A stretch of DNA of 60,567 nt from Circinaria calcarea. Lineage: Eukaryota. The position numbers and the translations under genes were made by a program. Shown here piece by piece: positions 1 through 60,567 of the stretch. The stretch spans positions 1 through 60,567 of the forward strand of contig JAVECS010000005.1 of the NCBI GenBank assembly GCA_051942165.1. Direction: 5' to 3'. The notes under the pieces are model-generated. The model saw only the letters and a list, made by a program, of their open reading frames with translations, did no database searches and was not told the DNA's origin. How positions within the stretch are numbered: position 1 is the stretch's first letter; every line of letters starts with the position of its first letter.

Positions 1-490
1 ATATATCTCGACTCGTTTTTTAATATTAATATTAAATAATCGATATATCTTTATTATATTAAATAAAAAATTTATTTAAACGTAATTTAAAAATATTTCG
101 ATTTATTCGAATTAAAATTTTTTAATATAATATTAATGTTATTATAATAAAATAAAATTTAAAAAAGTATTGCACGAAGTGTAAAGTATTTTATAATTTA
201 TAAAAAAAATATTCTTCTAACGTGGGGAAGAACCGCGGGATATACTATAACGAATACGTTAATTTTCCCCGTTATTCCCTATATAGTAGGCGCAGCCTAC
301 GGTGTAATTATAATAAAAAAAATTTATATTATATTATTAATATATAATACCGGAGGCGGGAATATTATAATTATCCGTTTTTAATTCCTTCGTTCCGGCC
401 CTTAATTAATTTGAGTATAATATTTTAACTTTTATCTAAATTTAGCTGATCGTATATTCGACCGGGCCGTGTGTCGAAAATTTAATTCTT
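1..490. repeat. AT-rich, RIP-like degenerate block (probable relic repeat/transposon edge or RIP leakage)
   Basis: Very AT-rich with many TpA steps, few CpA/TpG and retained CpG; composition becomes ordinary genic DNA at about 490; no ORF. Confidence 0.65.
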
Positions 491-517
491 TTTCCGTATC
501 TCGTTGCAAGGCAAGCT

Positions 518-1794
518 ATGGATTCTACGGCAATTCAAGAATTAATCTCGTCTTATCACGAACTGAATAGTACCTTTGTTGATGAGTTGAATGGAGAACC
601 TAGTCCGCTTGAGTTTGCGAGATATATCGGGAAGAACCGTCCTTTTGTGGTGCGTGGAGGAATATCCCGTTGGCCTGCTGTACGGAAATGGAGCCTGCAG
701 TATCTTCGGGACGTCATGAAGGACCAGCCAGTAAAAGTTGCAATTACTCCTCATGGGTTTGTAAGGCGTTATCATGATTTAGAATTGCCGCAATTAACCC
801 TTGCTAGCAATGCGGACTCCGCTGCCAGGAGCCATTTAGATGAGTCCCTGTACTTTGTTAAACCACTAGAAGAAGATTACCCCTTCTGTGACTTTATAGA
901 GTATGTCCAGAAGCAAGAGCAGGAGCTTGACTTTGATGCCGATGTGAAGTATTCACAGTCTCGTAGGCAAGGATCAAAGCTCCCACTCCGCCATGACATG
1001 CTGACGGTAGGGTGAAGAGAATGACAATCTACGAGGCGAATATTCAGACTTATTTCAGGATGTGGAAGAAGACATTGCCTGGGCACGCATTGCCCTTGAC
1101 CGAAAACCAGAAGCCATAAATCTGTGGATTGGCAACTCGTGGAGTACCACCGCTTTGCATAGGGACAATTACGAGAACATATATTGCCAGGTAACGGGAT
1201 CGAAACACTTCGTGCTAGTGCCTCCGGTGGAATTTGCATGCATCAACGAGTGGAGATTGCGGCCTGCAAGGTATCAGGTACTATTCACATGGAACCGTCT
1301 CGGTGGGTTTGTCTAATGGCATTGCATGTAGCGAAGCACAGGTAATGGCCTTGTAGAGCCTATCGCGGAGAACAACAGTCGTAGCGGCCTTATCATTGTG
1401 CCCGATGGGAACGAAGAGGAGACTATCCCGTTTGCCGTCTGGGATCCTGATAGCCCGGGAGAGTATTCCACAAAGTTCTCCTACCTGAGTAAACCCATGC
1501 GTATCAGCTTGGCACCAGGCGATATGCTATATCTTCCAGCGTTATGGTGAGGGCATGTCTTGATTTATGAACAGACACTCACAAGACAGTAGGTATCACA
1601 AGGTATCCCAAACCTGTAACCCAGAAGGGCTTTGTTGCGCCGTTAACTATTGGTAAGTGCTCCCTGCGTTGCACCTTGTTTGCTAGCACTGACATAACCT
1701 GAGGTACGATATGGATTTCGATGGTCATATGTACTCCTCAGTCTCATTCATACGCAACGCAACCTTGCCTACCACAGATGTTCCTAAGGAATAG
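518..1794 (+). CDS. JmjC/Cupin_8 2OG-Fe(II) hydroxylase, JMJD7-like (about 6 exons)
   Basis: PSPLEFARYIGKNRPFVVRG, WPAVRKWS, NLWIGNSWSTTALHRDNYENIY (HxD), PGDMLYLPALW-YHKV and AVNYW-YDMDF, rebuilt across short introns (first intron 757-807); stop TAG 1792-1794. Confidence 0.9.
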
Positions 1795-1906
1795 GGGTAG
1801 TCGGGCTGTAATCTACATATTGAGTGAGGTTGACTTCCTTTTTGACTGCAATATGGAGGAACAGGAGACAAGTTGGGAAATTATCTCATCTTGTAAGAGA
1901 ATAGGC

Positions 1907-4602
1907 TTAATGGCGCTTCATGATGAGCCTTTTCTCGGCCCTCACATCCTTCTTCAGTCGAGCGTCCACAATCTTATACTTCCCTTTAACTCCTCGCGGA
2001 CGACCTGAAATACCGCGATTCCCTCCTCGAGCTACCACGACCTTGACTTGTCTCCTTGGTTTCTTTTTCGCAGCTACGCTCATCATTTTGGCAATATTTT
2101 GGGCTTTATCCTTCTCAGTCATGCCTTCTTCACTTGCTAGTAAGGCTGATTTTTTTCGTAGCTTTTCTAACCTCTGCGCTGCTTTGAATTTCTTACGGTC
2201 TTTGGCTTCCCGAACCTTTTTAATCGGCCTTGCATTGAGAACCCGTAACTTCTCCTTGATTGCCGCTGCACCGGCTGCTGAGATAGGTCGATGTGGTTTA
2301 CTATGCCTACCCTCGTCGTCTAGGAACCAATCTGGTAGTCCATCACGGTCCTGGAATGCGTACTTATTGTAGGCCTCATCCATGACGTCTCGAGTTGACC
2401 TCTCTCTGGTTGCGATCTGCTGAGCAAGCGTCATGGCTTCTGCAGTAATCATATCGATATCTGCAAATGTCAGACACAGCTATGTGCGCGAAACAGTACA
2501 GTTTCCCACTGCGTACCTAGATGACCATCTTGCCTTGTTTCAGCCTGTCTTTCCCACTCACTACCACCTCCGTTCCGTACTACTTCGAAGCAAGTTTCGT
2601 CATCTCCCGCAAGATTGTCAGGATGCTGATTCAGGATTCCACTGGCTTGGCGCTCTGAACCCCCAATTACGGCTTGACTTAGCAAGGGGGCTTTGTGGTG
2701 TTTGGATTTGGGTCCAAGGATCTTCGATAACTGCTTTGAAGTCTGAGGTGCAACGCTAACGGATGCTTCCCCATCCATGTGTATGGCGCTATCGTCGTCA
2801 TTCACTGCTTCCATACCGTCAATGTCCCGAAATATGTCTTGATCAAAGAACGACGATGCTCGTTTGGTAAGGCCACTATTTGATAGAACCAATTGGTTAC
2901 GAGTATGAACAAGGGAAGACAGAATAGGGCGCGCTTCGTCTTCCGAGGAACTATTCTCGTCCTCATCTAGTTCATCGGAAGCGCTTTGTTCATTCTCGGA
3001 AAAGCCAGCCCAATCACCATCATCATGTTCTCGGTGGGCCTTCTTCGCTCGAGTTGTGGCGTCGGAGTCGGACTTCTTCTGTTGATATCGTTCATATAGT
3101 GATTCTAACTCCCTGTCTAACCGATCTTCTTCTTCATCTGTCTCGTCTTCAGAACTCGATGAATGTATCTCGTTGTGGACTTCGTCACTCAGAATCATTC
3201 CTCCTCGTGCTATTTGTTCGGTTGCTCCTGCCCTTTCAAGGGCACTTAATGCAAAAACAGAATCTTCGCCTTTCGGGCCGGCCTGCTCTAGGCCAATCTC
3301 CGTTGGAGGCATCATATGCATTTGCATTCTGAGAATTTCCCGCTGCTTTCGCTCATTTTCCTTTCTCCTATCGCGCTTTTTCCGCGATGTTTCATTTTGA
3401 GCGAGGGTGTGTAATTCTTCTTGAATCCGAAGCTCTTCATCCATCGGAGTCACTTCGGCCACCTCTTGACCCTCCACTTCCCGATCATGTCTCTTTTTAA
3501 GCCCAAACCCGAACTTCTCCCGTGCCTTAAGCCGCCATCTAAGTAGCGCACGGAATTCTTTACGGCCGAGGACCTTTAAATCACTACAACACTGGCGAAT
3601 CTCAATTGTAGTTTCAGGTAACTGCTCTAGTACGGTAAGTGCTATGTCGCCATTCTGGTTCTGATCGAAGCTCAGCCTGTTCAATGAACCAAGCATGGCG
3701 ATAGGATCGGTGGTCTGGATGAACTCGCTTGCAGCGGCTTCTTTGAATTGAGTATAGTTCCCTTCCTCATAGCCATCTCTCTTTCGCTTTTTCACCTCTG
3801 GGTTGAACACTTTAGCTTCGTTGTTTGGAGTAGGGTCAGCTAGCTCTGCAAAGACAGACCGAGGGTCGAGAAACTTAGGGTCAATGCGCTTAGGTGCCTT
3901 GAATCCCCGACATACAACGAATATCTCGGCTGAAACATTCCTGGATGATGGAGGCTTGGTGGATTCGACTTTGTTGAACAGTTGATTAAAGACCCACAAC
4001 AGCGCATTGTAGTCCTTCGACCTAAAGACCTTGGTAACAAAGGTACCACCCTCCATTAAAAACTCCGTAGCGAGCTTCATGGCTTGTAGCACCAGCTCAG
4101 CTTGCGAAAAAGCATCTTGCACCCATGCAGTACCTACGTTGGGTGCACCGTCGTGAAGAACCGTGTCAGCTTTCCAGGTCTTGAGATACTGCCGTATCAT
4201 AGCGCGGCATTTATCTGTCGTAATATCATTTTGGAAGGTGACAGTTCTTGGTATGGGTTTGATTGGAGCCAGATCCACACCCACAATTAAGCTACCGATA
4301 GGCATTGTCTCCGCCGCTACTTGACACCATGACTGCGATTGTAAATGTTTTGCCTCCATGAGCTCAAGGGAAACATACTCCTGGCGCGGCGCACAAATCC
4401 AACAAGACCTTGCTCTTCTCCAGAAAGTTGTACTTTCTGTTAAGCTGGATCAGCTTGAAGGCTGCCCTAGCCCGATAACCTTTCTCTTTTGCGAGCCTGT
4501 ACCATTTGTCAAGCCGGCCCTTACCATGCTGTCATCTAGTCAGCAACCGCTTGTGGGCACTGCATAAAGGTACGGAGAGCTTGCCTTCTTTTGCATACCC
4601 AT
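1907..4602 (-). CDS. SPB1: AdoMet-dependent 25S rRNA 2'-O-methyltransferase Spb1 (4 exons)
   Basis: [62 protein letters not shown]-terminal [11 protein letters not shown]...[12 protein letters not shown]; first intron is GC-AG (4584-4529). Confidence 0.96.
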
Positions 4603-4987
4603 TTTCACTTCGACCAGCCGCGATCAGGCTCGGTACGATCGCTGTATTATGTTTGAAGGGACTTTATTGAGAGAATAGATCTAGATAGACCTACGAAAAT
4701 AAACTTATCAAACGTACTGACGGCAAGATTTTCCTTCCGTCGCTTGAGGGTCGTAATAATACACCCGAGACACCGGTTCCGCCGGAGGAAAGAAGCCTTT
4801 CGGGCCGTGGGTGGCGGCGTCCGATAATTGGATAGATGTTCGCATCTTGAACTACTGTGGTAGAACACGACCACACATGACGCCTGGTCATCAATGAATG
4901 ATAGTGTACCACACTTTCAGTTGGCGTTAACTCCCGTAAAAGTATGACCTTGCTGTAGAAACCCTACTTTCTCTCATTCTCCCACTC

Positions 4988-7863
4988 ATGGGCCCTCGCA
5001 AGAAAGCAAAGCCAAATCCCAAGGCAGATGTTCAGCCTTCTCCAAATGCGCGTCAGCCATCGGCAGCAGCTATACCGCTACCTACAGATCGAGAGCCCGA
5101 ATCTGGGCTCAAGGAGGCTACAGGATGCCCTGATGGCCAGAATGGCTGTCCTGTCATTTCCACACCACCGAACGGTAGCAAGGGAACTGGTGCCAAACCA
5201 ATCGTCGCAGACTCCGGATCAGATATTGTCAAAACAACAGTGGAGAAAGACACAACCCGGGCAAGGAAGAGCTGGTACGGTGGAACGTGGCCTCGTATCC
5301 AAAAGGTAGCCCCTATCACACAGATTGCGAAGGAGAGTATTTCAGCTGCCACTGAAGTTGCCTCCGAGACTGTCGCATCTGCACGAAAGCTCACATCGCG
5401 AGAGACTGTAACCCCTGTCAGGTCGCCGTCGCTTCACTTATCGCAGAGCATGTCAAATCCTACTCGATCGCTACCACTTTCTGCGACCATAACCAAGGTA
5501 AATGCGTCCTCTAGCTTGCTGGGTCGGTCGCCCAATGAGAGTAATACAAAGTCACAAGACTCCCACAAAGCGGCGCCAAGTCTCCTTGATGGGAAGAGGC
5601 GAAATAGTCAAATTAAGGTCAGTGATGACTCCATCAAGTCCAGCGATCGGGTAGTACATGAAGTCAAGGACGCAACACCCGGTATATTAACGGCGGACAC
5701 CCAAAGTGTATCCTATGCACCATCCTTGGAAATTGCATCAAGTTGGCTTGGTTGGTTTTCTCGGGGCGAAAATACGCACAATCAGCCTCCTAATTCACTA
5801 GATGTGGTTGGAGGACCATCGGACAGCTATGAAGCTACAGAAGCTGAACCGATAAAACCTAATCCAAAGGATCGCGAACTCATAAGGAATACACGCCAAA
5901 GTTTACGCCGGAAATCAGATCCCAATCCCGTCGCTGCAGGGGCTCAGCCAAATCAGCAGCGGCGCTCTTGGATTGGCAGTTTTTGGGGCATTCCTGCTTC
6001 ATCAACCGAAGCCGGCAAAGTAGAAGATAGATGCGAGTCTATTTCGAATACCTTTTCAAGAAGCTCCGCAGGTTCAGATCTCCATTCAGCATATTCGTCG
6101 AACAATCTGAAGACCCTAACAAAAAGCCCTGGTGGGAAGATCCCCGAAGAAGCCAACACAGCGCTTTCCTCTGGCTGGGCTTTCTGGTCTCGTAGCGCTC
6201 AACAGACTAGCAACAAGGCTAACACTTTTGAACCGATTGTTGGTGAGCTAGCTGTTGCAGGATCTCCTTCACAGTCGAAGCCAGAGGATGCAACAGTTGA
6301 TAGGGTGAAGGGACTGCCTAAAGCTGCAGACAAAACCGGGAAAAGCATAAGACCGTCCTCCAGAGATGCCCAGGACCTTTCCAAGGAGTCAGACTCTATT
6401 ACAGCGAGGTCCAATAATGGTGTAGCTGTAGCAGCGTCCATTCCTGCTTCTTCAAAATTACCCAGGGCAGCGAGCTCTCAAACATCGCATGCTACGCGTA
6501 GTAATCTGTTACTCCCAGCCTTCAGACAGACATATCACGTCCACGAAAGTCCAGGGTTCTTCCAACAGCTTGGCCACTATCTGAACTACGGAAAGCTTCC
6601 CTTACCAAAACATGTTAGCTTAGTTCGAAATCCGCCAAGAATTAAGACTGCCCTTGCAATCGGCGTACATGGATATTTTCCTGCGCCCTTGATCCGGTCG
6701 GTACTTGGACAGCCCACGGGTACCTCTATTAAATTTGCAGAGTCAGCTGCAAACGCGATTCAACAATGGACCCAGGAACGTGGCTATTCTTGTAGTATTG
6801 AGAAGATAGCTTTGGAAGGGGAAGGAAAAATAGAAGAACGTGTTAAGCTCTTGTGGACACTGATCCTCAATTGGTTAGAAGACATCAGGAAAGCAGATTT
6901 AATTCTCGTTGCATGTCATTCCCAAGGTGTCCCTGTAGCTATGATGCTGATTTCAAAGCTCATCGCGCTCGGCTGCGTCAATGGAGCACGCATTGGTGTT
7001 TGTGCTATGGCAGGCGTAAACATGGGCCCCTTTGCATCTTACCAATCTCGCTGGATATCGGGTTCTGCGGGTGAGCTGTTTGACTTTGCGCGGCCTGATA
7101 GTAAGGTTTCGAAAGACTACGAAGCTGCCTTATCCACTGCATTGAGTTTCGGAGTCAGAGTAGTATATGTCGGCAGTATTGACGATCAACTAGTATCCCT
7201 CGAGGCATGTTGTTCAAATAGCACAATGCCCTAAGAGCAAGATACTGACTTCGTTGATCATTTATAGTCGTCTACATTTGGGGTTGCCAATCACCCTTAC
7301 ATCTATAGGGCTGTTTTTGTAGATGGCAGGATACACTCGCCTGACTTGTGCGTACCAGAAGTGGATTCAATACCTAGGTTTCCATAGATGCTGACATTAC
7401 GTTTAGTCTCACTCATTTAGTGGCATTTGCGTTGAAGCTTCGCAACCTCGGGGTATCTGACCATGGTCTCATAAGGGAGCTGAGTATCCCACTGTCAGGC
7501 TCACTGTTCTCGGGGGAAGGGCATTCCAGGATCTACGAAGACTCCGCGGTGTACTAGTGAGCGATATGCTCTGTTTGGGTATCCCTGGCTAACAGTAGCA
7601 GTCTAGCCGTGGAGTATGCTTTAGAGACTACATCTCTCGGTCAGGTAATCCCTTTACAGATGACCACAATCCCAAATACCGCCTCGCATAACCCTTACAT
7701 ACTCCCATTTGCTGCTCGGGGGGTAATCGAAGAACCGTACGTTAAAAATGAACTACACGATGAAACCGTCGAGCTGTTGAAACAATTCGACGACTGGAGA
7801 CCAACCAATAAACTACTGAAAGATGTCAAATTTCGGCTAGAGGGCGTTCGATCTAAACTATAG
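4988..7863 (+). CDS. YML020W-like conserved fungal protein (long disordered N-terminus, C-terminal alpha/beta-hydrolase-like domain)
   Basis: AIGVHGYFP, GQPTGTSIKFA, IALEGEGKIEER, ACHSQGVPV (nucleophile-elbow-like), GSIDDQLVSLE; continues through 3 introns to NPYILPF...WRPTNKLLKDVKFRLE. Confidence 0.85.
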
Positions 7864-8572
7864 ATGATGTGTTTCGAGGGTGTGTACGTTGAGCTTCACG
7901 GCTGCATAGAGCATCTAGAGTGACTAGAAGCATATTTCGCATGGATGGCGCGATCACTGGCTTTGTGGCCTCACATATGCTCCAATAATATGGGAAGGGT
8001 GTTCCGCTGGCGCTCATGCAGACGAGGTCTTAAAGTGCGACCATCATATAACAATTTTACGGTTCATGGAAACAGTGCTAGTGGACTTCCATTCACTTAT
8101 ATGCGACAGAGACGGCACTCCCAGCCCAGCCCATCCGCTTCTCGCCCAGAAACTTTATGCCAAACGAACAGTCTTTCTCTTTTTTTCAGTCTGCCAGCGA
8201 TACCTAAAGCTGTTCATGTATAAATGTGCCCTATACCTACTTGACTGTTCCGTGGTAAGTCATGGAAAGTCGTCTGTGAGATATCAGCAGTGCCGGGAAA
8301 TTCTGGAGGCTCTTCGGGGCCTCGGCGGAGCTTGCCTACCTACAGTAAGCTTCCTCCTCCGGGCTCCGTAGTAAGTGGGCGGTCCTCGTACTACGCGCTT
8401 GTTCGCTTGCAGTAGCAAATCAGCAGCTGGCCGTTGAACGATGGTCATCTCAACATCGACACTCGAAATCTCTTCTTTTATTGCGTATATTCCCCTTGCC
8501 GCTATTCCTCTTTGTGCACCACCCTCACTTCATCACGGCAATGTGTATTTCATTCCTATGTAACAATACATT

Positions 8573-10118
8573 ATGAGCTTCTTTGGCTTCTTACAGAAAC
8601 CAGGCTCGAAGCTTATCAAACCACAGCCACTACAGATCAGGAGAGAGATTACCGTTACTGAAGTCCTCCCTGCTCGTAGCACTCTAGTGCCTAGCTCGCA
8701 ACGACAGAATGGCCGTCGATCTACCCCAGGCAACCACGCGACAAAGCATGAATATACTGATGCAAATCCCCAATCGTCGCGAAGCAAGGCAGCAAGGAAA
8801 CGAGCTACTCCTGAGCAGGCGCAAAAACTGAGCAGTGACGGCAGCGAATCAGATACGGATGTGAACGCTCCTCCCAAGAAGCTGAGATCGGACCATAGCC
8901 AAGAACCAGACTGGAATCGTCGAGTCCGCTCCCGCGAGGCCTTTGTTGAAGGCAATAACTGCATCTTCCCCATGGTTCATGCCGCCGATATATCGTTGCC
9001 AAACACCTATATCAAGTTCGTTCCAGCATTTGTAGGGTTATCAGAAGGGGCTGAAATATCTCTCCAGTATCCTTCATTCTCCCTTAGAGAACGGTAGGGA
9101 TCAGGACTTCCTTAGACCACGTATCTGATACTAACATTGTGAAAGATACCTCCTTGTGCAACCAGAACATGGTAACGACGATTTCAAACCCCTCGAAGAC
9201 ATTATTGAAGTCATGCATAAGATCGCCGAGCACTATCTTCCACAAGAAGAACGAGAAAGATTCGATAATGAAAATTCCGGCTTTCCTCAGAGGTTATCCC
9301 GTGCAATCAAACGGGAATCGGAAAAGGAATTCAGGACTACTATAAATGAATGGAACAATGATTTAATAAAACTTCGAGACGATGGGACGATTGCCCAAGT
9401 TCTTGACAAACACAGAGGTCTTGATTCCAGCCTGGTAGAACGTATTCTGACGCAAACTTATTCTCGTACCGTCTCGCCCCGTGTGAGTTCGTTACGAGAG
9501 TATGAAAACGGCACCGATAATGTCTACGGAGAACTTCTACCTAAGTTCATATCCATGGTTCTGAAGGACACCCGGCTCAGGTCCGACCAAATTTTTGTTG
9601 ATCTGGGATCTGGTGTTGGCAACGTTGTACTCCAGGCCGCACTTGAGATTGGTTGTGAAAGCTGGGGCTGCGAGATGATGAAGAATGCATGCGACCTTGC
9701 GGATCTCCAACGAGAGGAGTTCAAAGCTCGTTGTCGACTATGGGGACTTGCCGTGGGGAACATTAATCTTGAACGAGGTGACTTTCTCACCAACGGACCG
9801 ATCGGCAGAATTCTGCAAAAGGCCGACGTGGTACTAGTGAACAACCAGGCATTCACCCCCGAACTGAATGAAGGTCTCATTAGAATGTTCTTAGATCTAA
9901 AGGAGGGCTGCCGCATTGTTTCATTAAAATCATTTGTTCCTGCCAGTCACAAAATCACAGCTCGAAACCTGAACTCGCCATACAACGTACTCCGAGTGGA
10001 GGAGAAGGAGTACTTTTCAGGTTGTGTGAGCTGGACAAATGCGCCAGGGACTTATTACGTGTCCACGAAAGACACGAGACAACTTAGAGCTTTCGTTTCT
10101 CGAAATAAAAGACATTAG
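8573..10118 (+). CDS. DOT1: Histone H3K79 methyltransferase Dot1 (2 exons)
   Basis: [43 protein letters not shown] motifs; intron about 9094-9145. Confidence 0.95.
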
Positions 10119-10312
10119 TTATTTACGAATGCAGACGCTGGGGAGGAAACTTCCTTGACGTGAGATTCAAACCCTTAGTCCCGAGCCTAATTTTTCGTAT
10201 CCGTTTGATTGAATATCTAACGCACCGAGCATATTCGGAGTCGAGATAAGAAAGTTCGCAATACCAAAGCGCATTGCAGATTGAGCAGATAGACATTGTA
10301 CACTAGAATGAC

Positions 10313-11027
10313 CTAAGAAAACTTGGATGCAATGTTCATTGCCTCCGCCTCCTCGCCCATACGAGCCATCCATCTATCCACCAACTCCTTGTTCTCAGCC
10401 TTTAATGTCTGACTCTGTGCTTCTGCCATATTTAGCTGGAGCGTCAAAGACACAGTCTCGTCGTGGACATGCTGTGAAAGTGTCAGCTCTCCCTTGGTTG
10501 GTCAGATATGGTAGGCAAGGAGACACACCTCGAGAAGTTTGGCCTTACCCCGTAGCTCTTCATCTCTGTCCTTCAGCCTCGTACTCAGAACTTGCCTCTC
10601 GCCATGAAGCTCGATGACCTGCTTGTCAAGTGTCCTTAACCTTGACTGTAGTCTTTTCACTACTTCGGTCGCTTCTATGAGGCGTGCCTGCAGCTCCCCC
10701 CGGCTACGTTGAGCTTCGGTCAGGTCGTCACGAATCTTTTCAATGATGCCCGGCACTAAAGGGCCTGGAGAACTTAATTCTTCTCTGACGGGCTTTTGCT
10801 GGTCCCGAAATGGCACTGCTATTATTTCCTGAACCGCAAAGGTATCCTGGTGGGCCGCCCTGTCAGCTAATTTGGCGTCTGGTGTACATTTATTAGCGCT
10901 CGACCCATTGCAAAAGACAAGCCTGTTCTGTCTGCAACATACAAGACTGGTAAAGCCCTTGGTCAACCTTCTCCTTACGATCACGAACTTGCAAAGAGGC
11001 GATATACTCATTGCGCCAGGAATTCAT
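10313..11027 (-). CDS. ATG16: Autophagy protein Atg16 (3 exons)
   Basis: Spliced [20 protein letters not shown] (Atg5-binding helix-like), coiled coil DLTEAQRSR...[33 protein letters not shown]...[21 protein letters not shown]. Confidence 0.92.
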
Positions 11028-11519
11028 TGCTTGCTATCTTCTCACCGCCTTGTTCTCCCGTCCTGTTCCATTATAAGGATGGAAGCCCTTGGATCGACCG
11101 ATGCCGAGGTCAAGTCGTAGATGGTTAGAATGCCGTCTTCGTATCCCCCGTGTGATACGGAGAGTCATCTGGGATGTCGAGCTCAGGAGCTTCCCATGCT
11201 GGTGCAATTTGCACTCTGGGTATCCCCGCGATGCAAGATCGGGCAGGGATGTTTAGCGCGTGGCTCAAGCACAATTGTTTCCAGTACCGAAGGCTTGACG
11301 CTCAACCCTCCAAGCTCATGGCAACAGCAGTCCTCCATACAAAGAAGAGTTTTATATTGGTTTTCGGGTTCGTCATCGCCCATCTCCCGTCGGACTGCAG
11401 CGGTTTCGGTCCGCAGTAACATTATCCAACAGTCCAGCGTGCAACCATACAGAGCAGCTCGACCCGCAGACCGAACAGATCCATCTGTAAGACTTGCTAC
11501 TAGATAAAACCTGGGCACA

Positions 11520-12423
11520 ATGGCATCAAGAAAGAAGGTCCTACTCAAGGTTTAGAACATAATATCAGTCTACTTGGTGTAGGATGTCTAAATTGCTGAC
11601 CATTGCTCAAATGCAGGTTATCATTCTCGGTGACAGTGGAGTGGGCAAGACAAGCTTAATGAACCAATATGTTCGTCAGCCATCCAGAACCCGCCCCATC
11701 GAACGCGTATTTGATACTAAGCCGTTTCTAGGTCAACAAGAAGTTCAGTGCAAGCTACAAAGCAACGATCGGCGCCGACTTTCTCACCAAAGAAGTCCTC
11801 GTAGACGACCGGCTTGTAACAATGCAGGTCAGGAAATAGTCAATGAGGGTAACCAGACTCAAGCTGACTATTTTGAAGTTATGGGATACCGCCGGACAAG
11901 AACGTTTTCAGTCACTAGGGGTGGCATTTTACCGTGGAGCCGATTGCTGTGTACTCGTTTACGATGTTAACAATTCTAAGAGTTTCGACACATTGGACAG
12001 TTGGCGGGACGAGTTTTTGATACAAGCGAGTCCTCGTGACCCAGAAAGCTTTCCATTCGTAAGATAGGCAGTATCTCTTTTCTTCGGATCTCTGTGCTGA
12101 ACGTCGCATAGGTTGTGTTAGGCAACAAAATAGATGTGGAAGAGAATAAAAGGATGATATCATCTAAGAGGGCCATGACCTTCTGCCAATCGAAGGGAGG
12201 TATTCCATACTTTGAGACCAGCGCCAAGGAAGCTGTGAACGTAGAGCAGGCCTTTGAAGGTTGGACCTCTTTCTCTTTTGTCTATGTATCGTCACATGTT
12301 AACCATCCGGAAGTGATTGCTAGAAACGCTTTGGCACAAGAAGAGTCGGAGGAGTTCAGTGGGGACTTTTCAGATCCGATAGACATCCATTTGGATAAGG
12401 AGCGAGACGGCTGTTCCTGTTAA
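11520..12423 (+). CDS. YPT7: Rab7/Ypt7 small GTPase (6 exons)
   Basis: [63 protein letters not shown]-terminal CSC prenylation motif. Confidence 0.97.
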
Positions 12424-12759
12424 ATCGGAGTATGTCTATGCGCCGTCAAGCTCCATTTCTGTTACGTCTCTCGTGTATAGCGCATGCGTTCGAGGTTACT
12501 TCTATGTGTCTAACATTCCCTGAATAGAGATGATGCATGGGAGGAGTTGAGTACATTAATTCAAAGGATTTGACTCCTTCGGCGTCCTTTATCTGGCTAC
12601 TTCAGGTTATGTTTCCTTCTACTAGCAATGCAAATATGAAAACTACAAACTGTCGAAGTTGGAGAGGTATACATAACTGACAGGAGGTGCAGTTCATCTC
12701 AAGTAACAGCCTTCGAATGGGAGGAAAGTAAATAAAGACTAGGTGCAAACTTAGCCTCA

Positions 12760-13620
12760 CGGTCCTCTCTACTCTCTAGGCTGTTCTCTCACCGGATGAT
12801 GTTCTGTAGTAGGGGCGGTGCTTATTCTCGCAAGTCGTAACGGCCTCGAGGGTTGCTTCTGCTATCGCTGCGGCTCGTGTCACAAGACACGCTATTTGTT
12901 GGCTACGGTGCGTCTATCCTAGATGAGAGAACCGGTATAGGTGGGCACGAGCTAGAAGAGCTACATACACTTCCTTTTGTACTCTTTGCTCAGGTGAAAT
13001 TGAATGAGACTTATAACATTTCGATATATCTGATGCGTTTCAACTTTGCTGAACTACGTTGCTCGTCATTGGTCTCCCTCTATTACTAGGATAACACTCT
13101 CATCATCAATCCATCCATTCTCGAGAATTCTACTCTACTTGTCTTTTTGAAGAATCGCCATCTTCATCTTCATCCGCATTCCAATTTTTGTCTTAAGTTA
13201 TAATTCCCACAAATCAACGGAGGCGACTGACAAAATATCCTATTCTTATCTTTGTATTTCACGTCTGCCGTCGTCTGCGGACGAAGCAATACCTCAAAAT
13301 TCGCAGTATACTCCCTTTGCCCCGGTACTTGTTTCTCCATAGCTACCAGTAGCTTGCTTGGCGCCCTTTGAATGGATGTTACCCCTGTTTTCGAGTGAAG
13401 AAATCTCGCTACTTGGGCTAGAGAACCTAACAAGGCTTTCAGAAAAGCTTCCAGGTATGCGTTGAAGCAAAGCAAGGAGGCATTGTTCTGAGATAGCCCT
13501 ACGCTGGCGTCTGCGAACAGGTCGCAAGCGGAGAGATGGCCTTTATCAGCAGTTGAACCCGGGGAGTCCCGTCTGTGCGGGGCTAGAAGTGGGAATGTAA
13601 GGGAAAGCTGGAGACGAGCG
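12760..13620 (-). pseudogene. Possible decayed coding sequence (fragmented frames)
   Basis: Coding-like pieces in alternating frames (..FEVLLRPQTT..NYNLRQK, ADEDEDGDSSKRQ, GRYDLR..NKHRPYY) broken by stops and frameshifts; no family recognised. Confidence 0.25.
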
Positions 13621-14667
13621 TCTTGGAGGGTATCAAGAGTAGTACTTGCAAGATGGGAATATGGGTGAAATTATGTATGTTGTGTGTCTTGATCAGTATT
13701 TCCTGTAATGGCGAATATAGCAGTAGTGCTCTTGGAAACCATAGAAGTGGTAAGGCAAAGCAGATGTGGGAGCTAATCTTGATACCCTATATCACTCCTG
13801 TCCATCCAGAAAAGAATGTGTGTCTAGTGGTGGTGGCTTGATGATTAAGCTAAAACCCAAAGGACATGCCGATGTGTAGTATACCCACAATGTTACAGAT
13901 ACTAATTAATCAGTGGCCCGGATAGGTTGTGTGGTCGGCATTGAATGGCAAACGGATCTTCTGAAGCTGAGGCTGCATTCGGCTCCCGCACTGAGGGACA
14001 TGGCTGCCGCTCAGGATCAAAGATACTGGGCCCGATTCATTTCAGCTTTCAGTACACCGATTTCCGAAGTGGCTACGATGAAGGAATTTCAACTAGAAAG
14101 TCTAGGTACTGTATGTAAAGGGCAGGTACTAACAATCCTCTGCTTTTAACGATTCACTTTGAGATTCGAAATGACAGTTTAGACATTGGCCCTGCCACTG
14201 AGACCACTTCCGAGCGTTGGTGAAGAGCAGCATTTACGGGAAGATGAAGAGCAGACATCTTTTGTCGACCAAGGCAGTCAGTCTCGTGCGAGCTACTCCG
14301 GGCAGCTGCAGTAACCAAGAACGGAGATGAGGGGGAAGGAATTAACTACGATGAATATCTTATGTTGGGGGACTTCGAGTAAGAAGATCGAAATACGAAG
14401 GTCGGTGGGGACATTCGGGGAAATATGATACATCTCGGGATCAGTTTCATCCCTCCCCGAGCACCAGCGACCTCGGATGAACAAATTCCCATATGCCCCC
14501 GTCATCGACTTATTCCAACTCCCAGCGTTGGCAAATCAGGTGCAGCATCAGTGCTCAGAACGGAGAAACGATATCGGGATTGATATAGGTCCAGTCGCTC
14601 TCTCTCTTTCTCTTTCCCTGACCGTCATCCGTTATTGACAAGATACCTCGCGCGATCCTATAACAGC

Positions 14668-16306
14668 ATGGGCGGCTCAAAGGCCCCAGTCGGTCCTGCG
14701 ATCGCGGGGCAGTCGTCAGCCCAGAACTACGGATGGAATCCTTCTTCCCCGGAGGATGCGCCGGGGAACCCTCCAATATCTTCAACGCCCCGTCGTCTTT
14801 CACGTTCGGGTTTGCTGGACATCAAATCGGTCGGTGCTTTGGCTCGCCGGACTTTGGGCCTGGGGCTTCTGTTCGCTACCGTGCTACTATGGACGGGTTC
14901 CAATTTCCTGGCCAGCGTAAGTCCACAAGCCGGATGTGTTGTTCCTACGACCATAGTGTTGATTCGTTGTCCGTAGACCATATTTGCAGACGATTCGTTT
15001 TCGAAGCCTTACTTTGTCACGTATCTGAATATGTCCTTCTTCGCGCTCTCCCTTCCCATGATATTTATCAAGCGGTTGTGGGTTGCCGGCGGATCAATTA
15101 GAAAGGCCATGCGTGGAGAGGATAGCGCCAGTTTCTCTACAGCCATAACTCCGGATGAACGTGAGGCCTGTTTGAAGCCGGCTGTCGATAACCAGCCAGT
15201 AGGCGGTAAGTCATCGTCCAAGAATTTTATCGCAATCCCGGAGTGTTGTCCGCGCTTATGCCAATCCAGACAATATGCTTAAGGTTTGGGAGACTGCTAC
15301 GTTGAGTCTTAGATTTTGTGTATTATGGGTAAGTAAGTCTAGCATGCCCATCACTGTCTATTTCAGATCTACTTACTGAAGCTGTAGTTCCTGGTACGTA
15401 CGATGCATCTCGATTTAGCCGTGGAACTCTCTGAACATTCTATTAGCTGAACTTCTTTGCGTCCTTCAGTCTTAAGTTTACAACTGTCGCCAGCACAACC
15501 ATATTGTACTCTACCAGTAGTAGGTTGTACGCAATATCCAACCATGTCAGTCTGACACTGTTAGGCATCTGGACCCTGCTTTTCGGAGCCTTGATCAGAG
15601 TTGAAAGATTCAGCGTCAAGAAACTTGTGGGAGTTCTGGCTTCCCTAACAGGCGTCATCCTCATTTCCAGCGTTGATCTCTCTGGTGACAGCGACAGAAA
15701 TCGAGGGTCCTTTCCCCACAAATCCCTTGTGCAAATCGCTATCGGTGATGGATTGGCACTGAGCAGTGCCATCCTCTACGGTGTCTATAGTATATCTTTG
15801 AAGAAAAGAATCGGAGACGGGGATAGAGTTGACATGTTCCTCTTTTTCGGCTTTATTGGGGCATGGAGCGTCGTACTCTTGTGGCCAGGTTTCTTGATCC
15901 TTCATCTCACAGGTGCTGAGATCTTTGAGTTACCCTCAACGAAAACAATATGGACTATTGTATTGGTGGGTAGTCACTTTGACATTACCTCGCGAGAGGA
16001 AGTGCAACTAAGTTTTGATTGCAGGTAAACGCTGCTATCTCACTTGTCTCAGATCTTTGCTGGATGTATTCAAACCTCTTAACCTCGCCACTAGTGGTCG
16101 CTGTCGGGCTAAGCCTGTCCATTCCACTTTCACTTGTCGGTCAGATGATCTTAAACTCGCAAAAGTCAAGTCTGACGTACTGGATTGGAGCGGGGGTTGT
16201 CGTTCTGTCCTTCGTGTTTATCAATCATGAGGTCAAAGACCAGGATCTGCAGCCGCATGGCGCTGAGTGGCCCGATGAAAATGTCATTGGTAACTCGAGC
16301 GGATAA
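14668..16306 (+). CDS. EamA/DMT-superfamily transporter, THI74/YML018C/SLC35F5-like (multi-exon)
   Basis: RRTLGLGLLFATVLLWTGSNFLAS|TIFADDSFSKPYFVTYLN, TTVASTTILYSTS, GDGLALSSAILYGVYS, LTSPLVVAVGLSLSIPLSL; many hydrophobic helices; 6-nt micro-exon at 15388-15393. Confidence 0.9.
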
Positions 16307-16544
16307 TGGACATTAAGACTAGGAATACATAGAAGGGTTCACAGGGCGCCAGGAATCAACAACATCAACAGGGGGCGAATGACTGCTAAGGCGGCATGTG
16401 TAAGTTTGGTCTTGACCTTGACGTCTCCAGTGATTTAGATACTTGACCCTGGTTTACGTACTGGTCCAGATCTATTTACATGTCTTAGGTATGAGAACTC
16501 GACATGATACTATGCCTAATATGGCATGATGTCGAAACATAGTC

Positions 16545-17880
16545 CTACCGGCAGATTTGATTGTCTTTCAGCTCGCTTGGTGAAGAAGCTCCATCCGCCG
16601 GCGTGACTTGATCGCTAGAGGGCCTCCTTTGCCAATGTTCGAGCATTCCCTCTACCTCCGGACCCCATGTATCTTCTCCCTTGCTCAGCTGATCGTACGC
16701 CATGACATTTTTCCCCAGTTCAAAATCGCCTTGCCTTGTCCTTACCAACTCAGCCATGATCCCTAGTGAACCAAGGGCTTTCCCAAGGTCATGGCATAGC
16801 GACCGAACGTAGAAGCCTGACGTTACGGTCATTCGAAGCTTAACCGCTGGTGGACCTTTCTCTGATACTGGTAGGTGGCTAGAATCCTGTGCAGTCTGTG
16901 CATGCTCAGAAGGATTGAGTTGGGGGATCTCAATATCAGCCTCTTCAGGAGTCTGGAGGGCGCCAGACATGAGATACTCTCGACCATTTCCGCGTCGTTT
17001 CGAGGCCGGTTTTAGACCAAACTCAACTTCTTCTTCATTATCATCATCCATCATATTTTTCCTTTTTAATTCCTTGGAAGCATTCGGGGTAAGGGATGAT
17101 GTCAGGACTGGCTCCGATGAGCGAGGTTCTTGTGTTGCACTGGCGTTATCAAGTTGTAGTACTTTCGATGCAATTTCCTTCTCTTCCCGTTCAGCTTCTT
17201 TTGCCGGCCATTTATATTCATGACTCCCAGGACTTAGCCAGTCTAGCATCTCAAGCTCCTCGACCGTCACTGTCCTCTCCTGAATTTCCACTGGAACCTC
17301 TTTTCCTTCCCGCGCATATTCGTAGAGCCGTTTCCCTTGCACTCTCAACGCAGAATACAAAGGCGGTCTCTGCATTATTGTGCCTCTAAAATCCTTGAGT
17401 GCCTTCTCAACCTTCTCACGCGTCAATTGATTGTATGGCGCTCGACTGAGAATTCTCCCTTGCACATCGTACGTGTCTGTGGCCGCGCCAAAAAGTAGCA
17501 CCGCCTCGTAGGTTTTCGTGCATCCTAAGAAGTTTGGGAGATGCTTGGTTCCATTGCCTATACCGGCAATGAGTACCCCAGTGGCCAGGGGATCTAAAGT
17601 CCCCCCATGGCCTATTTTGACATCGATTCGTTTGTTCTTTCGTCTGTTCCTCTGATTTGCGTTCACTCTCTGGCGTTCAACTTTCTCAGCAGCCATCCAC
17701 GGCGCAAACAGATTGGAAGGGTTGAAGGCATGTTGTAGATCACGGACTACTTGGGCGGAAGTAATGCCTTTAGGCTTGTCAATCGCTGGCTTGCCGTCAG
17801 CAGTCACAAAAAGTCATTGGAGTCGTGCCTACTTGCCCGAACTCACCGAAGACACCCTCTACAATCTTTGCTTTTGACAT
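16545..17880 (-). CDS. PUS4: tRNA pseudouridine-55 synthase (TruB family, 2 exons)
   Basis: MSKAKIVEGVF|AIDKPKGITSAQV, KIGHGGTLDPLATGVL, QRPPLYSAL, SGFYVRSLCHDLG, LVRTRQG. Confidence 0.95.
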
Positions 17881-18174
17881 GATCGATCGAAAGTAGAACG
17901 TGGTACTCATGCATGCTACCCGATTGTGCGCTTGGTGTAGAGACGACAATCAATTTGTTCTCGTAACAGAACTCGGCCTATTGTCGTTGTGGATTAGGTA
18001 AATCCAGAAATTTTCATCCTCGCCAGCTGATGCTGCCAAAAAAATCAGATGCCCGAGACAGCCTTCTAACTAGAATACTCTGTAACCGAATCGGTGATAA
18101 ATTACCCCGAGACCCAGCGGACCAGGACTGAGACGACAGCATCACCGAGGGGTAGCGTCCATGCATGGCATGCC

Positions 18175-19832
18175 ATGGATTTACAGGAAGGACTTGTCCT
18201 CGAACCACTGGAGCGCAGTATATGTGACGACTCTACTCAATGGCCAGAGTTTAGCCTGAAGAATGTAAGAGTGCTCTCCGAGGCTACTGGAGGCTTTGTG
18301 AGCTTGCTTGCTGCCCACCAGGCTTTTTCTGTACGTGTCGAAGGTATCTTGGAGGAAATTGATCCAGCCTACCTCGCACTGGGTACAATGTATAGTTTCA
18401 ACCCTGGTTTTCTCTTGCTGATACTTCTGGCCAGTCAAGAACTCCAGCTACCGAAGCACACCCATCATCCTCGAGAACGTCGTGACCTATTCGTTTTCGC
18501 AATTCGAAGATGGCACTTTTGGCTTTTGGGCAGCTGGTAAAGCCGGCTGGTTTGAATTACGAGATCCCAATAAGGCTTATCTAAAGTCCTACGAGGAAAT
18601 GAAAGAGGCAACAGGGATGTTCTACTACCTGGCAGACAAATACAGGAACATCCGGAAAAAGTACCGGAACGCAAGCGCCAAGATCAGCGAAGAACTTGTC
18701 AAATTTTTGTTCCACGATGTAGGACTCTCGTGGAATTGGTGAAGAGGCTGCTAACTGTGGCTAATGCCAGTACCTCATTTCGGTTGATTGCCAAAGGGCG
18801 AGCATAGACGATGTTTGCGAGGGTTTCGGTCAGCACCGCGAATTCTTGATCAGGTCAATGCTTGAAGGGCAAGAAGACCTGGACTGGGAGGCTTCTCCGA
18901 TACTGCAATATTTTAAATGGAGATTTCCGGTATGATACCTAGCGACTCTTTAGACAATACGTCTCATAAAGCCTTGTAGGATGATTGTATAGCTATCAAG
19001 CGGGTTCTGCAGGGATCGGATTTGATAGATGTCAACCAAGAGCTTGCCACATCGAGCAAACTTGCGAATAGTACGAAGCGCAAAACAACTCCGAGCTCCC
19101 AAGTCAACGCATTCTCTCAAAGCTCTTCTGGTAATTACATGGCAGCCACTCTGTTAACTGATACAAGCGAATCTAGAGAAGACGTTATAGAAGTCAAACC
19201 AAACCCTCGTGAACGCAAGCGAACGTCAATTCTCAGGCCAAAGGGTAACAAGACTTGCCAGAAAGCCGCTGCTCGAAGGCAAAGTCTACGGAAGATGGAT
19301 CAAACCAAAAGTTTCGAAGGCGGTACTCGTGAATATCTAGGGTCGCCGATGGAGATTGATGATGATGATGCAATGAGTGGCCAGACTGTTTCTACTTGTT
19401 CCTTCTTGTATTCAGACGCTGCAGTAAAGTCCGGCAGGACGTTTTCGCCAGCTACCGGGATAACAAAAGTTAGGCATGCTGACAGCGTTCTCCCTAAATA
19501 TTTCGAGCCCCGAGATCACGGTGATACGTGGGATTGCTCATTCGACAAATGCAACCACAAAGTGTGGCAAGCCAGGCAGCCTGACTCGGTGGAGATGATG
19601 AAGCAGCATTTTTTAATTGTCCATAAAGGAGATGCGCAACACCTCATCGACCAGGAGAGAAGGCCATGGCTTTCCGTAAGGTACGTGTCATAAAGACCAC
19701 GTTAGTTAAACTTCATCCGGCTAACTCTGCATAAGCCACCTTCTCCGGAGGATTGATGGCATGGCACCAGTGCGAGAGGCTATTGCACCTCCGAAGCCAG
19801 GGTTCCCTGCACGAATAATTCGGCGATACTAG
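18175..19832 (+). CDS. RFTS (DNMT1 replication-foci) domain protein with C-terminal C2H2-like finger; Raf2/DIM-7-like (5 exons)
   Basis: WPEFSLKNVRV...VRVEG, YSFSQFEDGTFGFWAAGKAGWFELRDPNKAYLKSYEEMKEA (fungal RFTS-like); WDCSFDKCNH...QHFLIVH finger; last exon ends PARIIRRY*. Confidence 0.72.
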
Positions 19833-20100
19833 CTTTCCGCATTGATTGGCTTTCTTTGTGATACCCAAATTATCTTGATACATGATCGAATATTTCGAGT
19901 ATCCAGCGGTCTACCATGAAAAAACCAGAAAGTTTCCCGCGGCCGTTGGCCTTGAAATCAGCATGGTCAAGGACGGGTTTTCTGATAATGGCACAAAATA
20001 GTACGAATATCACGGTGATTAAATTGGTTGACGATACATACATGCAATGTATAGCAAGATCATCATACTGCTTGGGTTCTGAGTCGTAAACAAACTCAGG

Positions 20101-21440
20101 TCATGACTGCTTTGCTCTTCTACTCTTTCCAAAGCGCTGCGCACCCGTGTTTTGCCCTTTCATCTTCTTCGATGAAAAACCCCTGATATCACCACTTGAC
20201 GCTGCATCGCCACTCTTGGAATAACGCTTCTTCCCCCCGAAACCAAACTTCGCGTCCTTCTTTTGCCTTTTATTGGGTGTCCGCGCTGCAACGCCGGTTT
20301 GCCTTTTCTTCGCCGATCTATCCGTCTTGGTCTCGTTTTCCAAAGCCACATCGAACAAATCATCTTCTTGCACATTGCCGGTATCTGTATCCTTTCGTTC
20401 TAGAGTGCCGTATTAATCCATCTAATGTGTGCACTCGAGCACAAACGGGGGGAGAGACTTACTCCTTTTTAGAATGTTGATCTTATCCAAGGTATCCCTT
20501 TTTGCCTTATCCCTTTGCTGCAACTTCGCAACTTGGACCTGCTTCCCGAATTTCTTTAGGTCCCGCTGCCTCCTCGCTTCCGCTGCTGCCTTCTTGTTAG
20601 CTGCCTCGTCGGTCATCTTCAGCTTGATCTTCCCCATGTGCTCGTCCGACTTTACCATTTCCGCAAAGTAGTCTGCCGGTCTTGAAAACGGGATGCCTTC
20701 TTTCTTCAGTAAACCCCGGGCTTCCGTTGCAGCGTCCAGACATTGCTTGTGGAATGCGAGTTCACGACTGAGGTCGTCATTAACATCGGCTATCGAGATT
20801 TGGGTGGTCGAAGTGATACTCTGGTGTTCGGAAAAAGGAACGTTGTAAATGGGGAGAGCAATTGCTTTTTGAGCCTTGATAAGGGCGGACGTATTGTTAA
20901 TCGTTAGGCGTTGGTGAGGAATGATATCAGCTCTGTCATCGTCTGAGAGTTCTTCTAGGTCGGAAAGTGCGATATCGTCCTGGTCCAGACCTGAATTAGA
21001 CCCATGCTCACTTTCTGAACCCGAAACAGTGCCTTGAAGTTTCTTGTTTAAATTATCATTGGTAGAGATTGAACTATCGCTATCGTCAATGCGATCAATG
21101 TTTGACTGAGGCTTTACATCAGCCACAGTCTTGGACGAGCCCGCGGAAGCATTCATGGAAGTGGTTCAATACATGCTCTTTCACTCACAGCGGTAGGCGC
21201 ATCTTCGCTCTTGTCACTCTCCCATCCATCGCTCTCTTCTTCAGGTAATAGAGTTTCAGCGTTAAATTTTAACCTTGCTCCATGCTCGTCCCCGTCCTCG
21301 CCTTCCGGGGACTGGGGTGCTTGTTTGGCCATTTTCTTCTTCTTCTCCGCCTTCCTTTGTAAAGCCTTTTGCTTCTCAACTTTATAATTTCTTCCCTTAT
21401 GTGCATCTAGCGCAGTAAGCAGTTTGCTTTTCTTCGCCAT
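20101..21440 (-). CDS. EBP2: rRNA-processing protein Ebp2 (3 exons)
   Basis: DVNDDLSRELAFHKQ, PFSRPADYFAEMVKSDEHM, RDLKKFGKQVQ, KDAKFGFGGKKR. Confidence 0.95.
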
Positions 21441-21759
21441 GTTGTTCCGCAATGATCAATTGCCTTGATGGAGCAAGTAAGGTCTATTAATTCAATGACC
21501 CTGTACCGAGTACCAATGGTTTTACTTTTACGCGAAGAGCTTTACTGTGGGTAGCCTATTACCGCTGCAACGCCATTGCAGAATAGACGCGATAAACGCC
21601 ATTCCAGCAGCCTTTGTGTTCATCAGTATATACATACCAGTTGGATCCTAATTTCGATTTCGGACCTAAGCCGCCTGTTCCAGCAAAGCACCCAATTCGC
21701 GACCTGCGGCCCATACAGTTCCAACATTTCACCGAAATTCGCCGCACAGAAAGTGTCTA

Positions 21760-21771
21760 TGTCACGTGACA
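21760..21771. promoter_or_regulatory. Palindromic E-box TGTCACGTGACA (Cbf1-type bHLH site) in the EBP2/HSBP1 divergent promoter
   Basis: Perfect 12-bp palindrome containing the TCACGTG core; a similar TCACGTGA lies at 36883-36890. Confidence 0.4.
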
Positions 21772-21898
21772 AACCCTACTACGGTCTCAGAACACCACAA
21801 ACGCCAATCAGGACCTCCTGGAGTACCACTTCTCGCGGGGCTTTGCCCGTTAACAAACCCATTATCGGTTTCAAGTTTTAGCTGTAGTAATTAAAAAA

Positions 21899-22256
21899 AT
21901 GTCCGAAGCAAGCCAAGACCGGGTGACTGCTGATGGCCATTTGCAAACTCAATCTGTAAGTCCTTCGGATTTTTGCAGGAGAATAAGCAGAGCGTTGACA
22001 CGTCCGTGAAAAACAGAATGCGGAGAACGCAGCCATCGAGCTAGGTTCCATGATCGATCAACTTCTCGATGAGTTGTCCACCAAATTCAAGGCTATCTCA
22101 ACCGAGATCTTTGCCAAAAGCAAGGCTGGCCTCAGTACTTGAGATAGTTATAACACCTTCTAATATCATATAGTGGATGACATGTCACGCCGCCTAGACA
22201 AACTTGAAGCCTCCATTATGGCTTTTCAGACCGATGAGACTGACCACACCAAATAG
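21899..22256 (+). CDS. HSBP1: Heat shock factor-binding protein 1 family small coiled-coil protein (3 exons; absent from the ORF track)
   Basis: Spliced MSEASQDRVTADGHLQTQS|NAENAAIELGSMIDQLLDELSTKFKAISTEIFAK|MDDMSRRLDKLEASI; the (M)DDMSxRLDxLE motif is typical of HSBP1. Confidence 0.88.
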
Positions 22257-22479
22257 TCAAAATGGCTTGCCGGGGAATGCATAGATTGGCGGCGTAAGGG
22301 CGTTCGGGGGGCTTTCACATGTCTCACGTAGAGGTGCATTGATTCTTTCAATTACAAATGTCACGGATACCCTTAAGACTATCTCAAAACGATCAGTGGA
22401 TTAGTTTCCCGGTGCAACTACCATTTTATTAGTTTCCACGAGCGAATTGGGCAACACATAATCTAAATTGTAGTGAAGC

Positions 22480-23628
22480 TTATAACTCATCCTTCGATTC
22501 TCCCTTAGTCGAAAAACTTCTTAGGATATTAGACCGCGACGTAAGATCATCTACCTTCTCAGGCGCTAAACCACCCTTCTTAAGAAGACCCTGAAGTCTC
22601 GCCAATTCCTTATCCACGTAACCTTGGCTCTTACCCAATCGCTCGAAGACTTTTATGTAATACTCTGCATATTTATCTTTCAAGCCCGTAGCCGCTTTGA
22701 CAGCCTCTTCTGATACTGTAGCAAGGGTGCCACCCGCCACGAACTCGGATACAATAGTGTCCAGCGCCTCCACAGTACCGGCTTTTGCGTCAAGTCCACC
22801 CCCAACAGCCCGATGGGTTCCAGCATGCTCGTTAAGGAAATCGACAAAGTCTTTTTCCGATCGCCCACCCTCGTAAGCCTGCGGCGTGGTCGAACCTTTG
22901 GGGAAGTATTTGATGGTCGGATACGACTTTATACCTTGGGCTTCTGCGGTGGATTTGGAGTTGGCTGCTTCGGCATCCACCTTAGCGATGAGTACCGTAG
23001 GCTCAGCAGCAAAGTCTTGGGCTATAGTCTCCCATACCGGGGCGAGAGATTTGCAGTCTAGAGTCGAATAAGTTTACGGCAAATACAACTAGAAATTCAT
23101 ACCAGACTCACGTCCACACCAGGGGGCTGTAAAAGCCACCAGAACATCTTTCTCACCACCAACCTGTTGCTTGAAGGTCTTGTCGTTCAACAATTCAACA
23201 GCGCTGGGGGCGGCCTTCTTCGCTTTGGGTTTGAGCCCAGTCTTATCGGTTATCCACTTGGAAAGACTTTCGAGATCCCTACCCCCAGTATAGTCCATGG
23301 GCTTGTCGCTTTTACCGTCAAACCATTTCAACGTTGGGAAGCCTTGAACACCGAACTTCCGTCCTAGCTCTTTGTGGTTGTCTGCATCCACTTTGGCGAT
23401 AGAAACCTTGTCTTCGGCGAACGCAAAGTGTTGTGCCAGCTCCTCGTAGATGGGCGCGAGTGTTTTGCAGTGTCCGCACCATGGAGCGAAGAACTCCACC
23501 AACGCTGGCTTCCCGGAATTCAAGACCACTTGATCAAAATTACTAGGGATGAGATCTAAGACTGATGAGGCAGCATTAACACCAAGTACGGCAAGTGAGG
23601 ATAACAGAAGGTAGCTAAGTCGAGTCAT
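22480..23628 (-). CDS. tigA: Protein disulfide isomerase of the TigA/ERp38 type (two thioredoxin domains plus ERp29-like C-terminus)
   Basis: Signal peptide, FFAPWCGHCK and FTAPWCG|HCK (second one split by an intron), C-terminal KDEL. Confidence 0.93.
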
Positions 23629-24058
23629 GATGATCGGAGGTGAGGAAGTTGTGCCTGAAAACGGCGACTGCTGAAGGAATATGAGTAAGTTTGGAAAGAC
23701 ACCGGACCCCAGGTATGCGTAAGAATCCCTTCGGGAATACAGGAGACATAAGGCCAGACTGGTGGCAAATCACCGGTTGTATAGTTTCTCCGTACCCCGC
23801 GGGGATCCTCTCGATCAAATCAACCATATTTTTCAAATAAACGGCCTCTACAATTCAGTGCCATTATACTCTTAGTCTGTACTGCGCACGTTGTACAAGC
23901 AGCTTGACTTTGAGACCTAGGTGTCACGTCTAACACAGTACTCTTATCTCTGTTTGGGCGTATGATCAAGTTGAAATCACTACGGTAAAGGATTTCCGTT
24001 GCTTATTATAACCGTCACAGAGTGCGCTCTGTATCAGGAGTTTAGCTACATATAGATT

Positions 24059-25303
24059 ATGGACGCGGGAAAGACCATGTCTTCGCCTTTCCTAGGAAAT
24101 GTTGTTGAGATATGTATTGTCACCAATGACCACAAGCGTGTGGTCGATGGGTTGATCCGCCTCGGAATCGGTCCTTTCCAGATCTATGATTTCAATGCTT
24201 CCTCCGTCTCTTCCCAAAAGTACTTTGGTCAATCCGCATCTTCGGAATTGAAGGTTTGCTTCGCAACTGCGGGTTCGGTGGTTTGGGAGATTATGCAACC
24301 TGTCTCTGGTCCCTCAATAATGGCCGATTTCCTCGAGTCGCATGGCGAGGGCATCCATCATGTTGCGTTTGACTGTGATCATATGCCGGTCCAAGAGCGG
24401 AAACATGAGTTCTTGAAGAGAGGCTTCCAATTAGCTCAAGAAGGTGTTTGGCATGGCAAGAAAGGCACATGCCATTTCACGTTCTATGATACGGAGGGAG
24501 CGACGAGCATGTGCTTCGAGTCGTACGACTTCTCTCCTGACTGGGAGTTCCCAGCCGATACAGTATGGTATCCCGCCCCACCCACCAAAGTACCAATGTC
24601 AACATCAACGGCAGCGTCGGCCGTCCCCACACAGACCGCCAGTCCACCCCTTTTTGCAGCCCTTGATCCGGGCACGACTGGTGTTCTTACAGCCCGTAGA
24701 GGCAAACCCCTCCCACTCAAGCAGGGCCAGTTCCTGAAAATCATCAATACTCACGGCAAGCAAGTCATTGACTTCTTCGCCTTTGGCCTCAGTTCTGATA
24801 TGCGACCCCTTCCGCCCGATTCCACCGAGTATCTCTCGATGCAACACACGCGGGCCATGAACCTCCGTACAATTCCAAAATCAGGAGATATATTATACAG
24901 CAACCGTCGCAAACCTATGCTCAAGCTGGTGGGAGATTCATCGCCAGGGGTACACGATACGCTCATCCCAGCTTGCGATGCAAAGCGGTACGAACTGCTA
25001 GGCGTAACAGACTATCACGAGTCATGCTCGGAGAACCTGCACGTTGCACTATCTGAAATGAAGTTTCAATTTCCGAAGTATGTTACGCCTGCTCCGTTCA
25101 ACCTGTTCATGAACGTTCCCGTGGGTAAAGATGGCAGCATGTCATTTCAAGAGCCCGAAAGCAAGGGGGGCAATTATGTAGTCTTTGAGGCGATAGAGAA
25201 TTGTGTTGCTGTGATGAGCGCTTGTCCTCAGGACATCACTCCCGTAAACGGGTTAATCCCCATGGATTGTCATTATGAGATATCGTACTGGAAGGAGGAC
25301 TGA
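24059..25303 (+). CDS. Intronless two-domain protein: VOC/glyoxalase (methylmalonyl-CoA epimerase-like) domain plus DUF1989 (urea carboxylase-associated) domain
   Basis: N-half: VVEICIV..LGIGPF..WEIMQPVSGPSIMADFLESHGEGIHHVAFD; Pro/Thr/Ser linker; C-half: GKQVIDFFAF, LSMQHTR, GDILYSNRRKPML, HDTLIPAC, HESCSENL, PFNLFMNVPV, MSACPQD. Confidence 0.85.
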   Translation: MDAGKTMSSPFLGNVVEICIVTNDHKRVVDGLIRLGIGPFQIYDFNASSVSSQKYFGQSASSELKVCFATAGSVVWEIMQPVSGPSIMADFLESHGEGIHHVAFDCDHMPVQERKHEFLKRGFQLAQEGVWHGKKGTCHFTFYDTEGATSMCFESYDFSPDWEFPADTVWYPAPPTKVPMSTSTAASAVPTQTASPPLFAALDPGTTGVLTARRGKPLPLKQGQFLKIINTHGKQVIDFFAFGLSSDMRPLPPDSTEYLSMQHTRAMNLRTIPKSGDILYSNRRKPMLKLVGDSSPGVHDTLIPACDAKRYELLGVTDYHESCSENLHVALSEMKFQFPKYVTPAPFNLFMNVPVGKDGSMSFQEPESKGGNYVVFEAIENCVAVMSACPQDITPVNGLIPMDCHYEISYWKED

Positions 25304-25819
25304 TCAGAGCTGTTGCGGCATGAGAGCATCCATCTAGACATGGTCCCAATAGCTTAACCTGGCCATTTTAGCACACACGCGTATCCCATAAATTTGATCA
25401 TCTATGTGCTCGCACTCCAGCTGTTGAGGCCCTGTGCAGGCGTCTGCAGTCCCTCTCTTTACTTCATGAATGGTTTTACGTCGAGGAACATGTCGACCGG
25501 TCAAGTAACTGTCTCGGGCTTGAAATAGTACCGGATGTAGGGGCGTGAAGCAAAATTTACTGGATATTTTACCGTCTAATTTATTGACAAGTCACTGGGT
25601 GAGAGGCTATAGTTAGGGTTTAGGTCTCCTGAAGTTTGGCTTATCGAAGTACTCCGTAGTCCGCACTAGTGATGAAACTAGACTAGGTGCGCGGACCCAT
25701 TTTACCACAAATAAACACTCCACCCAAAACCTACAAGAGCAGCTGGCCATCATCAGCTCTCCGCTACCTCCGATCCATCTGTCGTCAAGACAGAAGGTTA
25801 GATTCCATTATTTCTCGAG

Positions 25820-26837
25820 ATGTCCTTCAACACAGAGACCACTTTGGATTCAGCGGCACAGCATCAGGCATCCACCGAACCTAGACTTGCCCAACAAGAA
25901 ACCGAGCTTGCAACCCACCCGAAAGATGTACAGAGAGGCTCTACAGCCGAGCCCACAACCGAGCCTACAACCGATTCTACCACCGGAGACAGCAAGTTGG
26001 CTACACTTACCGAGTCTGCCAGCAATGCGGCCGCTGCGATGAAGGATAACGTTTTCTCGATGTTTGGCGGTGGGGCAAAGAAGGAGAAAAAGCCCGAGCC
26101 CGAAGATGATGTCAATGAGCCTTCGGGTTCATCGAAAGCTAAGAAGGATGTTGAAGATGCTGAGGTGAGATTGATACTCTGAGAGCCCTTTGCTCACTCA
26201 CCATGCACAAACTAACCTTGGCGGCTGCCTTAAAGGAGGAAGCGCCGGATTCTCCCGAAGTCCACTTTGAGCCTGTTGTGCATCTGACCGAGAAGGTCGA
26301 GACGAAGACGAACGAGGAGTCGGAAGAGCAGACCTTCAAGATGCGTGCCAAACTCTTCAAGTTCGACCGTGAAAGCAGGGAATGGAAAGAGCGTGGGACG
26401 GGAGACGTGAGGCTTCTAAAGCACAAGGAAAACGGCAAGACAAGACTGGTCATGAGAAGGGACAAGACCTTGAAGGTTTGCGCCAATCATTATGGTATGG
26501 CTGTGGATTTTGGGCTTCACTTTGGTTACGTACTTATAAGATGGCAGTGGTACCGGATATGAAGCTATCACCAAACGTTGGCAGTGACAGAAGCTGGGTT
26601 TGGAATGCGGCAGCGGATGTTAGTGAAGGGGAGCCAGAGCCATGCACACTTGCTATTCGTTTCGCCAATAGCGACAGTATGTATCTACGAAATCCAAAAA
26701 TCCAAGGCATACACGTCATGCTAACAAAACCTGTAGACGCCAATCACTTTAAGGAGGCTTTCATCAAAGCACAGCAGGAGAACGAAGCTCTTTTCAGCCA
26801 AGACGCAGAGAGTGGGCAACCAAAGGAGGAAGCTTGA
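25820..26837 (+). CDS. YRB1: Ran-binding protein 1 (RanBD), 4 exons
   Basis: [76 protein letters not shown]. Confidence 0.96.
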
Positions 26838-27427
26838 GGAGGACGGTTTGGGGTGGGTTATGATGACTTAGATTACACCTGTGGTTGCGATGAATGATAT
26901 TGACACGATGCTCAAAATGGATTACCGGGTTGCCTGTCATTCAGCATGCTTTGGAGGGTTTTCGCACCCCCACTAAAACAAATGCGACTGGTGTCTAGAT
27001 ATCGGTTGCCTTTGTTGGTAACGCCAATGTACGGAAGTCTAGGAACTTTTAATGATATGACGATCGGAATCAAGTATTTGGAGCTTCTGATCAGGAAAAC
27101 CTAACTATCCGGCTGAATTAGCTTCGGTGACAGTAACTAAGAGATGGACAATTGATCAATAACGTATATCCTGACACCCCTCCTCTGCCGTCACTTCTTC
27201 GTCCAGGAGCTCGAGGCGGCAAAGGTGGTTAAATTGCGCGTACCTGAATTAAGCGACCTTTCCCGCCATCCCGCTCAAACCCCACCAGTTAGTCGACCAG
27301 CGTGTATTTGGGAGTCCCGTGATCCTTGCAGTGATATCGACTTGATGTTCGTCATTTCTCGCTGATCTGTTGGAGGTGAACAGGAAGCCTACGATAGGTG
27401 GAATTCGATACAGATATCAGCAGTACA

Positions 27428-28548
27428 ATGCCGGAAGTAAGTTGCATCACTGGCTGTATTGCGTCCTGTAGTACGGGCATGCACTTAACGCTAATTCCCC
27501 CCGTCACTCCCTTAGGTAAAGCGTACGGTTAAGATCGTGACGGAGCAAAAGATCATGTATGAGACTTGTCAAATATCGTTACCGAACAAGAGGGATACTG
27601 GGTCCTAACTGATCACCGGACTCTAGAGAGAAGCCTTCGGGCCAGGAAGGGTTTCCCATGCGCCGATGGAACATTCAGATCTTTCTCCTGAATGAACATG
27701 GCGAGGAAATGCCAGCAAGTATCTTCAGCAAAGTTGTCTACAAGCTCCATCCGACATTCGAGAAGCGCGCAGTTCAAAGTATGCCCTCCCTTTCGGATAT
27801 CGGTAGAGGGAATATACCCTTGAACAGTATAGCTGATCATCTTCCTTTGCGTAGCCTTCACTACACCCCCGTTTAGAATACAAGAGGAGGGTTGGGGCGA
27901 ATTCGATATTGAAATTGTTCTGACGGCAATGGACAAGGGAGGAGAGTATCCTCTGGTGCATGACTTAAATTTTCAGAGCAACCGGTACGAAGCGAAACAT
28001 ACCATTGTAAGCTGTATTCTAGTGCTATGGGTCGCTGTGTAGTGTCAATTGCTGACGCTGTTATTGTTGTTGCAATGTACAGGCATTCAAAAATCCAAAG
28101 GCAGGTCTCCTAGCTGCATTGAGGGAATCCGGACCTGTGCCAGGCGACGAGAATGGGATTAAGAAGCGAGCCGGAGAAGAATCTGTGAAGAAGAAGAAGC
28201 GACCTGATAAAGGAGTAAGTCACGGTGCCCGCTGTATTTTAATCCTTTCAACGTTGTGTATAAACTAATAAACTAAATTCCAGATTGATATGGATCGATT
28301 AGCAGACAATCTTCAAAGATTGACAGAAGATGATCTGCTACAAGTTGTCCAAATGGTGCATGAACATAAGAGTCCAGACTCATATACCAAGAATGATGTG
28401 GACGGTATGCCCGCCCTGCAAACTTATGTCTGACATTCAAGGATGTTAATGTTCCGCAGCCGGAGAGTTCCATGTGGATCTGTATACCCTACCAGATAAT
28501 CTGATCCGAATGTTGTGGGATTTCTCGGTGGAGAGGTTGGGCGCATAA
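27428..28548 (+). CDS. TAF14: YEATS-domain TFIID/TFIIF/SWI-SNF subunit Taf14 (about 7 exons)
   Basis: MPE|VKRTVKIVTEQ, GFPMRRWNIQI, KVVYKLHPTF, PPFRIQEEGWGEFD, HDLNFQSNRYE, FKNPK; ET domain LTEDDLLQVVQMV...GEFHVDLYTLPD..LW. Confidence 0.95.
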
Positions 28549-28911
28549 TGGGGCATTACCATGAAAGGGCTTTTACTTGGTCTGTACGCTCGCGCCTCAT
28601 ACTCCTGGATCTACTCCATGAGTTGCGATTTATGATGGGAACTTTGGGCTGGTTTCGGTGACCCCTGCATCTTGCTATGTCGGGCTCTACTGGACTTGAT
28701 GATATCTTCGGCTTCGTCCAAAGAGCCACATAAATAAGCCTGCATCTCTTTTTGTCCAAATGCTCGTGGTACGATGAGTTGTGCAGCTCTCAGTGAATTG
28801 TCTATGTTATTGAAGCGATTGTGAAAGTGGTATTGTCGTGGTTGAAACTACTTATTGTATTCCAGAGATGCACCGTTTCATGCCATGGGTGCACTGACAA
28901 TAGGAACACCC

Positions 28912-28947
28912 CTATTGACCCTATTGACCCCATTGACCCCATTGACC
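28912..28947 (+). repeat. Four tandem 9-bp units CYATTGACC upstream of the orphan gene
   Basis: ctattgacc ctattgacc ccattgacc ccattgacc. Confidence 0.9.
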
Positions 28948-29229
28948 CCTGGGACCAGCGCTCACATAGATCGTCCTCTCTTCTGCTCTTCCTCCATCAC
29001 ATCTATAACCTCGTCGTTCACTTCTTTCCACGGTCTGCTACCTTAAGAGTACTCTCCTATAACCATCACCGCTCTTACAAGCACTTCTCCATCCAACGCT
29101 GGCCACTTGACGTACTACTCCTTGTACAGCTCGCCATTGATAGCTCTTGTTCTACAGCCCTTGTCCTTCACTCCTCGTCTTCGGCGCCTTTTTTGCTTCC
29201 AATTCGAAGAAGGTCCACTTTGCAGAGCA

Positions 29230-30327
29230 ATGTCTTCTAACTCCTCTTCCTCCTCCTCCTCTGTTTTTTCGTCCCCTTCTTCTTCGGACCACCACCGAGA
29301 ACCTCCCTCTGCTACTGCTCACCACGACCACCAAGCCACTGTTGCACCTCCCACCCATGGGCCTGACCAAGCTCCGGCCGCCATGGCTCCCTCCCTCGAA
29401 AACCGTCAGGTCCCGGCTGTTCCTCTCCACCATGATCACCACCAGGCTTCATCTCTTACCCCTCATGATGACCGTACTGAGTACGGTCAGTCCGCTGGGC
29501 TTGCACCCTTGAACGCGCCTAATGCCCTAAACGACTCTGACGAAACGGAAGAGGGAGAGGATCATCCCACAGCCCCCGCGCTTTCCGGCCTAAGGGCCTC
29601 TGTCGGCCCTCAATTTTCAAACCCTCAGCTTCTAGCTGACGTGCGGGCCGATGTGGGCCGAATGATGGCGATGGAAGACCAGATTGCCGGCCTCGAGGAT
29701 GATGTAGAGGATCTCCAAAAGAAGCTCGATGATGAAAGGGATGCAAGGGAGGAAGAAAAAGCACGGCTGGAGCAGCAAAACGAGACCCTGCTGATGACCT
29801 TGGAAAGTGAAAGGGTCGAAAGGAGAATCGAGAGGGACGCAGAGAAATCGGAGAAAGCCCGCCTTGAGAAAGAGAGAGATGAGGCCCGTGAGGCGCTCGC
29901 ACGTCGTAAGGAATCCCTCCCCTCCGTCTTCTTTTCCTCCGATTCTTTTCCTTCTCGGTCGAGACACTTGACCTTGCCCAATCCACTTACCATCCTGCCT
30001 CGTTCCCTGCTTTTCCGTCTCCAAGACTTGGCCCAAAGTACACGTTCAACGCCGACGCATGCTAATTGCTCATTGCTAGACCTTGCTGCCGCTGCTACCC
30101 CCGCCCAAGTCCGCGCTGCCAACGCTCGAGCCGCCCTCAAGCGAAAGAGGGAAGCCGCCGCTGCTACCGTCAACGACGAAGAAGGCGAAGATCCTGCCGC
30201 TGGGACTCAGGGCTGCAAGAAGCGCACCAAGCGCGCTGTGAACGAGACTGCCGCCAAGGGGAGGAGCAAGCGCGGGGAGGAGCCACCCCACAAGGGTTTA
30301 TCCGAGGGGAGGAAGACGAGAAAGTAG
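29230..30327 (+). CDS. Orphan protein: Ser/Pro/His-rich N-terminus, charged coiled coil, basic C-terminus (probable intron 29906-30079)
   Basis: Long open frame; IAGLEDDVEDLQKKLDDERDAREEEKARLE coiled coil; GTAAGG donor, GCTAAT branch and TAG acceptor around a pyrimidine-rich segment; KRKR and KKRTKR NLS-like motifs. Confidence 0.7.
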   Translation: MSSNSSSSSSSVFSSPSSSDHHREPPSATAHHDHQATVAPPTHGPDQAPAAMAPSLENRQVPAVPLHHDHHQASSLTPHDDRTEYGQSAGLAPLNAPNALNDSDETEEGEDHPTAPALSGLRASVGPQFSNPQLLADVRADVGRMMAMEDQIAGLEDDVEDLQKKLDDERDAREEEKARLEQQNETLLMTLESERVERRIERDAEKSEKARLEKERDEAREALARRKESLPSVFFSSDSFPSRSRHLTLPNPLTILPRSLLFRLQDLAQSTRSTPTHANCSLLDLAAAATPAQVRAANARAALKRKREAAAATVNDEEGEDPAAGTQGCKKRTKRAVNETAAKGRSKRGEEPPHKGLSEGRKTRK

Positions 30328-31250
30328 AGGAGCAGGGCGGTGGAGGAAAAGGAGAAAAGGGGAGAGGATGGGTGCCAGATGAGAATGAAACGTGTGTGCA
30401 GATTGCTTGTTCGGTGAGAGGAGAGAGAATTGGTGGCAGATACTTGCTTAGATAGCCTGAGACGAGCGAGACAGTTGCTTAAATAGAACACTTGATCACC
30501 TGACTATGTTCTTAGAGATGATTTTCGTCGAGCCGCACCAAAGTACTAGGGACCGTTGACTGAAACTCCACGTCGCCTTTGAATCCATTCGCTCCAAGCT
30601 CATCAATTAAGTCAGAGGCGCGCCGCCCCATGTGATGGCTACTCGATCTGGGTACCCTCATGGAATAAAAGGGCTAGAATACATCGATCTCCATACCCTG
30701 GTAGCTTCAGACGGCAAGTCGAAGAAAACGATCCCCGCGGCTGAAAACACGTGGATACTGTATTCAGGAAATAAGTCTCCGGTTTGATGGAGTTTTCTTT
30801 GTTAGGACTGTACGAAAAACGGCCCATGGCGCATGCTAACGATGTTCTTGAAATCGAGGTGGACAACATTCTCTTTCACAACAGACAAGCACAAGCCTGC
30901 CTTTATTCACGAAGAACCAATACGTATGATCGGAATTTTCAGTCGCAGAACCAACTGGAATGATACAATATAAGCAAAAGTGGTATTACCTCCTAACCGG
31001 ACTGTCTGTACCCATTGCAGCCACTACCAATCACAAGAAGGTACAGTTTTTTAGTCACAGGCGACAACAACTAAAATACAAGAAAGGAGCAAAACCCAGA
31101 GTAAGAAGTTGTCCGCCTTTTCCCACGAAGCAACGCTGATTCCGCACCATTGCACCGTGTAAATGCTTTCGACACCCAGCGCCTTCGTAAATAGACGCGC
31201 CCTTTGCAAGTTTCCACGCTAAGAAAATGGGATTAAATTCACAGGTAGGA

Positions 31251-32228
31251 TTAGAAGAGAACTCTGTGTCTGCGGCTGGTGTCAGCGTCTAGCTCCTCAG
31301 GTATAGGATGTCACGACATACTGCAGCAGCAACCATTCCAAACTCGAAGCACTCATATCTCGTCCGGAAGGTATCTCATCGATCAGGGACACGAGATTCG
31401 CAATCAACTCGCTACCCTTATACGCAAGTATCGCGGGGACAACGGCCACGTCCATCTCAGCTTCTCGATAGGCGAGCTTGACAAAACGGGTGGTTTCGTG
31501 TTTCCGAGCGAGGTTTGAGAGAGCGTCTTCTACGATGGCACTGACTGCCGACTGCCGCGAGAAGTTAGTGACGATGCTACAGGAAAGCAAAAGTTTAGGT
31601 CACCCACCTCCTCGTCATATATGCATACCACCACGACCGTATCTGAGGCCACCTTCTCCACGGCATCGAGATATCCAATTGCATCCACCATGGAAACATA
31701 GCCGTATCTCCGCTTGCTGGGGCTTTGTCGCCTCGTTCGACGATCCTGCCCGCCCGACTGCATCTCAATTATTCGTTTGGCTCTCCACTCCCGCATGAAA
31801 TCGTCCTCGTCATCGTCGGCGGAGCTGTCCGTACTCGGGCTACCTTCTCTTCGGGCTGAGGGCAAGGAGATTTTCTGCTTTTCGAGAACCGTGCCGGCGA
31901 GACCGTTGGAGAAAGCGTAAAGAGACTGTCGGAAGCCACGTTTTCTGGCCCGGTCAAAAGACTTTGCGTCGGCAATGACACCTTTGGGCCCAGTATTTGC
32001 ATCAAAGGTCGTCCCGTTGGGGATGTGATATATAGAGGAAGGCATGGGGTTGGAATGATTGATCGCGGTCTCGTCCTCGCCGTCACTGTCACGGGCCTTG
32101 GTTTCGATGTCAGAGGAGGGCTCGGAAGTGTCGGCGCTGGTGGAAGCGTCTTCGGGATGGGAAGTGCGAGCGTGGCGGTCTTGATTCGCGATGAGGGTGT
32201 CAAATTCGTCCTGGGCAGCAGTAGCCAT
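31251..32228 (-). CDS. phnA: Phosducin-like protein (PhLP1 class, PhnA/BDM-1 type), 3 exons
   Basis: ANTGPKGVIADA (G-beta-gamma-binding motif), FMREWRAKRIIEM, YLDAVEK, thioredoxin-like RFVKL..VPAILAYKGSELIANL. Confidence 0.92.
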
Positions 32229-34573
32229 GGTAAAAGGAGAAGGGCTTTGTAAGAGAGTAATATCGAAAGCCGCCAAGGGGTGAGTCTGGGGATGTTTGCT
32301 TTTCTTGTTTCGGATTTTGGCGGTGAGAGGAGTTCCACAATCGCGACGGCTGCTGGAGACAGAATGCGGTGGTTGCTGGAACGTCGGCGGGGGACGAGTC
32401 GTCCGGATGGGCCGTTTCAATGGAGAGGGGATGAGTGAGGGATGTATAAAGGGATTGATAGGATCTCTCGATTCCCTCGCTATGCGATCACTGGCCGAGA
32501 AGGGGCGAAGTCGGAATGTGTGGCGGGGCCAGTGCCGAGTTGGCGAGGATGTTGTTTTGTTTTGCCACGAGGCCTCTCCAGAGTGTGCCAGTATTCGACG
32601 AGAAGACAATCTCGGGCCCAACGTGGCCGTCAGGGATAATGCATGGTCGACCCCTGCGGCAGATCCTGGTGATGGCCTGAAACGATCCTTCCCATGGGCC
32701 GTGTTGGAGGACCGCCTGCACGGAGAAGAATATCGAGCACGTCAGGCAGGACTCTCCCGCACATCTGCTTTCGGGACGCGACCGGTTGCGCCTGAAGTCA
32801 AACATGCGACTTGGTGAGGAGACGGAGACCCGGTGGCAATGCGTGTTTGCAGCTGAACGTCGTCGTTGTTGTTGTCGAGGTGTTGTGGTGTTGTAATTGG
32901 TGTTGCAATATTTGTTGTTCCTCCTCCGCTTAATCAGAAGGAACCATACGGACTCCAGTGCTTCCGGCGCAACTACAGTAGGAATCTCTCAAGGGGAGAC
33001 ATGAGGTCGCACTGTGGGATATGATGCTCACGTGGCACTCTGATGCATCCTGGCCGCTTTCTCCTACCCTGACTTATCTGTCACCCTTGATGCATTCGGG
33101 GAAGCCTTCTATGAAGTACGCTCGGCTTCCCTGCATTAAATACTGTACTGGTATGCACCCACACGTGCTCTCTTCGGCTTCGACCCTGGACATGCCCAAA
33201 CAGTGGTGAGACGGCGCAACCCCTGCACGAGAACCCTTTTCTTTGCAAATGATCTTGCCCCAACCTTCCCACGTGCCACTATCCGAGGGAAGCTTTGCAC
33301 TCTCTCAACTCCCTACCTTATACATAGAGGCTATCGACGCCGACCAACACCGCTTACGCGTTGATTTCCCGTCTGCCCTAGAGCATTATCAATCACGTCT
33401 GGACTGAAGCCAGACGAGCGAGTGGGATGGAGATCGACATCATCGAGCTGGGCAGTAGTACACCACTCGCGGGAGACCGTCCGTACGCCAGGGAGAAATC
33501 TGCTGACTGGTGTCTACATTCACGCGTGCTGCTACATTCCATCACTTGTTTGCAGTACAGCCCGAGGGACTAGAAGGTTTTCAATTGTCTGTTTGCTCCA
33601 CACAAGAAACAGCCCAACGGCAAAGCCCTCTGATGAACGCTACCATTGACAACTCTACCGGTCCCCGGGACCGATCAAGCTTATCGGTCCGCATCAAAGT
33701 GGTCGGATACCAAACCGCAGGTGGTAGTTTTGACCTGCTGCAATCCCCCCTCATACATAGCAGGAATTTGGTACCAGAACAGGAAAGGGTTCGCAAGGGG
33801 AAGAGAATAGCGCCAATGCTTCGACGGAAAAACATGTATTCCAGTGACAATTGCCGGCTAGTGTCGCTCATGATAACAGCACCGTAACATTCAACCGTAC
33901 ATACAAGGGCTAGTGTAAAAGAGCTGTACCGCGCCATCATCGGTTGGACCGTCGATGAAAGGATCGCATCTTGAGCACAATCTGTCTTAGTATCTAGAGA
34001 CGTGCTTAACCTTATTAGTTGTTGAAGAGAACTGTACAGAATAGTGCTTGAACGCAACGTCCACGATGTCTAGCTGACCGGAAAGATGTTCGTAGAGTGC
34101 TTTGTCAACTTGTTTGTCGGAAATTAGGTCAGCTTGGCGGTATGTTGCGCAGTAGGAGGCTTTTGACAAGGATCGAGAGTGCTGAACACTCGGCATTGCT
34201 GGGACAGTCTCATCACGCGAGACGTGTGACAGAATAAGAAAGACACAATATGGAACCTAATCTCCCACATCCATGCACCACCGCCAAGTAGCTGATACGG
34301 CAGTAGAACCTTTGGCAGTTACCGAAATGTCAGAATTATGATGAAAAGGAAGTGCAAGGCCAAATCGAACACCGAAGAGCGCCAGTGAATACTTTCATTT
34401 CGTCGTATTTCCTCGTTTTCCCACGAGTACCAAATAAAGAGTTTGCGAGAATCCGGATCAATTCGAAGAGGGGGAGTGGTCGAACACATGGATCTCTGAA
34501 TCAGATACCATAGGGTGAAAGCTTCATTTGTTCCGAACTTTGACATTCACTTCCACGAATCTGCTTAACGACA

Positions 34574-36300
34574 TTACCACGCCCAAACCTTGAGCTACAA
34601 CGGCGGGATATAAGTCAGCCACCTACTGTTAAGGACATGTCCGATACATATCGCTCATGCAGATCCTCGGAAAACTTACAAAAGAGTCCCAAGATCCGGT
34701 GCACAAGCTGATTCCATCATTACTGACCCCTAAACAGCTTACGCGATTCACGTGGCCATTTAGACTACCAATTCGCTCGCCGCGAAGGACGTCCCACACC
34801 TGTCCGATAGGAGTCACTGTTAGTCTGCTAGCTATTCTGGTATAACCGTCCAGGGTGAACAGAAGCCTGTCGGCCCTAAAGAGACCAGCGCGCGAGTTGA
34901 CATACCTTGCATTCAAAGTCGTCGTATCCTGCGAATAATAATCGACCTGATACCGAGAATCCTACCGATGTAATGCCACAGAGGACTTGTTCGCTCTGCG
35001 TCTCAAGTGTATGTTAGCTGATCAGTGTCCAATATGTCTAACGGCAAATGCAAAAAGTAGACCAAGTACATGCAGCAAAGAATGAGCATCAGTTCAGGAC
35101 ATGCTGTGATTGAATAGGGAGAAGAAATTAGAGCTTCGTTGTGAGAGGCATAGCAATGAATATATTCCCAAATGTCATCCGCACGGAGATGAGGTACTCA
35201 GATTCACGCTACAGTCTGCAAGACAGACTCTCAAGCATGCTAAGTATAATGGTTACCAGGCTTCCAACCCGTATAGGCCAAAGCGAAAGAAATAGCGCTA
35301 GGAAAAATAATCATCGCCATGCTCCTTTTGAGAGAGGTGCGTAGGGAGAAAAAGTAGAATCAGACAGCTTACCGAGTACTGATTGACTTCACGATCAGCG
35401 CGAATGTCGAATAGACGGCAAGAAGCGTCGTCAGACCCGGTCCCAAAGGCATTACCGTCAGGAAAAAACTGAATAGCATTGATATCCGACTCATGACCTG
35501 CAAAGGTCTGCACGGCTTTACCGGTCCGGATATCCCAAAGCTTCGCAAACGCATCGCAAGCACCGGAGACAAAAACATTTTGGTTGGTCGGATTGATGCT
35601 AATACTCATGACATCTCCAAGATGATCAGCGAACTCTGTGACCTTGGAACCACTTTCAACATCCCATAGCATGCAGGTCATATCACCAGAGGAGGTTAGG
35701 ATACGGCGATCGTTGATGAATCGACAGCAAGAGAGATAACCGGAGTGGCCCGAAAGCTCACGAGCCACGCGGGTTGGACCATCGCGAGAGGAGAGATTGT
35801 ACACGGAGCAGATGTTGTCAAGGCCACCACACGCTACGTAATTGCCACTGGGAGCATAGGCGCAAGTCATGACCCAGGAAGAGCGAAGAGGTATTGCGTG
35901 TACCTTGTTGGTGGTGTAGGCATCCCATATGATGAGCTTTCCATCTTGAGACGCAGACACCAGGTGACGCCGATCCGTGGACCAGTGCATAGCATATATC
36001 TTTGCCAGATGACCTTTAAGTATGCGACGTGTTTTCATTCCGATCCTAGGTAGAGCATCGGTATTACTCTGAGCAACGCCGCGCACTGGACAGATCTTTG
36101 TTAGCCTTGCCGAGTTTCGAAGAGATTGAGAGCGATAACCTGGGAAAGCATAGGAGGGCAGACCAAGCCAGCCGGGACTTACGAGTAATATCTGCAAGAT
36201 CGTCCTTCTTACGTTTGATTTTGTCCTTGAGGCCTTCGGCGTCGCGCCTCGCAGCGGCAATCTTTGCCTGCATCTGCTCTCCGGAGATCTCATTCGCCAT
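34574..36300 (-). CDS. sfaD: Heterotrimeric G-protein beta subunit (SfaD/Gpb1 type), 5 exons
   Basis: [60 protein letters not shown], ending LKVWAW*. Confidence 0.97.
35084..35324 (-). ncRNA. Candidate intronic box C/D snoRNA-like RNA (~240 nt) in the long G-beta intron
   Basis: Sense strand: GAGCA-TG-GCGATGA (C) ... CTGA (D')-GTAC-loop-GTGC-GGATGA (C') ... CTGA (D)-TGCTC; the terminal stem extends imperfectly; host intron is ~375 nt versus ~55 nt typical. Confidence 0.55.
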
Positions 36301-38256
36301 CGCACCAGGCTCCGCTATTTGAGCGCCGATGTATTCTGAGTTCAAAGCCGTTTCGAGTCTTCGATTGCAACGTGTAACTTGATGCGAAGGTTAGGGGAAG
36401 AGACTGAGTGCTGCGTGCGTAAGACCAAGCTGGAACGGATACCTCTCGAAGCGAGTGGAGAGATTCTCAAGGAGTAGTTAAGAAAGCATCGATTCGGTCT
36501 TGCTGCTCACACATTCAGGCAGGTATGTGATGATTGACGTCGATTATGGGTATGTAGTGATGGTGTGGTTGGAGGTTTGTGACTACTGCCGACCTTCAGA
36601 CCTTGTGGAACAATGTTTTTACGGAAGCGAAATGAGACGGGGCGCAGTAACATTGCGGCCGCTACGGAACTGAACGGTGCTTACGGAGTACCAGTAGGTA
36701 TTTCTAATAATGGTTTGAGATGGGACATGGAGTGCCTGAGGCCGAGACTCTCCAAAAAGTTGGATTACTTAGGTCCCTTTGAGTCTTTCAAGGAGTCCTT
36801 TAGAGCCTTGGAGTATGGAGCACTACTACCTGCTCTTCCAAGTATACGGAGTAATAACGGACCACTCGCATGAACGGTCGCCTCACGTGACTTTGCACTC
36901 CGGAGAATGGTACCCTTGCGCAACAGGGCTGTCGCACTAACACCGCTCCGTCACGGTCAGGCAGAGCCTTCGAGTATTGCACAGGAGCCCAAGGTGTCAG
37001 CTGTACCGGAGAGCGCACTGTAGCACTGAAGGGACTTGGGCTTCGAGCAAAGCAGTCTACCAGACTAAGGAAACACTCCCTGTTCTCTTATGCACGCTCT
37101 CCTCAAGCTAGACCTACATGGTGCAAGTTTTCTGTCGAGGCGGGTGAGCAAATGTCGTTGCCGAAAATAGATAACAATATGATACTGGAGACCTCCCACA
37201 CAGGAACCACATTTTGTTGGACAACACAAGATGTTGGACGTATACTACGTAGTGGAAGTCCGGTTTACAAAGGTTTGATCTATAGACAATGAGAACGAGG
37301 GCAACCTCCATTACACTGATTGTCTTTCATCAGCACCGGCTTTTGCACACCAGCCTCGTGTGATTCTTTTCTAGCACAAGTAGTGACAGCCCCGTCCGGA
37401 AAAGCCGCATCAAAGAAACTGATGCAAACAAGGCAGGGAAGCATATGCACACCAAGTTAACTGTAATATACTGTAGCACACACAAGGACCTCCATTAGTT
37501 TGCAACAAGGATCAGTCGCTCACTTTGTTAACACAGGAGAGTGGTTAATTTCAAAACAGTGTACTGTTAGCTAAGGTAAGGTAAACTAATTATTGGCCCC
37601 AGTCCTGAGCACTAAATAGAATATTACGCGGGCGGAAATGCCCCCCCGGACTCCATCTCTTCTTTCTTCATCGCCAACAACGTAGATATTCTCGTTTCCG
37701 ATCGTGAACTCCGAGTCCCGCATCGAATTTGTCCTGGATTCAGCTTCTACTCGAGTATCTTTGGGACTTGGTGAGAAAAATCTCACTGCTCGCTGCTTGC
37801 TGCTCGCGTACGGATTTGTTCATCCGAACTTTTGAACAGAAGCAAACGTCTTTACGATCATCAATCAACGCGCTACAGTCATCAAAGAGGACTCTGGACG
37901 GTATAGCAGCGACTGAAGAGATATCTTGGGTAAACCTTCGATCTATTGTAGGGTCCGTTGGCACAGTTCTCCAGCGACTTCCACCTCCCTGCGACAGCAG
38001 ACACGGTCAGGAAGTTCTTGTCGAAATACAGCGCTTGTTACCATTTCGATTGATATTCATACCAATCTCCATAGTCTTCTCACTATCGCAAACCGACCTT
38101 CAATATTAAGGGATTACTCCGAGGCCCAGTGGGCGCAGCCCTCCCAGGAAACACAGACCCTGCATAGTGAGCAAAATCCTCGTGAAACCTGTTATGGCTT
38201 TGGCTAATTGGAGTCTATCATAGCAGTTCTCTGCAGCTATTTCCGCCACCTGCAGA

Positions 38257-40131
38257 ATGAGGGAGGTAAACTTTAGTATTCCAAATGTCAACAAGGCGTC
38301 TGTAGGAATCACTACAGCGTTATATGACCGCCGAGCTCTTGACTGCACTTCTACTTTACCATTGATCAATTCGCTCAATCATCTTGCGTATTTGACAACT
38401 TCTTCGGCACGGATACGGGATATTCTGACCGTGGATGGCGGTGTCGAGAGGCTAGTATGCATCCTAAAACAAGGTCGAAGCAGAGAGATGATGGAGATGT
38501 GGAAATGGAATCTGGCGTTTCAATGTGTGGTGAACATTGGCGTTCGTGGTTCTGAGACTGTTCGTACGAGGGTCGTTGAAGCAGACATGGTGCCCGTCAT
38601 TGCAACCATACTGGATAACTACATCAAGGTCATTGACAAATATCGAGAGAAGTTGGAATCAGATGCACGGCGGAACACTCTCCGGTACGGGCCCAGTAGA
38701 CCTATCGCTAAACCCCGAGATCACGGTAGTCGTCCGACATTCCACGAGCGCGGAGGCAGCATCTCGGAGCACCGACCGTTTCGAAGGCAGGCTCCTCCAC
38801 CCGCTATTGAAATACCGCAACCTTTTTCCCAACAGCAAGGTCTTGATGTCGGCGCAATGGAAGTAACGCCAACGCCACCTCAACTGGCACTTACATCTCC
38901 ACCGGACCGGAGCTTCTATTCACGGCATCATCATCATCACCACCACCACCACCATCATCACCGAAACCAAGATGTTAGGCATCATGCCCATGGCAGTTCC
39001 GGGTCCACTATTCGTCACCATGGTTTGCAGCCGTTGGCCTCGACAGTGCCCTCTATTGAGACCGCTGATGGATTTGGACTGCGGCCCGTTAGTGACAGGG
39101 ATCGCCTGCCATCAATGCTGCCTGCTCTCCAAAATGGCATCACTTCACAACCTGAATCTCCAACGACGCCTAACGCGCCAACAATCCGCCCTATGACTAT
39201 ACATAGGAATCGACGACGTTCCTCTTTCCGACATCAGTTGTCTACGTCGGGAGATTCGGATGACGCCAACGGCGACGGCATACCCTCAGAAGCACCAACA
39301 ACCAATGACCGAACAGACGATTCCATGATAGACATTCAAACTACTGTCGATATACAAGGAACCGACGTCCAGGAATCGATGCTGGACGCAGTTGCTACGC
39401 CGCTTGCGTTCGACGGGTCGAATGGATCTGATGCACAGGAAGCAGAAACGTTTAACATAACTCACAGATCGGTGCTTGATGGTAGCATCATCAATACTAA
39501 TATAAATCCAACTAATAACAACATCGGCATGCCTCCGGTACCCCCACCAATGAATGTCATTAGCGTCCCGCCACCGATGATACCTCCGAATGTCCACGCA
39601 AGGTACCTCTTAGATCGATCCGCCCCGCCCGGTGTTTTGGCGGCTACTCCTCGAGACGAAGACGTTTTGATGTCGTTGCAGTTACTTGCGTACGTTTCGA
39701 AATACTGCAATCTACGAACTTACTTTCAGCAATCCCACCTCGTCCCGAAGCTAAAGATCGGTCATCATCTACAAACGCTCGAAGAAAACCCGCCAACTGT
39801 GGATTGTTCTCACCTCGATGAATCACAAGAGGAAGAGTATTTACTTCCGGACGACTTCAACATATTTCCCTTGGTTGAGAAGTTTACGGTCCGCCACCAC
39901 TCCCAAGACATGCAGTACTGGGCTGGGGTTGTAATGAGAAATTTATGCCGCAAAGACGATTCCCGCGGAGGGATTCGTCAATGTGCTTACTACGAATGCG
40001 GTAAATGGGAACAGTGGACTAGGCAATTCGCAAAGTGTCGACGCTGCCGCCGTACCAAGTACTGCAGCAAGGAATGTCAGAAAAACGCGTGGGTGTATCA
40101 CCGGCATTGGTGTCAAGTGGCAACGCAGTAA
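38257..40131 (+). CDS. samB: MYND-type zinc-finger protein SamB/Mub1
   Basis: MREVNFSIPNVNKASVGITTALYDRRALDCTS, LAFQCVVNIGVRG, YWAGVVMRNLCRKD, MYND finger CAYYECGKWE..FAKCRRCRRTKYCSKECQKNAWVYHRHWC. Confidence 0.95.
   Translation: MREVNFSIPNVNKASVGITTALYDRRALDCTSTLPLINSLNHLAYLTTSSARIRDILTVDGGVERLVCILKQGRSREMMEMWKWNLAFQCVVNIGVRGSETVRTRVVEADMVPVIATILDNYIKVIDKYREKLESDARRNTLRYGPSRPIAKPRDHGSRPTFHERGGSISEHRPFRRQAPPPAIEIPQPFSQQQGLDVGAMEVTPTPPQLALTSPPDRSFYSRHHHHHHHHHHHHRNQDVRHHAHGSSGSTIRHHGLQPLASTVPSIETADGFGLRPVSDRDRLPSMLPALQNGITSQPESPTTPNAPTIRPMTIHRNRRRSSFRHQLSTSGDSDDANGDGIPSEAPTTNDRTDDSMIDIQTTVDIQGTDVQESMLDAVATPLAFDGSNGSDAQEAETFNITHRSVLDGSIINTNINPTNNNIGMPPVPPPMNVISVPPPMIPPNVHARYLLDRSAPPGVLAATPRDEDVLMSLQLLAYVSKYCNLRTYFQQSHLVPKLKIGHHLQTLEENPPTVDCSHLDESQEEEYLLPDDFNIFPLVEKFTVRHHSQDMQYWAGVVMRNLCRKDDSRGGIRQCAYYECGKWEQWTRQFAKCRRCRRTKYCSKECQKNAWVYHRHWCQVATQ
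38926..38961 (+). repeat. CAY trinucleotide repeat encoding 12 His within SamB
   Basis: cat cat cat cat cac cac cac cac cac cat cat cac. Confidence 0.9.
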
Positions 40132-40616
40132 CAAGTTCCTAATTGCACTGCCATTTCATGGTGCTGTTTTTGGAGGACTTCTTTTTTTCGTTTGGTACAT
40201 TCGTCACTCTGGTATCCGTGGAGGTCTCGTTTATTCAAGGGGCCCTCTGCGGAAGGGGAAATTACGCCACAAAAACTTTATGATCTGGACCCGAATGTCA
40301 ATTCATCATAACGACGTCTGTCCTCCGGTAGTTCCTTTATCCTTCTGCATTTGCATAGCATCATTATCCTACCATTCTCTGCGATTCCATTACTTGGCAA
40401 CCTCTGGTCTGTGTGAAATGATGGGATATGAACCAAACAGTGCTTCAAAAGCGTGCATTGTCTCATTCACGGGGACTTCCAGATCCATGAAGAAATTGTA
40501 TGTATTACGAGCAGCTTGGGCATGGCCCGCTGTATTCTGCTTCGTAGCAAATACTGTGGCAACGCTAGTATCGCTTCAATTATCAGGTCTAACATACTCA
40601 ACCCTAATTTGGTCAT

Positions 40617-41928
40617 TCACCCATGCACCGAGTCGTCATGCTTTGAGAACCTATACGTAGCTTGCAGTCTGCTTTGCAAGTGCTCTCCTGCCGTCATGAC
40701 CTTCGTTCCCTCCGCGATTTCCCCAACTCTTTGTGGGTCTTTGGATGTTGTCTCCACCATTTTACTAGGAACAGATACCAAGGGGGTAGCGTCCGCCGGA
40801 TGGCAGAAATATGCTATGCTATATCTGTCCCCTTGATCGCCTGTGGCTGGGAAGACGACTCTATGCACCGTACTTTTCAGCAATCCATTGGTCCAATAGC
40901 TTAATAGATCTCCTATGTTCACCAATACTGGAGGAAACGGGTCAGTCTCCGTACCCGGTGGAGAAACCATGACTGGTGACCAAGTTGAGCCGTCCAATAT
41001 TTCAAGGCCTGGTTGTGAAGGTCTTTGGAAGAGCAGTGTCATAGAGCCGTAATCGCTGTGAGCTCCTGCGCGGACGTCGGTGGATGCATCGTAAGGGGTC
41101 GTGAAGGAGTGAAGATCGGGATACTGATGTGTTCAGTTGATGGGAAAGCTAGAGGGTAACTTGGATAGCCGTACATATAGCAAGCGAAGGGTACAGCCTG
41201 AAGGGCCTTTGGATGGGTCGTGCCAAGAGGAGAACCAATCTTCGCCGCCATTTTCGGGATTGATCTGAACTGCGGGTCAGCCTCACAAGCGATTGAAGCG
41301 ATGAAACTACACATCTTCAGTCCCATGGCGAACAGTCCAAGGAGTTTGTTGCAGAGGTCATGACACGAGTCGGCAAACTGGCCCAAGTCTTTCGCATGAG
41401 GACCTAGCGCTTTTGGTAATGGTTGTTGGGGCTTGCCATCAGCGTATTCTGCAATGTTGAATACTCTATCTTTCATCAGCAAATGCCCCTTTCAAGGACG
41501 CATTGAGAAGCGGCACCGACTCTTTGAAATCGCCTCTCTTCTGGTGCTCAGGATCTAGGATTTCAGTGTGCATCGAAGCCCAGCCCCTATTCTGCTTCTA
41601 TGTTAATTGCACAGCGTCGGGTAACCTTATGAGCCGTACAGTTGCGTCAATGGCACATATCTCCTTATCTTCTCGTGGTGATTGGAAAAATTTCTTGGAC
41701 TTCTCACAACGTTAGATGTACTCCCCTCTATTGTCGGAACTGCACCTGTGGGCTGACCAATGCGAAGATCTTATCAACTGTCCCTGCACTTATATTGAGA
41801 CCCGTACTCTTGATGTAGACAAAGCCATACTTGGCTGCTGCGGCTACCAGTAGATCTGCTGTCTCTTCATCTATACTAGAGATATCGATGATCGGTAGCT
41901 GTAGCTTGATTTGGTCTCTAGGGAGCAT
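40617..41928 (-). CDS. 2-oxoglutarate/Fe(II) dioxygenase (DIOX_N + 2OG-FeII_Oxy, IPNS-like), 6 exons; one donor is non-canonical
   Basis: LPIIDIS, AAAKYGFVYI, NRGW, GDFKE, LRLLY|YP, AGAHSDYGSMTLLFQ (HxD), VNIGDLLSYWTNGLLKSTVHRV, RYSIAYF (RxS). Confidence 0.9.
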
Positions 41929-42361
41929 CTTGTCCCTACTCCTGGATGGCAGCCGATGCGGAACAAACGGACAGCTACTTTCTGATGCCTAAACCGTGTC
42001 CTAATCGACATTAATGACAGCAGTAGGTAGAAGGGCACCAGCGGTTTGTATGTGAACGACTGGCCTGGTCCAGTAACAGATTTCAGCACAAGCTGTGTTG
42101 ACTGCTTAAGGCGGCCAGTCGGAGACCTTTACTCCGTATAAGTACGCACGGACCTACCGTCCTGGACAGTAGATACTAGACAGTCGCTGACTCCAGTTCA
42201 ACGCTGAATCCTTATCATTTCTTCCGAGGGCAGGCCACAGCCACAGCCTACAGGTCGCGGCTTTCTGGAGGCAGCTGGAACAGCATTCTATACAGATCTA
42301 TGGACCTTTCTTGACTTATTGCCTGGGTATTGGATTGATCCTTCATTTAGCCGTATCAACC

Positions 42362-45019
42362 ATGGGCAGTAAGTGAGCACAGATTCGGATCTGACATTGG
42401 GCTGACATGAAGCTACTCCCCAGTCCTCGCCTTCGACTCGTGGGCAACTCGCCAGGTGATGCCCCTCGCGGCCTTGAAAGATAGCGTCATTGGTATCGAT
42501 GCCACTTACTATCTTGAGCTTCTCCTCGCACCCTCTAGAGAACCTCTCCTTTCCGCTCTCGGTGGATATCCCCTGGCTTTGGAATCAACCATCGTAATGG
42601 AACTCGAGGACATGCAAGCTGCTGGCTTCAAGCCACATTTCGTCTTCAACGGGCTAGATTTTGGCATCAAGGACGACCCGTTCAAAGCTTCGATTTCCTC
42701 CGCACAAGCCAATGCTGCCGCCTTCGAAATCTACGAGAAGGATATGGCAAACGAAGCCATTGCTGTTTTCAGGACATCAGGTCAATACGTGGTGACTTAC
42801 TCAACGCCGAATCTAGTTGCTGACAAATAAAAGGAGCCCCAGGTGCGGCCGGACTATCTGAATTCCTGAAGAAAGTCTTGCATGACCACAACGTTGAGTT
42901 TACCGTTGCTCCATACAGCGCCCTGGCCCAGGTAAGCTATTAGACGGATTTTACAGGACTAGCTGATATACGTATGCAGTTAGCATATTACGAGAAAGAT
43001 CCAAGTCAATTCATAGACGCTATCCATGGTCCCTCCGAGCTCTTCACGTACGGCGTGGACAAGCTTATTACCAGGTTCCACCTCGCGCACACTACCTATG
43101 AAACAACCATAATGGGTTTCGCCAAGAAGGATGCTCCATTTGTATTGGAAGACTCACAGTTTGATTGGATTGACAGACGCGCGTGTTTAGAGGAGCTGGC
43201 CAATATACCTGTGGAGATCTTCATTGATGCTTGCTTGTTGGCTGGCTCACGGCTCCTCTGCACCTTCCCGCCTCTTGAAAACCCTGCACTCTACAGTAAG
43301 GGATACTCGTTTCGCGATGTTGTGAACCTTATCTTGTCCTGTGGTCGCAATGTAACCTCTGTTTGCGCTCAATATCAGGATGACGCGCGAGTTAAGGAGT
43401 TGGACTATCTCGACAGATATAGGAAGGCAGCAACTGCGATCAAACATCACATTGTCATCACCAGAGACGGCAGTGTTGAGACAGTTGATGCAGAGCATGC
43501 TCCTTCTGATGTCCATGATTGCGTGGGTCAGCGTCTCCCCGAGGAACTTGTCATGTATCTATCGCGTGGCATGCTTCGACCGAGGGTTCTGAATTGGTTA
43601 ACTTCAGGCACTATCCTGATTACTGCGCCTTCGGATGGCGGAATAAGCCATGAATATCAAACCTTAGTCAAGACCCACCTCGACCCCTGGAGACGACAGG
43701 CCCTTTCTCTGTTAGCGGATAACGTTCATCGTTACTATCAGCGAAAAGAGGTGACGACCAAAGTCTGGTTTGACCCGGAGTATGAGGGGAAATTCAATCT
43801 CAAGGACCTCCTTCCCTCACCCAAAGACGCTTTACGTACCTGGCATGTCAAAGAAAGCCTTATTATGGAGAGACTGCCGAAGCTTAATGTAGGAGCTGTA
43901 TATCGTTTACCACCAGACCGTATTTGCTAATAATATCATAGGCTTCCTCGACAGGGGTTTTGCCTGGATCAATATACTTTGCACTTCACAGTCTGACTGA
44001 CACAACTTACTCTTCCAGTACCAACGCCTCAAAGTCTGCTGCCCAAGAGGTGGGTGCTCCTCAATGGTGTGCGTTACATGGCAAACTAATATCCATCAGC
44101 CGTTAGGAACCAAAGCTGAGATCACTACGAATGTCATCTGGCGGTTCCTACAACTACGGGGTTATGTCGATGACAAGCATCAATTGACAAATTGGGGCTC
44201 CACGCTCGTTACTATATTGGCGACATTAGGTCCTGGAAAGCTTCAAGAGGAAGCTGCATTTGTGGCGGTCGAACTTCTGCGACTCAATTTGCTGAACCCA
44301 GACACAATGTTTCCTGATTACTCAGGCGCTCCAGTCCGCGGAACAGGTTAGCCCGTCGACGACTTACTGAGAGTCTACCAGCTAACCGCTTATGCAGAGA
44401 CCGACAAACGAAACTGTATGCTAGTTTCACGCGTTGCATGTATTGGCAATCTCCGCCACCAGCCTAGAGGATATAGTGGTCCACTTAGTCGACACCTTCT
44501 TGCATATCACTCAATCATCTCCGCAATCCATGCCAGTCTCCGCGATCTGGTCGAGATGAGTATCGCGGCAATGTTCCTAGCAGGGGACGCTGACCGAGAC
44601 CGTGACGACTGGATGGATCTATCACTTAGGTAAAATACCAAGAACTCGTATCTGTGGCTGATATATTTTCTTACATTCGTGTAGCCTTCCTTTCTACAAT
44701 CCAAACTCGTGCGCCCTTGGGGTAGCCACCAAGACTTATCTCGACGAGCTTTGCACCCGGGACGATCCAACAGCGGAGATCACCAGGGCGGAGATGAAGA
44801 AGAAAGGCCAGGGTTGGGTTGAATATTCTGACTTTTCTGCAAGCCTCGAAGATGCCTTTCGACTGTGGGATGCTGTAAGTGGAAGAGCTTTATCCAAACC
44901 CTCTCGGCGTCGCTGATCCAAAGTGAAAGGTATACAAGGGCGTTGTCACCTCTGGATATTTGAGCAAGGATCGGGACATGTGGGATGAGGTGAACGAATG
45001 GTTATCACAAAGAAGATGA
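42362..45019 (+). CDS. MKT1: Mkt1 (XPG/PIN-like post-transcriptional regulator), about 9 exons
   Basis: IGIDATYYL, EPLLSALGG.P, PHFVFNGLD, VAPYSALAQ|LAY, FIDACLLAG, APSDVHDCVGQRLPEEL, RFLQLRGY, YSGPLSRHLLAY. Confidence 0.9.
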
Positions 45020-46291
45020 AAAACCTGCTACATAATCCATGTTTGGTAGGTAATGCAGTTCGGCTGGATGCTACGTTCTTTAAGTCCTTGCTAGGTTGAG
45101 ATGCCAGTTACTAGAAAAAGCAATATTCTGACTGTAGAGCCGCAAGAATAACCGTCTAAAGGTCTCCTGCAGCTACTCACATGGTACACTACCTTCAACA
45201 AACCTTTCTCATCATATGTTACTTTTCGCCCGCTGTGGGTCATTTGAATGTCAAGCGTGTTCGACATGGGTGTCGTTGATAATGCATACAAAGACAGCAA
45301 ACCCTGAGACTTCCATGCCGAATAACAAACCCTGTATTCGTTGTATTCCATCCATCGTCACGTCAATAATAAAACTGGTCTCTTCATGTCGAACCGACCG
45401 TCTCACATGCACACCAGTACTACTGTTCAACACCGGCAGTCTTCACATCCGCACCTTCCCTTTCCTCTCAGCAGCCTTTTAAGTCGACTCTCCTTCGATA
45501 GCAGCAATTCTCTGCTGCATGCGCGATGATGGTCCTGTCGGGGAGAGCGAGGGTGTCGTGCCTGTTCATCTGCTGACTGAAGCCCCTGAGACTGGCGAGT
45601 CCGGGTGAAAGGTGGTGATGGGGATTAGAGAGTGTAAGCGTAGCGTTCGCCTCGACAGGGTGGGCGGTGAAGGCGGCGAGAAAAAGGCCGCGTATCCTGG
45701 GTGGAGTATTTGGCGAATAGGCATGGGGATGCCGACATTGAGAAAAGGAAGGGGGGAGGTGGGTTTGTTCTTGAAGGGGTCAAGGGAAACAGAGAAAGGG
45801 GCAAGGACAGAAATAATGGAAGAGCACAGTAAGGAGGTGAACGGAACGGAGGGAGATGCGGAAGAGGAAGTTGGGAGAGCGGTTCAATGCCGGGCAGGTT
45901 GGTTCGGAGGCTTGGGCAGTCTGAGCTCTTGGCTGGTAACGAGGAGAACGCCGGTAGATAGGCTTGAGGAATATGGCTGGCGTGATTGAGTAAAAAATAA
46001 ATGGTTTGGTTCCGAGGTTCCGAAATGGCTTCTATACTACCAAAGCATTAAGGGATTCTCTCATTCGTTTTCCTGCTCCGCGATTTGGTATTCCCAAGGC
46101 GCAGTCTCATGTCGTTCTCATCTCCGCTTGTTGTTACGAGGAGTCTCTCCAAAGGTAGGATCACGCGAAATCCATATGAGACTATTCTCTCATCTTAACC
46201 CAATCATTCCTTTCTCCAACTACAGTTCTATGACTGTGTTCCTATTTCTGCCAAGTCAGTTTGCAGCTCCGAGAAATCAAACCTCCTCCAC

Positions 46292-46960
46292 ATGTCTCCG
46301 TCGCCGCTTCACCTCCTCCCCTACGAGCTTTGTATGATGGATGATATACCGCCAGATCCTTTCCGGACCCATTAACATACTCCGCCGCGTCTCCGAACCG
46401 ACTCACCGCCTCGTCATCGACGACGTCCGCGCGACCATCCTACGTGTCTGTAAGCTGTTTCCCACTGAGGCTACATCCATCCTCTCCGTCGAGAATACCT
46501 TCTGCCTCGACCATTACTATCAATTGTTATTCACCAACATCTTCCCCCCCTCCATGGGCCCTGTCGATGCTGCATTTCATCAACACCCGCTTCATGCGCT
46601 CCAAAACTCGCAACCTGTACTTGTTCTAGAACATGTTAAGCCTACAGCGTGGCGAAGTACTGAGATGGTGTGAGGAGCTTTCCGGGTTGAAAGAGATGCG
46701 GTGGCCTTGTAGGGAGCTTGCCAAGCAAGGTAGATAACGATGAGGAGGCTGGGAAAGCAGAGTGCAACAAGCAAGTAAAACAAGCTCTCCACGACGTTGC
46801 TATAGCGTTGCAGGTCGTAAAGACGGGATTAGAGGTCGACAGGGGCGGCATTTAGAAGCTGTATCTGGGACCACGGTATGAGTATTTTCGCTTGATTGCA
46901 CTGGAGGATCTCAGGGTCTATATGAAGAGGAATGCGAGTACCGCTTATTTTATACTCCTG
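46292..46960 (+). pseudogene. Frameshifted relic of a fungal F-box-like (LPxEIRxxIY...ILRVCK...ENTF) family gene
   Basis: MSPSPLHLLPYELCMM then a frameshift into MIYRQIL...ATILRVCKLFPTEATSILSVENTF; further frameshifts and in-frame TAG codons downstream. Confidence 0.6.
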
Positions 46961-47888
46961 TGCTCCGAAATTGGCTCTGAATCTTCAGGAGATAGAAAAT
47001 TTCTCTTCCACCGTCCGTCCACTGGTTCGACGGCGTAACAAGAACCTAGACACCAACTAGGCGTCAATGACCATGTACAGTCCAGAACGCTGGCAGTCTC
47101 CCTCTCCTGACCTAACCTTGACGTTTACTGCAATTCGCCATATCGGGGCCGAGAAACCCCCCTAGCTGCCTTTGCTAATGCCATGCAAAGGCTCCATTTC
47201 AACAACACAAACCGGGCATCCGACGACGATAATTAGAGCAACAAAAAACAAAAACCGCGAGAGAAATGCAGAGTCGAGGAGAATGCTGCACGCCTTAACC
47301 TCTGCTATGAACACGCAAAGGATCTGGGGCGTCAGAGCCGGGGAGAAAGTAGAGAAATTGGTACATCTAGATAGGTAGACAGGCACTTTGGGATTGGTAG
47401 AGCCTTGACAAATCAGGACGGAAAGCTCTGTTCAGTGGTTGAAGATTGGAGCAGACTTAGGTCTCTAGAATTGGGCGTTGTTTCGTTCCATCTTCTATTT
47501 CGCGTTTTATCAACCTCGAAAGGCATGTTGAGAGAATGCCGGGTGATCCAGGTCTATAGTGTTTATCAGTTCCTCTACAAACAAGAAAAGAAGCTGTGGC
47601 ATTTATTTGATGGCACAGTGTACGTGAATGCACATGATTCATGTGATACGGCTACCACGTGTTCCAACTTCCTGCAAGGCCCAAATCCTCCTTAACTGAA
47701 GCAAATGACTTAATTTATGGTAGGAAATCCACCAACACATGTGATCGTCATGTCAAACAAGTCTTCCTCAAACTCCAACCCCTGTACCCATTCCAAAACA
47801 TCCTCGATCCAGAGCACATACCTCACTCCTTCGATCATCAAGTCCGTTTCCATGTCTTCTTAAGAGCTTTACCCAAATCGTGGCCGTG

Positions 47889-50441
47889 TCACCTGTTTAA
47901 GCCTTTCTTTGGCCTTGGCTTGCGTGCCTTCGGAGCCTTACCGGAGGTCGCTCTTGGCTTCTTCGGAGGAGGCCCACCTCGGAGGGTCCACCACATACGC
48001 ACAGCCTGCTTTTGGCTCTCTACCAAATGGGTCTCGCGGTACGCCTGAATTTCATGCGCCATAGCTATTACATTTAGGCGAGCGGTTGCATCGGATACCA
48101 TTTGCGCTTGCCGAGATAAAAGAGACGACACCTTCCTAGTAAATCCGGCAATCTCGTGGTGTAGATGCTCTCGTTGCGCTATCAAACGTGACGTTGCCAT
48201 TGTGCTGCCACGCTGGAGTTGCGCAGCAATGCTTCGTGATAGCTCCTTTGACTGTGCAACCATGATTTCCGTTGTCTTTACGGTTTGATTGAGAGACATC
48301 ATGCCAATCTTCTCAACCTCGCTTAGTGCACATTCGGCCCTGGTGATGGTCTCTCGCATAAAGGCTTGAACCCCGGTACTCGTATGGTCATACACATTGA
48401 CTAATCCTGTCCGTGCCGAATGCAGCTCTTCACGGACGTGCTCCGTTGTCAGCTGGGAAGCTCTTCTCCACGGGACTAACTTGAGCCAGGGAAATCCAAA
48501 ATCGACCAGAAAAGTCTCATTGATTCTAGGCTTCTTTATGGTCCATACGGAAACGTTCAATGATCCATAAGCATCCTCTCTGGGTATCTTTAAAGCATGG
48601 ACACCGTCGAATAAGGTTGAGTGTTCATAATCCAATGTTCGACCGTGGCGAGTTATCTTGAATAAGAGAGCTGGAGCTTTTCTAAGTTGACCGAACCAAT
48701 GGGGAGGCTGCAGGACTATATGGCAATCACCAACGATATGCAATTTGAATTTGTCTGATGAATTGACTGCTAGTGCATGCGAATCAAGCAAGAACGACGC
48801 TAGGTCGGTATGAGTTCGCAGTGGCGAAACACTCTTCGTACGTGCTTGCCGGATGACCTCGGAAGTAGTTGGCCTCGGTGGGTTGTGAGCCGCCGGAGAA
48901 AGAGAGGAAGGAATGATGGTTGCGGATGGTTTGGAGGAGGTTGGAATAGATGCGAGTGCGGAGTCTATAGGGTATCCCTCGAAGAGATACGTGACCTTGT
49001 AATAGGACATGCCGACTAAAGCTATGGAAAAGAGCATTGCGAACAAAAGTGTCATGCACATTCTAGCAATCGACCAAGGTTTCGGTGATGATCCGATGAG
49101 GCAACTCTTAAGCCACTGTTGTATATCTGTCATCCAGTTCGATCCCACATCGTCATCTCTGGCTCTCGGTTGTACGAATCTGCCATTATCAAAAGGTGCA
49201 AGGCTGTCTGTTCGATATAAGCATGCCAAGTTTCTGCTCATCTGCGCTGCATCAATGTCGAGAAACGATGGTAGATCAATAGGTAGCCGTTTGAGGATTC
49301 GGGGATTATTGCCTTGAGGGTTGCGGGCCTCGATACAGAAGTGTGGAGTTCGGAGGTCTAAGGTCATGGCATGAACTGGCCTCTTCCATCCGACGTCAGA
49401 AGATACGACAATGACTGGTACGCCATGACGGCTCAAGAAAGATCTTGCCAAAAGCCGTGATTGCTTTGCATTGATTTCTTCGTCATCCGGAATGTAGATT
49501 ACAGCAAGATTTGGAAGCTTGTAAGAGTCAGGTAGAGTGAAGGCAGTGTTGCACCATGTAGAAAGGACGGATTTGTCCCCATTTAGTATGAGAGAGATGG
49601 TGTCATGACCGTCTTCCTCTTTAACATATGATGCAGACGTACACTCTTCAATTGAGATCTCCAACCCCATATGATTAACCAGTACTACCTCCGCAGACGA
49701 CCCGTCTTCAAAAGCCGATATGGGAACAATAGAGAAGCTTTCTGATGTAGGAGGAGCCGAAACAGCAAGCGGATTGAGAGAAGATGCTAAGGCAATGCTG
49801 ATTTTCTGAACGATGGGTTGTTTGGCCTCGGAGGATCCAATGTATAGTAACTTGTAAGGCCCTTTAGGCCGGAGGACCTCACTACTCATCCGTTGTCGGA
49901 TGGTACCATTCATCCGCTGCGGCGGAGAATTCAGTCGTAGGTCTTGAGAAATCTGATCACGCGCTTTCCCCTCGAATATCCTTACCACATGTGAGACATC
50001 GACAAATTCCGAAGCGTCAGCAGTTGCTTTCCGAGGTTCGTCGAACTTGATGGATTCATGTTGATGTGATACCAGGAATGATCCAGGTACCCCGTTATCT
50101 GCTTCTGTCGTAAGCTCACGAGGTGCTATGAGCGTAGGAGTGTCGGTATTCCAAGACTGACAGATATCCGAGGAGGCACCTTGTTGTACGCTCTCGAAGG
50201 GCAACTGGCTTTGGGTGCTTGTCACTGCTTGGCTTTCATCACTCGTGTCGGGGTCGTCAGAGTATTCTCTGCCCTCGATATCCTGATCTTGGCCATCTGT
50301 TGATGGTGTTGGTTGGCGAGATAGATTCCGATCTTCATCGTCCGAGGTCACGACACTGGCCTCGTCAATTATATCCCAGGCGCTATCTTCGATGGAGCTC
50401 ATGTTCTCCTCGGCAGAACTATCATCTGGGCTAGATGGCAT
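47889..50441 (-). CDS. Large intronless uncharacterised single-pass membrane protein (the in-frame ATG at 50564 is an alternative start)
   Basis: 891-aa ORF: acidic disordered N-terminus, alpha/beta domain (KLLYIGS..., LAVIYIP..., VPVIVVS), TM segment MTLLFAMLFSIALVGMSYY, beta-rich domain and helical C-terminus. Confidence 0.85.
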   Translation of the reverse strand: MPSSPDDSSAEENMSSIEDSAWDIIDEASVVTSDDEDRNLSRQPTPSTDGQDQDIEGREYSDDPDTSDESQAVTSTQSQLPFESVQQGASSDICQSWNTDTPTLIAPRELTTEADNGVPGSFLVSHQHESIKFDEPRKATADASEFVDVSHVVRIFEGKARDQISQDLRLNSPPQRMNGTIRQRMSSEVLRPKGPYKLLYIGSSEAKQPIVQKISIALASSLNPLAVSAPPTSESFSIVPISAFEDGSSAEVVLVNHMGLEISIEECTSASYVKEEDGHDTISLILNGDKSVLSTWCNTAFTLPDSYKLPNLAVIYIPDDEEINAKQSRLLARSFLSRHGVPVIVVSSDVGWKRPVHAMTLDLRTPHFCIEARNPQGNNPRILKRLPIDLPSFLDIDAAQMSRNLACLYRTDSLAPFDNGRFVQPRARDDDVGSNWMTDIQQWLKSCLIGSSPKPWSIARMCMTLLFAMLFSIALVGMSYYKVTYLFEGYPIDSALASIPTSSKPSATIIPSSLSPAAHNPPRPTTSEVIRQARTKSVSPLRTHTDLASFLLDSHALAVNSSDKFKLHIVGDCHIVLQPPHWFGQLRKAPALLFKITRHGRTLDYEHSTLFDGVHALKIPREDAYGSLNVSVWTIKKPRINETFLVDFGFPWLKLVPWRRASQLTTEHVREELHSARTGLVNVYDHTSTGVQAFMRETITRAECALSEVEKIGMMSLNQTVKTTEIMVAQSKELSRSIAAQLQRGSTMATSRLIAQREHLHHEIAGFTRKVSSLLSRQAQMVSDATARLNVIAMAHEIQAYRETHLVESQKQAVRMWWTLRGGPPPKKPRATSGKAPKARKPRPKKGLNR

Positions 50442-51582
50442 GGTGAGAAGTTGCGAATGAGCCAACCAGCTGTCGAGGGAATTATACAGTGGGATGGTTG
50501 GGTATTGCAGATCGGGGATTGTAGTCTCCTGGGCCGAGCCTCGTTCGTTCTCGGTCTGCTTCATCTTGCGTCAGCTGTGGTACCTCTGGGATGGTGTGAA
50601 GCATCTGGAAAGCGATGATGCGTGAGGTGGGGTTTCTAAACGAGAGTTCTCATGGGATCCAACACCCCGAAGCCTCCTCCAAGGTGAATGAGGGCGCACG
50701 AAGGAGCTGCGAAGGCTGTAGAAGCATATATCAACTAACCTTCCGCGCTTTGACGCCTGGTGCCTTGACCGAGGAGGAGTAGTTCCGTGCCGATGACTCC
50801 TGCCTTCCCTACAATCACGAGACTATCGCGTGAACATCGGGTTGAGCTGCATGAGGTAGATATCAGAACATGCAGAGAGAGCAGCCAAGCGACTCTGCTA
50901 TCCCGTTCTCGACCTACAGAATGCGGTAATGGTAGTGAATGAGTGCTCGACAGCTCATGCTTCATCACGAAGGTGGGGTTCGTCAGGCTGCCACTACCAC
51001 TGCCACTCTAAGCTCCGTCTTCCGATAGCCTAAGATAAGTAAAACACCCACGTATCACGCTACTGGGTTACGATACACCCAAAGGTAGCGACTGCAGCCC
51101 GACTATCATAACAATACATAGTGTTCAGGTACGACAATGAGCTGGTAGTACCATTCGCTACGAAATAGGGATTTTCTCTGCTTATGCACAGGGTGCTGCT
51201 AGAGGGCCCTTTGAATCCTGCACAGCATCTTGTATTTGCTGACGGGGAGACTATTATGTACATGAATCTTCTTTAGCGAATCGTTCAAACATAGCGGTGA
51301 GATGCAGATCCCATATGACCGTCGGCCTCCCAACTCCAGGTGTCGACGGACACACCTTCCAACAACTCGTCGACAGGCGTCAGGCTAAATCAGTCCAAAT
51401 CACCTCCTCCCCCGAACCGAAGGAGTTTGCCTATGCTCGAATGCTATTGCATTATGTATATCGTATATCCCAAGTGACGCCGCTGCCAATGCTGAGTTGA
51501 GACGAGGCTTTTACCCCGTCGTACGATGCTATCCGAGGAACCCTAGTTACCAGGAAAGAAAGCGAAAATCACGTCACAGACG

Positions 51583-53346
51583 TTAAGGGGATGCCCATCC
51601 GCCAGCGACGTCAACCCACTCGGCCAGACAACTGCCCTGCTTTCCCTCAACATCAACAATATCCGTATCACACTTACATCGGCAGCCAACACCGTTCTCC
51701 TTTTCCGAATCCCACGACTCCCAGTAATCATCTTCTTCCTTCCGTTTCTTCTCGTCTTCCGTGGTTTTCTCGAGGTACGGTGGCCGAGGCAGCTGACGCG
51801 CAGGAGCATTAGCCGGGCAATGTTGAATAGTGGTATGTCGATAGCCGAAGTCCCGGAAGTAATGTATATCCTTGGGACTTAGGAGTGCCCCTGCTGCCAA
51901 GGAGTGAATGGGGGCATCTCCCCACTACGCAAAGGTTAGCTGCCTTACTTGCTTAGCATTACTGGGTGGCTTACCCGCTCCATCCAGAATCCTCCACTTC
52001 GATCCATCATCTCAAAGAAGTCTTCGTATTCTCTACTCCGGAACCAGTCGAGCCTAGCAATCTCGAAATTGCTCCAGAAATGACACATGTTGTAGATCTC
52101 GCCCTCCATCGCTTCTGGATTAATATCTGGCACCCTTCCATGGCCTGGCTCAGTCCGGAGGATTTCTTCAGGCAGCTCTGGCTGATATTTTGGGTCGTCC
52201 TTTGGTAAGAGCTTTGATTTTTCTTCGCGGGGCTCAATGAACATCTCCCACAATCCTTTAGAACTCAAGTTGTGCTTCCTCTTGTAGGCTGATGCGTATC
52301 GAAAAATATTTGGGACGGTTTCTTTAAGCTCCTTCACGGCGATTGTGAATCCATATGTTTTATTGGCACTTGCCATTTGCTGAAAAGGATCACTGATTTC
52401 CGTCAGTTCCGATATAGAGCACATAGGGTTGTCACACTTACTAGGTAATATCGCAGAAGTATTTGATATCCGGTTCTAACCTCCAGTACCACTCATACTT
52501 CTGTAGCAGTTCGTGTTTGTAGAAGAACCTAGTCGAGGGTTAGAAATTCCTGCCCTTCTCGGCATCGATCAAACCATACCCAGAGTAGAACCTGCACATG
52601 TGATGATAACTCTCCATACCGCCATACATGATAGCAGCATCCCCTTGCTTCCTTATACCTTCACGAGCAACATCGGCATTCACCCAATCTGGGTATCCCC
52701 ACATGCTGGCATCAATCTTGCCAAATTCGACTGGCGCACTTGTGTAGTTGGTGATCGACTCTTTGAAGTGCGTGCCGAAATCTCCGTCATTCAAAAACAC
52801 ATAAGGGTAATGAAACCACCTGTTGAAGTGTCTCTCAATTGACTTGACAGACTGTATGACACCTGCTAATTCTTGATCTCTTGCTAAGACAACGAAGGCT
52901 GCATTTGCCCGGGGAGCATTGATTTGGGGCTCTAGACAACCGGGAACGAAGACCTTGTCATATTTGTCGTTTATTCTCCTAAAACGGCAAGAGACGTCAG
53001 ACTTCTGATCGTCCGAAAGAGGTGAGCATAATTAGAGGAGATGTGCTTCGTACCTTATCGATGGTGGTGCTCCAGCGGGAAGTAATCTTCCTACGGGATT
53101 TGTGGGGTGACGCGCAACAAGAATCAGTATTACGATTATGATGATGCATGGAAATAGAAGCACAGTGCCTAAGGGAACTGAGATCTTGGAGTTCCCTTTT
53201 AAACGTATCCTTCTCCGGAAGAAAGCCAACCGAGGCGTTATCCTCTCTCTTTGCCGTGAGAGGTCTCCGAGAGAAGGGATTTTCTCAAGTGAAGGAAGAT
53301 TCGGCGACGAGGGTATCCGTTTCACGATATTCTGTACCAAACCCAT
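51583..53346 (-). CDS. GT15 (Kre2/Ktr) alpha-1,2-mannosyltransferase, KTR5/7-like (5 exons)
   Basis: Type II TM anchor, NAAFVVLARD, YPYVFLND, YGGMESYHHMCRFYSG, WYWRLEP, YNMCHFWSNFEIA, GGFWMER|WGDAPIHS. Confidence 0.93.
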
Positions 53347-54035
53347 GGATGCTGAGGCAAAGGGCCGCCAATTGAAATTCCGAGGTTTCAGGGTATCGAC
53401 GCCAAACCCAGAGGCCCTTTATAGTCGTCTCAGTATGTTTGAGGGATAGTCCGGAGAATAGTTGCTCTCTGCTTTACTCCGTAGGTTAGTTTAAGTACGT
53501 GGTGTTTTGGACTTTTCTGCGTCTGGTTCGTTACGACAACCTAAACGAGTGGCTGGAGGGTTTCCTCCTGGCTGCGCGGCGAGAGGATCAGTATATTTCT
53601 CCAGGTTCGCGCTGAAAAGTCAAATTCATGACAAGTCATAGGCTTCTCGTAGTGGCAGCAATCCTGGCGGCGACGACCTAGGCAGACTCGGACGATAGGG
53701 AGAGGTTGATCAACGAGGTGCAGACCCTGAGACCCTCTGTAACCGAAAACCGTCGCGGAGAATACTGGAAAATCGGCCCGGTGATATTGCCCCCTGTTCT
53801 CCTAAAAATAGGCGCCGCAAAGCTAAGTCTCTCGGTATCGAACAGTCAATTACCTTTTAATAACCGCCTGAAAGTTTCTTACTTTCAAGAATCTTACGTT
53901 AAGTCGATGTCAGACTTATGGGCCCTTGACTTGCTCCATGAATCGGCCAGAAGCCATACTTAAAGTGAAGCCCATCTTCGATTCAAGGCTGGATTCAATT
54001 CCTCTTGAACTACGGAGCACGGGGCATAAGTCACC

Positions 54036-54584
54036 ATGAGCTTCAACGCAAAAAATCTTACTTTCGGTGTGTGGAGGATATTCCATATGGTTGAGTAGTC
54101 CAACTTCTCTGATATGAGATCAGAATCTAGTGAGCCAAGTTTTCTACGCAAACTCAAAAGCCAATACGCAGGGGCAGATTCGTCTCGTCATGAACGTCCT
54201 TCGGCAAGGCCGAGAAAGCAGAGGGATAGCGAGGGCGATGATGAACCAATGTATGTCGATGAGTACGGTAGGGACACTATTACGAAAGCGGAATATGATG
54301 CCATGTTGAATGGAGAAGGCCATACTAAGGAAGACGTTGTTGAGCAAACTTCCGCCACTACAGAAAATCCACAAGAGTCGGTTGAGGAAAATGAGCAAGC
54401 CGTAAGAAAGCCAGTAATAGCTGCCATTGGAGCTCTCGGGAAAAGGAGGAGAGGGAAGGTGGTTGGCAAGGGTGACGAGGTTACAGACGAAGTGAAAGTC
54501 TCGACAACCATCGGTAAAAAACGGCCATTGAAGAAAGCGAAGAAGGTTAATCTGTCATATGATGAAGAGGCCGCATTCTCATGA
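54036..54584 (+). CDS. DUF4604-like small charged protein (2 exons)
   Basis: MSFNAKNLTF|ESSEPSFLRKLK ... IGALGKRRRGKVVG ... KKAKKVNLSYDEE. Confidence 0.8.
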
Positions 54585-55303
54585 TTATACGCTGTATGCA
54601 TGTCAAAGCCCGACAAAGAGATACTAAACTTTCATTGAAGTATGGATTGCATGCTTCTAATTACTGAGGCGTGCACCTAGCTTGAGAAACTTCTTGCAGC
54701 CCCAAATACCTCGGAATACAAGATTTGGTAGCGATCGAAATCAATGGTACTGATTTTTTAAGACCACATTGAAGTAGTGCAGGACTAAGATGGGAAGATT
54801 AATTGGACGTTGGTCACTAGGACATGAGGTAAAGGTGACTGGCGAGCATGGAGTCGGATCAGCTTGGTGAAATAGCAGGAGACTGTGAGAGCAGGATATC
54901 AAAGTTGATTATGTCGAAAGTTCCGTGATTAGCTATTGTTCATCTGAGGTCCCATCGAATGAGAAACGTGAATTGAAGTTCTTCAGAAGGCATGATGGGT
55001 TAGTATATTCTATGGTGAGATGATCAACTATCTTCTGTACCTAGTAATCTTTTATTTGAACTAGAAACTCGACTGAACCCTTTGGAAATTGCTTTACTCT
55101 GTGAACTGGCGGGTGCCTAAACCTTGCAATTTACGGTATCGAAGTTCCAAAAGATTCCCCGGAATGAGGCTGAAAGTCAAGTTTGTCCTAGAGCTAGAGC
55201 GCCAAGAATTATCCAGGTAGCTTTTGCATGCGCGACGACAGCCCAGTCTTGACTTAAATTATTGAATGCGCGAGCCTCCGGACTCAAGATTTTAATTAAA
55301 ACA

Positions 55304-56933
55304 ATGCTGTGTGCAAGTACGTCTTTTTATCGCGACCCCGAACTCTTCATATAGCTGATTAGCTTCAGTTTCCGGCGAAGCTCCCCAAATCCCTGTGGTG
55401 TCACGAAAAAGTGGTACGGACACCTCGATGTGACAGAGAACAACTATTCTAACAAAGTTCAGGTAACGTATTCGAAAAGCGACTCATCGAAGCATATATT
55501 TCAGAGAATGGGACGGATCCCGTAACGAATGAGGAATTAAGTACGGACGACTTGATTGACCTCAAGTCCGCAAGAATTGTACGACCCAGACCCCCTACAT
55601 TGACTTCGATCCCATCGCTACTCTCGGTATTCCAAACTGAGTGGGACGCTCTGACATTGGAGACGTATACCTTGAGACAACAACTCGCGCAGACTCGGCA
55701 AGAGCTCAGCACAGCGTTGTACCAGCACGATGCCGCAGTACGGGTCATTGCAAGATTATCTCGCGAGAGAGACGAGGCGCGAGATGCGCTATCTAACGTC
55801 ACCGTCAATAGCATGGGAGCTGGCAACGGAGATGCAATGCAAGTAGATGGGCAGGGGCTTCCGGATGCCCTTGTTGCAAAAGTTGAAGCGACGCAAGACA
55901 AGTATGTTTCACTCTACAAACAGCCCCTAGATACGACGTGTTCTGACGGACTTCAAGGTTATCCAAGACGAGACGGAAACGAGCTGTTTCGGAGGATTGG
56001 GCAACAGCAGAAATTGTAGAGACCCTCAAGCCTAAAGAGATATTAGAATCGGTGTATCCTGGTTCAAGATCAATAGCTCTGGACTCGAGTGGAGACCTGA
56101 TTCTAGTCGGGGGGACGGATGGTGTCGCTGGAGTGTTCTCAATTTCTCAGCGGCAAATGATACAAACTCTGAAAGGCGGAAGTGGCAGGATTACCGATGG
56201 GCTGTGGGCCAGTCATCGTCCAGTGATTGCTACGTCCTCCGGTGCAGTCAAGATCTTCGATAATGGTTCAGACGCTGGTAGCTTCACAAGCCATGCAGGC
56301 GAAGTGACAGCACTCGCCTTGCACCCAAGCGGAGACATTCTTGCATCTGTAGGTGTTGATAAAAGCTACGTTTTCTATGATATTACCTCATCGACACCAG
56401 TTACCCAGGTGTACACAAATTCGGGTATGTGATTTTTCGGAGAGGGTTGCAGGCTCATAACTGATACTTGCGTAGTGCTCACTGCAGCCGGGTTCCACCC
56501 GGACGGTCATCTGTTCGCTGCAGGTGGGTCCGATGGGCAGATCAAGGTATTCGACGTGAGATCCGGAGAGAATGCTGCGAACTTCGATTTGGCTGGCCCA
56601 CTTCAATGCCTTGCGTTTTCGGAGAATGGGACCTGGCTTGCTGCTGTGACGAAGGGTGATGCAAGTATCTCAATATGGGATCTGCGTAAAGCGGCTCAAG
56701 TGAAGAGCCTGGAGATTGGGAGTGAGATCAGTAGCATCCGGTGGGACTACACCGGCCAATTTTTACTCGCTGCTGGCCCCAGTGGATTGGCGGTTCAGCA
56801 ATATTCAAAGGCAACAAAGGAGTGGTCGGAACCAATGCGAAGTGGTGCAGCATCGGTCGATGTCCAATGGGGTCCGAGGGCGCGGAGTATTTTCTCCCTG
56901 GGTCCAGATGGATCGCTTACCGAATTTTCCTGA
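55304..56933 (+). CDS. PRP19: Pre-mRNA-processing factor 19 (U-box + coiled coil + WD40), 5 exons
   Basis: [83 protein letters not shown]. Confidence 0.97.
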
Positions 56934-57414
56934 GAGCAGGAGGACTGGACAGATAGGTTGTGTTCATACGGCTTTGGTTTCATCTAGAAGCTCTGGTGGA
57001 AAGAGAAAACACTGGATGGGGGATGGTGGTGATGGGATCCACCATAAGTTAGTTTAGACCTTGTGAAACGCAAAGAAAGAAAGTGTACGCAGAATGCGAA
57101 TGCTTGCTTTTGACCGTGTCCTGCACTTGGCAAGACGTCCATCTGCTGTGAACCCAGAGTGAAGAATCGGGACGAGATTGCTAATCGCTTCGTTGTGTGC
57201 GGTGGCGAAGATGTATGTTATGAAGTTCCTTCACCTCGGTTCCTTGCCCGAGTCCAAGCTGCCAACATCCGTTCCTTTCCTGGATTTTTGCGCAACTCCC
57301 TAGTTTCATTCGATTCCGGACCGCCACTCTCACTCGCTCGACTCCTTCACTTTTACCTCCAGCTCAGGACGACCACATCGCACGTATTGGGTTGGAATAG
57401 TTGGTGAGCGGATC

Positions 57415-58737
57415 ATGGAAGGAGAGATGTCTGTAAATTGCTTGCGGCCCACCTACAAGGTGCGTATCTGCGTTCACACTTTGAACCCGAAAGTCACAAC
57501 CCAAGGCTCTGATACAATGGCTCACCTTTTGCATCTTTGCAGAGATCACACGATCAGATGTCCGGAGAAGGCGTTAGAAGCTCAACACCCTGGGCCTCCA
57601 ATTTCCCCGACACTTTCCATAACAACAACGACAACGCCTCCACCATTCCTACCTTTGACTTTAGCCTCCGCCTTCCTCCTATGAGATCTATTGGAGATGC
57701 TATGAGATCTGTTGGAGACGGTTTGGATTTTCGAAGACCTGTCATGTCTCAACCTTCACAGCCTATGCAAAGCGTCATCGATTTGACGGAAGAACCTGAT
57801 AGTCCTCCAGAGGCCCACCACCGCCCATGTACCAATCCAACCAACACGTCAAACCGAGCCAACCGGCCGCCTCGCTTCCCACGAGATATTATCGATTTGG
57901 AGGCAGAGAGCCCAGAGGATGGGATGACCAGGGGTGTCAGCCCGGATGTTGAGGTTTTGAGTTATGGGCCATCACACGCCGCAAGAGAGCCGCAATCGAG
58001 GCATCGAGGTGTTGCAGGCCACGCTGCGATGCTACGACCTGCCTCGCTTTTACATGACGGCAGGATAGCTAGAATCGGGAATACTGACGGGCGTCCACCG
58101 CTTATGCGATACATGAGGAATATTGTTCAAAACGCAACCGCAGGGCACTTCAATCGACAGCGCGCTACAGAGGTGTTGGACGTGGAGGAATGGCATAGAC
58201 ATGGTGTGCTTCCGCATACGGGACACTTTATGGCACGGAACCTTCCCAACACAGATTACTCGGAACCCGGCGATGATGCAGCATTCGTTAGAGGGAGTCC
58301 GGGATATCAGCTTCCTCGACTCCTTGACTTCGACCTCCAAGGCTTTCCTATGGGTAACGATACAATTCCTCAGCCACCAGCCCCTACGTACGAAGCGCCC
58401 CCACCTCCCCGCGCTGGTTATACGAGGTCACCGACAGAAGATCAGGAGCTGGTCTGTCCGAATTGCGATGAAGAATTGGGGGTCGGGGGGGATGATGTGA
58501 AACGACAGGTCTGGGTGGTAAAGAATTGTGGTCATGTATGGCTTTGAGTACCTTGTCGTTGAGCTTCACTAATTAACGGGATAGGTCTACTGTGGCGACT
58601 GTACAAAATATCGGCATAAGGGAAAGGCTCGACAAGCACGGTTGGGACGGTCGAATCCGTTTTCAAAATGTGTAGTCGAAGGTTGTGGAAAAGGTTCTCT
58701 TACTGGCGTTAAAAGTATGTTCCAAGTATACCTCTAA
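57415..58737 (+). CDS. SIM-containing RING-like zinc-finger protein (possible SUMO-targeted ubiquitin ligase subunit), about 3 exons
   Basis: SIM-like VIDLTEE, IIDLE, DVEVLS; C-terminal CPNC...CGH|VYCGDC...CVVEGC; first exon inferred from a GTGCGT...TTGCAG intron. Confidence 0.75.
57679..57720 (+). repeat. Two-copy 21-bp coding tandem duplication (MRSIGDA/MRSVGDG)
   Basis: ctatgagatctattggagatg ctatgagatctgttggagacg. Confidence 0.85.
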
Positions 58738-59222
58738 GAAATTGTTCACACTGGGCTAAAAGGATTGTTCACGGTATCATGGGCGGAGGTTGCATAGCGA
58801 TGGCGTCCTAGGCATCATGAGCATTTACATGGAAGAGGCATATGGGGAATTCCCTTTTGTTCTGCCCGGTCTTCGCTTTGCGAGGTAGCTTGAACTACGT
58901 ACATATTGAGCTGTATCTACAGAACATGTATTGGCTGTGCTTGTACCAGCCTCGTCCTCTTCAGCTCCTGATATATACAAATCTTATCACAGTTAGATAT
59001 GTATTATGGTGATCCATGGTGTCGTCTATGTGAACCGTAGAACCCTGTCTGGCATACCACACCCAAAAGGTCGAGTCGGTTAGATATTCACCTTCTCTTC
59101 TTGTAGGCTGAAGCACATCTAACCGAGTTCACCGCGTGTGACTAGCTATCAAATCATCATCTGGCAAGCACGGTAGCAGAAAGTTCAATCCCTTTTCTTT
59201 CTTAGATAGTTGCTACCGCGCA

Positions 59223-60109
59223 ATGGATCGTCCGTCCCCCGCGCGAAGGCGCCTGCAAACCCGATATCTGATCCTCTACAACCTCAGCTGCGCCATCCTC
59301 TGGCTGGCCGTCTTTGGGCGCGTCGTCCTGCTGGTGCCGCTGGTGGGATTCGAAAACGTATACGGGGGAGTGGGAAGCTGGGTCAAGTGGACTCAGACGT
59401 TGGCGGTGCTGGAGGTGGTGCATTCGGCCCTGGGTAGGATCTTTTTCTTCTTTCTTTTTCTTTTCTCGTAACACAAGGTCCCGATCTTTACGGATAGATG
59501 ACGGGGGGCGGAGGGTGTTTGTCTAGTATGGGGAATGGCTGACAGATACATCTTCGGGATGACTAGGACTCGTCCGCTCCCCCCTCCCGACCACCCTGAT
59601 GCAGGTTTCCTCGCGCCTCTTCCTCGTTTGGGGCATCGTCAACGCCTTCGCCGCGACCACAAGCAACAGCGCTTTCTACAGCAGCATGCTCCTCGCATGG
59701 TCCGTCACCGAAGTCATCCGCTACAGCTACTTCGTGCTGAACCTCCAGGGCGGAGTCCCGGGCTTCGTCACGTGGTTGAGATATAATACATTTTACATTC
59801 TGTACCCGTTGGGAATCAGCAGCGAGATGATGTTGGTTTGGAAGGCCAGTGGGCCGGCGGGACAGCGGAGCCGGTTGGGGCAATGGGCGCTTTGGGGGAT
59901 TTTGGGGCTGTATGTGCCCGGTAGGTTTTTTTGGGGTTTCTTTGTATTGCATGCTATTGGTGGTGTTGCTGACAAGGGAAATGGATTTATTGAACGGGAC
60001 TGACCTAGGATTAGGATCTTATATTCTGTACACGCATATGATTGCTCAAAGGCGGAAGCTTATTAGGGGGAAGGCACCGGAGAGACGGGATCCGAGTCTG
60101 ATACGGTAG
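59223..60109 (+). CDS. PHS1: Very-long-chain 3-hydroxyacyl-CoA dehydratase (PTPLA/HACD family), 3 exons
   Basis: YLILYN, QTLAVLEVVHSALG|LVRSPL, MQVSSR, AWSVTEVIRYSYF, WLRYNTFYILYPLGISSE, LYTHMIAQRRK. Confidence 0.95.
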
Positions 60110-60567
60110 AAGGGGACGGAAAGGTCCTCGATTAGGATTTGAGGCAGTGCGTCAACGACGAATTTTGTTCCGCCCAGGCCCACTTTGATCTCCTGGTATG
60201 AAGCTCTCCGGTGTCTTCGGGCTTTAGCTCACCTAGTCTCCGATCAGAGGTCCTAAGATACCCTTTGATGCGAGAATCTCCACCTGACAGCGGGTAGAGT
60301 AGCCTGCAATGCGCCGACAAGCCCCGGTATTATGATAACTTTCAACGGCAAAAAAGACCCAAAGATCCCACCGCAGATACATTCTCTCCATAGAACTCAA
60401 TGATTGCCTATCCACACTCGCCCCCTCAGACCTTCCCCCGGAACTACAACCTTCAAAAAGCCAACGCTTACAGACACGGAAAGCAGAACAGACCTCCTAA
60501 CCCCCCCCCGTTGTTTTGTCTATCCACACCTCCAGCCCTCCCCTCAAGATTCCAATCCCAAGGAACC

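Follow-up and report, generated by a model that had tools for sequence, protein, structure and literature searches.

The fused gene and its surroundings

The window, meaning the whole 60.6-kb stretch of DNA that was analyzed, contains a gene in which a vicinal-oxygen-chelate (VOC) domain and a DUF1989 domain are encoded in one reading frame. Its layout, taken from the ORF listing and translation, is as follows.

23629..24058, no strand: 430-bp intergenic stretch between the fusion gene and a divergent PDI/tigA-like gene
24059..25303, + strand: whole gene, VOC - linker - DUF1989; single-exon ORF of 414 aa (stop included)
24092..24571, + strand: VOC (vicinal-oxygen-chelate, Glyoxalase_4) domain, residues ~12-171 (Pfam span 18-142)
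24578..24649, + strand: interdomain linker rich in Pro, Ser, Thr and Ala, residues 174-197, PPTKVPMSTSTAASAVPTQTASPP
24644..25300, + strand: DUF1989 domain of the 3ORU type, residues 196-414 (Pfam span 210-382)

The ATG-to-stop reading of 24059..25303 (+) is uninterrupted, with 0 internal stops and 0 frame shifts. An earlier reading of the letters alone (the sequence-only reading) had described one 414-aa ORF with two domains and a linker; the ORF listing, the translation and Pfam bear this out, and all motifs quoted there were located in the translation. Met7 (24077) offers an alternative start, and orthologues begin near that position. The 430-bp stretch upstream is presumed to be a candidate bidirectional promoter region. 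The same reading had set this intronless gene apart from split neighbors, which holds for the two flanking genes: the PDI/tigA-like gene is divided over two frames on the minus strand (22480-23073 and 23089-23769) and the RanBP1/YRB1-like gene falls into at least three ORF pieces (25820-26837). The neighboring genes are housekeeping genes (TruB, Ebp2, PDI, RanBP1, G-beta). No catabolic cluster surrounds the fusion gene, the ORFs of ≥150 aa at 14-36 kb being housekeeping or lacking a Pfam match. Nor were flanking biosynthetic genes seen in the window, or a further copy of either domain found in its 60.6 kb.

Structure prediction with AlphaFold2 from a 73-row alignment gave a full-length model of two well-folded domains (mean pLDDT 91.4). 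Values of pLDDT below 50 were confined to residues 178-193, and the linker is predicted to be flexible or disordered. Its length and sequence vary among orthologues, with gapped and unconserved alignment columns, and its position is kept. No defined arrangement of the two domains emerged (pTM 0.65).

Two predicted metal sites

The N-terminal domain matches Glyoxalase_4 (PF13669) over residues 18-142, with 47 bits against a cut-off of 27 (E 3.5e-12). Its modeled strands and helices span residues 15-171 at pLDDT >90, and Foldseek recovers the paired beta-alpha-beta-beta-beta fold of the VOC superfamily. The best structural match is 3gm5 (TM 0.81; phmmer E 4.7e-11); chains of methylmalonyl-CoA epimerase (MMCE) and HPPD rank next, one HPPD chain having usnic acid bound. 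The motifs VEICIV (16-21), LGIGP (35-39), WEIMQP (76-81), IHHVAF (99-104) and CFES (152-155) include four candidate metal ligands, all at aligned metal positions and all invariant in an alignment of nine fusions. Their roles are proposed by analogy.

24107..24109, + strand: Glu17 on strand beta1, candidate first metal ligand; 3gm5 has Gln there
24287..24289, + strand: Glu77, candidate second metal ligand; aligns with Q60 of the Streptomyces coelicolor methylmalonyl-CoA epimerase
24356..24361, + strand: His100-His101 (GIHHVAF), His101 being the candidate third ligand; its counterpart in the epimerase motif GxHHIAF is the second of the two His (position 84 in the 6wf6 chain)
24518..24520, + strand: Glu154 (CFES), candidate fourth metal ligand or catalytic base; aligns with the conserved terminal Glu of 3oa4

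Classical methylmalonyl-CoA epimerases carry a His at the first-ligand position on beta1, His12 in the Propionibacterium enzyme. An epimerase-type His was looked for at this position, and Glu17 was found instead. The epimerase equivalog TIGR03081 was likewise rejected, scoring 29.3 bits against 114.95 and covering residues 61-136 only. The label "methylmalonyl-CoA epimerase-like" given in the sequence-only reading thus stands for the fold and fails for family membership. The domain shares its fold and the GxGxHHxAF and terminal Glu motifs with MMCE, including the "putative MMCE" 3GM5 of Thermoanaerobacter, but differs in having Glu rather than His at the first ligand and in its own subfamily signature, PFLGxxVEIxIV...GIGP. 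Stand-alone fungal VOCs, for example from Oculimacula yallundae, Rhynchosporium secalis, Fusarium, Trichoderma and Clonostachys, are 60-74% identical to it over the whole length. Unlike the fusion, these are proteins of 170-215 aa without DUF1989, and their name, "methylmalonyl-CoA epimerase", comes from automatic annotation.

The C-terminal domain matches DUF1989 (PF09347) over residues 210-382 with 146.7 bits against a cut-off of 27 (E 6.6e-43; profile positions 3-167 of 168). The best solved relative is 3oru (phmmer E 5.4e-47, residues 201-398), and Foldseek aligns the model, here at pLDDT >90, to 3siy with a TM of 0.83 and an rmsd of 1.7 Å over 210 columns at 40% identity. Both entries are TM1040_0329 of Silicibacter/Ruegeria sp. 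TM1040. This protein, known from structural genomics, resembles the window protein in its HDT, AC, xC and CPxD motifs, but it occurs on its own in a bacterium, its chain of ~230 aa contains no VOC partner, and the match is one of fold, not of activity. The 3ORU-type structure was first released in 2010; its function is unassigned in the structure record and in the searchable literature.

The DUF1989 motifs lie at residues 235-238 (QVID), 299-302 (HDTL), 304-306 (PAC), 322-323 (SC) and 387-392 (SACPQD). The following residues would form the active site; the cysteines and the HDT pair are invariant in the nine fusions.

24953..24958, + strand: His299-Asp300 (HDT motif), probable active-site pair
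24974..24976, + strand: Cys306, predicted first zinc cysteine; corresponds to Tdm C263 in the alignment to 9q59
25016..25027, + strand: His320...Cys323 (YHESC); Cys323 is the predicted second zinc cysteine (Tdm C279), and His320 corresponds to Tdm H276
25223..25234, + strand: Cys389-Pro-Gln-Asp392 (SACPQD); Cys389 is the predicted third zinc cysteine (Tdm C343), and Asp392 corresponds to Tdm D346

Cys306, Cys323 and Cys389 are assigned as a putative zinc site, accompanied by His320/Asp392 and His299-Asp300, because they align (HMMER) with the Cys3 site of Tdm as given in PMC12560246. That paper describes zinc cysteines C263, C279 and C343 in the DUF1989 domain of Tdm, a Cys3 site also in 3SIY, 3ORU and 3DI4, and H276 and D346 as a proposed second-metal site. 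Tdm (9Q59/9Q5A) and the window protein have the Cys3 site and the His/Asp pair in common, with five positions conserved (PMC12560246). Tdm differs in its length of about 790 aa and in having two further domains, one DUF1989-like and one GCV_T.

These likenesses raise the possibility of a Tdm-like N-demethylase, in which DUF1989 would split an aldehyde off an N-oxide, N-hydroxy or N-methyl compound, and the VOC domain would handle the product. The TMAO demethylase is the second-best solved relative (E 7e-17), its H276 and D346 are kept as His320 and Asp392, and an aldehyde dehydrogenase is present in the Pseudomonas cluster described below. We nevertheless consider this quite improbable, since the window protein lies much nearer to 3ORU than to Tdm, scores only 113 bits on NF053776 against a cut-off of 1100, and shows no GCV_T domain in Pfam.

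Distribution and origin of the fusion

The VOC-DUF1989 architecture occurs in ~16 clusters at 90% identity, drawn from independent assemblies and 43-82% identical. Among the 120 matches listed, both Pfam domains are present in at least 11 clusters other than the query. The fusion is rare: in a search of 1.84 billion proteins, just two of the 150 top-ranking representatives extend over both domains. Orthologues of full length (62-82% identity) retain both, and the candidate ligands of both sites stay invariant across nine fusions with mutual identities of 46-82%. Four N-truncated models (P0006, P0009, P0010 and P0014) begin within the VOC domain, and P0121 represents an additional clade of fusions. 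All fusions of traceable origin are fungal, mostly from lichen-forming Lecanoromycetes, named carriers being Lignoscripta atroalba (Trapeliales) and Varicellaria rhodocarpa (Pertusariales). Bacterial fusions were searched for, and none appeared among the 150 best representatives or in the ~1.2-kb locus matches. Three of the latter (L014, L064 and L076) proved to be tandem DUF1989 paralogues, and a fourth (L017) gave two DUF1989 matches and no VOC by tblastn. A search of the ESM Atlas returned no usable match. The sequence-only reading knew of no characterized example of the architecture; our literature search found no paper on it, and the matching database entries bore no informative names.

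The VOC-DUF1989 gene is real and not an artefact of reading. That the fusion reflects an assembly or gene-model error, or a chance juxtaposition without functional coupling, seems barely credible: the ORF is continuous in the window DNA, and ~16 clusters from independent assemblies conserve both domains, apparently with more than one origin. Such a reading could draw on the lack of a defined interdomain arrangement in the model and on odd database models among the relatives, namely the N-truncated fusions and a DUF1989-HIT combination in Teloschistales.

Other combinations of either domain exist. VOC domains are fused elsewhere to RidA and OYE modules, and fungal DUF1989 domains to an NCS1 permease (P0187) or a polysaccharide deacetylase. 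One lineage of fusions, clade B in the trees below, has close fungal relatives that lack a VOC domain, namely L080 and P0401, a cluster of 30 members, so the DUF1989 module can stand alone. Stand-alone fungal and bacterial relatives of both domains are widespread, including in non-lichen fungi.

The origin of the fusion was addressed with "quick" IQ-TREE searches, and the groups given to the AU test were named after inspection of the trees. In the VOC tree, clade-A fusions are nested among stand-alone fungal VOCs in a clade with 100% support, clade B joins Exophiala (support 86), and clade C (P0016 and P0121) joins bacterial VOCs, its source being either fungal or bacterial. Forcing all fused VOCs into one clade cost 116 lnL units (p-AU 4.3e-7), and the fusion therefore probably arose at least twice. 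An old single fusion followed by fissions or domain exchange may be the alternative, because uniting every fusion lineage in a single clade is not rejected for DUF1989 (p-AU 0.18). In the DUF1989 tree, clade B groups with Rhinocladiella, a genus of the same fungal order as Exophiala. The 35 fungal rows can form one clade (p-AU 0.54), whose sister is a proteobacterial group containing the Pseudomonas and Rhizobium rows (support 91).

Recent acquisition from bacteria, which the sequence-only reading had put forward, would account for the intronless state of a gene whose two flanking genes have introns. It would also fit the sister position of the proteobacterial DUF1989 group and the existence of bacterial VOCs about 50-55% identical. 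The composition of the gene is native, however: GC (0.509), GC3 (0.558) and RSCU distance (0.097) all fall between the extremes shown by ten other coding stretches in the window. Fungal proteins are its nearest relatives (62-82% identity), its VOC domain belongs to the fully supported fungal clade, and the fungal DUF1989 rows can be a single clade. These results speak against the claim, and we regard recent transfer as exceedingly improbable. From the trees and composition, the gene would be a vertically inherited fungal one, and any interdomain transfer would be ancient. The description of this VOC subfamily as widespread in bacteria was also overstated, given its presence in 7 of 401 sampled alphaproteobacterial genomes (E<=1e-30), although named matches do come from several phyla.

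Bacterial neighborhoods and a candidate pathway

The sequence-only reading had proposed checking whether bacterial homologues are neighbors. VOC and DUF1989 genes were indeed found clustered, lying <=6 kb apart in 7 of 79 GTDB loci, and this linkage is limited to two genera, Pseudomonas (six loci) and Rhizobium (one). The order in Pseudomonas corrugata is LysR - DUF1989 - LysR - amidase - flavodoxin-like reductase - NCS1 permease - VOC - creatininase. The last gene encodes a true creatininase (378 bits on TIGR04448, where the cut-off is 235), and the Pseudomonas cluster also holds the aldehyde dehydrogenase mentioned above. In Rhizobium the VOC gene directly follows an NCS1 permease gene and DUF1989 is 2.8 kb away. 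The cluster of P. corrugata, P. mediterranea and P. jessenii thus places the two domains' nearest bacterial relatives (about 48% and 52-54% identity) within about 6 kb of each other. Unlike the fusion, these are separate genes about 5 kb apart and probably belong to different transcription units. A search of the creatininase and creatinase literature found no paper on this cluster. The clustering suggests that both genes serve a common pathway.

More distant bacterial VOCs (40-45% identity) gave a different picture. No linked 3ORU-type DUF1989 was found in six other alphaproteobacterial genomes carrying one, and no recurrent neighbor appeared in seven regions of six alphaproteobacterial genomes together with loci L075 and L125.

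The surroundings of DUF1989 were then surveyed in 53 bacterial or metagenomic relatives, taking two ORFs on each side and calling ORFs crudely by a longest-ORF rule. Guanidino or ureido hydrolases lay within this distance in 8 of the 53 loci and in none of the other 45. Creatinase is encoded directly upstream of DUF1989 in L003, L026 and L027, with creatininase as well in L003; arginase-family genes lie beside it in L014, L049, L091 and L097, and allantoicase in L002. An amidase is among the neighbors in L050 and L065, and another adjoins the DUF1989 gene of fungal locus L080. Carboxylases were seen at this distance in none of the 53.

The sequence-only reading had drawn an analogy to CgdAB. 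This is reportedly a carboxyguanidine deiminase made of two paralogous subunits (UAAP1/UAAP2) and encoded alongside a urea/guanidine carboxylase and an allophanate hydrolase. The window protein shares with it the PF09347 family and the broad theme of guanidino-nitrogen release, with which the bacterial neighbors are consistent, and UAAP2/TIGR03424 is its best match among NCBIfam small-protein models (E 2.2e-23). As a statement of membership the analogy failed. The cut-offs were missed by both TIGR03424 (82.9 against 284.7 bits) and TIGR03425 (37.9 against 205.95), and the nearest solved relative is the stand-alone 3ORU protein. CgdAB is a heteromer beside biotin carboxylase and allophanate hydrolase, whereas here a single DUF1989 domain has neither a heteromeric partner nor a second copy in the window. 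Neither a carboxylase nor an allophanate hydrolase was seen among the larger ORFs at 14-36 kb, and the two ORFs on either side of the 53 bacterial relatives likewise showed no carboxylase. An orthologue of CgdAB acting downstream of guanidine/urea carboxylase is thus very unlikely.

On balance, we lean towards a vertically inherited, bifunctional fungal metalloenzyme with both modules in guanidino- or ureido-nitrogen catabolism. The two domains are placed in one pathway because the fusion was apparently repeated and bacterial clusters contain both genes, a Rosetta-stone-type argument for joint action that is strengthened where the cluster includes creatininase. The substrate class is proposed because of the bacterial neighbors: creatininase, creatinase, arginase family, allantoicase and amidase. 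The fungal fusions of DUF1989 to an NCS1 permease or a polysaccharide deacetylase, a carrier and a hydrolase for related substrates, point the same way, whereas the DUF1989 copies of L080 and P0401 without a VOC part, the housekeeping surroundings in the window and the restriction of the linkage to two bacterial genera count against this reading. The single guanidine- or amidine-type pathway of the sequence-only reading therefore keeps its support from the repeated fusion, linked bacterial genes and hydrolase neighbors, and loses the part that rested on CgdAB membership. The two modules would catalyze adjacent reactions by which a small guanidino- or ureido-type compound is degraded, possibly one like creatinine or creatine. 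DUF1989 might use zinc to cleave a C-N bond, in a deiminase-, amidine- or demethylase-like reaction, and the VOC module might act on the adjacent intermediate by metal-assisted proton transfer, isomerization, ring opening or a lyase reaction. Fusion would secure equal dosage and proximity of both activities.

A role in lichen secondary metabolism or self-protection has also to be weighed. Here the VOC domain would be a resistance protein, isomerase or dioxygenase and DUF1989 would tailor or detoxify, with no part in nitrogen nutrition. The concentration of the fusion in lichen-forming fungi fits this, as do the RidA and OYE fusions of other VOCs and the membership of resistance proteins and ring-cleaving dioxygenases in the superfamily, with HPPD, including the usnic-acid complex, among the Foldseek matches. 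We hold it to be unlikely, as the window shows no flanking biosynthetic genes, stand-alone relatives are common in non-lichen fungi and bacteria, and the bacterial contexts are catabolic or transport-related.

Returning to guanidino/ureido catabolism, a more specific version can be outlined. The fusion and the clusters of NCS1 permease, VOC and creatininase or DUF1989 would together represent an undescribed two-enzyme route for creatinine- or creatine-type cyclic or N-methylated guanidino compounds. The route would be common to soil bacteria and ascomycetes, and condensed in lichen fungi into one protein that harvests nitrogen from animal excreta. This version is distinctly unlikely as it stands. 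A candidate for such a route is the creatinine-to-methylguanidine branch, which PMC12623156 mentions as genetically unassigned.

Both halves of the protein come from large families whose closest members have no assigned activity, the VOCs bearing only their automatic epimerase label. Under the favored reading, the substrates worth considering come down to a few guanidino and ureido compounds. If confirmed, it would give functions to two orphan subfamilies, the 3ORU-type DUF1989 proteins and this VOC subfamily, and would show that lichen-forming fungi possess an additional enzyme for scavenging nitrogen.

One of the creatinase-associated loci, L027, also carries a DJ-1/AraC regulator, which we compare with CahR. 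The comparison draws in part on bioRxiv 10.1101/2021.11.02.466972.

Gene, domains and predicted metal sites

Translation of the window DNA gave one ATG-to-stop open reading frame of 414 codons at 24059..25303 (+), and the gene is real. Its product is laid out as follows:

Residues 18–142, plus strand: Glyoxalase_4 (PF13669), the VOC domain; 47 bits against a Pfam cut-off of 27
Residues 174–197, plus strand: interdomain linker of 24 residues
Residues 210–382, plus strand: DUF1989 (PF09347); 146.7 bits against a Pfam cut-off of 27

The single uninterrupted two-domain frame proposed by the sequence-only reading was confirmed by ORF listing, Pfam, AlphaFold2 and Foldseek, and the motifs and linker it had quoted were all found in place. 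The AlphaFold2 model (73-row alignment; mean pLDDT 91.4, pTM 0.65) has two well-folded domains, with pLDDT below 50 confined to residues 178–193. Foldseek paired the C-terminal half with 3SIY and 3ORU, both of them DUF1989 structures (TM 0.83, rmsd 1.7 Å), and the N-terminal half with 3GM5, a 'putative methylmalonyl-CoA epimerase' (TM 0.81), ahead of epimerases and HPPD-type dioxygenases. Judged by score, fold and motifs, the predicted protein belongs to Pfam DUF1989 and the VOC superfamily.

The gene is flanked by a PDI/tigA-like gene (minus strand) and a RanBP1/YRB1-like gene (plus strand). It is unsplit, whereas these two are visibly split by introns, and the claimed contrast in intron content holds for the flanking genes. 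Its window neighbors are housekeeping genes only:

16545–17810, minus strand: TruB-type pseudouridine synthase
20422–21162, minus strand: Ebp2
22480–23628, minus strand: PDI, with two thioredoxin domains and an ERp29 C-domain
25820–26837, plus strand: RanBP1
35298–36311, minus strand: G-protein beta

No Pfam match was found for the long window ORFs at 29047–30324 (+) and 31530–32738 (−).

Membership of narrower families was rejected. CgdAB is a deiminase and a characterized member of the DUF1989 family. The protein scored 82.9 bits with TIGR03424 (curated cut-off 284.7) and 37.9 bits with TIGR03425 (curated cut-off 205.95) and has a single domain and no carboxylase context, leaving the earlier CgdAB suggestion unsupported; its reaction may nevertheless resemble that of the CgdAB deiminase, with a different substrate. 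For the TMAO demethylase Tdm, NF053776 gave 113 bits against a curated cut-off of 1100, with no GCV_T domain. For methylmalonyl-CoA epimerase, TIGR03081 gave 29.3 bits against 114.95, with Glu replacing the first His.

DUF1989 domains hold zinc through three cysteines (Tdm C263/C279/C343; present too in 3SIY, 3ORU and 3DI4), and Tdm H276 and D346 are proposed second-metal residues, as described in PMC12560246. HMMER aligned Cys306, Cys323, Cys389, His320 and Asp392 of the fusion protein with C263, C279, C343, H276 and D346, respectively. In the VOC domain, the aligned counterparts of Glu77 and His101 in the S. coelicolor epimerase are Q60 and the second His of the GxHHIAF motif, respectively; Glu154 is the conserved C-terminal Glu. 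Glu17 lies on strand β1, at a position occupied by Gln in 3GM5 and by His in classical methylmalonyl-CoA epimerases. Because these candidate site residues are all invariant in nine fusions (46–82% identical to the window protein), both modules look catalytically competent, with predicted metal sites.

Distribution and origin of the fusion

When 5.8 billion clusters were searched by word index for proteins of 227–725 aa, 257 matches came back. Among the 120 of these listed, at least 11 clusters besides the query carried both Pfam domains (P0002–P0005, P0007, P0008, P0011–P0013, P0015 and P0016), and P0006, P0009, P0010 and P0014 were N-truncated fusions whose models start inside the VOC domain. 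With 1.84 billion representatives of any length searched by profile, 2 of the 150 best (P0121, 397 aa, and P0009) spanned both domains. The named carriers both belong to the Lecanoromycetes: Lignoscripta atroalba (Trapeliales), and Varicellaria rhodocarpa (Pertusariales) as a member of one cluster. The 79 GTDB loci yielded no bacterial fusion: ~1.2-kb matches in L014, L064 and L076 proved on inspection to be tandem DUF1989 paralogues, and tblastn of a fourth, L017, gave two DUF1989 matches and no VOC match. Among the papers retrieved, none on DUF1989 deals with fungi or with this architecture. Within the literature searched, this rare architecture is undescribed; it joins two known superfamilies in a new way without amounting to a new kind of system.

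The fusions fall into three clades: A (lichen-type; 54–82% identity with the window protein), B (P0011–P0013 and P0015; 44–46%) and C (P0016 and P0121; 41–43%). We infer that clade B is fungal, because its closest DUF1989 relative, locus L080, shares a contig with an intron-containing amidase and NACHT/TPR-type genes; the tree grouping with Exophiala and Rhinocladiella points the same way.

The L080 gene (2911–3582, plus strand) and cluster P0401 (30 members) are fungal clade-B DUF1989 forms 72–78% identical to the fused ones. The gene keeps a linker remnant, shows no VOC sequence within 1.2 kb upstream, and looks as if the VOC half was recently lost or is lacking. It is convergent with the amidase (3848–5568, minus strand), between the NACHT/TPR-type genes. 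Models from NCBI MAGs of Teloschistales lichens (P0017, P0018 and P0020–P0022; Seirophora, Caloplaca, Teloschistes, Usnochroma and Ikaeria) carry clade-A DUF1989 from the linker onward without VOC and continue into a HIT (Hnt1-like) domain, P0018 reading through the customary C-terminus DCHYEI. They group with P0008, a true VOC–DUF1989 fusion, in the DUF1989 tree; the absent VOC and extra HIT domain may be gene-model errors rather than biology.

The nearest stand-alone VOC relatives are fungal proteins of 170–215 aa, 60–74% identical to the window VOC domain (Oculimacula, Rhynchosporium, Rhexocercosporidium, Mollisia, Fusarium, Trichoderma, Clonostachys, Periconia and Aulographum); bacterial relatives rank after them (~50–55%). 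In a quick IQ-TREE VOC tree (58 rows), clade A was nested in a 100%-supported clade of stand-alone fungal VOCs, clade B grouped with Exophiala (support 86), and clade C with bacterial rows including RidA–VOC and OYE–VOC fusions (87). Constraining all 12 fused rows to one clade, a grouping chosen after viewing the tree, lowered the log-likelihood by 116 units (p-AU 4.3e-7). Two or more independent fusions, of separate fungal genes, are the most likely history. A single ancient fusion with later fissions or exchange of domains is a possible alternative, and a single clade of all fusion lineages is compatible with the DUF1989 tree (66 rows; p-AU 0.18). That tree placed all fungal rows in one group (support 92; p-AU 0.54 when kept together, matching the free tree), sister (91) to a proteobacterial group with Pseudomonas, Rhizobium and Bradyrhizobium rows. 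Within it, clade A, Teloschistales models included, was 100% supported, and clade B and L080 grouped with Rhinocladiella (92).

Horizontal transfer had also been proposed. There is no sign of a recent event; GC (0.509), GC3 (0.558) and codon usage lie inside the range of ten other window coding stretches; any bacterial origin would be ancient.

Bacterial loci with both genes and a proposed coupled function

When each domain was searched by tblastn, both fell within 6 kb in 7 of the 79 GTDB loci:

L008, L009, L016, L019, L020 and L046: Pseudomonas
L011: Rhizobium sp.

The P. corrugata order is LysR, DUF1989, LysR, amidase and flavodoxin-like reductase (opposite strand), NCS1 permease, VOC and creatininase, and farther along an MFS carrier, a second creatininase-family gene and an aldehyde dehydrogenase. 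The creatininase clears its equivalog cut-off (TIGR04448, 378 bits against 235). In Rhizobium (L011), VOC likewise follows an NCS1 permease, and DUF1989, on the opposite strand, is 2.8 kb upstream. Three ORFs of this cluster (3446–3922, 3981–4454 and 6578–7234; 158, 157 and 218 aa) had no Pfam or NCBIfam match and may be further pathway components or not genes.

Few sampled alphaproteobacterial genomes carry the VOC subfamily (7 of 401, E≤1e-30). The six carriers besides Rhizobium had heterogeneous VOC neighborhoods and no linked 3ORU-type DUF1989: one had a copy ~380 kb away, two had none, and three had only weak matches (E 6e-17 to 2e-20) in 716–801-aa open frames, taken to be candidate Tdm-like proteins.

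The apparently repeated fusion and the bacterial gene neighborhood make it plausible that the two halves work together. One polypeptide holds two complete, conserved predicted metal sites and a flexible linker, and we lean slightly toward an enzyme with two functionally coupled steps in the catabolism of small nitrogen compounds. By analogy with the CgdAB deiminase and the Tdm demethylase (PMC12560246), the Cys3–zinc site of the DUF1989 module would cleave a guanidino, amidino or ureido C–N bond, perhaps aided by a second metal at His320/Asp392. The Glu/Glu/His/Glu site of the VOC module would perform a proton-transfer, isomerization, ring-opening or lyase step on an intermediate before or after it. 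The earlier suggestion that both domains serve one pathway, in the catabolism of guanidino-type nitrogen, is plausible and has gained independent support.

Neighbors and fusion partners of related DUF1989 genes

Two ORFs on each side of DUF1989 were scanned in 53 bacterial or metagenomic loci, using crude longest-ORF calling. Creatinase (Peptidase_M24 + Creatinase_N) was directly upstream in three, and arginase-family genes adjoined DUF1989 in L014, L049, L091 and L097, accompanied in the last two by an M20 peptidase and ABC importer:

L003, 3122–6579: creatininase, creatinase, DUF1989
L026, 4743–7473: creatinase, DUF1989, Rieske oxygenase
L027, 3696–6567: DJ-1/AraC (GATR, putatively CahR-like) regulator upstream, divergent from a creatinase–DUF1989 pair
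L091, 6337–10949, and L097, 6939–10919 (metagenome contigs): conserved order ABC importer, DUF1989, Peptidase_M20, arginase-family gene

The L027 layout resembles the cahR–creA arrangement described in bioRxiv 10.1101/2021.11.02.466972. Allantoicase and an amidohydrolase lie near DUF1989 in L002; amidases lie near it in L050 and L065 and next to the fungal gene of L080. Hydrolases specific for guanidino or ureido compounds were within two ORFs in 8 of the 53 loci and in none of the other 45; no biotin carboxylase or YqcI/YcgG gene occurred in these neighborhoods. Metagenome loci outside the scan (L095, L096, L098–L101, L106, L107 and L109) had DUF1989 matches at the same ~52% identity.

Tandem pairs of distinct DUF1989 paralogues occur in L014 (5992–7253, after the arginase-family gene), L064 (5953–7147, between two Rieske oxygenases) and L076 (5851–7143), with no carboxylase nearby. 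L017, L018, L045 and L074 also have two DUF1989 matches each.

Fusion partners of the same DUF1989 type include an NCS1 permease (P0187, 651 aa, Logan contig), polysaccharide deacetylase (PF01522/PF10096) in several ascomycetes (Hyphodiscus, Rhizodiscina, Zalaria), a PCC domain (PF03479) in Thermoleophilia, and Peptidase_M48:

P0033, P0043, P0052, P0117 and P0128: polysaccharide-deacetylase domain, several fungi
P0430 and P0451: PCC domain, Thermoleophilia
P0491: Peptidase_M48

What these partners share with the gene neighbors is a theme of taking up and hydrolyzing small nitrogen-rich compounds. Creatinine/creatine is the most concrete substrate lead, short of a demonstration.

The same VOC subfamily (~50% identity) is fused to RidA/YjgF (PF01042; P0025, 338 aa) and to an Old-Yellow-Enzyme-type FMN oxidoreductase (PF00724; P0030 and L075, 1189–3366, Sphingomonas, 559–726 aa). 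Such partners hint that the subfamily has to do with the chemistry of enamines/imines or of activated C=C bonds.
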